From Cycas panzhihuaensis (lineage: Eukaryota; Plantae; Cycadophyta): DNA of 64,000 nt. Below are positions 1 to 64,000 of the stretch, in pieces. Numbering within the stretch: position 1 is the stretch's first letter; every line of letters begins with the position of its first letter. Location: the NCBI GenBank assembly GCA_023213395.1, contig CM041465.1, positions 131,447,741 through 131,511,740 of the forward strand. Direction: 5' to 3'. Under the pieces are notes generated by a model that was not told the DNA's origin, searched no databases, and was given only the letters and a program-made list of their open reading frames with translations. The position numbers were made by a program, and so were the translations under genes.

Positions 1-846
1 TTTTCGTTATGCTTTAGTGCTTAACTACGTTTTTCTAGCTTAGTTGATTTTATTGCCATATATACATATATCTTGTTGTGCTTCGTAGCCTCTCTCCCGA
101 GAGGAAGGCGTTTGTTGGGATTATTTGCGAGGATTGCGTTGGAGGAAGCATTGCGAGATCGTGATTCTTGGGTCGGCCCCATATGGTATTTCTTCTCCCT
201 TTTTGGTTGAGCTTTGCTTCGTTCCCTTCATTTCATTTAGTCCTTGCATGCTTTTGGGAGGTAAGTGCACCCCTTCGTTGTTGTTTCGATCGACGTTGCA
301 TGCGCGGGAGGAGGAAAGGAGCGCAACCAAGGAGGGAAATCCGCGCTTCCGTTCGAACGCCGAATCCAGGTATTCTTCGCATGCCTTTCATATTTTCTTT
401 ATGCTTTTATGTTTCTTTGCATTTACTGTTATAGATAAAGGAACATAAAGGAAAGAAGAAAACAACCTTTTATTGTGTATTCGCTTGCTCGTACTATTTC
501 TTTACATTGCATGACATAGTAGTGTAGGTCCCATTTACCTATACCCCTTATCCACACTTACCCCTTACTCCGTGACACGTTTGGTTGATTGCCCCCCTCG
601 TCGCCTTCTCCTTGCCTTGAGAAGCCGCGACGTGCGAGGTTCTTTTCCCTTTCCCGGCCATCTGAAGGGTAGGAAGGCCTCGTCTTGCACGGCTACCTGG
701 AAGCAACCAGGCACCTTGCGATCCGTGCCGCGCTCCGGCGCACGGACGTCCTGCGAGGTATGATCCTCGCTAGTTAGCCTGCTTAGCATATTGTTTTATG
801 CCCTTCCCGCTAGGCGTTGGATCATTGCCCCGCGGAGAGCGTTTCA
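1..846 (+). mobile_element. 3' end of a young LTR (3' LTR or solo LTR) of a Tat/Ogre-related family, inserted into LINE-a
   Basis: CpG-rich, unlike its neighbours. Ends GAGAGCGTTTCA, compared with GCGATTCCA at the element B LTR end. Shares the motif GCACGGA(C/T)G(T/C)CCT with the U5 end of the B LTR. LINE ORF2 homology (DKNLWDPIM) starts at 847 and no PBS follows. Confidence 0.6.
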
Positions 847-2880
847 GATAAGAACCTGTGGGACCCCATTATGGGGAGGTTTAGTAGGAAGCTAGTAGGT
901 TGGAAAGGGGCACTTCTTAGTTGGGCCAGGAAAATCCAACTGGTAGTGGCCTCTCTTCAGAGTATTCTAGTCTACCAAATGTCCTTATTCAAGATGCCAT
1001 GCAAGGTTATTTCAACTCTTGAAGGCCTTATGAAGAGATTTCTATGGTCCGGGGCAGAAGAAAAAAATAGAGTTCATCTGGTGTCATGGGAAAAGGTATG
1101 TAAGCCCAAGTGGGCGAGAGGGCTTAATGTTAGGAGACTGGGGCTCTTCAATAAAGCTCTCCTAGCCAAAATAGGATGGAGATTAACTAAAGAAGAAGAC
1201 TCGCTGTGGGGAAAAATAATAGCCAGAAAATATTTAGAGGATAAGCATTTCCTAAAGGATGAGGTGAGTGGGATCTCCGGTTCTTCCATTTAGAAAGCTA
1301 TTTGTTCCTCGTAGCCTATCTTGTGCAATGGAATACGATGGAAACTAAGGAACGTTGAGGGTATAAGATTCTGGGAAGACAAATGGTGTGATGCATCTAG
1401 GATGCGTGAGATCCCAGATATTGGTAATTTGCAGAGGGTCTATGAGGAGGCTTACGACACACTAGTTAAGCACTATTGGGTGGGAATAGGGAAGAATAGA
1501 CAATGGAGAACGTTCGATGATCTGCAAGGCTACAAGGAGGAAATTTAGATAGTAAAAGGGATACTAAAACACTAGTATATCCCTAAGAGGGCCCCTTTGG
1601 ATACCTTGGTCTGGTCATTATCACCCTCAGGATCCTACAAAGTTAAAGACGGTTATAATTCGTTGATGACGATAGAAGAATGGACGAAGAATGACATGTT
1701 GGAAGGGGTTTGGAAACTGGGGATGATCCCAAAGGTAGCTACTTTCTAGTGGCTATGTCTGCAAAAGAAGATTCTAACAACATATAACCTTTTAAAATGA
1801 GGTTTCTACCTAGCAAATAGGTGCGAGTTATGTAGGGAGGAGGCTGAGTCCTTGGACCACCTTAGTATCCATTGCTCTACTCTAGGGGGATATGGAGAGG
1901 CTTCTGGTCAAAACTGGGCATATAATAGGTTTCCCATAAGTCTCTGTAGGACCAATGGTTAACATGGGTATCTCCATTTAAGAGTAAAACACTGGGAAGG
2001 TTGTGGAAGCTAATTCTCCTGGTAAGTATTTGGTATATCTGGAAGGAGCGTAACAGGAGAAATTTCCAAGGTAAAGAGATGGACAATCAGAAATTATTTG
2101 CTGAGATCAGGAAGGGCATTGTAGAGATGTTAAAACCCCCAAAGGAGGATAGGATTCCAAGGGAGGAAGATAACATTCTAGAGGATTGGGAAATTGGCCG
2201 ATCAAAGGGAGGGATCAAGAAGAGGAGGGTAACTATATGGACTCCTCCCGAAGTAACTTGGATTAAAATTAATTTTGATGGAGCTACTAAAGGCAACCCT
2301 AGAGAGGCGGGGGCAGGGGGGGGGTGGTCTATGTAGGAATCGTGAAGGGATAGTGAGATGTGCATTTGCAGAATACCTAGGTACTCAATCGAATCACAGA
2401 GCAGAGGTAAGGGCTATGCAAAAGGTGGTAGACATGCTGGACGAGGCAGAGGATCAGAAAGTGGTTATAGAAGGTGATTCCTTGAATGTAATCAAGAGCT
2501 TAAGGGGGGAGGTAGAATTAGAATGGTGCACTATAGAGCTTATCAGGACATCCTGAGCTCCAAACTGAGTGTTCAGATTCAACACACGTACAGGGAAGGA
2601 AATATGGCACCGGACTGGTTGGCAAATTGGGCAGTGTCAAATAAAAGAAACAGGGTATGTAAAGAGAACTTCCTGGAAGAGCTTTTGAGTCTGGTTAGGA
2701 TAGACTTTACTTGACATAGTGAGGGGACAGACAAGAGAGGGTGAGAGGAGTTAATCTAGTTTGGGCTAGGCCATGGGCATGTCATGGCCATCTCTCTTAG
2801 GCCGGACGGCTATTGATGTATAAGGTTTAGGGACCTGTTTAAAACCCCTTCTTATATTATTTTCACCTTATCAAAAAAAA
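847..2880 (+). mobile_element. LINE-a: 3' part of an L1-clade plant LINE (RT C-terminus, zf-RVT, RNase H), degenerate, with poly(A)
   Basis: Motifs WKGALLS, HLVSWEKVCKPK..GLNVR, FWEDKW, CELC..EAESLDHLSIHC, IWKERNRRNF, WIKINFDGATKGNP, IEGDSLNVI, HTYREGN..DWLAN. A-tail at 2873-2880. Confidence 0.93.
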
Positions 2881-3560
2881 GAAAATTATGTATTTGGGCA
2901 TAAATATTAAATAGGAAAAATTCCAATTAAAATTTCATATAGTGAAGAAATTTGTAGCTTTTTTGGATGATTTAAAAGATAAGAAGTAGATATAGAGATT
3001 TAGTGGCTATTTGAACTATATGAGAAAACACACTCCATAATGGAGCAAAAAAATAGTAGCAATAAGAAAACATCTTACAAATAAAAATTGGTCCTCTAAA
3101 GCAATCAAAGCAGTTAAAAGCCTAAAGAAGGAATCTTAAACTCTACTAGAATTGTAGCTGCCAGGGTCAGGGAAACTCATCCTGTAAATTGATGTTTTTG
3201 ATGAGTATTGGGCAATGGTATTACTATAATAAGTAAATAAGTCTTTAGAACTTTATGGATATAAATTTGGAGAAATTTTAACATCTGAAAAGAATTATCA
3301 TATTGGTGAAAAAGTAGTTCTAGTAGTAAAAAGAGGAATTGAAATATTTGAATTATTCTTAACCTTCACAAAATTTATTATTCAAATTAGTAATGAAAAT
3401 TTCAAAGCATTCTTAAACACCAACATTAATAGAAGGAAGGCAAGAGAAAGACTCTTAAATTGACAACTTTGGTTTGTTAGCTTTGACTTTTACATAGAAT
3501 GAATTAAGGGTGATAGTAACTCTCTGACAAATACTTTAATCGAAGAAATATGCTTAAAGA
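2881..3560 (+). pseudogene. Endogenous caulimovirid (plant pararetrovirus) RT C-terminus plus RNase H, degenerate
   Basis: Manual translation: IMYLGINI..HIVKKFVAFLDDLKDKK*I*RFSGYLNYMR; LPGSGKLIL*IDVFDEYW (cf. LIL.TDASD.YW); YGYKFGE..SEKNYH.GEK.VL.VKRGI..FELFL; RLLN*QLWFVSFDFYIE*IKGDSNSL. These match Caulimoviridae RT/RH signatures. Confidence 0.85.
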
Positions 3561-3626
3561 TAACTTGGTTACCCGAAGTCAATAAATTAATGGTAATATT
3601 CATAAAGTTATAAAAATAGAGATCTC

Positions 3627-6600
3627 TTTTTTTTTTTAAAGGTAAAAAATAGATATCATTGAATTATAAGCTTAATTACAATACAAAGAGATGGGAAAAC
3701 TTATAATCTAAATGGACATACTAACCCATTCTTTTATATGAAGAGCACTCAAAATAGCAAAATCAGATTGTAATTTTTTCTTTAACTTTTTTTAAAGAGG
3801 GATAAAGCAAAGATTGTGAGACAGCCATAATAGAATATTCTTTCTTATATGTCTAAGAGTTTGATTAAAGGATGAGACTACTTTTTGGAAATAAGTTGTA
3901 GTATACATTTTCTAAATTTCATGCAAGGTAGTCTTAAGAAGTAGAAAGCAAAGGTCTATCAAGTGTCAATGAGTCATAAACCAAACATAAGCCATAGCCC
4001 AATTCCTTTTGATTAAGTAAGGATGGAGAAGTAAGTTACCATTATAAATTTCAGTGAAATCTTAGAACAAACTGAAAATCTAAAAGACTGTATACCAAAT
4101 ATCTTGGATAGTAGGACAATGCCACCAGATGTGATCGAAACTATCCTCATAGGCACCACATATTATGTAAAATAATTAGCAGTTTACATTCCATTGATCC
4201 TAAGTGTCCTAAAAAATAAAGGACTTATGCAAAATCCTCTAGTGAAGCATGTTATGTTTGGGTTGATCTTGTTTCCACCAAATCCATCCCCATTCAACTG
4301 AGAGCTGAGTATGATGAAATTGTTGACTATGTACCAAGTAATAAAATTTGGTGGATTTAAACATATAACCCCTAGAGAGAAATCTTATACCTTCCTCCTT
4401 CTCTAACTTCTAAGAGACAATAAGAGGATCAACTTACCTTATGAAAAAATTAAGCTTTTATGCCATCTATAAAAGGGAAGCTTTAGGTTTAGGATTAAGC
4501 TCTATCAAGAGGCCATTAAAATTCTTCTAAATGAGCTAATCAAAATCATAAAATTAGCCATACTTAACCAAGTAAATCCATTAAGGATTCAGGGGCAAAA
4601 GAAAACATAGGTGCTACCCTGGGATCTAAGGTAGATGCATCTCTTCAAGGTGAGAAAGTGAAGGATGGACATGAGGAGAGTCCCATGCTAAAGGAAGTTG
4701 AGGAGAAGGAGTGACCCAGGGGTCAGGAGGAATGGTAGCAAGGTCTAGTAACTATGGTAGAGGAGCACCTTATTGGAGAGAGGAGGGATGAGGAGGCCTT
4801 GTCTGGCGTAGTTGAGACTCCTCAGGCTGAGTAGATAAAGGAGATTAATTGGGATGAGGAGGATTATCTCTCAAAGGAAGGTGAGGAGAAGGTGCAACCC
4901 TCAGGTTAAGGGGAAACGCAGCAAGGGCTCTTAGCTAGGGGAGAAGAGAACCAACTTGAAATGGATGGTAGGGATGAGGAGGCTCCATTTGAGAGAGGGG
5001 AGCTAGGAAAGCCATCCAGTGGGGTTCACAAGTGGATAATGAAAGATAAAGGTGTTTAGGAGGAATTGTCAAGCCTAAGGAGAGCCCCTGACCTTGGCAG
5101 TGATAAAAGGGTTGGTAGACCATCCAAGAAAGTGATTTGAGATAGGGAAACAACATCCCAAATTGATTAAGGGTATCAAAGTACCCTAAAGGAAGGGGTG
5201 ATTGAAGGCCCATTTCTTAAGAGCCAAAGATGACCCTTTAGGGATGGAGTGGGGGGCTTGGCCATGAGGGTCTTATTTTGGAACATTAGGCGCTTGAATG
5301 CCCCATCTAAGTAGAGAATTATTAAGGATTTGAGAATCAGAATGGGAGGGAATATTATGTTATTGCAAGAAATAAAACTTGAGAAGGATAAAGAGTTAGA
5401 GGTGAAAAATAAGATTTAGAGGAAGGGTGAAATGTTGGCCAAAGAGGGATCTCTTGGCTCGGGTGGTATGGCTATCCTTTGGGACCCAAGAATCTTGTAG
5501 GGATTAGATGTAGTCTAGGAAGATCACTTCATCACCATATGCTTTACCTTTAGAAGGAAAAACATCCAATAGTGGGCCACTAATATTTATGCTCCTACGT
5601 CATTGGAAGTAAGAAAGAGCCTGTAGGATAGGATTATGGATGTCCATAAAGACTAGAAGGGCCCCTAGTTAGTGGTGGGGGATTTAAACTTGACTCTTTA
5701 TCTAGGTGAAAAGAAAGAGGGTCAAGAGGGATGGTCCAGGAGTATGTCAGACTTAGGGGACTTCTTATAGAGAGGAGGGCTATTAGATATCTTGCTCAGA
5801 GGGGCCAGATATACTTGGTCAAATAGGAGATTAGGGAATAATCACATCTAGATAAAGTTAGACAGGATGTTGACCAACTATGAATGGATGAGTCTCCATG
5901 AGGACATCAAGTTAGAGGTGCTCCTGAAGTTGGCCTCTAATCATTCTCCTCTAATGCTAGAGTTTAATATTCTAGGTATTCACCATGGGACTCCCTTTTG
6001 GTTTGAACTTATGTGGCTGAGACACCCTAATTTTAGGGATTGGGTTAAGGAATGGTGGAGTATCCCTGTGGTGGGACATGCCATGTTTAGATTCTCTAAA
6101 AAGTTGAATTGGGTTAAGAGACAAATTAAAGTCTAGAATAAAGAAGTCTTTGATAACATTTTTGAGGCCAAAGGCAAACTTCTAAAAGAACTCAATATGG
6201 TAGAGGGGAGGATCTAGGAAGAAGGTAGGACCACCTCTCTAGATCAGATGGAATGTTTGACTATAAAAAACTTGGAAGATGTGTTGGCTAAGGAGGAAAT
6301 ACATTGGAAATAGAAATCTAAAGTGCTCTAACTCTCAGAGTGATACATAAATACTAAGATTTTTCATATGTCCATGCTGAAATGTAGGCCTTGTAACAGA
6401 ATAAATATGCTGTGTAGCAGGGATGGAGCCAATCATGAGACATAAAAATAAATCAAAGGTATAACAATGGATTATTTCAAGAATTTATTTGAAGAACCTG
6501 GATGCCAGGATCCAGATCTAAGAGAGGATCTCTTGAGATTTATCCCAAAGCTGATCAATGAAGGCCAAAATAGAAGGTTGATAGATCTCTTTACTCTAGA

Positions 6601-9600
6601 GGAAATGGAGAAAGCAATCTTCAATATGGATCGTGAAAAAGCTCCTGGGCCAAGTGGTTTTCCCCTGGGTTTTTTCTAAGAATTCTAGGACATAATCAAG
6701 GAGGATTTAAAATTGGCCTTGGATGAATTCTTTAAGAAAACAATCCTAATGGAGTGGCGGGCTACTTTTCTAGTGCTGATTCCTAAGAAGGAAAGAGCAA
6801 AATTCATGGAAGACTTTAGATCAATAAGTCAATGCAATATAAAAAATAAAATCTTGGCAAATGGACTCAAGGAATGCTTGCCACTTATCATATCCCCAAA
6901 TCATGATGAATTCATGAAAGGCAAACAAATCATGGATGGCATAATAGTGGTCCATGAGATGGTTCATTTAGTCTACCATAGGAAAGAAGTTGGTATGATT
7001 GTGAAAATTGACATATCCAAAGCTTATGACTAGGTGGCCTAGGATTGCTCAATTGAATGTCTCCAGGACCTTAGTTTTGATGAGGAATGGAGGGACTGGA
7101 TGAGATGTTGCATCTCCAATCCTTCATTGTCTATGTTGATAAATGGTACTTCGACCCCTTTCTTCCCTGGTTTCAGAGGATTTACGTAAGGGGATCCTTA
7201 ATCCCCCTACCTGTTTATCATTATGGTAGAAATATTAGGGAGGGGTGTTGAGGAGGATAGAAGGAAAGGTTGGGTGTTTGGGCTAAATCCCTCATCCAGC
7301 ATGGAAAATATTACTCATCATTAGTTTGTTGATGATAATATCTTTTTAGGTAATGCAACTTTAAGGGAAGCTAGAGCATTTAAGATGGGGCTCCAAGCTT
7401 ATGAGAGGGCTATAAACCAAAGAATTAACTTGGAGAAGAGTTCTATCTTTTTTATTAACACCCCTAAGAGACTTCAGAGGAGGATCAATAGGGAGATGGA
7501 GATTCCCATTAGACTTCTTCTAACCACTTATCTAGGGATGCCCCTTTTTATGGGAAATATGAGCAAGGATCTTTGGAATCTTATTGTGGATAGGATCCAA
7601 AGGAAGCTAGCTAGATGGAAAGGCTCCCTGCTCAGTCTTGAGGGTAAAATTTAACTGGTAGCAGCCTCTTTGTAGAGAATTCTAATTTGTATAATGTCAA
7701 TCTTCAAGATCCCAAGTAAGGTCATTTCAATCCTAGAAGGCATCTAGAAAAGATTCCTCTAGTCTAGAACAGAGGACAAGGATAGAATCCATATGGTATC
7801 TTGGGATAAGGTTTGTAGGCCCAAGTGGGTAGAGGGGCTCAATATAAGAAGACTAAGGCCCTTTTGTAGGGCTTTGATGGCTAAATTGGGATGGAGACTG
7901 GCGAATGATGATGGCACCCAATGGGGAAATACCATTGACAAAAGGTACCTGGGGGGTAGGCACTTGAAAGACGAGGTGTGGGGTGTTTTTGGATCCTCTA
8001 TTTGGAAAGGTCTAGTATATTCGAGGCCTATTTTAATTAATGGTATAAGATGGAAGCTGGGGAATAGGAAAGCTATCAGGTTTGGGGAGGACAAATGGTG
8101 TAGAAACTTTAAATTGAAAGATAGACCTATCATCAGTAACCTACAAGGTGTTTGTGAGGAAACTTTTGGTCTACTGGTCAAGGATTACTGGGAGGGACAG
8201 GGCAAAGATAGGAATTGGAGATCTTTGAGGAATTACAAGGGACTTAGGGGGGGAGGTAAATATTCAAATCCTCAAGAGTGAGTTGAATCATCAGTATATC
8301 CCCAAAAGACCTATGGCTGATATATTGATTTGGTTATATTGCCCCTCTAGGTCATCCATGGAGGAGGGATACCAATCTTTCTGTATGGAGGAGGGGGTTG
8401 GTAAGAACACATCACTGGCTGGGGGCTAGAAGTTGGGGCTCATCCCAAAGGTGGAAGTATTATAGTGGCTTTGTTTACAGAGTAAGATATTGATAACTAA
8501 CAATATTTATAGACGTGGTTTTACCATGCTGAATAGATGTGTGATGTGCAAGAAGGATGGGGAGTCTTTGGACCATATTAGCATTCATTGCCCCTTCTCC
8601 AGGGGAATTTGGGCCTGTATATGGACTAATATGGGGTTAGATTGGGTGTCTCCTAGGACCCTGCTAGAGTAGTAGAAATCTCCTTTCAGGAGTAAGACAC
8701 TGAGAATGCTTTGGAAATTAATCATGCCTATAGGGGTCTAGAATATTTGGAAGGAGCGTAATAGATGAATCTTCCAAGGGAAAGATCTAGATGAGCATAG
8801 GCTTTATGAGATTCGAGTGGCGACAATAAAAATGCTTAAACCTTCAGATGAGGAAAGGGTCATAAGGGCAGAGGGGAGCATCATGGAGGGTTGGGGGATT
8901 AGGTGCCCAAAAGTTATTAGGGTGAAAAGGAGGAAGTATTCCTGGAGGCCACTTAGTGAGAACTAGGTGAAAATAAATTTTGAAGGGCATCTAAAGGCAA
9001 CCCTGGTGAGGTTGGTAGGGGAGGATTATGTAAATACCATGATGGGACGGTAAGGTGGGCCTTTACAAAATACTATGGTTAACAAACAAACCACTCAACT
9101 GAACTTAAGGCTATGCAAAAAGCTGTAGCAATGATGGATAAGGATGACCATAATAAGGTGATAATAGAAGGGAATTCCCTAAATGTGATTAGGATCCTCA
9201 AGGGAGAGGCAGACGCTAATTGATATAATGTGGATATGGTGAGGGACACTCAAGATGTTCTAAGTTCCAAGCAGAGTACCTAAACTTAGCACATGTATAG
9301 GGAAAGAAATGCTGCAGTAGATTGGCTTACCAATTGGGCAGTCTGAAATAAGAGAAAGTGGGTTTGAAAAGAAAACTTATTGGAGGAGCTCCCGAGTCTA
9401 GTTATATTAGATGTGTTAGCTCAGAATGGGGAAAGTTAATATTTTTTAAGGTTTAGTGTGGGTCTAGTTATGCTAGGCCATGGGCATGTCATGGCCATTC
9501 TGTTCCATAGCCGAAAGGCAACTGTTGTAAAACGTTTGGGGACCTATTAAAACCCCTTCTATTTTTTACCATAAAAAAAAAAAAAAAACCAATTATAGGA

Positions 9601-10955
9601 ACTAAAAAATTAAGCTAAAGGAGAAAAATCCTCTTGACTGCTTAAGGGAGGGAACCCTAGAGGAAGCTACTTATTATTCTAAAAATTGACTTGATAACTA
9701 GTTGAACTAGGAGAAAAAAGAGTATTATAGTGTAAGTTATCCTAGGCTACCACCATATGATTCCAAATAGAGGATCCTTTATTGAGGTAGTTAGCAATAG
9801 CTAACTACTATTTAATAAAGTACATAAAATAATACTTCCTCCTAATAATATAAGCCTATTTTCTATTTTCCTTATTCCAGAGGTCTTACATATGCTTAAC
9901 TCCTTTTACCTTTACTAAAAGTAAAGGGGTCTTTGATACTAAGGGCACCTCAACCTTAATGATCTGACACTATACTCTATTTCACAGGGTGAAAGGTCTT
10001 CAAATCAATAGACTATGGTTTCTAAAGAAATCTTATAAGGAGACTTCAGATTGCTAATAATATAACTTTTGGAGATTAAAGAATGGACATTAGATAATTT
10101 AGTAGTTAGGAAAGAGTTGATTCTATTAACCTTTGATGACCACCTAAATTAAGGGACCTAGTAGGCCAAGCATCTAACTTCTTTTTAATATTCAGAATAT
10201 AAAGTTATTAGTCATAAATTTTTAATCTTGAGAGACCCATATAAATACCTAGATATTTGAAAAGAGTAGATCTTGGAGCAAGAGGAATGCTAAGAGCCAA
10301 TACCAAAGTGAATTGCATCTCTATTTCTACTTCATTGAAAATAATGCTAGATTTACTATGATTAATTGTCATCTCTATTACAAGACCAAAAACCTGAAGC
10401 ACTTGGCTCTAGGCATCAATTTCTATTTACAAAGGATGGCCTAGTAAAATGGTATCATCTACAAAAATCTAGTGCATTGTGATCTCATATCCATCATAGA
10501 GATTCCTTGGAGGAGATCTATTAACTAGAGTCATAAAAGAAGAGAAGAGAGGGCTTCCATAGAAATTACAAAAAAGATAAGGTAATAAGGGACAGCCTTG
10601 ACAAATTCCTCTACTCACGTAAATGAGGCCATTAATTGAGTTATTAATTTTTATAGCATTCAAACTGAAGAGATCATGGCCTTGATCCAATTAAAATGAT
10701 CTGATTGAAGGCCCTTTCGAGCAAGAATAATAAGAAGGAAATCCCATTCCATAGTATCATAAGCTTTATTAATGTCTATTTTGAGTATAACAACTTATTA
10801 CTTCTTTGTGTGTATAATATGGAGAGCATTAATGATCACAGTTATGTTGTCTGCTATACGATGACCTCTTATAAAGGTTGTTTGATTTTCATTGATAACT
10901 TGGGGAAGGAACTCTTTCAACTAATTTTCTAGAACTTTGGCTAAAAATTTTAAAG
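3627..10955 (-). mobile_element. LINE-c: 5'-truncated L1-like LINE without RNase H, split by LINE-b (parts ~3627-4587 and ~9589-10955)
   Basis: Minus strand: RGICQGCPLLPYLF, FKYLG, GALSIKDP, GSSIWN, F*NNK*LP. It resumes below 4587 with the zf-RVT ICGAYEDSFDHIWWHCPTIQDIW and HEI*K..YFQ. Poly(A) appears as the T-run 3627-3637, preceded on the minus strand by TTTTTACCTTT as in the other LINE tails. Confidence 0.75.
4588..9588 (+). mobile_element. LINE-b: L1-clade LINE with ORF1 3' part and complete degenerate ORF2 (APE-RT-zf-RVT-RNase H), poly(A)
   Basis: ORF2 starts at 5264 (MRVLFWNIR.LN). Motifs LQEIK, NIYAP, GDLN, YTWSN, KLDRML, SNHSP, KAPGPSG, KIDISKAYD, GDP.SPYLF, FVDD, YLGMP, CVMC..DGESLDHISIHC and an RNase H. 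A-tail at 9573-9588. Degenerate TSD AAATCCATTAAGGA / AAACCAATTATAGGA. Confidence 0.93.
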
Positions 10956-12015
10956 CTCAAAGATCCTTTCTATTAGACATAATGGGAAGCTACTTTGAAA
11001 AAGTTAATCCACCAATTTCTTTATATATAAATAAATAAAGATTGATTATATTATATATTAATCATTACAACTGGAATCATGAATATAACACTCTTGTATA
11101 TATGATCTTATACTTAGATAGTTATGACACTCTAGTTTTCAATCTCTCATATAATATGTATATTGTATCGAATCATTGTCAAGTCTAGTTTAATTAGGTA
11201 ATGGATCTAAATGTAAATATTAAAAATTATTTTGGTTTAGAATTAGATATTAGAAATGTAGGTGAAAACTCTCAAATGTTAATAGAAGAACAACTTCATG
11301 ATATCAATAAGTTTGATGCCTAAGAAGAAGAAGAACTAAAATAGTTTATGAGAGCACAACAAGAAAAGTCTTGAACGAGAAAGATAGAAGTAAAGAACAA
11401 TCTAGTGATGTTTCAAACATGGTGAAGATTCTTAATAATAAAGAAAAGAAGGAAGATTAATAAACATAGATTTATATACAATAAACATCTTCTGCCATCT
11501 CATGAATAAGTACTTGATGAAGAAGGTAATTATATTTTATACCATGACCTAACCCTACCACTAGATTCCCAAAATGATCCACCTTTAAGCATCAACTCAG
11601 AACCTAAACCTATATCATCGTGAAGCAATAACTCTAATATAAGTAACAGTTCGATGAGACCTTCTACAACTTGTGGTTCATATTCTTCTCCCTCTTTTAG
11701 GTGATTAAAATTATAAAAATATAAAAGTGAGTAGATATTGGATCTTTCTTATCTTTTAGATTTTTGAAAATCTAAGACCTTTATTTTTAATCTTGTATTT
11801 TCTTAGTGATTTCTTTTAAGTCACTCATAAAGTGGTTTCATATCAACATCACTTTATGTTACATTTATAAGAGGGTTAATTTTGAAAAAGTAAATTCTCA
11901 CTTATTCTTATCTCTTATTAAATATAAGATATTAATAAGATCTGAAAAATATAATTTATTATAAAGTAGATAGATACTTCTTGAATCAACATCTTCTACA
12001 ACTTTTGAGAAAGCC

Positions 12016-14354
12016 TTCCACTATCCCTCAAAGATGTTTTTTTAAATTTTATTTTTATATAAGTATTTATTTTTTATGTAAATATTATAAGCTTCTTATG
12101 TAATCGATTAGAAGATTCTTGAGTAATAGAAGTTTTGAGGTTGTTTAAGGTTCTTATTTTCTTCTCTTGTGTTCTTATTATAAAGATTATGCTATGCTAA
12201 TTTTATTTTGAGTCAAGTCCATTTGAGAGTAATATAAGCTTTGGTTTTGTTTAAATCTTGCTTTCTTCTTTTGTACCCTCATTCTCCTCCTCATATGTCA
12301 TGAAAATGGTAATCATATTATCCTAACAGAGTAAAACGTTTATATAAATTTTAATTATTAATAAATTAGGTGCTTACTTTTCATGATGTACTATATGCGT
12401 TTAAGTAAGCTTGAGAGGCATATTATATGAAACTTTGTATTTGAATGAGTAGTTAAATAAAGTATTCATTTTCAAAATAAATTAGGCTTATAGATTTTTT
12501 TTTTAAATTATTAAATAAATTTAAAAGCTAGTTCACTTCTTTTATGTATTATATATAACAATGTTAAAATAAAATTTGGGATGTGAAACTATGTGGGTAA
12601 AAATGCACATACAATTTTGTAAAAGAATTCATAAATTTTATAAGTCTATAAATAGATGAAGTTAGACTATGAGCAGATCACAATCAGGCTACGAGTAGAT
12701 TATAGTCAGGGAAAGCAACTGCAAGTCGATAATAACTAGATTGTAATTATAAATAGATTGCAACTTGACTCACAAGTATGAGCAGATCGTAGTCATGGGC
12801 ATGATTGTAACTTAATCATAGTTGATCATAGCCTAGGTTGCAAGTACAAGCTGATTGTAATTCAAATCATGATTGCAAGTTGATCATGGTTGTGAGCTAA
12901 ACACAATTTGGGTCAAGATTACAAGCTGATCATGGTTGTAAGCTCATCGCAGTCTGGGTCTTGATTACAAGTTGATCATAGTTTGGATCTTAATTACAAG
13001 CTAATTATGGTTCAGGTCATGGTTGTGAATAGATTGTGGTTTAGATTATGGTTACGAGATGATCATGGTTGAGGTCGTGGTTGTAAGAAGATCATGGTTC
13101 AATTCATGATTGTGAGTATATCATAGTCGAGGCTATAAATATGAGCTAATCATAGTTGGGGCCACAAGTATGAGCTAATTACAGTTCCACTATCCCTCAA
13201 AGATGTTTTTTTAAATTTTATTTTTATATAAGCATTTATTTTTTATGTAAATATTATAAGCTTCTTATGTAATCGATTAGAAGATTCTTGAGTAATAGAT
13301 GTTTTGAGGTTGTTTAAGGTTCTTATTTTCTTCTCTTGTGTTCTTATTATAAAGATTATGCTATGCTAATTTTATTTTGAGTCAAGTCCATTTGAGAGTA
13401 ATATAAGCTTTGGTTTTGTTTAAATCTTGCTTTCTTCTTTTGTACCCTCATTCTCCTCCTCATATGTCATGAAAATGGTAATCATATTATCCTAACAGAG
13501 TAAAATGTTTATATAAATTTTAATTATTAATAAATTAGGTGCTTACTTTTCATGATGTACTATATGCGTTTAAGTAAGCTTGAGAGGCATATTATATAAA
13601 ACTTTGTATTTGAATGAGTAGTTAAATAAAGTATTCATTTTCAAAATAAATTAGGCTTATAGATTTTTTTTTAAATTATTAAATAAATTTAAAAGCTAGT
13701 TCACTTCTTTTATGTATTATATATAACAATGTTAAAATGAAATTTGGGATGTGAAACTGTGTGGGTAAAAATGCACATACAGTTTTGTAAAAGAATTCAT
13801 AAATTTTATAAGTCTATAAATAGATGAAGTTAGACTATGAGCAGATCGCAATCAGGCTACGAGTAGATTATAGTCAGGGAAAGCAACTGCAAATAGATAA
13901 TAACTAGATTGTAATTATAAATAGATTGCAACTTGACTCACAAGTATGAGCAGATCATAGTCATGGGCATGATTGTAACTTAATCATAGTTGATCATAGC
14001 CTAGGTTGCAAGTACAAGCTGATTGTAATTCAAATCGTGATTGCAAGTTGATCATGGTTGTGAGCTAAACACAGTTTGGGTCAAGATTACAAGCTGATCA
14101 TGGTTGTAAGCTCATCGCAGTCTGGGTCTTGATTACGAGTTGATCGTAGTTTGGGTCTTAATTACAAGCTAATTATGGTTCAGGTCATGGTTGTGAATAG
14201 ATTGTGGTTTAGATTATGGTTACAAGATGATCATGGTTGAGGTCGTGGTTGTAAGAAGATCATGGTTTAATTCATGATTGTGAGTATATCATAGTCGAGG
14301 CTATAAATATGAGCTAATTGTAGTTGGGGCCACAAGTATGAGCTAATTGCAGTT
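12016..14354. repeat. Near-identical tandem duplication, unit ~1169 bp (flank plus first ~595 bp of the element A 5' LTR)
   Basis: TTCCACTATCCCTCAAAGATG occurs at 12016 and 13185. The copies differ only by scattered substitutions. Confidence 0.97.
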
Positions 14355-14784
14355 AACATTACAAGCTGATTATAATCTAAACATAATTATGAGCAAGTTG
14401 TAATTAAAGACTATAATCTAAGAGTAAACTAAATGTATTTTTGAATATTAATTGATGTAATGAGCCAACTATTATTAGTTGTTTTTAGTTGTAATTAATA
14501 GTGGTTGAAACCATTGAAATGTTGTAAATAAATAAGGATGGGATAATATGTCTATGTATATGGGATGAGAGGGGTTTAAACATCATTTCGCTAAAGTCTT
14601 ATTATTGTAAGCTTGATTAGCTAGTCAGCTTTCTATGTATCACTAGGTCTGCATTCTGTTGTGAGAAGGTCAAACACAATTCCCTATGTTAATGATATTA
14701 TGTTTTGCATTATGATGGGTGTTTCTTATACTTACCTTATTCATTCGGTTAATGACTTATAGATGAATAAGTGGATGATACACA
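13758..14784 (+). repeat. 5' LTR of element A, containing a degenerate 29-bp tandem array
   Basis: Homologous to 44998-46047. Units such as TTACAAGCTAATTATGGTTCAGGTCATGG repeat over ~13840-14420. Confidence 0.9.
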
Positions 14785-14785
14785 T

Positions 14786-14800
14786 TGGTTCTATTGCCTA
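14786..14800 (+). promoter_or_regulatory. Primer-binding site of element A, probably tRNA-Glu
   Basis: TGGTTCTATTGCC lies 1 nt after the LTR. It is a plausible CpG-decayed form of TGGTTCCGTTGCCGGG, the complement of the plant tRNA-Glu 3' end. Confidence 0.55.
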
Positions 14801-16316
14801 ATAAAAGTCGAGTGAATGAAAATGACATAATAAACAAAGATGAATAAACAAATGGGACCACTTCCATACCACCCAAGGTAGAAAAGGAATCACAAAGAGA
14901 ATGCATAGAGTGATAGGATAATGATAGACTCTAGATAGGAGTAAGAAAATAAAGATTTATAATCATGCTAAGGAAGTAAGTGAAGAGGCGACTAGTTGCT
15001 AACTTGATTAGAAGGAGAAAATCAAGTGTGGAAGGTAAAAGGTAAACAGAGGCGAAAATAATTAGAGAGTCTATCAAAGAAAAGACAATATAAGTTAAAG
15101 ATAACTAATGGTATGCATTAGAAGAGGATCCCATTGGAATAGAAGTCTAAGAGAGAAAAAGTAATAAAGACCTTATTGAAGATTTACCATCTCAAGAAGG
15201 TAAAAATAGTTCAATTGAATTAAAATTATATAGTATAATAGAGAGGGAGTGGAACCATCATTGGTTGGAAGTCAAAACCCCTTTAAGTCACATTTTAAAT
15301 CCTTTGTTTAAGTCAACAATGGTAAGTGAGGAGGGAGTGCAGGACGTGAAATCCCATCGTCAAACCAATTGCCTTTTACCAATGCGAGACGAAGTGATAA
15401 TTAACCATTGAATAGAATGGGTCAAAGGAGTAGAGCAGAACTAGTCAAGCCTTGTATTATTATACAAAATGATTCTGTCTTTTCAAGCATACAATTTGAT
15501 GGATCTATAGAGTCATGAGATCATTTAGTATTATTTAAAAACATACTAAAAATAAAGAAAGTCACAAACCCAAAGAAGATAAAAGCTTTATTTTTTTCCC
15601 ACATTACATGACGTAGTAATTATATGGTTCTAGTATATTGCAATATATAACTTATCATGAGAAAGATTATAAGATTAATTTTGGATCAATTCCAAAAATT
15701 GATAGATCCCATGGCCATCTTTCATGCCTTAGAGGAAATAAAGTAATATCTTGGAGAGTCTATAAATGATTTTAATGGTTGAATAAGGATAGTAATAAAC
15801 AAGATGCAACTCATAATGACAATTAACCTGATGTTAGTAATGAAATATTTTATTTGAGGCTTAATCCCACAATTAAAGGATAAAGTTATATTGCACCTAA
15901 TAAATAACTATGAACAAGTATGTGAGTTAGCCATGAAGTTTGAAAATCAAATGAAGACTACGTACTCTCAATAAGTAGTTTAATATATAGGACAACTGGG
16001 TCCAACTTTTCCTCAATCATCATTAGGAGTGTAAACATAAGAAACATATAATCAAACACTCTAGATGGGAACAAATATAGAGATTGAAGCATTGAGAAAA
16101 GAGATGGAAGACTTGAAACAACAATCGTTAGTATTAATACTTGCTAACGTGCACCAAAATTAAGAAATAGAAAAATTACGTGTAGAGTTAGCTAGATTGT
16201 ATCTGAAAAACTCACATGATAATATGTGGTGCCCCCCATCTTGCAATTAGTAAGGTCATTTAAGGAATAAACATGATAAAACATCAATGTAGTATGAATA
16301 TTATAAAAAAACTAAC

Positions 16317-19300
16317 TGGAATCGCATTTATGGGATGGTAACCATATTTGGTTATGATTGGGTTAATCAACAAAGTGTTTCAGAATCTAAGGTCAATCTG
16401 ACAAGTGAGAAAGATCACCCACATAGGGCATCCGTGCGTTAGAATGCAAGTTCAGGACCTACGAATGGTGCACAACTCCCTTTTAGATAACTCAACTTTA
16501 GTTCTAAGGGTAAAAGGAGTGAGGGATATCCTTGGTTTCCTGAGTAACCTCAAGTAGGTCCTCCCACCCTTGGATGGTCGAAGGAGGGAGGTAAGGTCAA
16601 ATGAGGGAATGGCTCCTCGCTGAAGGAAAAGTGTGTAAATGAGGTGTTTTCAAACAAACAATGCAGGAGGTGCACGCTTATGGAAAGGAGATTGGGTAAC
16701 CACCCCACGAGCGGAACCAACCCAAAAGGAAGGGTGCTAAGGCTACCTAGCTACTACAGATATGACAAGATGGGGGGGGAACGACCTAGAGGTAAGGTCT
16801 TCCCTAATCCAACATACCCAAGGTGGGCTTGGGGATGTGAGGTGACAACAAAAAGGGGTTTTCACCATTTTGAGTATAAAGGTTTTGGTGCTCTATGTGT
16901 TGTGGTGAAGTGGTAGATGTATTGTTATGTTTGTTACAAATGGGAGAAAAATATAAACTCATAAATAAGCTCTCATTTACTCTCTAATATAACAACCTCA
17001 CTCTCCTTTCGATTTTTTATGAAAGAAAGAAAAGAAACAGAGAGGTTAGTCAAATATTTACAAACATACATGCAAGGGGTATAAGGCCAAACAAAGGGAC
17101 ATGCAACCAAGTGAGGAAGTAAAAGAATGCGATTCCTACTTCATGCACTTCCCTAGATGAGTAAAGGAATTAAAACACAGGCAAATGATGGATGTAGGAT
17201 TATTTCTTTACTCTTTGTCCTTTTTTATTTCACGTATGCAAGCAAACAAATTTTAAATAAGAGAAATAGAGTTACAAGAAAAGAGGTGGCAGTGCACTTG
17301 GAAGATCGCACGACCAGATGAATATGTTCCCTCATGTTGCACTCGCTTCCCTCTTCCTTTCCCCAAATGTGAGTGGCGTAGAGCGGTGGTGTTGGGGCTT
17401 ACTTACCTTCCCCAAGTAGAAAAGGAAAAAAGTAAGAAAGGAAAAGAGAAATGGATATATAAAAACATTAGAAAGTAATAAGGAAATAAAGGAGAAAGAT
17501 GTACCCAGGATGACATGCTTCTTCCTCCTCCACGCGTGGTGTAGCAAGAACCTACAATCAAAGAGTATTTCCCTTTCCCAAGGGGTTGCTAGGGTACAAG
17601 ATATATATGTATACAAAAGTATATAAACTGATACCAACAAGTATTTTAATCGAGTAAAACTCTTAGTTAAGAGACAATTTCCAACCTTCTCTATGCTAGT
17701 AAGATAAGAAAATGAATGGAGATGGTTAGCCTCGGAATGGATAACCCTCCAAAACACACACCTCCACGTTGTATAAGCACATAAACAATAGGTAATGACA
17801 GAATAATAGAGGCTAAATATATGATCGACGGGCTATAAAAGGGCTACAAATTTTGCTAATATTACAAAAGTCACGATGCACAACTTTTGTAACCCAAGAT
17901 TAATCCAACACCCAAAGGCAAGGTGGGGTATGATTGGGGGTTATAATCTTTGCCTATGTAAGGCTCACAAGGATGGAGCAAGTGTAGTAATGGGCTACAT
18001 ATGCTACTACTAACAATGGCTTCTCTTCTAAGAGCTCTTTGGTAGCCCAAGGGAAGCACATATGAGGGAGAGGAAAAGGGGAGAAGGGGGTTGCCCTTGA
18101 GAAGAAGGCCTTACTAGGTTATGGAACCTACCTTGGCTCCTTTCACTTATCTTTTTGAGACCTCTTCATCGCTGCCTCCTTGGAGAAACCAAGGAAGAGC
18201 AGGAAGGTATGGAGGACAGACAAAGAAAGATGGAGGGGATGCCTCCTTTGCACAATGGAAAACTGGAGAAAAGAGGGGGTATACAGGGTGTTTCTATCAC
18301 TTTTAAGGAACTTAAAAGGAACAAAATGAAATAAGAATGGGGGAATACCTGCTATAGATGAATTAGGAATAGATTTACCTGAGAAAATAGTAGAGAAAGG
18401 TAGTCCTACAGGGTTTGTAGGTGACTATGAAATATGGAGAGATAACCTTGGCAGAGTACAATACTTGTGCTTGGAGGTAAGCCTTGGAGCGTGTCTTACT
18501 TGAAGAGGCCTTATCTTAGGCTTGATGCCATGGATCTGAGCTATAAAGGACTGATCTCATGCTGGAACATAGGTATGTCAGGTATTGTAGGGCGTTTCTA
18601 CAAGAAAGGACCTATGAGAGAGCAAGCAGAGATGATAGAGAAGTGGAAGAAGAGAGTCTAAGAGAGAAAAAATGATGTCTTTATGGGTTTTAAACTTAAC
18701 CCTAGCTCAATTGAGCGATTAGGATTCAACTAGGGCTGGAAATACAAATTAGCCACATGGCAATTTCACAATAAATGCAAAATATTCCATAGCATATTTT
18801 AAAAAATAGTTTATGACAGTTGCCTCGCAGTAAATTTCATGGTACTGCGAAGTCTACCCCAGTACCATGATATTTATCGTGGCGCAGCGATAACATAAAA
18901 GACATAAAGAGCAGAAGGAGATGGGAGCCCTAAAAGAAGGTACTCTAGGCTTAGGAGGGTCTGACCCTCTATCCAAATGGCTAAGGACAATCATGAGGAA
19001 GAAATGACCTACGCTGGATGGAGCACCAAAGAGATAGAGTTCCCAAGGGGTTGGCAAATGGGTAAGAATATACCAATCACACCTAGCAACGTGCTAAAAG
19101 CTATGATGTGTCAATGGGGTTGTGAACAGATCACAAGGGCTCGTTAGTGCTTGGGACAACATGGAGATGCATAGGAGGGTCATGGAGTGCCATTGGGATC
19201 CATGTCCCGAGTCATCATAGGCTAGAATAATGTCAAGCAATATGATCAAGTAGCAGACGTAAGATGATCACTCAAATAAATTAATTAGTCATGTAGTGGA

Positions 19301-19413
19301 AAATAGATGCTTCAATTTACCTTTCTCAAGAATTGACAAAGGTAAAGGATAGAAGCGTACCTACACTTACCTGACTTGACTCACCAAAACCCATTCTCAA
19401 TAGCTAGGAAACA
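16317..19413 (-). repeat. 3' LTR of element B (~3.1 kb)
   Basis: Collinear with 35003-38084. Hand count gives 9 differences in the first 64 nt, mostly transitions. Confidence 0.95.
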
Positions 19414-19929
19414 CTGCTCCCTTGGTAGAAGAGCCTCTCTACTTGGAGGCACAACACGATGGCGAATGTTGGTAACATAATGTTAGTGACATATATATAC
19501 AAACAAACATAACAATGGTATGAGCCAAGGGTGATGATAAGTGTCATGGCAGAATGTGTTGGCGTGGAGGTGAGGGCGAAACAACATAGGGGTTGCCTAT
19601 GTGTCACCCTATAGTCAACTGGCAATGATGATGGATGAGGGAGATGTCCCCATTGTAGGAGTATAAGAAAAAGATGGTGATGACCACACACATGATTAGA
19701 CAGATGTCATGAATAAGGTGTTACATATATAAATAAGTCAAAATAATAGGGATTATGTGCTAAGAGTAGGGTAAAGAGACAAACCTAGTGGTTGCCTTAG
19801 TTTAACCTCATTAGCAGTAGACTTTCAAAGGTGTGAATAGATCGTGATGTGAAGGAAGGGATAACCCGAGACTTGGGTGCCTGAGCAACCAGACAAGTCT
19901 CTCAATGGGGGTCACTAAGTAGAGGGAGG

Positions 19930-20360
19930 CGATGCTCAAGGACGAGATGAACCAGGCTGTCTGCCTCATCGTTGAGAGCCCAAGGAATGTGTTGGATGTC
20001 AATAGAAGGAAAATAAGCCAACAAGGACCTAACGATCAAGGTGAGGGCTCTCAAGCATAGGCAATGCACTTGGTAGACTTGGGTGAGATGGGATACCGCA
20101 ACCTAAGAGTCATAAAAGAGGATGATAGGTCCATGGTGGAAGTAGAGCGCATCAGTAAGGGCCTCAATAACAATTGTGTATTTAGCTTTGTTATTAGTGG
20201 CTTCAATAATAACTGTGTATTCAACTTCATTATTAGTGGCTTTAGGAAGGAAGATCCTAAAATGCATGAAGTCATATCCACAAGGGTCATAGAGAATCCA
20301 TGCGATGGCAGAAGGGCCTAGGCTGCCATGGCTTCTACCATCGGTGAAGACAAGCAACGT
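19930..20360 (-). pseudogene. Archaeal-type RNase HI (aRH) domain, copy 1, stand-alone in the 3' region of B
   Basis: LLVFTDGRSHGSLGPSAIAWILYD...ATNNEVEYTVIIEATNNKAKYTIVIEALTDAL...FYDS...QHIPWALNDEADSL. The D-E-D-D catalytic pattern is present, and TGG is likely a decayed CGG (HIPR.LN..AD). Confidence 0.85.
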
Positions 20361-20933
20361 TATGGTAGAAGGAATGGAGGTCTCGATAGGGTAAATCAAG
20401 GAAAAAGAGTACTAACAGGGTTGATGGGCGAAAAGGACTCAATGAAGGGAAGCAATTATGAGGGACTCAAGCAGCTATCAATAGGGGCTGTGAAGGGTAA
20501 GAGGACCCAAGGGTGAGGTTACCCGAGGACGAGGAAACTGATTTAGCAGACGAGATGGAAACGATAGTGAAAAGACCCCTCCGGGGTCCCAAAGCTCACT
20601 AAAGGAAGCGGGGTGTGATCTTGGATGGGGAGGGCACTTCCTTTGGGAGCCCTAGAGATATGAACGGGTAGCAAAAATGGGTTTAGGATGGTAAAATAAG
20701 CCAAATGAGTATAAACTCGGGTATGTTTGGAGATGGCACAAAAATCAAGACAGAAGGGGCCTCATAAGGCTAAAAGGGGATGCCATAAATGCACCCAAAG
20801 GATAAAAAGAAAAGAGGGCCACAGAGGCAAAATGGGAGATGAACCCAGAAAGCAAAGGTAACCAAGGGAGAGAGATGGTCCCAAGGGCTATCATAGCAAG
20901 AGAAAAGGAGGAGGTGCCCATCAGGGCACTCGC

Positions 20934-20943
20934 CTATATAAGG
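20934..20943. promoter_or_regulatory. Candidate TATA box between the divergent aRH and PMD genes (copy 2 at ~24776-24785)
   Basis: CCTATATAAGG reads TATATA on both strands. A pyrimidine patch lies ~30 nt downstream on the minus strand. Conserved in both cassette copies. Confidence 0.5.
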
Positions 20944-21102
20944 AAAACTCGATGAAAATGGGATTCATTTTCATGGGCTCACAATTGATTCAGAGCCCTT
21001 TTTCTTATGCAGCAGAGCACCACCTAACTTTAGAGGCATGCAGAGTGAGATCATACCATTAGATCAGGATGCGAAGATAGCTAGTAGGACTGGGGAGATG
21101 AG

Positions 21103-23493
21103 ATGGTGGTAGCTAGGTTAGATCTAGTGAGTGGATCACACCTTATCCTATCCATTTCATCATTTGAATGTGATGTGTTTTTAAGTTTTTGTTAGGCAAT
21201 TTTAGGCCTCTTAAGGGAAAACTGGGATCTCCTAGAGCCTGAATTAGGCCTAGAGAGAGGGGGGAGTAGGGCATTATGTAGCCTTAGTCCCGGTAGGCCC
21301 GAGTATAGCCCAACCTGGAAAAAAATTTGGGTTTTTTAGGTGGAAAACCCCCCTTTTTATGGGGATGTGAGTTGGCCCTGTGGCAAAGATTATAGTGCCA
21401 CAAAATTTGTTGCGAGGCTACTATATTTATGCTCAAAACTCAGCGGGGCCCATGCTAAACTCTGGGGTACTACGTAGTTTAATGTAGTACGAAGGTAGAC
21501 CAACTAAAAAGGTAAAGGATGGCTTGAAGGAGTGTGAAACTCAGCTAAGAGGGGGTGAGGGGCACTCCTGAAGGTCGAAAGATAAGTACATGGTTATTCT
21601 GACGAGTTTTTGGGTGTTTAACAGGTGGCTATCACGGCAGACAACCATGAGAACATCGGCGTGGCAATGATGAGCTTTATAGAGATGATGTCTCTTGGGG
21701 ATAGGTAGACACTAGGGAGATGTAGCCTACTGAAGGTGATCAGGACGCCATAGTATGCTTCAGACCAGCGTCTACTGGTTGACATCATCTTGTACTAGTA
21801 TCACATGTGACATGTGTTTTACCTCCCCTATGTAGGGGACATTATCATCACACTAGGAGACATCTAAAGTATCTTGGGAGTACCAGCGACAAGAGAACTA
21901 GCGTCGCTAGGGGTGCTACTTAACAATGATGTTACACACAGGGAGGGTGCCACTTTCTTCACAGGTTAAGACAGGTGGGAGAGGAGAGGGATACCTGTTC
22001 AGAGCATGGTTATATCGTAGATTCCTCAGGTGAGGAAGTTAATCACATTATGCATTTTATTTCAGATATCCCAGAAATAGAACTATAGAGACATTCCCGG
22101 CAGCTGGATGGAGACAGTGAGGAGATGTGAGGCCAGGGAGAGGATACACTAGGCTACTCTGATAGCAACGAACTTGATCACCTGATAGTGACAAATCTAA
22201 TTACCTAGTTAGATGCCATCAGGGTAGGAGGGCCACACCCTATCTTAGCATGGGCTCCTATGGTCCACAGGTGGCAAACTCAGTTTAGGGGGATTGAGGA
22301 TCAGGTGCACGTTTGACACTCAGCGGAGGTGACATCACTGGACCTCCTCAGTATGGCAGATTATACAGAAGACCTATATAGAGGGGTGAGGTGGGATAAT
22401 GATGATGAGGTAGGAGAAGTGAGAGGAGCCAGAGGTGGCCCTAGAGGAGATGATGATGATGGTGGTAATGACGGGGGTGATGGGGCAGGCCTATCAGGAG
22501 CAACAGGTAGCAAGGTAGGTCCATCAGGAGTTACAGGAGGAGAGGTGGGTCCCTCAAGAGATGCATGGAGAGGCAAGCCACCACGAACACTAGTTAAGAG
22601 ACTAAGGATAGTCAGGAGGGCCTGAGCAGTGGTGGCGGCTATAACTAAGGAGGATGGAGGCGACACTCTGGTAGGCCAGGTCGTCGGCGAGGTGGTACTA
22701 GAGGAGGAAGAGGTACTAGTAGTTAGGGGAGGTCCCGAGGAGGAGATGGTTGTTAGAGTCAAGGAGTTGGTAGTCCCAGGAGATGAGACACTACCTTTCC
22801 CTGTCGTCTTTTGATCACTAGGTATCTAGATGCTTTACTTTGATTTGGTTTATTTGGTATACATATATGGATGTGCATACTAACATATGGTGTATTTGGC
22901 TTTGCAGGAGTAGTGGAGATAGGGAGATTGGTTGAGGCGGTAGTCTGGCAGATGTTTCCCTGGGCCTATGCAGAGGGGCAACCTCCCATCTAGGCAGGAG
23001 AGGAGCCATTTTTAGAAGGGGCTCATATAATGGCATTTGCCCCATTGATCAGGGTAAGGGATGTGTGCGTAGCAGAGTCCCAAGAGCACCAAGTGAGAGT
23101 GGGATAGCTATAGGGAGAGTTGGATAGGACTAGAGTAGATAGAGACACCCTACGAGGTCAGGTCCAGGCATTAGAGGCTTAGGGAAGAGCAAGTGGGGAT
23201 GCAGAGAGTCACATCTGAGTGGCAGTACCAGAGAAGCATCTCTGGTGGATGGAGGAGAGGCTCTGAAGGGCAAAGAGTGAGAAAGATCATATCTAGTCAT
23301 GATATGATCAACTGGTAGACCGGATGGCATCAAGGTCATCGCAGAGTAAGACTTATACCCATACGATGGCGATAACCATGAGGAGGCCTTGAGACGAGGG
23401 GAGCGAGGTGGGGAGCTCCTAGACGTGCAGGAGGAGTTTAGGAGGTATGTGGTCCCCTAGGGAGGGATTACATTGACCAAAGGACAGTGTGCC
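21103..23493 (+). pseudogene. Spliced plant mobile domain (PMD, aminotransferase-like) gene antisense to element B, copy 1, 3' end cut by the duplication breakpoint
   Basis: LLKVIRTP.YASDQRLLVDIIL...HVFYLPYVGDIIITLGDI.SILGVP. Introns 21127-21624 (GTGAGT..CTGAC..AACAG) and 22822-22907 (GTATCT..TACTAAC..TTTGCAG). Confidence 0.78.
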
Positions 23494-23774
23494 CCTATCA
23501 TAGGAGTACAAGAGAAGGGTGGTGATGACCACACACAGGATTAGACATATGTCATGCATAAGGTATTACATGCATAAATAAGTCAAAATAGTGGGGATTA
23601 TGTGCTAAGAGTAGGGTAAAGAGACAAACCTGGTGGTTGCCCTAGTTTAACCTCATTAGTGATCAACTTTCAGAGGTGTGAATGGATCATGATGTGAAGG
23701 AAGGGATAAACTAAGACTTGGGTGTCTAGGAAACCAGACAAGTCTCTCAATAGGGGTCACTAAGTAGAGGGAGA

Positions 23775-24202
23775 CGACACTCAAGGACGAGACAAACCAA
23801 GCTATCTACCTTGGAGTTGAGAGCCCAAGGAATGTGTTGGATGTCAACAGAAGGAAAATAAGCCAACAGGGACCTGTCGATCAAGGTGAGGGCTCTCAAG
23901 CGTGGGCAATGCACTTGGTAGGCCTAAGTGAGATGGGATACCACCTGAGAGTCATAGAAGAGGATGATGGGTCCACGGTGGAAGTAGAGCGCATCGGTAA
24001 GGGCCTCAATAACAATTGTATATTTAGCTTCATTATTGGTGGCTTTAATAACAACTATGTATTTAACTTCATTATTGGTGGCTTTGAGAAGGAAGATCTC
24101 AAAATGCATGAAGTTATATCTAGAAGGGTCATAGAGAATCCATGCGGTGGTGGAAAGGCCTGGGTTAGCATGGATTCTACTGTCGATGAAGACGAGTAAC
24201 AT
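23775..24202 (-). pseudogene. aRH domain, copy 2
   Basis: LLVFIDSRIHANPGLSTTAWILYD..ATNNEVKY..ATNNEAKYTIVIEALTDAL..FYDSQVVSHL..HIPWALN. Confidence 0.85.
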
Positions 24203-24944
24203 TATGGTAGAAGGAATGGAGGTCTAGATAGGGCAAATCGAGGAAAAATAATGTTAACAGGGTTGATGGGCGAAAAGGACTCAATGAAGGGAAGCAATCG
24301 TGAGGGACTCAAATGACTATCAATAGGGGCTGTGAAGGGTAAGAGGACCCAAGGGTGAGGCAACCCGAGGACAAGGAAATTGATTTGGTAGACGAGAAGG
24401 AAACGATGGTGAAAAGGCCCCTCCGTGGTCCCAAAGGTCACTAAAGGGAGCGAGGCATTATCCTGGATGGGGAGGGTGCTTCCTTTAGGAGCCCTAGAGA
24501 TATGAACGGGCAGCAAAAATGGTTTCAGGATGGTAAAACAAGCTAAATGAGTATAAACTCAGGTATGTTTAGAGATGGTACAAAAATTGAGAGAGAAGGG
24601 GCCTCGCAAGGCTAAAAGGGGATGCCATAAATGCACCCAGAGGATAAGAAGAAAAGAGGGCTACAAAGGCAAAATGGGAGACAGACCCAGAAAGTGAAGG
24701 TAACCAGGGAAGAGAGATGGTCCCAAGGGCTATCGCAATAAGAGAAAAGGAGGAGGTGCCCATCAGGGCTCCTGCATATATAAGGAAAATGCAGAGAAAA
24801 TGGGATTTATTTTCATGGGCTCACGATCGATTCAGAGCCCTTTTCCTTACGCAACAGAGTGCCACCTAACTTTAGAGGCATGCAGGGGGAGATCAAACCA
24901 TTAGATTAGGACACGAAGATAACCAGTAGGACCAGGAAGACAAG

Positions 24945-27720
24945 ATGGTGGTAGCCGGGCCAGATCAAGTGAGTGGATCACACCTTATCCCATCCATTTC
25001 GTCATTTGAATGTGATGTATTTTTAAGTTTTTGTTAGGCAGTTTTAGGCCCCTTAAGGGCAAACTGGGATCTCTTAGAGCCTGAATTAGGCCTAGACAGA
25101 GGGGGAACCGGGGCATTAGGTAGCGTTGATCCTAGTAGGCTCAAGTATGGCCCAACTTGAAAAAAAAATTGGGTTTTTTGGGTGGAAAGCCCTCCCTTTT
25201 TATGGGGGTGTGAGTTGGCCCCATGACAAAGATCACAGTGCCATAAAATTTGCTACAGGCCTCTGAGCTTATGCTCAAAACTCAGCGGGGCCCATGCTAA
25301 ACTCTGTAGTGCCATATAGTTTAATGCAGTGTGAAGGCAGACCAACTAAAAAGGCAAAGGATGGCCTAAAGGAGTGCCAAACGCAGCCAAGAGGGGGTGA
25401 GAGGCACTCTTGAAGGCCGATGGATAAGTACATGGCTGTTCTAACAAGTTTTTGGGTGTTTGACAGGTGGCTATCGCGATAGACAACCATGAGAACTTCA
25501 ACATGGCAATGATGAGCTTTATAGAGATGATGTCTCATGGGGATATGTAGACACTAGGGAGATGTGGCCTACTAAAGGTGATCAGGATGCCATAGTATGC
25601 TTTAGACCAGTGGCTACTAGTTGACATCATCTTACACTGGTATAACAGGCGACATGTGTTTCACCTCCCCCATATAGGGGATATTATCATCACACCGGGA
25701 GACATCTAGAGGATCCTGGGAGTACCAGTGGCAGGAGAACTAGCATCACTAGGGGTATTACCTAGCAATGATATTACATACAAGGAGGCTACCATCTTCT
25801 TTATAGGCCAAGATAGGTGGGAGAGGAGAGGGATACCTGTTCAGAGCATGGTTATGTCGTAGATTCCTCAAGTAAGGAAGTTAATCACATTATACATTCT
25901 ATTTCAGATATCCTAGAAATAGAACTATAGAGACATTCCCGATGGTTGGATGGAGACGGTGAGGAGATGTGAAGTCAAGGAGAGGATGGACTAGGCCACT
26001 CTGATAGCAACGAACTTGATCACCTAATAGTGACAAACCTGATTACCTAGTTAGATGCCATCAGGGTAGGAGGGCTACACCCTATCTCAGTGTGGGCTCC
26101 TATGGTCCATAGGTGGTAAACTCGATTTAGGGGGATTGAGGATCAGGTGCGCGTTCAACGCTCAGTGGAGGTGACAACACTAGACCTCCTCACTATGGCA
26201 GATTATACGATAGACCCATATAGAGAGGTAAGGTGGGATAATGATGACGAAGCAAGAGAAGTAGGAGGAGCCAGAGGTGGCCCTAGAGGAGATGATGATG
26301 ATGGTGGTGATGACAGGGGTGATGGGGCAGGCCCATTAGGAGCAGCAGGTGGCAAGGTAGGTCCATCAGGAGTTGGAGGAAGAGAGGCAGGTCCCTCAAG
26401 AGCTGCATGGAGAGGCAGGCCACCACAGACACTAGTCAAGAGACTAAGGATAGTTGGCAGGGCCTAAGTAGTGGCAGTGGCTATAGATGAGGAGGATGGA
26501 GGCGATGCTCTGGTAGGCCTGGTCATTGGCAAAGTGGTGTTTGAGGAGGAAGAGGTACTAGTAGTTGGGGGAGGTCCCGAGGAGGAGATGGTCATCGGAG
26601 TCAAGGAGCTGGTAGTCCCAGGAGGTGAGACACTACCTTTCCCTATAATCTTTTGATCATTAAGCATCTAGATGCTTTACTTTTATTTGGTTTATTTGGT
26701 ATACATATATGGATGTACATACTGATATATGGTATATTTGGCTTTGCAGGAGCAGTGGAGATAGGGAGATTGGTTGAGGTGATAGTCTGAGAGATGTTTC
26801 CTTGGGCCTATGCGGAGGGACAACCTCCCATCTAGGCAGGAGAGGAGCCACGTTTGGAAGGGGCTCATACAATGGCATTTGTCCCATTGGTCAGGGCAAG
26901 GGATATGTGCATAGTGGAGTCCTAAGAATACCAAGTGAGAGTGAGATAACTATAGGGAGAGTTGGATAGGACTAGAGCAAATAGAGGCACCCTACGAGGT
27001 CAGGTCCAGGTACTGGAGGCTCAAGGAAGAGCAAGTGGGGATGCAGAGAGTCGCATCTGAGTGGCAATGCTAGAGGAGCATCTCTAGGGGATGGAGGAGA
27101 GGCTCCGAAGGGCAAAGAGTGAGAAATATCATATCTAGGCACGATATAATCAACTAGTAGACTGGATGGCATCAAGATCATTGTAGAGTAAGACCCATAC
27201 CCATATGATGGTGACGACCCCGAGGAGGCCTCGAGACGAGGGGAGCGAGGTGGGGAGCTCCCAGAGGTATAGGAGACGTTTAGGAGGTATATGGTCCCCT
27301 AGGGAGGGATTGCATCGATCAGAGGATGGTGTGCCATGAGTAGAGGACCACTAGAGAGTAGGATATGCTGGTTTTGATTTGGGAAAGCACCGGACCTCTA
27401 GGGAGTTACCATATATTACTACATGATTGTACTCCTCCCTACAAGGACTCTGGATTCCTGCAAGTGATGTACCATACCATTTGTATGATATGACACATTA
27501 TGATTTTTATGTATATAGGTAGGGCCATTGGTTCCCTATTTGATATATGATGGTGTGTGGTGATACATGATGATATATTGTGTTGAATTTATTTTTCTAT
27601 AGATGTTTGTGTATACACATATATGAGGGTATACAAGAGCAGGAGAAGCCATAGATCATGATGATTTGAGTTGATTATTATATCATTTATGTTATAGGAT
27701 TGTTTGAGTTGCACACACTT
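24945..27720 (+). pseudogene. Spliced antisense PMD gene, copy 2, with a T-rich 3' UTR-like tail
   Basis: MVVAGPDQ|VAIAIDNHENF..LGRCGLLKVIRMP..DQWLLVDIILHWYNRRHVFHLPHIGDIIITPGDI*RILGVPVAGE matches the PMD motif W....H.FHLP.G...IT..D...ILG.P..G. Donor AA|GTGAGT at 24969 joins in frame to acceptor TTTGACAG at ~25466. Confidence 0.8.
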
Positions 27721-28115
27721 CCTTTCATGTAGGACCACACCCTAGCGAGCACACACGATCAACATGAGCATCGGTGATAGGCATATGCAGGGCTAGGAGG
27801 TAGGGAGCCATACATATCCACATAGGAACATAGCAGAATATGCAAAGGAAGTGCTAGCGGGAAAGGGAGTAACGATAGTCAAGCGCACCATCCTAGTTGG
27901 GGAGTGTTTCCAAGCTTGGGAGTGATAGGGACAACACACCCAATTAGGAGGATGGGGCCCCTAAAGAAAGGGGGACAAGGTGTTCCGCGAGAGGAACCCA
28001 AAAGGAGTGAGAGGGCCACCCTAACCCACCATTCTGCCTGTGATTAGGAGGAATGAAGATGTGCCTAAGGTGGTAGTTTAGGCTCATTTTGGAGTGAAAG
28101 AAGAGAAAGAAGTGG

Positions 28116-31100
28116 TCATGCATAAAATTTCCTTAGGAATTTCCCATTAACAACCTTCTCAAATTCGAGACCTTTTAAGGTTGCAATCCTGTAAGCGTCG
28201 TTATCGAGACTCTTGAGGAGAACAAAGGGGCCAACCCATTTAGGTCTGAATTTAGATAAGTGGTCATGGAGATATTCCAACTTGAGGATGTGGTCCCCAG
28301 GATGTAAAGGGCAGGAACAAAGGCGCTTGTCATATATCCTTCGTGCCCTGGCCTTAGAAGCGAGATTCGCTTGGTAAGCGATCAAGCACCTCTCATCTAA
28401 GACCTTGAGGTCTAAGAGACAAGCCTAGCGGAGAGACTCCTCATCGATATGACCACGAAGAGAGACTTGTAAAGAGGGAATCTCCACTTCCAATGGGAGA
28501 ACTTCCTATGTTTCGTATACTAGGGAAAAAATGGTCATTCTTATAGTTGTACAGATAGATGTGCAATATGCCCATAGAGCGAAAGGGAGCCAGAGATGCT
28601 AATCTTTTTGAGATCATGCTATGATTTTCTTTAAAATATTTATAAGGATTTTGTTAAATGATTTAGCTTGGCCATTGGCCTGGGGGTAATACGGAGATGA
28701 GGTTTTGTGAGAAATTTTGAATTTCTCACAGAGTTCGTCTATCTCCTTATTACAGAAAGGAGTTCCATTATTTATAATCAGAATGTTGAGGACTCCAAAA
28801 CAACAGATGATGTGCTAGTAGATAAAGGTGGCTATCATCTTAACAGGAGTAGAAGTCAAAGGGACTACTTCAGCCTATTTAGTAAAGTACTCCATAGTAG
28901 TCAAGATAAATTTATGCTGTGACGAAGAAGGTGGGGATATGGCTCTAATAAGGTCCAACCCCTATTCGGAGAAGGGCCATGGAGATATGACAGGATGGAG
29001 GGCCTTAGAAGTCAAGTGGGTGATGTTAGTATGCTCCTGGCACCACTGACATCTCAAGACATAGGCATAGGCATCCTTAAAGAGGGACAACTAGTAATAC
29101 CCCATACGAAGGATCTTTTGGGCCATGGATTGGCCTCCAAAGTGCCCCCTGTAAATGCCATTATAACATTCATGGAGTATTTGGTCCATTTCGTTGGGGT
29201 TGAAGTAGCGAATAAGGATCCCATTAAAGGATCTCTTATATAATACTTCAGCCATAAGGAAGTATTGCCTAGTAGTAGCTTGAATACACAACTTAACTTT
29301 ATTGCTGGCTTTGGGGCGATACTGCTACTAGGTGAGGTATTGTACAATGTCTCCATACCACTCACTATGAGTGAGTGGATGAGGAGGAGAATCCTAAATG
29401 GCCAAAATGGGCTTGTTAAGTAAGGAATCATCGACGAGAATGTTGAAAGGGTTCAAGATGGGGGTGCTGACGAGTTTCTCAGCCACGACCATCCCTTTTT
29501 TAACTTCCTACTAACGATTTGTAGGTTAAATTCTTGAAGGAGGACAACCCACTTGCTAGTCCTACCTGTCAGGTCAAGTCAGTTAAGTAAATATCTTAAG
29601 GGATTAGATTGGACGATTAGCTGAGTAGTATTCCTGAGCAAGTAGTGCCTAAGCTTCTTAGTGGAGTGCACAAAGGAGAGACACTCCTTCTCGACAGGAG
29701 AGTAATTAAGTTCAGTAGCCATGAGGGTGCAACAGATGAAGTAAATGGCCCTTTCAGTTCCCGAATTATCCTCCTAAGCTAGCATAGCATCTAAGGACTC
29801 ATCGGTAGCTGAAGTGTAAAGAATGAATGGTTTGTCAAAGAGAGGAGGCACCAGTGTCAGGGCAGAAGTGAGGGCTTCCTTGAGTTCTTCAAAGGCTTGT
29901 TGGGCCTTTGAAGACCAAATGAATGGGGCTCCTTTCTTTAATAGGTTGGTAAGGGGTTTGGCATTTATGGCAAAATTTACCAAGAAATGCCGAAGAAAAC
30001 CAAGCATATCTAAGAACAACTTGATCTGTCATTGGGTTTTAGGAAACAACATGTCAAGGATGGCCTTGACTTTGTCAGGTTCAATTTGGATTCTTTATTT
30101 TGAGATAAGGAAACTAAGGAGTTTTCCATCCATTACAACAAACACAAATTTGAGAGGGTTGAGGCTTACATGGTATTTGCGACATCGTGTGAAGATGGCT
30201 CATAAATCGAAAGGATGGTGGGCCCTAATGCATGAGAAACCTATCATATCGTCCATGAAAACCTCTAAGGATTTGTTAATAAGGTCATGAATAATGAATT
30301 GCATCGACCTTTGATAGGTGGCACCTATATTCTTTAGCCCAAAGGGCATCACCTTATAGGTGAAGGTGCCCCATGGGGTAGTGAAGGCCACCTTATGATA
30401 GTCTTTGAGGGAAATCTAGATTTGGATGTAGCCTGAGACGTCGTCCATTAAGGACATGACTTTAAATCTAGCAGTTTGATCAATGATTTGATCAATGAAG
30501 GGAAGTGGGAAGTTGTTCTTAGGACATGCATTGTTGATGTCTCAGAAATCAAGACATATCCTAATTATCCCATTCTTTTTGGCAATAAGGACAATATTGG
30601 ACACCTACTTGGGGTAGTTGATAGAAGTGATTAACCCTGCATTTAAGAGTTTTTCAACTTCCATCTTGACAGCAGCTAAAAGATTGGGATGAAGAGGACG
30701 CTATTTTTGACGCATAGGGTGAGCACTTAGAATGGTGGTAAGATTGTGGGTAGCAATCGAAGGGTCTATTCCCTTCATATCAAAGTAATCCCATGCAAAG
30801 ACATCTTAGAATTTCTGGAATAGAAGTGTGTACTCCTTCATTTCATCAGGAGAGCATTTTGGTCCCACCTTAATGACCTTACCTAGGGAAAGGACTATGT
30901 CCTTAGTTGCCCCCATGCACATAGCATTACCTTCCTCGAAGTGAAGGGGGGATCGGTCAATAGGAAGGGGTGGAATAGGAGATGGATTTGGGTCAACAAG
31001 AGAAGACCCAATAGCTAAGACCTTCTAGTGACCAAGCCTATGATTACCAGAAGGGAGATTGGGCATGGAGCCTATTAGATGCTTGAGCAAAGCCTCATCA

Positions 31101-34100
31101 TCCTCAAAGTAGTCCACCCCATGGATGACCACACCTCGAGAAGATGATGAGAGAGGGGGAGAAGAAGAGTTGGAACCGTGGCGGTCGACATACCACTCGA
31201 CATGCCCACTGGAAGAGTCGAAAAGAGTTCTCCTATGAGGAATAATAGGAGGCTCCCTGACTTCGTTGCCTATAGGGGGCGATAAAGAGGGAGACACAAT
31301 AATAGCTTGATCAACAGGAGCGATAACATAAGATCCAAGGGAAGAGCTAGTTTCTCCAATAATGGGGGTTTTAGGTCAGGACCTAAAACGAAGGAAGTGC
31401 CCGCTAGCCATACTTAGAAGAGAGATGGCATGAAGGAAGACCTCATCCTTACCATTAGACTCATTATCGTTAAGCATGGCGAGATACCTATAGATCTTAA
31501 CACCAATAGGGGTGAAGTGTATGAGGTTGGAAGAAGAAGACGAAGGGCCTTGTTCCAAAGGGGATAGATCAGGGATGTCAATGGAATATGTGAAAGCATG
31601 GGCAGAAAGGTCCTTGTCACCCTTTACTTGACTATGAACCACTTGACATGGTTGATGAGGTTGTTTAGAGGGAGGAGGCTCCCTGGAGACAACTCTCATT
31701 TGCCCCTCATGGACAAACTTAAGTTGTCTCCAATGGGACGAGTACGCAGCTCCCATTTGGTCGAGCTATAGGCATCCCAACAAAGGGTTGTAGTTGACAT
31801 CGATGCCAAGAACTACAATGTCAGTGAGGATAGTCTTATCTATAAGAGTAAAATAGATGGACATTGATCCCAAGGGTGTCTTTTCGCTACCATCGTAGCC
31901 TTAACACTACCATGGAACCAGCTCCAGGGTAGGTATGCTAAGCTCTTGCATGACACATAAGGGCATGGTATTAATGGAAGAATCATTATCAACAATAATT
32001 CTTCGTAAAGTACAGTTGAGAGTATCAATGGTTATGGTGAAGGGGAAATGCCATTGGTATTCCCTTTCACCGGCAGGGGGAAGATCCTTAAGGTCAAAAG
32101 AGATGATGGGTTCACAACTTGGGATGACACCCAAGGCATGAACAAATGCGTCACCTAATCTTAAGGTCTAGGAGAAGTATATGCTGTTCAGAGTAGCTCC
32201 TCAAGACATCCATTATGGACATCCCGACAACCACGGTGTGGAGCTCATCGACAGTGGAGAAGGGCTTCCCCTTCATGGTAGGTTGGGGAAGAGTTCTTCA
32301 AAAGTTGTAGTAACCAGGGTGCACGGGAATGGTCTTAGGGAGTGTAGGGACTTTCAGAAGAGGGTCAAGGTGAGGTGTGGATAAAGAGGTGCTATTCATC
32401 TCTTTAGCTACTTGAGACTTAGTTAGGGCATACAATGGTGTGGTTTCAAGCATCTGGATGACCTTCTTTCCCTTGTTTTGAGATCAAGAAGGTGAAGGAG
32501 TATGATGGTTGGGAGAAACAGAGGAAGATGATGAATTCCTTACACCCTTCCCTTTAGCTTACGAAGGATAAGGGTTTGGGGATCTTCCTCTATTTTGACT
32601 ATTCTTTTATTGGTTGTTGTGATCATGTTCCATGTGTTTGGGAAAGTGATCTCTATGGACAGGCTAGTCTAAGTTAGGCCTAAATGACTGTTTGGGGAAA
32701 GTATCACGTTACGGGTAACTTTAGAGTGCTTGGCCCAGCAATATGAATCTTCGTGGAAACATTCGTTGTGGATGGAATACCACTTCTTCTTGAGGGAGGA
32801 ATTAGGCTTCCTTGCTTGAGAAGACTAGGTGTTACCACCCTTGGGGGGAGTGGTTTGAGTAGCTTGGTAGACTAGTTTATGTAAGGTAGGAGATGAAGGA
32901 GCCTAGAGTTTGAACTCCTTCATGGTATGTTCGAATTAACATATGGCAGAAGTGAGAGGATCCAAGGTCTTCTCGGTCGGATGGGATGAAGACCTAGCGG
33001 ATTGCTGGATTTTCATCTCTTGGGGTGGTGGAGGTATCTCATGTCATTGCGAGGGCTTTAGAGGCTTCTTGAGTCTGGCTTGGATCTCAATGGCCTTAAG
33101 CGCCAAGCACTTGGCTATGGTAGAGTCACACGTAGTTGCCCCTATTTTAAGAACTTCGATGTGGGCTTCTTGGTGAAGAGCATTGACAAAGAGATCCCTC
33201 TTCAACTCCTCAAGCAGAGTTACCTTCGTAGAATGAAGAAGGTTGTGAAAGTGTCTTATGAAGTCACGATTCATCTCATCGTGACCTTGTTTGAGAGACA
33301 AGAGGGCTTTCATTCCACTCTCGAACGGACGCGCTATATCAAAATAGTTGACAAATTCATCCATGAGCTATTGGAATGAAAAGATGGAATGTGCTGGCAG
33401 GCGATATAACCACTTGAGGGCATCACCTTAAAGGGATTGTGGGAAGAGTTTTATAAGAATGTGTTCATAGGCCCAGTAATCAATACATACTATAGAAAAG
33501 CTACATACATGGTCTATTGGGTCCTGTGATGAAGTCCCATCAAATTTGGGAACCTTAGGAGGGTGAGGTGATAAGTTGGTTCTTAGTGCCTCGATGGACA
33601 GGGGTGTTGATCTATAGTCCATAAAGGGGCGCACCCTTGACTGGACCATAGGGTCAACGAAAGCTGGAAGAGGAGGTGGGCAAGATTGCCCGAATCCTCC
33701 TTGGAGGGTTTGGTTCAAAAGGGGATGTTATCCTCCCATCATTTGGTGAGAGGATACAAATCCCACATTCGAAGGGACATGCATAGGAGTGGATGGGTGT
33801 GATGGACCCATTCCTCCTTGAGGAAATGCTCCTTGTTGGAAAGGAGCTTGAGATAAAGTGTCTTGGGAGGGAGCTTACTCTCCTTGCAAAGGCACAACAT
33901 GAGGTGCAATGTAGGATGATGGAAAAGAGGGGTGAGGGACCAAGTTTTACCCATATGGGTTGCCCATAGGTGGTGCGACCCCATATGGGTGTAAAGGGTC
34001 TACTCCAAAAGTCAGAAGGGAGTTTCCCTTATCGTGCCCCCATGGTCGAGAGGTGTAATCAAGAAGCACATAAAGGGAAGGATCCCTAGGCTAGAGTTAG

Positions 34101-34855
34101 GAGTATGTGGGGGTAGGCCCCATATGGCTAGAAGTAGGGGCACGTGCAGGTCTCCTAGGTCTAGTAGATAGTGGATAGACTATAGTCACAGGAGGAATAG
34201 TCTTTTGATTGGATAGGGGCATGCTCAACCCAAGTTGGTAAGAGGACATGCCTTGGGTGGTCCCCAAGGAACATAAGTTGTGAGGAGAAGAAGATGAAGT
34301 GAGAGGTAGGCTCATCATAGGTAGGGAAGTTGAATGGGATGAGCAAGGAAAGGGGGATGTATAAGAAGGAAGCACAACACTTCGTAAGACGTTCTCGAAC
34401 CACTTAGGATGTGGTTAGAGATGGGCAGCTTGGAAACATTGGCTAAGGGCTTTTACTACATCAGTAGGAGGGGTATCTGCTTGATCATAAGAGGTAGAGG
34501 AAGCCTCATATGAAGCAGACCCCGTAGGGCAATCCTCATGAGAGTCACCATTATGGTGGTGAAACTCTAGAGGGGATGAAGCCTTTACTTCACGAGTAGA
34601 GAGATGGTAGGGTTGTGGGTGTTGTTGGTCACCCGAATAGAAGATAGGGTCCTCACCCTCTTGGGCGGACCCCTGAAAAGAAGTAGAAGGCTCATGTGAT
34701 TCAGACACATAGGCATGATATGCCCAATGCAAGGGAAATCTCTCCATAGTTAAATTGGGATCCAACATAGGAAGGGAGTGGTATGAGGAGTCTTCCAACA
34801 ATGGAGGTAGACCTCATAAGCGATGTGAGAATCGTCGTATACAAGTTCTACCTAT
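28116..34855 (-). pseudogene. gag-PR-RT-RH-INT of element B (degenerate)
   Basis: gag PKFDG..DPIDHV, KLFPQSL. Protease IIVDNDSSINTM. RT AFTTPWGTFTYKVMPFGLKN and FMDD. RH FILYTSAT. INT GHFGG..AQKILRMGYY, KFRPKWVGPF, VNGKFLRKFYA*. Confidence 0.93.
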
Positions 34856-34982
34856 GGTTTGGAAGAAAGAAGAAATAAAGTGGTGCGCATGTTGGAGATT
34901 GCCCAATAAAACCAAAAGGGAGAGCTATTAAGAAGAAGTAGCACCGACAGGAAGGGAGGAAGGATTGATCCTTTACTGGTGG

Positions 34983-35001
34983 GTCCCTAGTATGGTTGCT
35001 A
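34983..35001 (-). promoter_or_regulatory. PBS of element B, tRNA-Arg type
   Basis: Minus strand TAGCAACCATACTAGGGAC resembles TGGCGACTCCACTGGGGA, the Arg PBS typical of Ogre/Tat elements, with mostly G>A changes. Confidence 0.7.
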
Positions 35002-35002
35002 G

Positions 35003-38000
35003 TGGAATCACATCTATGGAATGGTAACCATACTTGGTTAGGACTAGGTTAATCAATGAAGTGTTTCAGAATCTAAGGTCAATCTGGCAAGTGAGAGAGA
35101 TCACCTGCATAGGGCATCCGCATGTCGGAACGCAGGTTCAGGACCCATGAATGGTACAAAACTCCCTTATGGATAACTTGGCTTTGGTTCTGAGGGTAGA
35201 AGGAGTAAGGGATATTCTCGATTTCTAGAGTAACCTCAAGAAGTAGGTCCTCTCACCCTTAGATGGCCAAAGGAGAGAGGTAAGGTGAAATGAGGGAATT
35301 GCTCCTCGTTGAAGGAAAAGGGTGTGAATAAGGTGTATTTAAACAAACAATGAGGGAGGTGCACACTTGTGGAAAGGAGATTGGGTAACCACCCCACGAG
35401 AGGAACCAACCCAAAAGGAAGGGTGCTAAGGCTACCTAGCTATTACAGATATGACAAGATAGGGGGGAAATGACCTAGAGGTAAGGTCTTCCCTAATCCA
35501 ACATACCCAAGGCGGGCTTAGGGATGTGAGGTGACAGCAAAAAGGGGTTTTTACCGTTTTGAGTATAAAGGGTTCAGTACTTTCTATGTTGTGGGGAAGT
35601 GGTAGATGTGTTGTTATGTTTGTTGCAAATGGGAGAAAAACATAAACTAATAAATAAGCTCTCATTTACTCTCTAATATAATAACCTCACTCTCCTTTTA
35701 ATTTTTATGAAAGAAAGAAAAGAAACAAAGAGGCTAGCCAAACATTTACAAACATGCATGCAAGGGATGTAAGGCCAAACAGAGGGACATGCAACCAAGT
35801 GAGGAAGCAAAAGAATATGATTCCTACTTCATGCACTTCCCTAGATGAGTAAATGAATCAAAACACAAGCAAATGATAGATGCAGGCTTATTTCTTTGCG
35901 CTTTTTCCTTTTTATTCTACATATGCAAGTAAAAAAATTTTAAATAAGAGAAAGAAAGCTACAAGAAAAGAGGTGGCAGTGCACCTAGAAGATCATACAG
36001 CCGGATGAATATGTTCCCTCATGTTGCACTCGCTTCTCTCCTTTTTTCCCTAAATACGAGTGGCGTAGAGCGGTGGTGTTGAGGCTCCATTACCTTCCCT
36101 AAGTTGAAAAGGAAAAAAGCAAGAAAGGAAAAGAGAAATAGATATGAAAAAACATTAGAAAGTGATAAGGAAATAAAGGAGAAAGACATACCTGGGATGA
36201 CGTGCTTCTTCCTTCTCCATGCACAGTGTAGCAAGAACTTACAATCAAAGAGTATTTCCCTTTCCTAAGGGGCTGCTAGGGTACAAGATATATATGAATA
36301 CAAAAGTGTATAAAATGATACCAGCAAATATGCTAATCAAGTAAAACTTCTAGTTAAGAGACAATTTCCAACCTTCTTTATGCTAGCAAGATAAGAAAAT
36401 GGATGGAGATGGTTAGCCTCAAAATGGCTAATCCTCCAAAACACATACCTCCACGCTATCCAAGCATATAAACAACAAGTAATGACAAAATAATGGGGGT
36501 AAAATATATGAGCAACATTTTGCAAAAATATTGCAAATGTTGCTAATATTGCAAAAGTCATGATGCACAACTTTTGCAACCCAAGATTAATCCAACACCT
36601 GAAGGCAAGGTGGGGTATGATTGGGGGCTGCAATTCCTACCTATATAAGGCTCACAAGGCTAGAGCAAGTGCAGTAATGGGTTGCGTACACTACTACCAG
36701 TGGTGGCCTCTCTTCTAAGAGCTATTTGGTAGCCCAAGGGAAGCACAAAGGAGGGAGAGGAAAAGGGGGCTGCCCTTGAGGAGAAGGCCTTATTGGGTTG
36801 TAGAACTTGCCTTGGCTCCTTTCTCTCACCCTTTTAGGACCTCTCCCTTGCTGCCTCCTTGGAGAAACCAGGGAAGAGCAGGAAGGTATGGAGGACAGAT
36901 AAGGAAAGATGGAGGGAATGCTTCCTTTGCACAATGGAAAACTAGAGAAAGAGGGGGTATACAAGGTGTTTCTATCACTTTTAAGGAACTTAAAAGGAAC
37001 AAAACAAAATAACAATGGGGGAATATTTGCTGTAGATGAATTAGGAACATATCTGCTTGAGAAAATGGCTGAGAAAGGTAGTCCTTTAGGGTTTGTAGGT
37101 GACTATGAAATCTAGAGAGATAACCTTGGTGGAGTACAATACTTGTGCTTAGAGGTGAGCCTTGGAGTATGTCTTGCTTGAAGAGGCCTTATCTTAGGCT
37201 TTTTGTCATGGATTTGAGCTGCAGAGGACTGATCTTAGGCTGGAACATATGTATGTTAGGTGTTGCAGGGCGTTTCTGTAGGAGAGGACCTATCAGAGAA
37301 CAAGAAGAGATGATAGAGAAGTAGAAGAAGAGAGTCCAAGAGAGAAAAAATGATGTCTTTTTGGGTTTTAAACTTAACCCTAGTTCAATTGAGCATTAGG
37401 GTTCAACTAGGGCTGAGAATATAACTCAACCACATGGTCATTTTGTAATAAATATGAAAATTTCCATGGAAAATTAAAAAAATGGTTTATGATAGTTGCC
37501 TCACGATAAACTTTGTGGTACCGCGAAGTCTACCTAGTACCGCGATATTTATCATGGTGTGGTGACAACATAAAAGACACAAAGAGCAAAAGGAGCTGGG
37601 AGCCCTAAAAGAAGGTACTCTAGGCTTAGGAGGGCTTGACCCTCTATCTAGATGGCTGGGGACAATCATAATGAAGAAATGACCTACGCCGGATGGAGCG
37701 CCAAAGATATAGAGTTCCCAAGGGGTTAGCAAATGGGTAAGAATATACCAATCATGCTTAGCAAGGTGTTAAAAGCTATGATGTGGTAATGGGGTTGTAA
37801 ATAGATCATAAGGGCTAATCAGTGCTTGGGACAACATGGAGATGCATAGGAGGATTGTGGAGTGCCATTGGGATCCATGTCCCGAGTCGTCATAGGCTAG
37901 AATAATGTCAACCAATATGATTAAGCACTAGATGCAAGATGATCGCTCAAATGAATCAATCAGTCATGCATTGGAAAATAGATGCTTCGATTTACCTTTC

Positions 38001-38084
38001 TTAAGAAGTGACAAAGGCAAAAGATAAAGGGGTACCTACACTTGAGTTGACTCACTAAAACCCATTTCTAATAGTTGGGAAACA
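35003..38084 (-). repeat. 5' LTR of element B
   Basis: Copy of 16317-19413, adjacent to the PBS. Confidence 0.95.
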
Positions 38085-38089
38085 CTAAC

Positions 38090-41000
38090 CATAATATGTG
38101 GGAATGTTTTTCTCGACCTAAAAATGATATCCACAATGTATTCCTATAAAATACAGAGACATCACAAAGATAATATAAAAGAAAGATGAAGCCAATCCAT
38201 TATTTTTTATGCCAAAGATGGGTTCATTTTAGATCAGACTATCCATTAGAGAAAAAAGGTAGTAAATTCGTCTATGAAGAATACAGACCGATGGACCACG
38301 AGTGGATAGATTACCTAAAAAATAAATCACAAAATACTAATTTGGCCACAATCATTCTAGATAAGGAGGTTCCTCTCTAGTTATAAACATGAAGCAAAAA
38401 AGTAACTTCAATTCCTGTTCAAGACACATTTCCAAATCCAGTAGTAGAAAATTAAAGACTTCATGAAGTATCAATATTTTGCAAGATGCGATGAGTAAAG
38501 CTCAATAAGAAGATTCCCAATATGAAGGGTGATTTAAAGGATAGACATATAAGAGACAATTAACTTCCAAAAATTCCATCTAAAAGAAGGTATGAATCCA
38601 TGGCAAAGGGCTTTAAATGGATAAGGATTTATTAATTGAATTAGGAGTCTCAATCCCCATTGCTATTGTATTTAAATGGTGGGAGGCTAACTATTTTTAA
38701 TAATTTGTCTTAGACTAGATAGAAAAGCATGTGATGAGAGTCGTCAAAGAGAAAGGTATCAACTGAGGGCATCGATGGTTATTTTTGGGATGATGCTATG
38801 TAAAACAATTATGGATAGGAGATCATGAGTCAATATACTCTGTAAATCTTTTTGGATAGAATTAGGAAGGTTAGAAATGATTGCTTCAAATTATTCATTA
38901 AGATTAGCGAACTAATTACAAGTTGGATCAATGGGAATGTTGATGAATGTACCAACCACAGTTGTAGGAATTGTTATCTTGTTAGATTTTGTAGTGGTAT
39001 AGATGTAGAATGAAAAGAGAACTTATCCAATGTTGTTGAGTAGACCATGGCTATTAGCTATAAAGGCTATCCAAGTTAGGGAGAATTCACATTTACATTA
39101 AAGGTAAAAAATAAAGTTGTGACCCTACCATTATGCTCAGATGGTCTTCATATTAAGAAGTTAGCAGATGAGGAATGTGCATCATCCACAAATGTGGGAT
39201 TAGAACCCACTGTAAGCCCATGTTCAAAAATTGTATATCAACTACAATTGACCATACTAAGTAGTGTATCATTAGTATATATACTAAGTTAGTTGTAAAA
39301 TACCTGGGGTGAAACAAAATCCACTCCATGCTACAAACTAGATATATGGACCCTCCGAAATAAAAAATTAAGTAATTTCAAATGATAAAGTAATAAATCT
39401 TCAAATAAAAGGAATTATAATAAACTTAAAAGAAAGTTTTATGAAGGAAAATAAATTCTAGAGCCAAGAAAATTAGGCAAATAATCATATAGAATATTAT
39501 ACTTAATTATTAATTAATAATAATTAGCATGAAGATTTTTATTACTTGTTGTTTCCATTGTCTCTTGAAGGCCAAGATACCATATGGCTTTTTGTTTATG
39601 GTAGCAATTTCAAGTTATGGAATGAATTGTGTAAAATTTTTTTATTAAGGTTTCAAAAGCAAGATAATGAATTATCAATGTTTCGGCATAATGATGATCC
39701 CACGGCTTATATAAAGAATTGTGAATAAATTTGGAAAAGAAAGCAAGTTCCAAAAGGTAAATGAGTGAAAAGATGGGCTCAAACTCTTAAAGGAATCTCA
39801 GGTTTATGGTATAGTCAATGTAAAAAACTAGTGAATATTCTATCATGGAATATGGAAGTTAAGTAGTCAACCAAACACCAATATATAAATTGAAAGAAGA
39901 TAGTAGAACGATGTGAAATGAAGAATTAAAAATATAATAGATAAACTTAGGCATGGAAGAACACCCCCAAATAATCTTAATAGGAGATTATTGGGACAAG
40001 GAGACTGTTCAACAAGCTATAATTCTATTTTCAGAATATAGAGATGTTTTTGCTTAGTTTTATTAGGATTTAAAAGGGATACCACTAGAATTAGAAGAAC
40101 ATCAGATTGAATTGTTAGAAGGAGTAAAACTCGTACGACAATGCCCCTATCGAATGAATCTAAAATATAACGAAAAAGTAAAAGTTAAATTGGATAAACT
40201 ATTGGAAGTGGGCTATATCTTTGAAGTCAAAACTAATGAATGGATGAGTCTAGTAGTGGTGGTACCCAAAAAGAATGGAAAAATTTGTGTCTATATAGAT
40301 TATAGAGCCTTCAATAAAGCAATGAAAAAAGATCAATTTCTAATACCATTTATAGAAGATATTCTTGAAAAGATAATATGACATGAAGTATATTCATTCA
40401 GAAATGGTTTCACCAGATATAATCAAGTGAGAATTATAGTACAAGACTAGTTGAAGATGACATTTGTTATAGAGTGGGGGACTTATGTGTATAAAGTTAT
40501 GCCCTTTAGATTGATGAATATACAGGTTATTTTTCAAAGGATAATTCTAAATATTTTTTGGTAGGCGATCAGTAAGTCAATTAAATTATTTTTAGATGAT
40601 TAGATACTTTATTCATTATTGAAGGAGCACTTGGAAAACCTATAATTGATGTTGGAAATGTGTTGAAAGAGTAAACTCTGCTTGAAATTGGCAAAATGTA
40701 TACTTTTTATTCCCTTTGGATCTCTTTTGGGGTACATTGTGAGCAAGGATGAACTATGAATAGATCTAGGTAAAGTAACAATTTCCTCGTACCAAAGATA
40801 ACAAAGCAAGTAAAAGCTTTTCTCACTATGACAAGTTATTCTTAAAAATTCATTAAGGGATATATACAGATTGTAAACCCTTTGGAGAACTTGCTAAAGA
40901 AGAAAACTGCTTGACAATGGGAATTGCGACAATAATTAGAATTTGATTTATTAAAAGAAGAAATCACATAAGCTCCCATTTTGAGATTTTCGGATTGGGA

Positions 41001-42740
41001 CCGACCATTTTATGTCTATATTGATGCTTCATTGATTGTAATTAGATGTGTCTTAACTTAACCAAGTGACAGTAATATGGATTTTCTTATTCATTTGCTA
41101 GTAGGAAATTAACGCATATCGAGGGGAATTATTCATTTACAGAGCAGGAAGGCTTAGGCATGGTTTATGTATTATAAGAATTCAAACATTATTTAGAAGG
41201 CTTAGGCATGGTTTATGCCTTACAAAAGTTTAGGTATTATTTATTAGCCAACCCATTTATCTTCTATGTATATCACCAAGCCTTGAAATATTTGATAAAC
41301 AAACCTATTCTACAGGGTAAGATCAGTAGATGGCTAATGCTATTTCAGGAATATAATTTTAAAATTATGGTGAATAAAGGAGAAAAACATACGGTACCTA
41401 ATCTATTATTAAGAGAAGTGGATGGAAAACTAACTACAAGAGTTTTAGATGGCTTCCCAGATTCTCAATTATTTTCCATGGAGGCTATACCAAAATGGTA
41501 CAAAGGGATCATAGAGTACTTGGCTACTAGACAAATGCATAAAGGATTAGAATGAGTGGAATGATAAAGTTTTATTTGTAAAACTTTTCTCTTCTAATTG
41601 ATATGAGGAATATTATACAAGTTAGGTCTAGATGGTATGCTGACACACTGCATACTGGAACATGAAGCATAAGGCATTCTATGAGAAGTTCATAAAGAAG
41701 TCATAGCCAAGCATCAAGGTGTGGAACCCATAGTCCAAAAATTTTTATTAGCAAGTTTTTGGTGGCTGTCAATATTTGAAGATACTATGAAATGGATAAA
41801 AAATTATAATATTTGCCAGTGAGTGGGTAAACCTAGAATATGGCATTTAATGTCCTTACATCTAATTATAGCACAAGCACCCTTTGAGAAATAGGGCTTG
41901 GATTTCATTGGACTAATAAGCCCTCCAACAAAGCAAATGATTTCTAGATACATACTAGTGGTTATCGATTTCTTCACAAAATGGATAGAACCCTAACCTC
42001 TTAGGCATTGTGATGCTATGAGTACTACAAAATTTTTATATGAAAATATCTGTCCATTATGGTTTCCCATTAGAATTAGTATCAGATTAGGGTAGTAGTT
42101 ATTTAAATAGTACCATAAATAATTTAACTAAAGAATTCATGATTCAATATTATCGATCTTCTTCCTACTACCCTAGAGCTAATGGTTAGGTAGTGAGTAC
42201 CAATAAAATTTTAAATATAGATCTATCTAAGATCTACAGTGAAGTTAGAATAGATTGGGCAGAATGACTGTATTTTGTCGTTTGGGCAAATCATACAATG
42301 ATTAAACTACCACATAAGCAAATACCTTTTAAATTAGTTTATGGTTTAAAAGTGATGCTTCTATTAGAATTTTAATTAGAAAGTTTGGGTAGTTATCTAG
42401 TTATAAATAAATAAATGAGATTTATGGAATAAGAGGATCATGGAGCTATTGAAACTAGATGAAAGAAGAGCACATGCACCATGGGAATTGAAAACCAAGA
42501 AACAATAATGAAAGGATTAGCATGATCAAACCTACAAGTACCAAAATTTTATGAAGATGATTTGGTGTTGATATATGATAGTAAATTTTGGGCAAAACTA
42601 GGTAAGTTAAAATTATGCTAGTTAAGGCCATAGAAGGTAATTCACATTAATAAGAATAGGGCAGTCCAACTCAGACAGCTTGATGGCAAAATTCTTTTGA
42701 ACGTGGTAAATAGTAGCAGGTTGAATCCATACATAGTGAA
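38090..42740 (+). pseudogene. Rest of gag and pol (PR-RT-RH-INT) of element A, heavily degenerate
   Basis: Zinc knuckles. PR IMDRRS*VNIL and YPMLLSRPWL. RT RQCPYRMN, VVVPKKNGKICVYIDYR, FLDD. RH YIDAS, EGLGMVYALQKFRYYLL. INT GLDFIG and SPYYP.ANG. Confidence 0.9.
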
Positions 42741-44997
42741 GAAAAAAAAGAAAATTGATGGAAAATAAAGGGTGGTAGTGGTTGCCATCATCAAAAGGTG
42801 AACCCATAAAGAGTTAATGAAAGGTGAAATCGATGGATTTTAATTGATGATTAAGGAATAATTACCTCCTTATTGAAAGACAAACTTGCAATAGAGTAAT
42901 TAAGGTAGCACATGGCACCGATTTAAAAAAGGATATGAAGGTGATAATTACTAAGGATAAATCAATCGCAATCCAAAAGGATTACCTTTTTATGATAATG
43001 ATAAGACAGAAAGGAGGTGTATTAACTTAATAGTTACGAACCAATTCTTTTTTAGGATTGATGTTAATCAAAGTGTACAAAGCAACAAATTGCTTGAACA
43101 TTCATGAATAAGCAAGGCAAAAGGAAGAAGTGTAGAAAAGATAATAATGAAGTGGCAAAAAATGATAGTCACATTTCAAGAATCAGAGGATGATTAGATA
43201 AGGAAGCAATGGCAAGAAATGAGGTTAGAGGAGGAATGTAAAAAGAGGATGACAACCGTTGGATTGAACCAATATATATGGGTTGGTGTTCTTCTAAACA
43301 TATATAGTTTCCTTTTAACTATAATTATAATGTTAACATGATGACTGTCCCTATTAGATTTTTAGTAGAAGTAATTACAAGGGCAATATGATTACCCTAT
43401 GAAGGACTAGACATTCCCAAGGATAAGCAAATATCTAGGGAATAAGTAAGATAGGAAATTGGGGCAAAGGAATTTGATGTTTCAATTTGAAAATTTAAAT
43501 TTTGGGGATTTCATGTAAGGAAATACAGTGGATAGCTCATTTCCTATTCACAAGAGTAATCTTATAAAAAAGGAATTCACTTATGCCTACTCACTTATGC
43601 ATTATATTAATTAAGGTTACATAATGACAAAAGTTCAATTGGGCAAAGTTTGTCTCTATTAAATTCTTAAAAAATTTAGAAGCTGTAAAAGGTGCTACCT
43701 AATCTATCTTATTTTTTTATCCTACTCTATTTTAAGATTTATTGTTCTCATAGTACCAAGGAATTCAACTTCCAGAAGTTGAGGAAGGGCAACCTTTATT
43801 AACAAAATAGATAGAGATGTGTTCAAGAGAGCATGGATGAGGTTCTTTGCTATTAACCAAATTACATGAACACATTAGCAACTGGCTCTAGCTATAATGG
43901 CAGGCGAGCACTTCCAATCGTGCCTAGTAAATAAGGAAGAGTTAGAGGAGAAACCATGAGTAGAGATGACCTCACAAACTTGACCAAGGACACAAAATTA
44001 GATGAGAAAAGAAGAAGAGAACAAGACAACATAAATAAAAGAAGGGAAATAATAGATGGAGGGGGAACCTACCATAGGTCAAGAGGGAGTAGAATAATTA
44101 GGGAAAAAGGCAAGAATAGTTAAGCCACTAAAACATGAAGAAGAGGAGAAATAAAGGAGGAGAAAATTAGCAGCAAAGAAAAAACAATAGGATATTTTAG
44201 AAATGTTAAATAATCAGGCACTAGAGGTAGAATTTAATCAGTCAAAGGACTATTTGGAAGAAGGCCTAGAGCCAATGAGCTATGACCCACAAGATGTATT
44301 ATAGTGGAAGACTTCCTTTCTAGTTAGAGTAATAAGGCATCTCATGATGGAGATGGAATAGAGGACTAAAAGGCCTCTACCATACATGTAAAGGATTCAG
44401 AAACTTGAAAAAAAGTTAGTAGCAACAATAGCCCTCTTTGAGTTTTTGAAGATTTTTTTTTTGACTTAGGTACAAAATATCGATGAGATTACTTCCAAAG
44501 TTCAAGCTTTTAAGGGCCACTTTGACCAAGAAATTTCCCTAGGATTACATGAAGTAATCTACAAGTTGGGTGTATAAATATTGGAGATAGAGGAAGATGC
44601 AAAACATGTAACCAAATTTTGGATGAAGATATGCCACTTGTGCTAGGAATTATCAAGGATGGAACAAATGCACAATAAGGTGGTAGAAGAAATTCAAAAG
44701 TTGTATAGGGGAGAAAAACCAATAATGACATAATTAAATGCATTAAGAGACCTTATAATTCTTATGGATCATTGCTGGCTGTAGGGTGTTTGAATTCCAC
44801 CAACTATTTTAAGTTGAATATATATTATATTTGGCAAGCAATGAATAAATTATGCAAGGAATTGAATGACATTTGAATCGATGTTATTTTTTTTTTAAGG
44901 GGGGGGTGGTATAAAGAAATAGTTGAAGAAAAATAATTTTTTTTTTCTCTTTTTTAACCAAGTGAGGGTACTTGTTAGTTTTATGATATGGGAGGTA

Positions 44998-46047
44998 TGT
45001 GTCAATAAAACTACACACACAATTTTAGAAAATAATTCAAAAACTTTGTAAGTCTGCAAATGGATGAAGTTAGGTTACGAGTAGATTATAGTCAAGCTAT
45101 AAGTAGATTATAGTCAGGGGAAGCAACTACGAGCATATAATAATTAGATTACGATTATGAATAGATTACGACTCAATTAATGAGTATGCTTAGATCATAG
45201 TCAGGGTTATGATTGTGACCTAATTGTAGTTGATTGTAAGTAGATCATAGCCTAAGTCATAAGTATGAGCTAATTGTCATTTGGGTTGTGATTGCAAGCT
45301 AATCATAGTTTGGATCATGGTTACGAGTTGATCACAGTTTGGGTCATGATTGCGAGATGATCATGGTTTTAAATTGATCACAATCTAGGTCTTGATTGTG
45401 AGCTGATTATGGTTTAGATCTTAGTTAGGATCTAATTCTGGTTTGGATTATGGTTGTGAGCTAATCATAGTTCAGGTCTTGATTGTGAGCTAATCATGGT
45501 TTAGGTCATGGTTACAAGTAAATCATGGTTTGAGTTATGGTTACAAGCAGATCATAGTTAGGGCTATAAGTATAAGCTAATCGTAGTTGGGGTTGTAAGT
45601 ACGAGTTAATTGTAATCAGGATTATAAGTTGATCACAACCTGAATATAATCATGAGTAGATCATAATTAAAGACTACAATCCAAGAGTAATCTAGATGTA
45701 TTTTTAAACATTGATTGATATAATGAGCCAACCATTGTTAGTTATTTTTGATTATAACTAAGGATGGTTAAAACCATTGAAATGTTATAAATAAATAAGG
45801 ATGGGACAATATGTCTATGTATATAGGATGGGAAGGATTTGAACATCATTTTGTTAAAGTCTTATTGTTGTGAACCTGATTAGCTAGTTAGCTTCCTATG
45901 TGCCGTAAGGTCTGTGTGTGGTTGTAAGAGGACCAAATATTGTTCCCTATCTTAATGCTATTATATTTTGCATCATAATAGGTGTTCCTTATGGTTGCCT
46001 TATTTGTTTGGTGAATGAATTATACATGAATAGGTGCATGACACATA
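44998..46047 (+). repeat. 3' LTR of element A with the 29-bp array (~45070-45680)
   Basis: Follows the purine tract GGGAGGTA and is followed by TSD GAAAC. Confidence 0.9.
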
Positions 46048-48999
46048 GAAACATGCTAATAATTCAATAGTGTGACTAGTCATTATGAAGTTAGGAACCT
46101 CATTTTTTAATAAAGTTATATAGGATAGAAGTGAAAAATGCAGTCTTTATTTTTAAATCTAGAAACTCTTATTCTATGCAAACTAATTAAATTTCTCTCT
46201 CATATAGGGCATGCACTATTTTAATTTATTTAGTTAATTAAAAAGTGTAGCATTTTTTTGAAAGGTTATCCCATTTTTCTACTAGTTAATAATTTTGTTG
46301 ATAAACAAATGTATCAAACCATATATGAAGAGATAGTTAATTGAAATTTATTTTTAAGGTTAGGGGTTTAATTCATGGGATTGAGAAGTGATGTTATATG
46401 TGAAATTAAGTACCCATAAAAGATTGGTATTAGCTTCAAGTGAGAATCCTAGTTATAAGTGGATCTTTCAAAGATTTAAACTTTCAAACATAGGGACAAA
46501 GGACCTTATGAGATTTTTCAAGGTCATCATTCATTGGAGAAGGTAAAACTTTGAAAAATGTTTACATTTAAAATAAATAAGCAAATGATATAAATCTCTT
46601 AGTTCAAATTTTATATGATGGAATACTTATAGATACCATTTTACCAAGTTGTGAGTATTAGAGATCACCCACAAAGAAAGTTATAATTCTATGAGTAGAA
46701 ATAAGCTAGACATTCCTTCTAGGCCTAAAATTTTAATTTATAGGTCTTCATGTAAGTTTCCTAGTCATTTGACAATTCTTTTAGCCATTATGGATAAAGT
46801 TAGGGCTATGCAATTGTAGTTTATAATTCATATGCTTCATGAGAAGGCTATGTAGGTAATTTATGATGTATGACTTAAGTAAGGGTGGGGGGTAGGGGCA
46901 ATGGGGGGAAATGAAACATAAGATTATATTTATTTTGCATATGGGCATTAAAAGAAATAGCCTAGAACTCATGTAACTACAATGGGCTAACTCAAGTGTG
47001 TGTCATGTTAGTTAGTAAGTCATGGGTCTTGCTGAGAAACTCATGGGTATAAGTTTTTATACCAAGAGTCTACATAATTATAAATACTTTTGTTAGAAAG
47101 AAACATGTTAGTTTGAAGTGTACGAAAACTAAATTTAAGGCTCATGGTTTGTGATAAACTAAACAAGTCTAGGTTTTAAAAACTCTTTTATGTAGCTATT
47201 TAGATATCATGAAAGTGGCAAAAAATAACAAGTCATAAGAAGTCAATCTTAGGGTGGTGAAATTAGTTGACTTGGAAGGTTATTTTCACTTCCAAAAGTT
47301 AAGGAAAAATAATTATACCTATAGAGATTTATTTAGGACTTAATCATGTGGATGATAAACACTAAGTTCTTAATTGAATAGATAATTATCTACAAGAAAA
47401 AGGTGCTTAAGTGTGTAAATGTCAAGTGAATAGTTTCATGTATTTACCTTTGAATTGCTTGATAAGTAAACCAACATCATAGGATCTTGAGTAGCACAAG
47501 TAGATGATTGAGTGGAGAAGGAAGAAATTTTAATAGACTTAGATAAGCTCTTATAAACAATAGTTTTTCTCCATTATGTTCATCTTTTGCATAGTAACTA
47601 CTCTAATTCGTTATACATAAGCTTTAAGTTGAGAGGTTATAGAAAATATTTTGAGTCTAATTATATGTATATGAAACAAAATATATATATCAAAAGTTTG
47701 TTCAAATGGTATTATATATTATGATATGCATAATTTATAATTTTATATCAAAACGTGTTTTTAAATTCCATAGTGTGAATTTTAATATTTTATCTATTAC
47801 AAAACTTGTAATAAATGATGCAATCCCAAAATTATATGTCATGTTACATATTTCTAGTGAGAATTAATTGAATTATAAACTTTCTACTTTTAGTGAGTCT
47901 TTAAAAGATTTTACATTCTTAGAATTCTACTTATTCAAATTTTAGAGATCACTATAAAGAATACATGTATTGAAATTACCCTAAATTATTCTTATTGGAA
48001 ATATATTTGGATATATTTTCAAATTTAAGAGATTTTACTCAATTTGATGAATTACAGAAGAAACTATATTAAGTTTGGTGAGAAAGATCATTTCTATCTT
48101 AAATTTTTTACTATCTTCTATGCTTTATTTTAAATATATCTGGTTGAGGAGAATATAGAAAATTCACTGGTATATGATCCACAAAGAAAATATGATAATG
48201 AATTAATAAAGTTATTAAGGAAAAATAAGAGAGTTCACTATTTTTTTTAACTCTCTTATATCAAACATTTGAAGGAATATGTGGACTATATGAAGGGGAT
48301 ACTTTTAAAAATTTCATGAACATGCCATGACTGTAGAATACTTTGGGTAACAAGTAAATTTTAAAAATTATTTGTAATATATAAAGTAATATTTCCTCTT
48401 TAAATTTGTGAGTATCTTTGTAGAAGGAATCTTTGTGAATGCTCTCCTTTTTACCATAAATGGTGTAGCAATAGGCACATGCATAATGTCATCACAAGAT
48501 CACATAGACAAGAAATTACAGGCAACAAATGACATTGCACACATACACCAGATTGATAGGTGGAAAACCCCTTCTAGGGAAGGAAAACCACCTCCTAAAG
48601 TTGTATTTTTATTAAGAATAGTGATAAACAAGATACCATCTACTGAAACCACCTAACCACCAAACTAGCCTTGGAAAAGGCTTTTAGACAACCCTCCTAG
48701 ATTTTTGGAACCACCTCCTTGAATCTAGGAGAAGAATTAATATGAATAAAGGTTTGTTGAAATGCAGTTGCGTATTTCAACCACCTTCCACATAAGATTA
48801 AAATAAACTCTAAAGTTAAACATAAGAATGACTTAAATACTAATTTAAATATGTGACATAAATAAGAACTTAAAAAGAACATACGAGTGACATTACAAAA
48901 AGTTACATTAATATTCCTAACATCCCCTTTTAATGTTAACTTTTATGCTAGACAAAAAGAAGATCTTTATCACGATGATCCCCCTTTGATGGAAACTTT

Positions 49000-51900
49000 T
49001 TTTATCTACAACAGATCTCAGAGATTTAGAAACTTTACTTTAGTTAAAGACTTTGTAAGTATGTCAGCAATCTGTAGATCTATTGGACAATAAGACAAGG
49101 AAACAAGATTATCGGTAACAAGATTATGAATAAAATGCTAATATAATTCTATATGTTTAGTCCTAGAATGTGAATCTGGATTTGTAGCAGTAGCAATTAC
49201 ACCTTAATTATTAAATTTAAGTTCAATGGAAGAGTTTAGAGATAGACCAATTTCATTTAGTAGAGATTTGAGCTAAAGTACTTTTTTACTAGCTTCAACA
49301 AGTGCATGATACTCAACTTTAATCGTTGATAAAGCTAGTGCCTATATTTTCTTACTATATTAAGTAATATATGAGGAGTCTGTAAAAAATACATAACCTG
49401 ATATAGATTTTCGATCATTTATATCACTTACCTAATTTGAATCAGTATATCCAGTTAAAGTTAGAGGTTGATTACAAAAATTATAAGTTAAACCATAAAA
49501 AATAGTATGCTTTAAATATTGTAAGATATATTTAGTAGCTTTCCAATGAGATTTATGTGGCTATTGCATATAACATGAACATAAAGTGATAGCATAGGAA
49601 ATCTTAGGGCAGGTATGAGTTAAATAAATAAGACTACCAATTAGTTATTTATATAATATTAGATCACATAAAGATGATGAACAATCAGTAGATAGTTTGA
49701 CTCTTGATTATAATAGATTAGATACGGGTTTAGCATTTTCCATATTAAACCGTTGAATTAAGTCTAAGATATATTTAGGTTGTGATATTATGATTCTTGA
49801 GTCATATTGATGGATTTGTAATCTAAGAAAATAATGTAGGAGACCTAAATCAATCATTTTAAATTTATTCATTAAAGTAGATTTTAAATGATGAATGTTA
49901 TTAGTTGATGATCCAGTAATGATGATGTCATCAACATAAAGGATTAGAATAGTAATATTTTCATTTTCGCATTTGAAATAAAGATTTGGATCACTAATAC
50001 ATCTAGTGTATCTAATGTGAATTAAATAATTATCTACTTTAGTATACCAAGCTCGAGGAGCTTGTTTTAAACCATAAATGGATTTCTTTAGCTTACAAAC
50101 TAAATTAGGATTTTCAATAAAACCAGGTGGCCAAGATATGTAGATCTCCTCTTTAAGATCACTATTTAAAAAAGCACTCTTGACATCCATTTGATGAATT
50201 TCCTAACTAAACTTGGCTACTAGAGCAATAATTATTTTAATTATGTTCATCTTTGCAATAGGGGAAAATGTTTCATTATAATCTATGTCATCAATTTACA
50301 AAAATCCTTTTGCAACTAGGCGAGCTTTATATTTTTTAACTACGTCTATTGAGTTGTATTTTGTTCTATAGACCCATTTACAGTTAACTACGTTTTTCCC
50401 AAGTGGGAGAGGAACGAGATCCCAGGTTAAATTTTTAATTAAAGCATCAAATTTAATTTGCATAGCGTCCTACTAGACATGATTGCTGCTAGCTTGTTTA
50501 AATGTTTTGGGATCATTATTGTCCATTATTTTTACCATTAAGGCAAAGTTAGCATGTAATTTTTAGGCACATGTTTATCTAGTATATGTAGGATTACCTA
50601 CATCAGATCCAGCATCAGCAAGTATTTTTGTTGTTCAAACAAGTTACTTGTTAGTAACTATTTATGAAGGTACATGTTGATTTGTAAAACTAGTTTGAGA
50701 GGAGGAATCCATTTCATTAGATTCAGATAAAGTCCAATTTTAGACTTGAGTTGATAAGAAGTCTATAACTTTTAGATCAACTTATTTATTATAGGGGTCA
50801 ACTGAATAACTGTTGGTTAATAAATTTTCAACAGGAATTTCTACATAAGTAGATATTGAAGAAGATCCTTCTTCATCAAATATTACATCATACAAAATTA
50901 AAATTTGATGCTTGGGTGGATCTACGAGCCTATAAGCTTTACTTTCTTCGCTATATCCAACAAAGATGTATTTCTGACTCTTAGGATCTAATTTTTAATA
51001 TATTTTTTTAGGGATGTATCCCCACACAATACTTTCAAAGATCCATAAATGATTGACTGAAGGTTTTCTACTAGACTATTTTTGTTCTAGAGTAACGTTG
51101 TGTAGACTTTTGCTAGGTAAATGATTTAATAAATAGTTAGAGTAGTTAATTGCTTCTGCCCATAATTTTAGGTCTAGATTCTTTGCATGTAACATGCAAT
51201 GAGTCATCTCAACAAGAGCACGATTTTTACATTTAACAACACCGTTTTGTTGAGGAGTGTATGCAACAAAATGCTAGAATTGAATTTTGTGTATTTTATA
51301 GAAAGAAGTGAATTTGCCACTTAAATACTCCTTTGTATTATCAGATCGAAAAATTTTAATTTTTGAATTTGATTGGTTTTCAACTAGCATTTTGTATTCA
51401 ACGAAAATGTCAAACACTTGACTATGTGTTTTAAGCATGTAAACCCAACATTTTCTTGAAAAATCATCAATAAATATAACAAAATAATGAGAGCTAGAGT
51501 ATGATGTTACATGAAAAGGTTTACATATGCCAGAGTGGACATGTTGAAGTGGAATAGTTGCTCTAAATTATGTTTTATGTGGGAATGGGTCCATGTGTTG
51601 CTTATCTGTCACACAAGCTTTACAAACACCATAAATAGTGTTTAAGGGTGGAAGACCATGAACCATTTCATGCTTTTTTAGATATTACAATTTGCCATAA
51701 CTTGTATGGCTAAATCATGCATGCCAAAGTTTACTGGCTGAGTTAGATTTGGCAATAAAGGCACTAAAAGGTTTTGTTTTGTTATTTTATAGACTTGTTA
51801 AACTATAGAGACCTGTACTATGATTAACAGATCCTGAGATAATACGTCTAAATTTGTTTAACAGCTCCTTAATGATAAATTTATTTTTCTAGAATTTGAT

Positions 51901-53197
51901 GACAAGGTCTTTCTGGCAGATTTGATAAATAGAAAGTAGGTTTGGTAATAGACCAGGTACATAGAAAATGCCCTTTATTGATCCATCCTTTAAGGTAACA
52001 TCACTTGATTCTTTGACTTTAAGTTGGGTACCACTTCCAAAAGAAATCTCTTCTTTAGAGTTTGATTTGGATTGATAAGTGGTTAAATTTTTGTAGTGTC
52101 TAGTTATGTGATGGGATGCACCAGAGTCAAGGATCCACTGTGGTGGTTGATTAGTTGGGGCAACAAATGTAGAAGTTGTTGCCATTAGAGAACGATTAAG
52201 AGATTGTCAATTTTGAGGTCATGATTGAGGTTGGGATTGAGGTTGATTTTACAATTCCTTGGGAGCTTTCCTTGCTTCTGAAGCTATTTTACTTATGCAG
52301 ACATCAATAGTGTGGTATTTTTTATGACAATAGGTACAACTAGTATTCTGAGAAGGAGTTACGTTGTTCCTATTATGAAATGACTGATTAGAAATATTCT
52401 GGTATTTAGTTGGACTAGAATACTTAATATTGTTTTGAGAATTAGATTGTGAACCTCTACGAGGTTTCTAAAATTTTGGATTACTATGAAAATTATTCTG
52501 TTATTTATTTTTAATTTGTGGCTTACTTTTAGAAAATAAAGCTTGTAAAGGATCTTTTAATGCCTGTTTGAATTAATATTGTTTGATGTTCGATTAGCTG
52601 GTTTGTCAACTGATTGAATGTTATAGGAGGGTTGCCAGCTTGTTGTCTGGCAGTTAAAAAAAAATAAAATTATTTTGATAACTTGTTTACTACAAGACGT
52701 ACGAGTGTATCGTCGTCTTTAACATGTGCGATTATTTTTTTAGTATCACCTTCTTTAGTTTTGGATTTAATACAGTTTCCTAGATATTTATTAATTAATT
52801 AAATTTTACTTAAAAAATCCTCAACATTGGAAAAATCATCAAAAGTAAAGTTATACAATTGCTTTTCTAAGATAACCATTTGATGTGTATCGACCTTGTC
52901 ATATTTATCTTGCAAAGTTTTCTAGACAGTGGCCAAGTTGTCTATTTTAGAAAACTACCGATTGGTTTCTGGTGAAAGTGAGTTTAATATGGTGCTTAAG
53001 GATACATCTGAGTTTATCAAATATACCATATAACTTTCTGTAGCTTCATCTTTTGGTTTTTTAAATTCACCTGCCATATATCGCCATATCTTTTGCTGTT
53101 TAAGCTGATGGGATATGCGATTCCTCCAATCGGCATAGTTTGAGCTGGTTAATACTGGAATTAGAATGCAGGTGGTTGTCCCTGGCATTAATGCCAT
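49000..53197 (-). pseudogene. copia gag-PR-INT-RT-RH
   Basis: NYADW, WILDSGASHH, TPQQNGV, MDVKSAFLN, SIYGLKQAPRAW, LYVDDIII, IADILTKSL. Confidence 0.95.
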
Positions 53198-54387
53198 ATT
53201 GGGAGTTATAAGGTTTAATTGAAGATTTAAGAATATAAAGGTAGGTGAAAAAAATAATCACATAGTAAAGTTACCAATCATTAGATTAACTTTTCACAAT
53301 CATGATTAAAGAGTAAAAAAAAAAAAACATAGTAGCATGTATTACTAGCTTTTGTCTTAAAGAAAAAAATCACATGTTTTCAAGCAGATAGTTTTCCTTG
53401 AATTGAAAAATAAACAACCCCTTAAAAAATCCCCCTTAAATAGTCCCTTTTCGAAAAAAAAAATCCCCTTAATTTGAGAAATAAATAGTCTCCCTTCATA
53501 AGAATTTAAGTTCCAAGAATATTAAAGTATAAAATTAAAGTAATTAATTATTTTTGTAATTAATTTAATTAGATAATAATAAGACTAATTTGTAAAAATA
53601 AATTTTAATTAATTAAACTTTATTTAAATATCTTGTAATAAAGAGGAATAATACTAGTATAAGAAAAAATGTATTTTGACAAAAAATGTCTATATATAGT
53701 CTATTTAGAAAAGATTATAAAAACTTTATAATAAATAAAGGTTAAATTTTTTTTTATAATAAAGAATAGTATTGATTAAGAGAAGGGCTTATAACATATA
53801 AGGTGACTAATGTAATAACAAAATAAAGGGTAAATGGGGGTGTAAATTTAACGAAAAAAAGTTATAAGAATAAAGGAGAAAGAATTTAAAAAATGAGAAC
53901 ATAAATCAAATGTTGAAAATTAAAATGTTGGCGGGGGGGGGGGAATGTTAAGAATGAAATCAAGTAAAAAGAGGGAGGGTTAATGTTAATTTATTAATGT
54001 GATAGGGGGGGTGTTAACATTAGTTTATTAAATAAAATAATAGAATAAAATTAAATAAAAAATTAAAACAAGCGAACCTGCGGACCTGATGGGTTTTTAG
54101 ATTTTATAAAGGAAAAATGAAATGAAATATAAAATAAGGTCCATGAGAGATTAGGGTAGAAACCCTACCTGGCTTTGTGATGGCGGCGCCCCTTCTTTCT
54201 TTGCAAGTTTGCTTCTTCGATGGCGACGAGGGTTTAGTGAGTTGGGTCTTTGGATCAGTCTGCATATGTATGCCATTGCCTGTGCTTTGGTCGGACTACT
54301 AGCTCTTGGCAACATGGAAATAGAGCTCCCCAGTTGGGAGAACAGGTATCACAAGTCCATTCTTCTACTTCAGGCGCTTCTAGAGGA

Positions 54388-54513
54388 TTTCCCCTTACAT
54401 TTCGAGCAAATCGTATTACGTGATAATGACAGCTTCTTCGAAGTCCTATTGTTCAAGTCCTCCAATGATACTTTCAATGGATGAACAATATCCTCATCTC
54501 TCCTTTGCGTTCG
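54388..54513 (-). pseudogene. Captured fragment of a cytosolic class-A DnaJ (AtJ2/AtJ3-like) gene in the copia leader
   Basis: RTQRRDEDIVHPLKVSLEDLNNRTSKKLSLSRNTICSKCKGK versus the plant J2/J3 pattern RRQRRGEDVVHPLKVSLEDLY.GT.KKLSLSRN..CSKC.GK. Confidence 0.9.
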
Positions 54514-54748
54514 AATCTACAAATGTGATCTACAGCATAGGGCAGATGCAGAGGTGGCACTCCACGTAGAGAAACAAGCTCCATGCAACGATCTAGATGG
54601 AGGAGGCTTTAATGATCTGGAGAATAGAGGCTTATGATCTAACATGCAGAGCCTTATGACATTCAAGAGAATGGGGAGGAACAGAGGTTTACCGACCCCA
54701 AACCATGGTAAAACCCCCAACAATAAGCAGAGACCCTCATCTCATGCT

Positions 54749-55033
54749 TTGAGCATTTCTCCTCTCTATGTCTACAAGAGCACTTTTGCTAAAGATGTTA
54801 AGCATTCCAAGACCAATAAAGAGATTTATGGCATGTTGTCCTTTGTCTTTTGGACTCTGACTTTGGTGCCATTGTTCAAGTATATCTTTATAGTGCTAAG
54901 AGCTGATGACAATGGGGAAGGGGGCACTATTGCCTTGTATTCTTTAATATGCAGGTATGCCAAAGTAAGCCTTTTACCAAATCATCAGATTGTTGACGAG
55001 GAAGTCTCTACATATATATTAGAATACCCTCCC
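54749..55033 (+). pseudogene. Captured KUP/HAK/KT potassium transporter fragment (KUP2-like), antisense to the copia element
   Basis: [80 protein letters not shown]. Confidence 0.95.
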
Positions 55034-55052
55034 TACATTGCTTTTCACAAGA

Positions 55053-55127
55053 TCTAGACTCGAGCTTTCTATGACAAAAGAACGTCATGAATATGTGGTG
55101 GTTCCTATCTTGTGTTTTATATTGGTC
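55053..55127 (+). pseudogene. Second, more downstream KUP/HAK fragment
   Basis: [25 protein letters not shown] versus KUP2-type SGLEL.MSKEHHQYAVIPITCFILV. Confidence 0.85.
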
Positions 55128-55899
55128 TTACACTGGGGCGCAGGCTAAGTGTATCTCTGGGCAATGGCATAAAGATGAAAGAAGTTGAAGGCAAGCCTCT
55201 AGTAGATATTAGTGGTCTGATACCATGTAGAAATAGGCACATGCATAATGTCATCACAAGATCACATAGACAAGAAATTATAAGTAACAAATGACATTAC
55301 AAATATACACCAGATTGACAGATGGAAAACCTCTTATGGGGAAGAAAAACCACCTCCTGAAGTTGTATTTTTATTAAGAATAGTGATAAATAGGATACCA
55401 TATACTGAAACCACCTAACCACCAAACCAGCCTTTGAAAAGGATTTTAGGCAGCCCTCCTAGATTCTCGGAACCACCTCCTTGAATTTAGGAGAAGAATT
55501 AATACGAAGAAAGGTTCATTGAAATACAGTTATGCATTTTAATCACCTTCCACATAAGATTAAAATAAACTCTAAAGTTAAACATAAGAATGACTTAAAT
55601 ACTAATTTAAACATGTGACATAAATAAGAACTTAAAAAGAACATAAAAGTGACATTACAAAAGGTTACATTAATATTCCTAACAAATGGAATGCCATGTT
55701 TGAAGCATATTTTTAATCTAATTATATATTTTTGAGGGAAAATATATGCCAAATATCAGCTCTATTGTTCATTTTTCTTATTCTAAATATTGTGCCTAAA
55801 TAATTCAACTATGATAATAGAACAAAGACATGAAAATGTTCACTCTATGTGACATGAAAGGAGATGAGGATGGTTTATTTTTTGTACTACCTATAAAAT

Positions 55900-57550
55900 C
55901 TATGTTAGCTCATCTCAAATGTGATTAAAAAATTACGTGTACAGTATTTACCACATTACATACTTCTTGTCTCAAATGTTTAGAAAAATTATCGTATTTA
56001 ATGTGTATATGTATGAGATTACTCATTTCTCTTTAAAATTTTTATGCAAGCTAATTGGTTCAGAAAATTATTCAATGAACATGATATATAAAATTGAGAG
56101 CTTTAGTTTGCAGTGAGAACTTAGAATATCATAAAATATCTACACAATGGGGATTGATTCAATCTCTAGAATTGTGTAAGCCTAATCATGTAGTACTACT
56201 TAACAACCTCTTCCAAACTAGCCTACGACTATTTTAAGGCCATTTTGAGAAAACAAATGTATTTTGATAATACCTACAAATAAATTTAACTAAGAAAATG
56301 AACAAAAAAAATCTAAAATACTAATGAACATTTGGTGTAGGATTTAGGTGACTTGGTGATCATTTGTTTCTAACCAATGGCCTATATATACTTTTCACTG
56401 TAATTGATGATGCATTTTCTATAAGTTTGTATGAAATTAGCATTCCAAACATAATTTAAATTTCATTCTTGAATGCACTATACTTGAAATTTGGCTTTAA
56501 TACTATCTATCAGGTAATGGTTATAACTTTCCTTAGGTCAAGAAATAGTAATAATATGTGTTACACATGTAAGGATGGCTACATGGCTATATTAGGTTTG
56601 GATTTATGATGATGGATCAATGCATTTTATTTTTACTTTTTGTTCAAATGGTTAGAGACTCCTAAGCTTTAGACCTAAATTATTCTATATCCTTGTGATT
56701 CTATAATAGCAACCTTTTCACATTTAAATCTACTTTGAAGTACTTCAAATATTCCTTTTCCTTTTACACCATTTTTGTCTAGTAAGATCCATTAATATCT
56801 TATTAATTCCTTACAAATGTCATTTAATATCAATATAAGGCTAATACCTATAGGTCATATCTTAAGAGATTTTAAGTCTCCAAGAAGGCAAATGAATTGG
56901 CATTATTTACGTAAATCCTCCAAAACATATACTCTAGTGTTTATCCCATCCTTGGTACCAAGAAGTAAGGCAAAATTTGTATTGTCTCTTATAGTTGAAA
57001 GTATAGTTTAATCATTATTACCTTTCTCTAGGAAACATGATATGGAAGCTAATTCTTCTATTTGTTCTAATACCATAACAAACTCTTATGAGTGACTATT
57101 GATGGTTTCCACTATTGATTTACTTATATTCATGGCTTTCCCATACTTTCCTAGCTCCCAAAGATTCAAATTTATGCTATATTATATATCACACTTATGC
57201 TCATGATCAAAGGCATATATAATACCTTTAAGATCTAAAGCATTGGTTATGTTAGGATTTGAGTAGGAGGGAAGTTGAACCCATTGATTTGGATCAATAT
57301 AGTATACCACTACCTCTTTCATAACCAAAGTAAAATAATTATCATTGTTGATAATGTACAAAATTTTGGAATCTTGTTTAAAGGGCTTTATTGTGCGTTC
57401 TTTAAAATTTCATGGTTTGTTGCCTTTGTATCATGCATAATCTAGTGAGAGAACAATTTGTAAAAATCAAGGGTCAAAGTGTTATATACCTAACTACCTT
57501 TCAATACATCTACCTTCTTCCTCTTTTCTCTTTGATGTGCCTTCTTCTTC
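55900..57550 (-). mobile_element. Very degenerate hAT-like transposase remnant
   Basis: Frameshifted minus-strand pieces PIV*IFY..SLQTKAL and KRNE.SHTYTH.IR (55930-56160) resemble the hAT dimerisation motif (WW..YG..LQ..A / ERNWS...IH..RN). Confidence 0.35.
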
Positions 57551-59845
57551 TTCTCCTTCTTCTTCTTCACTAGTCTCTTATTATAATTATTTTACATGCA
57601 TTAGCTAAGAGGGATGAGCAACCTTGGTAGCTTTATATATATACACTCCGCTCTTGTAAATGACACCTTTGAGCATTATTTGAAAAAATCATTTAATTGG
57701 CTATATCACTCTCCTAGAGGCTCCAATTATCCTAAAAATTTATGGGGCTGTATAAAACCCCATTTTGGATAATTTTATCTTCGATAGTACAAAGCAAAAT
57801 TTTGCTTCAAATTTCTAGAAATTGTAAATTTATGATTTTTTATATTTTAGCCACAATTCCTCAATTGTTCAAAATTTAGCTATAGATATATATCATCATT
57901 TTGAACAAAAGACCCTCTTATAATAGTTGCTAGTTCTTAGCCTATGAATCTTAGGTTGGAAAAAGGTTGTTATGATTAAAAAGGAGGTTGGGCCTAAAAG
58001 GAGTCCATAGACCACTCAAGTAGGATCTAGCCTACCATTAAGGAATACTAAATAGGTAATGGATTAGATGAATATAAAATATTAGAATAAAATAGAGGGA
58101 GGCCCCTAAGATAATGAGATAATTATTACACATAAGAGGCAAATATAGAAGGCAAAAAAGGTCTAAAGTTAAGATGTGTACTTTAGGCTTTGAAGTTATA
58201 GGATAAGTATGAGGGATCCTCACAAAGGTAAGTTATAAACCAAACAGAGTCTTGCCCTATCATAAAGGGCTTGAATGAGGAAGAGAGGGGCAATCAATAA
58301 TGTGATGAAAAGCTAACACCTAACTAGTAAGTCCTTAATATAGTTGCCAGTGAATGTAGATGGATGAGAGGAGAGGATGTGAAAACATGATCCTATGATA
58401 GACCTGAAGGGTGAGGGGGGTCCTAGTAGAGAGTGGCACAAACACACACCTCTTCTGGGGTGCTTATGCATCTCTCATATGTGGGTGTAGGGATGATAAA
58501 TAAATTATTTGCTAGGCTAATATAAGGGCAACATATCAGTGTGTACTACATACTAGAGAAAGAAAAGAAAGGAAAAGAACCTAAAGAATAAATAAACACT
58601 AACTAGAAACTCAAAAAAAATTACATAAGCAGGTAGATGAGAGAATTGTGCATCAAATAAGAAAGAAAACAAAAACCTAAATAAAGAGACCTAAGATACT
58701 ATTAATCAAATAAATCAATTAACATCCTCAAAAGGGCCAAATAGCATACTAAAAGCCCTAATTATGAGAGGAGGTTAATTAAACATAAATGTCCAAAAGA
58801 AAACTCCTATCCTATGCAACTATACCAACCAAGGTAGACTAACCTATCCTAACTTAGACTCCTTTACAACCTTAAGACAATGGATTTGATCTATGAGAAT
58901 TGGCAAAAAGACTACCAAGAGTGAGGGGTATGAAGGAACCAAGACCATAGGATAGTCCTACTTATAGTTAAGTTAGTGGGGACTCATTAATATTAGTGAT
59001 GGCACTTACATAAATATGAGGTGGCTTGATAATGTCTGTATATGATTCTAATAAACCTTAGGCTCCCAAGAGGTGAAGAAGAAGATGGAACTGCTCTTAG
59101 TGAGATAAATAAAGTTCACTCAACTATCCATATCCCATGTGTAAGCATATGGTAAGGAGAGATACCTTTCATTACTCCATTCAAAACATAGATATGGAGG
59201 ACTCAATGCACCTAAAAACATAAGACTAGGTCTCTCATCTAGCGATGAATCCTAAGTAGAGAAACATCAATCCTTACACATTAGAATGAGAATAGACATT
59301 AATCTTAAAAGAGACTAAGAGAAAATAACAGATAGTCTAAATATAACTAATATGAGATTTTGTCTATATATAAGTAATGAATAATCTAACTTAGCAAAAA
59401 AAAGTATATTCCTATAGATTTGAGGACTCATGATAGGTACAGACCTCTTCCTCATTCACTCTTCGAGAATACATACACCTAAAAGATACAAATATAAATG
59501 TAGTATAGAAAAAAGAGAAAAAATTATTTTTGGTCCTCCTTTTGTATTCCTTTTTATGAGCTTTTCTTTTTGTGAAATGAAAGTTTATATGCAAGGGAGG
59601 GAGGGAGTAGGCAACAATGAATAATTAACAAGTAATAGATCTTTCTTATCCTTTTTATTTTCAAAGGAATCTAAAGAACAAAATAACACTTTTAAGTTTT
59701 TTCTTTTGAAATTAAATCTATAAAAGAAGGGTTTTTGAAGAATACTTAGAATGTCAACCAAATATTTAGACTTATTCCATTTTAGAGCATTTTTTACCCA
59801 TAGTTTTGTAAGTTACCAACACACTCAAAATAGGGTTAGGTGAAT

Positions 59846-59912
59846 ATATATACATACATACATACATACATACATCTATATATATATATATAGATATATA
59901 AATATAAATATA
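59846..59912. repeat. Compound (TA)n/(TACA)n microsatellite
   Basis: ATATATACATACATACATACATACATC TATATATATATATAGATATATA. Confidence 0.9.
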
Positions 59913-60779
59913 TAATTGATTTCTAGGAAAAAAATAATAATAGTTCTGTTTGCCAGATTAACCTATAATAAATAAAAAAAATAAAAATAAAAAAATCAAA
60001 TGTGATAGAAATTAATTTAAAAGTATAATTTTGATATGAATATTTTGTTGCTTTCTAGGATGATTTTAGAAGTGTAACAACTATATAATAGGTATTTAAC
60101 TTTTGTGGGAAGGAAAATGAAGGAAGAGGAAAGGAGGGGGCTCCTTTAACTACTCTACGATCACTCAAACCTATATAAAAATCCTTAACGAAGCTTCTCC
60201 ACTTACATAAATTATTCTCTCTAATAAAAATCTATAATAAATAGGTGGAAACGCTAACAAATAAATATTAAAATTTAAACTTAAAACAAGTAAGAAAATG
60301 GTGTGAAAGGGGACCTTAAAAATTACAGATTGACCACTCTTTTCTAGAGACAAATGAGTAATATTGGACCGTTTTTCTTTTGTAAGACTCTAATAGTCAA
60401 ATAGAGTAAAATATGTAAGAGTAAGAGGATTAAAACCAAGATAAAAGCAAGTATAACATAGGGCAACTTAATATTAGAAAAAAATAACAAAATCTTGGGA
60501 GAAGGATGAAAATATTAGTAATGTGGGGAGTGTTACCCCTATTCTAAGTGATGGAGTGATGTTAGTTATGATGATGAAATCTAGCCAAAGAGTACTCTAA
60601 CAAAGTTCAATGTTGAAGCCTTAAGCTAAGAGTGGAAGTTAACCAATCAAACTTAAAAGCTATGGGGTTTTTGTAGAGATTTTGACATCATAATGATAAT
60701 ATAACAATCCAAAAATTGTTCTCTCCTTTCCAATGAAAATGGTGTGGGGGGAGGTTGTATAAATAGAGAATGGTAGAGG

Positions 60780-62450
60780 TTTGGACCCATGGTTTCAATA
60801 CCATAGATTTGGAGGAATCTATAGGCCAAAGCCATGGGAAGAAAGCCCATGGTTTAGGGGCTAAAATAATTGATTAACTCATAATAGCTCATGGTTTTAA
60901 TTCAAACCCATAAGAGGTCCATGGGTTTTATAAAATTGGGAGGTAGGTTTATGTATGCGTTCCATGAATATGCGACCAAACATGGGCCTTAAAAAAATTT
61001 TAAAGTTATGAAATTAGTACCATGAAGTTTACCACAATACCACAAAGCTCTAATTTTTTTGTAATTTCAAGTGAAAATCAAAATGGGATGATAAAAATTA
61101 AAGTAGTCTAGATAGAAATCAAAGTGGTATAGGCAACAATCATAGTGGTGCAAGTGGAAGAATGGTGAAAATAAAATAATTTTGAAGAAAATTGATCCAA
61201 AAGAGTAGGTTGAGTAAAAGAAAACTACAAATAAGGGAATAAGAAAGGTAATATATGTCTTATAGAGGTACTAGAAGGTTGTTCTTAACCCATCAAGCTC
61301 AAATGGACAACTATAAAGCCACCAACCATAGTAAAAAATTATCATCAACTAATAACATATACACTCATCAAACAAAACAACATAAAAAAAAAAGTATGGG
61401 CTTATAAGAGAACTAATCTAAGCTAAACTAGAAGGCAAGAGGTGCGTACCTTTACTCACCTATTAGTGTGACATTTGTAAAGTTTTTAGATTGAAAAAAA
61501 TACTAGTTATTATTATGTAATTAGTTTATTAGGCTATGGAGTTGAGTATTAAAATAAGAAAACAAAAAAAGGAAGGGCATTGAGCTTCTATTGTGATTTG
61601 TATTAAAAAAATACTACTTGTGACTAGTAGCTATAATCATTTAGTACCTTAATATGATGGATGGTACGTATATTAAATGAGAACAGGGGGAGTTCTCTTG
61701 GTTAATATAAGTGTAAGAGTAGGTATGGGAATATGCTTTAGAATTAGAATCAGAATTAGGTTGCTAATCAAAATTTATCAAACCACCACAAGATGCTTAT
61801 TATAGTTAATACCAAATTGATTGTCTATCTATATCAAATTGAGAGGAGCATTGTTATAAAAATCTTGGACTTCTATGAAGGAATCAATCATATATCTTTG
61901 CCAAAATATTTTTATGGATAGGTTTCAAACCCTATGAATCAATATGCAGACCACTCTCAGTTGCCAAAGTTTAAGAAAAACATCATCTCCATGCAAGTGT
62001 TATAGACCAAGGGTTTTTTAGGGATGTGTATAGAATATGTAGAGCTAATTGGATATAAAAAAGGACTCAAAGTGCCTTGCAGATGTGGATGAGGTAATTT
62101 TGAGAATGTGATTACCATTTTAGTGATGAATATTATAAAGTATAGAGAATCATATTGAGTGGCATTTAATAGATGCTTTTGGTGAAGAGGTCATTACCTT
62201 ACAAAATAGGATCAACATAATTAACCAAGGCTCATGAAGTCTTACAATGAGAGGATGATTTAAATAAAATTATCCAACTTGTTGGGAAAGATGTTTTAGT
62301 AGAAGCTAATAAGATCATACTAAAGATTGCTAAACTCCTAAGAGAAAATTATTTGGCTTAAAATGCATTTACTTTGTATTATAAATTCTGTTCATTTTAT
62401 AAGTTTGTACGGATGATGTAAAATATAAACCAAGTTATTATACTAGCTAA
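60780..62450 (+). mobile_element. Possible degenerate hAT-like element (subterminal CCATGG repeats plus transposase traces)
   Basis: Cluster of (C/T)CATGG(G)TTT motifs at 60786-60930. Weak frameshifted traces such as MMDG and MCIEYVELI..LKV..ADVDE. Confidence 0.3.
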
Positions 62451-64000
62451 TCAAGTTATAGAGTGCAAATAAGATTCAATTAGTTCAAGTATATATTAAA
62501 TGTAGAAATGCCAAAGAAAGCATAAACCAAAATGTCACCCATGGAGATTATGCCATCACCCATAGAGATTACACATGAATTAACCAAATGAAGAATGAGA
62601 CCCAAATAAATTGAAGTGAACATATGCGCAAAAATGGGTAACGTAAGTATAAAGGAGACGAAATCTGTTAACTTAAGATAAATTAATTTTTATTTATTTA
62701 TAAAATGGTTGATGTATTACACCATTTTAAAGTTTTTTTTTAGTTATAGTTAGCCCCATTAATATACCAGCCCCTATTCATATTGAGTGAAAAAGGATTA
62801 TGTTAGTTTTTAGCTCCTCGAGGGGCCGGTTATGAAAATGAAGAGTGACTTTTCACTATAAATTTTTGTGTTATTTATATTGAACATGGTTATATAATGA
62901 GATTTTGGCTCCTTGCATGGTGACTAATGACTTTAATATTTTACTAGCACTATACAAAGTGACTAGGGTTGATAAAGTGTATATGAATTAATAACTAAAA
63001 AGGTTCACATCACTTGGGATATTATCTTTAATGAATTTGACAAACAGGTTATAGATGTCATTTTCAAAGAGACTAATAAGTAGGAGATAGATTGAGATCA
63101 AGATGTAGACACCTAGAAGATTTGGAAAGATAAAAGAAAACAAATCAAGGAACATGCTTAATTTAGTTCTTCAAGTCTACATATTATCGAGCCAAAGACC
63201 GATCCAAAGGAAGAAAAAGAAGACGGGGGTGAGGAGGTATTTGAATATGTTTAAGAAACATAACTAAAGATACATCTTAAGGGTATTCAACCCATTAAAA
63301 TTTCCACATGGTACTTGAAGACCATTGAGCAAGCTCAATTGCTTGAGATAGAGAAAAAAGAAAATTAAGGATAAAACTTGATATTATTAATTTGATAGCA
63401 AGCTAGTCCAATAAATTTAGTTGATCATATAAATATTAAGAGGGAGTATTAGAATTAATATTTATATATAGATAAATTAGTATTGAGTCATCAAGGTTGA
63501 TTACAAATGTCATTAGAGTTATAAGTACTTAATAGACCTATGACATATATTAGGGCAGTTATGAGTCCTATTTTGGATTGGTATTGATCTTATACATATA
63601 TTAGAATAGAGGTTATATTATATGTATGATGGAGATTCATTCTTAATGAATAAAAATAACTTAATAGTAGACTAATTCTACCTAATTTCTATCTTTTATC
63701 TCAAGGTTCCTTTTGATCATAAAACTCATAATTTTAACTATAAAACCATGATTTATATCCCTTACCCTTATTGAGGCTTGACTTATAAGGTCCTACATAT
63801 TTGACGGTATTGTTTAGATGTCAAATATATTTAGAAAATTGGCATTAACAATGTATTGCTTATTTTATTACATAAGTTATGCCACTTTTTTATATCTTAT
63901 ATTATTGGCTTTGTAATTTCTCACACATCATAATGTTTATTCTTTCTCCTTAATAAAAAAAGGTTGCAAGGATAAATCTTTAATGAGTTAGTCATTAAAA

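Follow-up and report, generated by a model that had tools for sequence, protein, structure and literature searches.

Remnants of a detached archaeal-type RNase H and an antisense reading frame in the 3' region of an old Ty3/gypsy element from Cycas panzhihuaensis

How a retroelement uses an RNase H that is encoded outside its pol gene is acknowledged to be an open question (Biryukov and Ustyantsev 2023, PMC10508981). The question is raised in a concrete form by a stretch of 64,000 nucleotides from the genome of Cycas panzhihuaensis (hereafter the window). An initial annotation of these letters reported an archaeal-type RNase H (aRH) that is separated from pol and adjoins an antisense gene, and proposed that the two constitute an accessory module with its own promoter. 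What kind of element carries this pair of genes, and does the pair represent something new?

An old Ty3/gypsy element on the minus strand

The minus strand of the window holds a Ty3/gypsy element (element B) with two LTRs that have TG..CA ends and are flanked by a 5-bp target duplication (Table 1). The LTR pair (16317-19415 and 35003-38086) aligns by blastn at 86.7% identity over 3102 bp, and the K2P divergence between the two is 0.1432 +/- 0.0077. Domains are arranged on the minus strand as PR-RT-RH-INT-SH3-stop, which is the order expected of Ty3/gypsy. Every gene of the element is broken, and the copy is both old and dead.

Table 1. Coordinates of the features of element B within the window
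Feature	Position	Strand	Remarks
3' LTR	16317-19413	-	Starts TGTTTCC, ends GATTCCA on the minus strand; termini and polypurine stretch read
5' LTR	35003-38084	-	blastn partner of the 3' LTR
5-bp target-site duplication	38085-38089 and 16312-16316		GTTAG on the minus strand
pol remnant	28119-32167	-	Stop at 28116-28118, directly after the integrase SH3 domain
Protease region	~32167-31700	-	
RT	30415-30203	-	Pfam RVT_1 1.7e-7
Native RH	30028-29582	-	Pfam RT_RNaseH 7.7e-14, RT_RNaseH_2 3e-10
Integrase	29452-28617	-	Pfam rve 2.7e-4, match at 28814-28617
SH3	28424-28119	-	Pfam SH3_Tf2-1 1.5e-3
Cassette copy 1, LTR-proximal unit	19645-23489		
Cassette copy 2, pol-proximal unit	23490-27335		
aRH remnant, copy 1	19905-20411 (20411->19905)	-	169 codons; one private in-frame stop at 20103
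aRH remnant, copy 2	23750-24253 (24253->23750)	-	Two private in-frame stops; 3-bp deletion
Antisense eORF remnant, copy 1	21754-22811	+	Translation
Copy 1 PMD-like N motif	21754-22017	+	
Copy 1 conserved C-terminal block	22209-22400	+	
Copy 1 tail rich in Gly/Asp and Glu/Val	up to 22811	+	
Antisense eORF remnant, copy 2	25596-26653	+	Matched by related protein fragments
TATATAA between aRH and antisense eORF	20935-20941 (copy 1), 24777-24783 (copy 2)	+	
Second TATAAA	20710 (copy 1), 24552 (copy 2)		

The initial annotation had pol ending at 28116 with no aRH anywhere in it, and both observations were confirmed. The interval between the native RH and the integrase is about 130 nt, which leaves no room for an aRH, and searches of pol with an HMM made from aRH relatives and with bona fide RNase HI proteins as queries matched none. 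Pieces of the native RH do match RT_RNaseH, and the decay of this copy would mask any ancestral loss of its catalytic core. Between the 5' LTR and the first piece of gag there are only about 190 nt. Given this interval and the short RH-INT gap, membership in Ogre, the label originally attached to the element, was rejected.

Remnants of two genes in a duplicated unit

Within the element, aRH was found only at the two places given in Table 1, the nearest start lying about 3.9 kb beyond the pol stop. The identity of these remnants is supported at the level of sequence comparison. Copy 1 matches the Pfam families RNase_H (1e-4) and RVT_3 (0.08), both under the cut-offs (22.8 bits for window pieces, compared with a cut-off of 25.8 bits), while phmmer comparisons with bona fide RVT_3 proteins reach 2e-14 to 3e-12. 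Among solved structures, the best match is PDB 4e19, the RNase HI of Halobacterium (1e-4), and the metagenomic RNase H1 3u3g was also matched. The alignment covers the whole fold and the DEDD residues are recognisable, although copy 2 has Lys in place of the catalytic Glu. Copy 1 carries a 13-aa internal duplication.

No stop is common to both copies within the 169-codon aRH segment, and shared stops bound it. One shared stop is located 22 codons upstream of the fold. Both copies have ATA where relatives have a start Met, and in three related fragments (P0001, P0002 and P0004), whose preceding residues are unlike one another, this Met is aligned in a single column where the fold begins. The earlier description of a complete aRH in a separate sense ORF some 4 kb past pol holds with respect to detachment, orientation and extent of the fold, but the gene is not intact, as its private stops and ATA start reveal. 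A metagenome scan with the aRH alignment yielded contigs that look prokaryotic (L003), apart from a single plant-like fragment of 1.1 kb (L001), and is uninformative on gene order.

The second gene is an antisense extra ORF (eORF) whose 5' end faces that of aRH, head-to-head, across a spacer of 1.3 kb. Its plus-strand translation is matched by two protein fragments from other contigs, P0058 (E 2.8e-20, 52% identity) and P0059 (54%), which indicates that this ORF is conserved in relatives. The initial annotation had called it a spliced PMD gene. The antisense, back-to-back orientation stands, and the plus-strand translation of 25596-25859 resembles the N-terminal PMD signature at the level of a motif. 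A Pfam search, the check proposed at the time, gave no hit to PMD (PF10536) with E values as high as 10 allowed, either for 12 plus-strand pieces taken from the two copies or for P0058 and P0059; the stop-free pieces were searched singly and are short (30-115 aa) and decayed, such that the blank weakens a PMD assignment without excluding it.

Other searches with the antisense eORF returned little. There was no match in the PDB, and hits in the ESM Atlas with scores of 0.81-0.84 came from unrelated families and were treated as noise. When protein relatives were sought, a 50-aa eORF piece gave a blank, P0058 retrieved only itself, and the C-terminal block retrieved two fragments; the length window of this search leaves out full-length eORF proteins, so its blanks mean little. 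In-frame stops are shared by the two copies at 21865, 22018, 22086, 22128, 22206 and 22623, and at least four shared stops fall on the eORF homology path. One of these is inside the most PMD-like motif and therefore is not intronic; splicing of the gene was not confirmed.

What had been annotated as one cassette at 19648-27720 is, over 19645-27335, two tandem copies of a single 3.85-kb cassette. The units (19645-23493 and 23490-27335) share 87.35% identity over 3850 bp by blastn with only 9 gap columns, and their K2P divergence is 0.1418 +/- 0.0069. This value matches that between the LTRs, and the unit was probably duplicated around the time of element insertion. Identity is even along the cassette (0.83-0.90), with a transition/transversion ratio of about 6. 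Such uniform and neutral conservation between copies carries no information on function. Similarity does not continue past the left boundary of copy 1. Flanking direct repeats were considered as a cause of the duplication, but none were found, and the local alignment past the boundary scored below the shuffle mean.

Approximately 38,000-42,000 short contigs per run match the stretch at >= 85%, in runs with three species labels; these are DNA contigs, and their depth figures were not used as evidence of conservation. Positions with A/T in the window and G/C in the matching contigs are about twice as frequent as positions with the opposite pattern. Joints in the contig layout that seem to skip about 3850 nucleotides come from contigs fitting both units and are not real deletions.

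A probable post-integrase layout and its alternatives

An archaeal-type RNase H in addition to the native RH is the defining feature of Tat elements, and here it is present as two remnants. Its location downstream of the integrase and outside pol is the feature of lineage III, TatIII and structure #3, which are the same 'post-integrase' kind (clusters Tat H/I). Hosts of this kind are gymnosperms (Pinaceae, Cycas and Ginkgo). Lineage III was described from gymnosperms as having a 3'-terminal eORF that is antisense and encodes a PMD, and a post-integrase aRNH, the latter at the very C-terminus of the putative Pol (Ustyantsev et al. 2015, PMC4408406). In the TatIII group of REXdb, aRH follows INT (Neumann et al. 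2019, PMC6317226), and structure #3, known from conifers, Cycas and Ginkgo, has aRH in a separate ORF (PMC10508981). Most recently, the post-integrase structure has been presented with a 'solo aRH' ORF, together with a warning that reports conflict as to whether aRH is part of pol or separate (Prokopeva et al. 2026, PMC13468544). The arrangement is therefore already catalogued for the clade (PMC4408406, PMC6317226, PMC10508981, PMC13468544), an outcome that the initial annotation had named as fatal to its reading. It was correctly recognized that aRH is detached from pol and that, in the 3' region, an antisense gene faces it head-to-head, but the layout is a published one, and its reading as a new module is not supported.

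We consider it likely that this region represents the 3' portion of a single full-length Tat Ty3/gypsy element, old and dead, with this post-integrase layout. The putative assignment to Tat draws on the aRH and on the layout. In an element of this kind, aRH is encoded apart from pol by a short sense ORF of its own, close to the 3' LTR, and an antisense extra ORF, reported to bear a PMD, occupies the same region. In the present copy, the unit of antisense eORF followed by sense aRH would have been duplicated in tandem around the time of insertion, and both units would then have decayed neutrally through C-to-T type transitions. In active relatives, aRH may have an AUG of its own, exactly where the RNase H fold begins, from which a protein of about 150 aa would be translated, and could provide the catalytic RNase H activity lost by a degenerate native RH. 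Its mRNA might be a sub-genomic sense transcript from the LTR promoter or, alternatively, one that is initiated internally. The promoter of the antisense eORF would fire against the sense of the element, and the simplest site for it would be the 1.3-kb spacer that also faces aRH.

As originally proposed, the pair would be an LTR-independent module read in both directions from one TATA promoter, delivering free RNase H in trans along with a PMD protein of chromatin type, the two serving in R-loop removal or in counter-silencing. We find this unlikely. A TATATAA is indeed kept in the 1.3-kb spacer between the head-to-head remnants of both copies, but it is not the single such box that had been noted, because each spacer also has a TATAAA, and the 7.7 kb of the two units contain 7 instances of TATA[AT]A, two of them in each spacer, which is about the chance level. 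The antisense gene must have some promoter other than the 5' LTR, aRH relatives have their own conserved Met, and the literature regards the function of a separate-ORF aRH as open (PMC10508981). Even so, no RNA runs matching the stretch were found, PMD has no Pfam support, and the uniform neutral conservation between copies is silent on function, just as the data at large are silent on R-loops and silencing. Moreover, both genes were damaged before the unit was duplicated, as seen from the shared antisense stops and from ATA at both aRH starts, and the proposal is left unsupported by two dead genes and chance-level TATA motifs. It is rather doubtful, too, that the solo aRH and antisense eORF of post-integrase Tat elements make up a single unit, transcribed divergently from an internal promoter, in which tandem duplication (eORF-aRH-eORF-aRH) and then loss of outer genes created alternative gene orders. 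If this were true, duplication plus outer-gene loss would be a route to changed gene order.

It is less probable still that aRH is truly part of Pol, joined to the integrase by removal of a sense intron that holds the whole antisense gene, in the manner of the Ogre gag-pro/pol intron. The 2015 placement of aRNH at the Pol C-terminus and the Ogre splicing precedent within the Tat clade (PMC4408406) favor this idea, as do the conflicting reports flagged in 2026 (PMC13468544). Yet the pol stop comes right after the SH3 domain, a shared stop precedes the aRH fold, three relatives conserve a Met at the fold start after dissimilar residues, and the 2023 survey scores aRH as a separate ORF (PMC10508981). 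A foreign cassette, brought in by nested insertion or by private capture of host genes in one copy so that the pairing is accidental, is very improbable. The region does differ from the remainder of the element in its coding strand and resides in the long spacer between pol and LTR, a common place for nested insertions, but both genes belong to a single duplicated unit of the same age as the LTRs. In addition, tens of thousands of contigs from runs with three species labels match both parts, both genes have related protein fragments, and the literature already documents the pairing in this lineage (PMC4408406). On these grounds, nested insertion is close to refuted.

The element is thus a decayed and unexceptional representative of a kind already known, and tandem duplication of its two-gene unit is a minor new detail. 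The capacity of this unit for duplication as a block shows how such elements enlarge their 3' region, and offers a way in which gene order could change. A genome rich in these elements would be a good place to study how an extra-pol RNase H is used, by means of young copies and RNA data. The present copy, with about 14% LTR divergence and all genes broken, is unsuited to that purpose.

Comparison with known systems

The likeness of the antisense eORF to the Arabidopsis MAIN/MAIL1 PMD proteins (PF10536) is confined to the motif at 25596-25859. Compared with canonical PMD, the interval between its N- and C-terminal motifs is greatly shortened, there is no HMM match, and the eORF is a remnant and not a host gene. 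In Ogre and Retand, which inhabit angiosperms, aRH is inside pol between the native RH and INT (PMC6317226), and for this reason the Ogre label could not be retained. Neither the sense eORF that Ogre has upstream of gag nor its pol intron (PMC4408406 describes the splicing precedent) was seen here, and the same is true of Transposase_28, carried by most Retand antisense ORFs.

With archaeal type 1 RNase H, as in Halobacterium NRC-1 (PDB 4e19) and the Sulfolobus tokodaii type, the element aRH shares its fold, the motifs TDG, NNxAEY, DSQ and ADxL, a size of about 140-150 aa and a start right at the first strand. It differs in being retroelement-borne, in the replacement of Arg by Trp in the 'PR' motif of both window copies, and in its 13-aa duplication around the catalytic Glu.

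The closest counterpart is TatIII/structure #3. PMD has no HMM support here and the copy is dead, but the element likewise is a Ty3/gypsy in which an archaeal-type RNase H past the integrase counts as a separate ('solo') ORF, with an antisense extra ORF in the 3' region, no 5' extra ORF, and a long region between pol and LTR. The descriptions consulted leave the gene order unstated, although the 2015 text on lineage III implies that aRNH comes directly after INT and hence before the antisense eORF. In the Cycas element, the antisense ORF is between pol and aRH, head-to-head with the latter, and this two-gene unit is tandemly duplicated.

Anatomy of the element and its tandem units

Self-comparison of the window revealed two long direct repeat pairs, one of which is a pair of LTRs (16317-19415 vs 35003-38086, 86.7% identity, 3102 bp). 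Read on the minus strand, both LTRs start with TGTTTCC and end with GATTCCA, the 3' LTR is preceded by a purine-rich stretch, and the five bases GTTAG are found at both outer ends of the element. Between the LTRs, the reverse transcriptase, native RNase H, integrase core, and SH3 domains were matched in this order on the minus strand. The initial annotation was right to end pol at 28116, where the SH3 domain gives way to a stop codon. The element is a 21.8-kb Ty3/gypsy retrotransposon whose ends are complete and whose genes are all broken.

Features of the element, with the LTR limits as read from the termini
Feature	Position	Strand	Evidence
LTRs	16317-19413 and 35003-38084	element minus strand	termini read
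Reverse transcriptase	30415-30203	minus	RVT_1 1.7e-7, stop-free piece
Native Ty3/gypsy RNase H	30028-29582	minus	RT_RNaseH 7.7e-14
Integrase core	28814-28617	minus	rve 2.7e-4
Tf2-type SH3 domain	28424-28119	minus	then stop at 28116-28118
aRH remnant, copy 1	20411-19905	minus (sense)	RNase HI-type sequence
aRH remnant, copy 2	24253-23750	minus (sense)	RNase HI-type sequence

The second repeat pair lies between pol and the 3' LTR, in an 8-kb span that had initially been read as a single cassette. This span is composed of two tandem 3.85-kb units, 19645-23489 (copy 1) and 23490-27335 (copy 2), a duplication that the earlier reading did not describe. Self-comparison aligned 19645-23493 with 23490-27335 at 87.35% identity over 3850 bp, with an overlap of at most 4 bp at the unit junction, and no similarity was found beyond the left boundary of the unit. 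Read in the sense of the element, pol is followed by 0.8 kb, an antisense ORF and an archaeal-type RNase H (aRH), the same pair again, 0.23 kb, and the 3' LTR. Given these unit boundaries, the unduplicated ancestor would have carried its antisense ORF between pol and aRH.

The K2P distance between the units (0.1418 +/- 0.0069) is about the same as that between the LTRs (0.1432 +/- 0.0077). Moreover, the units differ by only nine gap columns in 3.85 kb, identity per 250 bp is even along the unit (0.83-0.90), and transitions outnumber transversions six to one. Together, these values argue that the doubling was roughly contemporary with the insertion of this element copy, and that both halves have drifted without constraint since then. 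Conifer-type substitution rates are about 2.2e-9 per site per year as a rough figure, and with the LTR distance this rate would place the insertion roughly some tens of millions of years ago.

Logan contigs from four DNA runs carrying three species labels were placed on 21400-27390. Each run yielded 38,000-42,000 short contigs at a likeness of at least 85%, which, with the three labels, places the cassette in a very abundant family common to related species. At sites where the window departs from the majority of contigs, it reads A in place of G 80-92 times and T in place of C 55-72 times, compared with 38-44 and 25-31 for the reverse changes. Such an excess is the signature of deamination decay in this element copy. 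Joints skipping about 3.85 kb were considered as deletions and rejected, because the contigs fit both units. In run X2, one 173-nt contig crosses the unit junction (23451-23623, 16 differences), which hints that the doubled form may be present in other copies of the family.

Several features of the window lie beyond the element. Of the 32 2-kb bins across 1-64000, 31 have a positive GC skew (cumulative skew from 0.13 to 5.99), such that the plus strand is G-rich window-wide, across several repeats and AT-rich background. A unit of about 1168 bp is present as a tandem pair (97-99% identical) at 12016-14378, and a related 29-bp periodic array (60-74%) is located about 31 kb away at 44904-45641 (families D1-D3). 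Another direct repeat pair, D5 (48464-48763 / 55226-55525, 90% identical, 6762 bp apart), probably represents the LTRs of a separate element, which may be the Copia read earlier at 54170-55213.

The detached RNase H domain

Three bona fide RVT_3 proteins (P0012, P0017, and P0020; Pfam RVT_3 down to 9e-26) were used as queries against six-frame pieces of the whole window. Apart from the weak plus-strand matches at 1950-2711 described below, matches were confined to the two aRH places, with E-values of 2e-14 to 4e-7 for the N-terminal pieces and of 5e-4 and 0.08 for the C-terminal pieces, and zero matches to these queries fell within pol. In the Pfam check, the copy 1 piece scored just below the cut-offs (RNase_H 1e-4, 22.8 vs 25.8 bits; RVT_3 0.08). 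Among solved structures, Halobacterium RNase HI (4e19) is closest at 1e-4, along with a metagenomic RNase H1 (3u3g). When aligned with bona fide RVT_3 proteins, the N- and C-terminal pieces jointly span the whole fold and include the TDG, NNxAEY, DSQ, and ADxL motifs. The initial view that pol lacks aRH and that a complete domain lies about 4 kb downstream therefore holds, except that the domain is present twice and is an open frame in neither place today.

The two units were taken as independent samples of one ancestor, such that a stop codon found in both was most likely already ancestral. None of the stops in the 169-codon minus-strand aRH segment is shared; copy 1 carries one private stop, and copy 2 carries two along with an in-frame 3-bp loss. 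The segment ends at a shared stop in either direction, with 22 codons between the upstream stop and the fold. Because shared stops flank the segment and none falls inside it, the aRH frame was then open, short, and closed off from upstream, as a separate ORF or, at the most, an exon of its own.

Among relatives, three protein fragments from other contigs (P0001, P0002, and P0004; 56-67% identical) share a Met column directly before the first strand of the fold, and the residues ahead of this Met in P0002 differ from those of the window. These observations fit a start codon placed right at the head of the aRH domain, as in archaeal RNase HI. In both units, this column is ATA, the Arg of the family's “PR” motif is Trp, and 13 residues around the catalytic Glu are duplicated in frame. 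The last of these is a 39-bp tandem on the minus strand (20150-20230 and 23990-24070; ATNNEVEY.. / ATNNKAKY..), and it is absent from P0001, P0002, P0004, and a fourth related fragment, P0009. Because both units have all three changes, the changes either would predate the doubling or may be a sub-family trait.

Related sequences were encountered elsewhere. A 1.1-kb environmental metagenome contig (Ga0099852_1010974, 524-736) encodes a plant-type aRH fragment that is 42% identical to that of the window and near P0009; presumably, this is plant DNA in the metagenome sample. Weak RNase H-like matches to bona fide RNase HI proteins (E 0.016-0.33) were also observed at 1950-2711 on the plus strand of the window, just ahead of a region noted earlier as an endogenous pararetrovirus (2881-12015).

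The antisense ORF and the intergenic spacer

The plus-strand translation of 25596-25859 shows a putative plant mobile domain (PMD) signature of the N-terminal kind: W..xHxFHLP.GDxxITxxDI and, one codon further on, ILGVPV.GE. Another conserved block is located at about 26040-26250 on the same strand. Assignment to PMD by HMM failed, as none of the 12 stop-free pieces taken from the two units matched a Pfam family (E up to 10), nor did two related fragments from other contigs, P0058 and P0059. A solved-structure search of the ORF gave no match, and an Atlas search gave noise. Nevertheless, P0058, 106 aa long (52% identity, E 2.8e-20), and P0059, with 110 aa and 54% identity, match the plus-strand translation, which shows that this strand is coding in relatives.

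At least six shared in-frame stops lie on the antisense path (21865, 22018, 22086, 22128, 22206, and 22623 in copy 1 coordinates), and P0059 is open at a position where both units have a stop. The stop at 21865/25707 takes up a residue position inside the conserved motif and is therefore a nonsense change, not intron sequence. The antisense gene of this element copy was probably already dead when the units doubled.

A single TATA box between divergent genes had been proposed at 20934 and 24776. TATATAA is present within one base of these positions, at 20935 and 24777, but these are the same site in two units, and each unit has a second TATAAA 225 bp away. Counts of the TATA[AT]A motif, seven over the paired units (7.7 kb) and 164 over the window, are at the chance level. 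Retention of TATATAA in both units is uninformative, because about 87% of the whole unit is retained. On general grounds, an antisense gene that points its 5' end at the 3' LTR would require its own promoter, for which the spacer would be the simplest site. The aRH is in any case part of the genomic RNA, and a sub-genomic sense RNA could serve it just as well. With the motif at chance frequency and the layout already published for the clade, the idea of a novel LTR-independent bidirectional module is unsupported.

Relationship to known Tat lineages

The initial annotation is thus borne out in part, in its placement of aRH outside pol, and not in its single 8-kb cassette, and its PMD assignment found no Pfam match. 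Its detached aRH with an antisense PMD-type ORF had already been catalogued for the clade in published descriptions, an outcome that the initial annotation had itself named as refuting its reading. For gymnosperm Tat lineage III, the defining feature is an aRNH that lies past integrase, and an antisense PMD eORF is published at the 3' end in this lineage (Ustyantsev et al. 2015, PMC4408406); gymnosperm TatIII elements were likewise described with aRH after INT (Neumann et al. 2019, PMC6317226). [quoted passage not shown] Most recently, a “post-integrase” arrangement with a “solo aRH” ORF was described, earlier reports being in conflict on its membership in pol (Prokopeva et al. 2026, PMC13468544).

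Neither the order pol, antisense ORF, aRH nor a block duplication of the pair was found stated in the Tat literature compared. The sole new detail, of modest interest, is that the two-gene unit has been doubled in tandem. In the related Retand lineage, tandem repeats commonly enlarge the region from pol to the LTR (PMC11963269). Angiosperm Ogre and Retand elements carry aRH between RH and INT (PMC6317226), whereas in the present element, a decayed representative of an already known kind, aRH is located downstream of pol.
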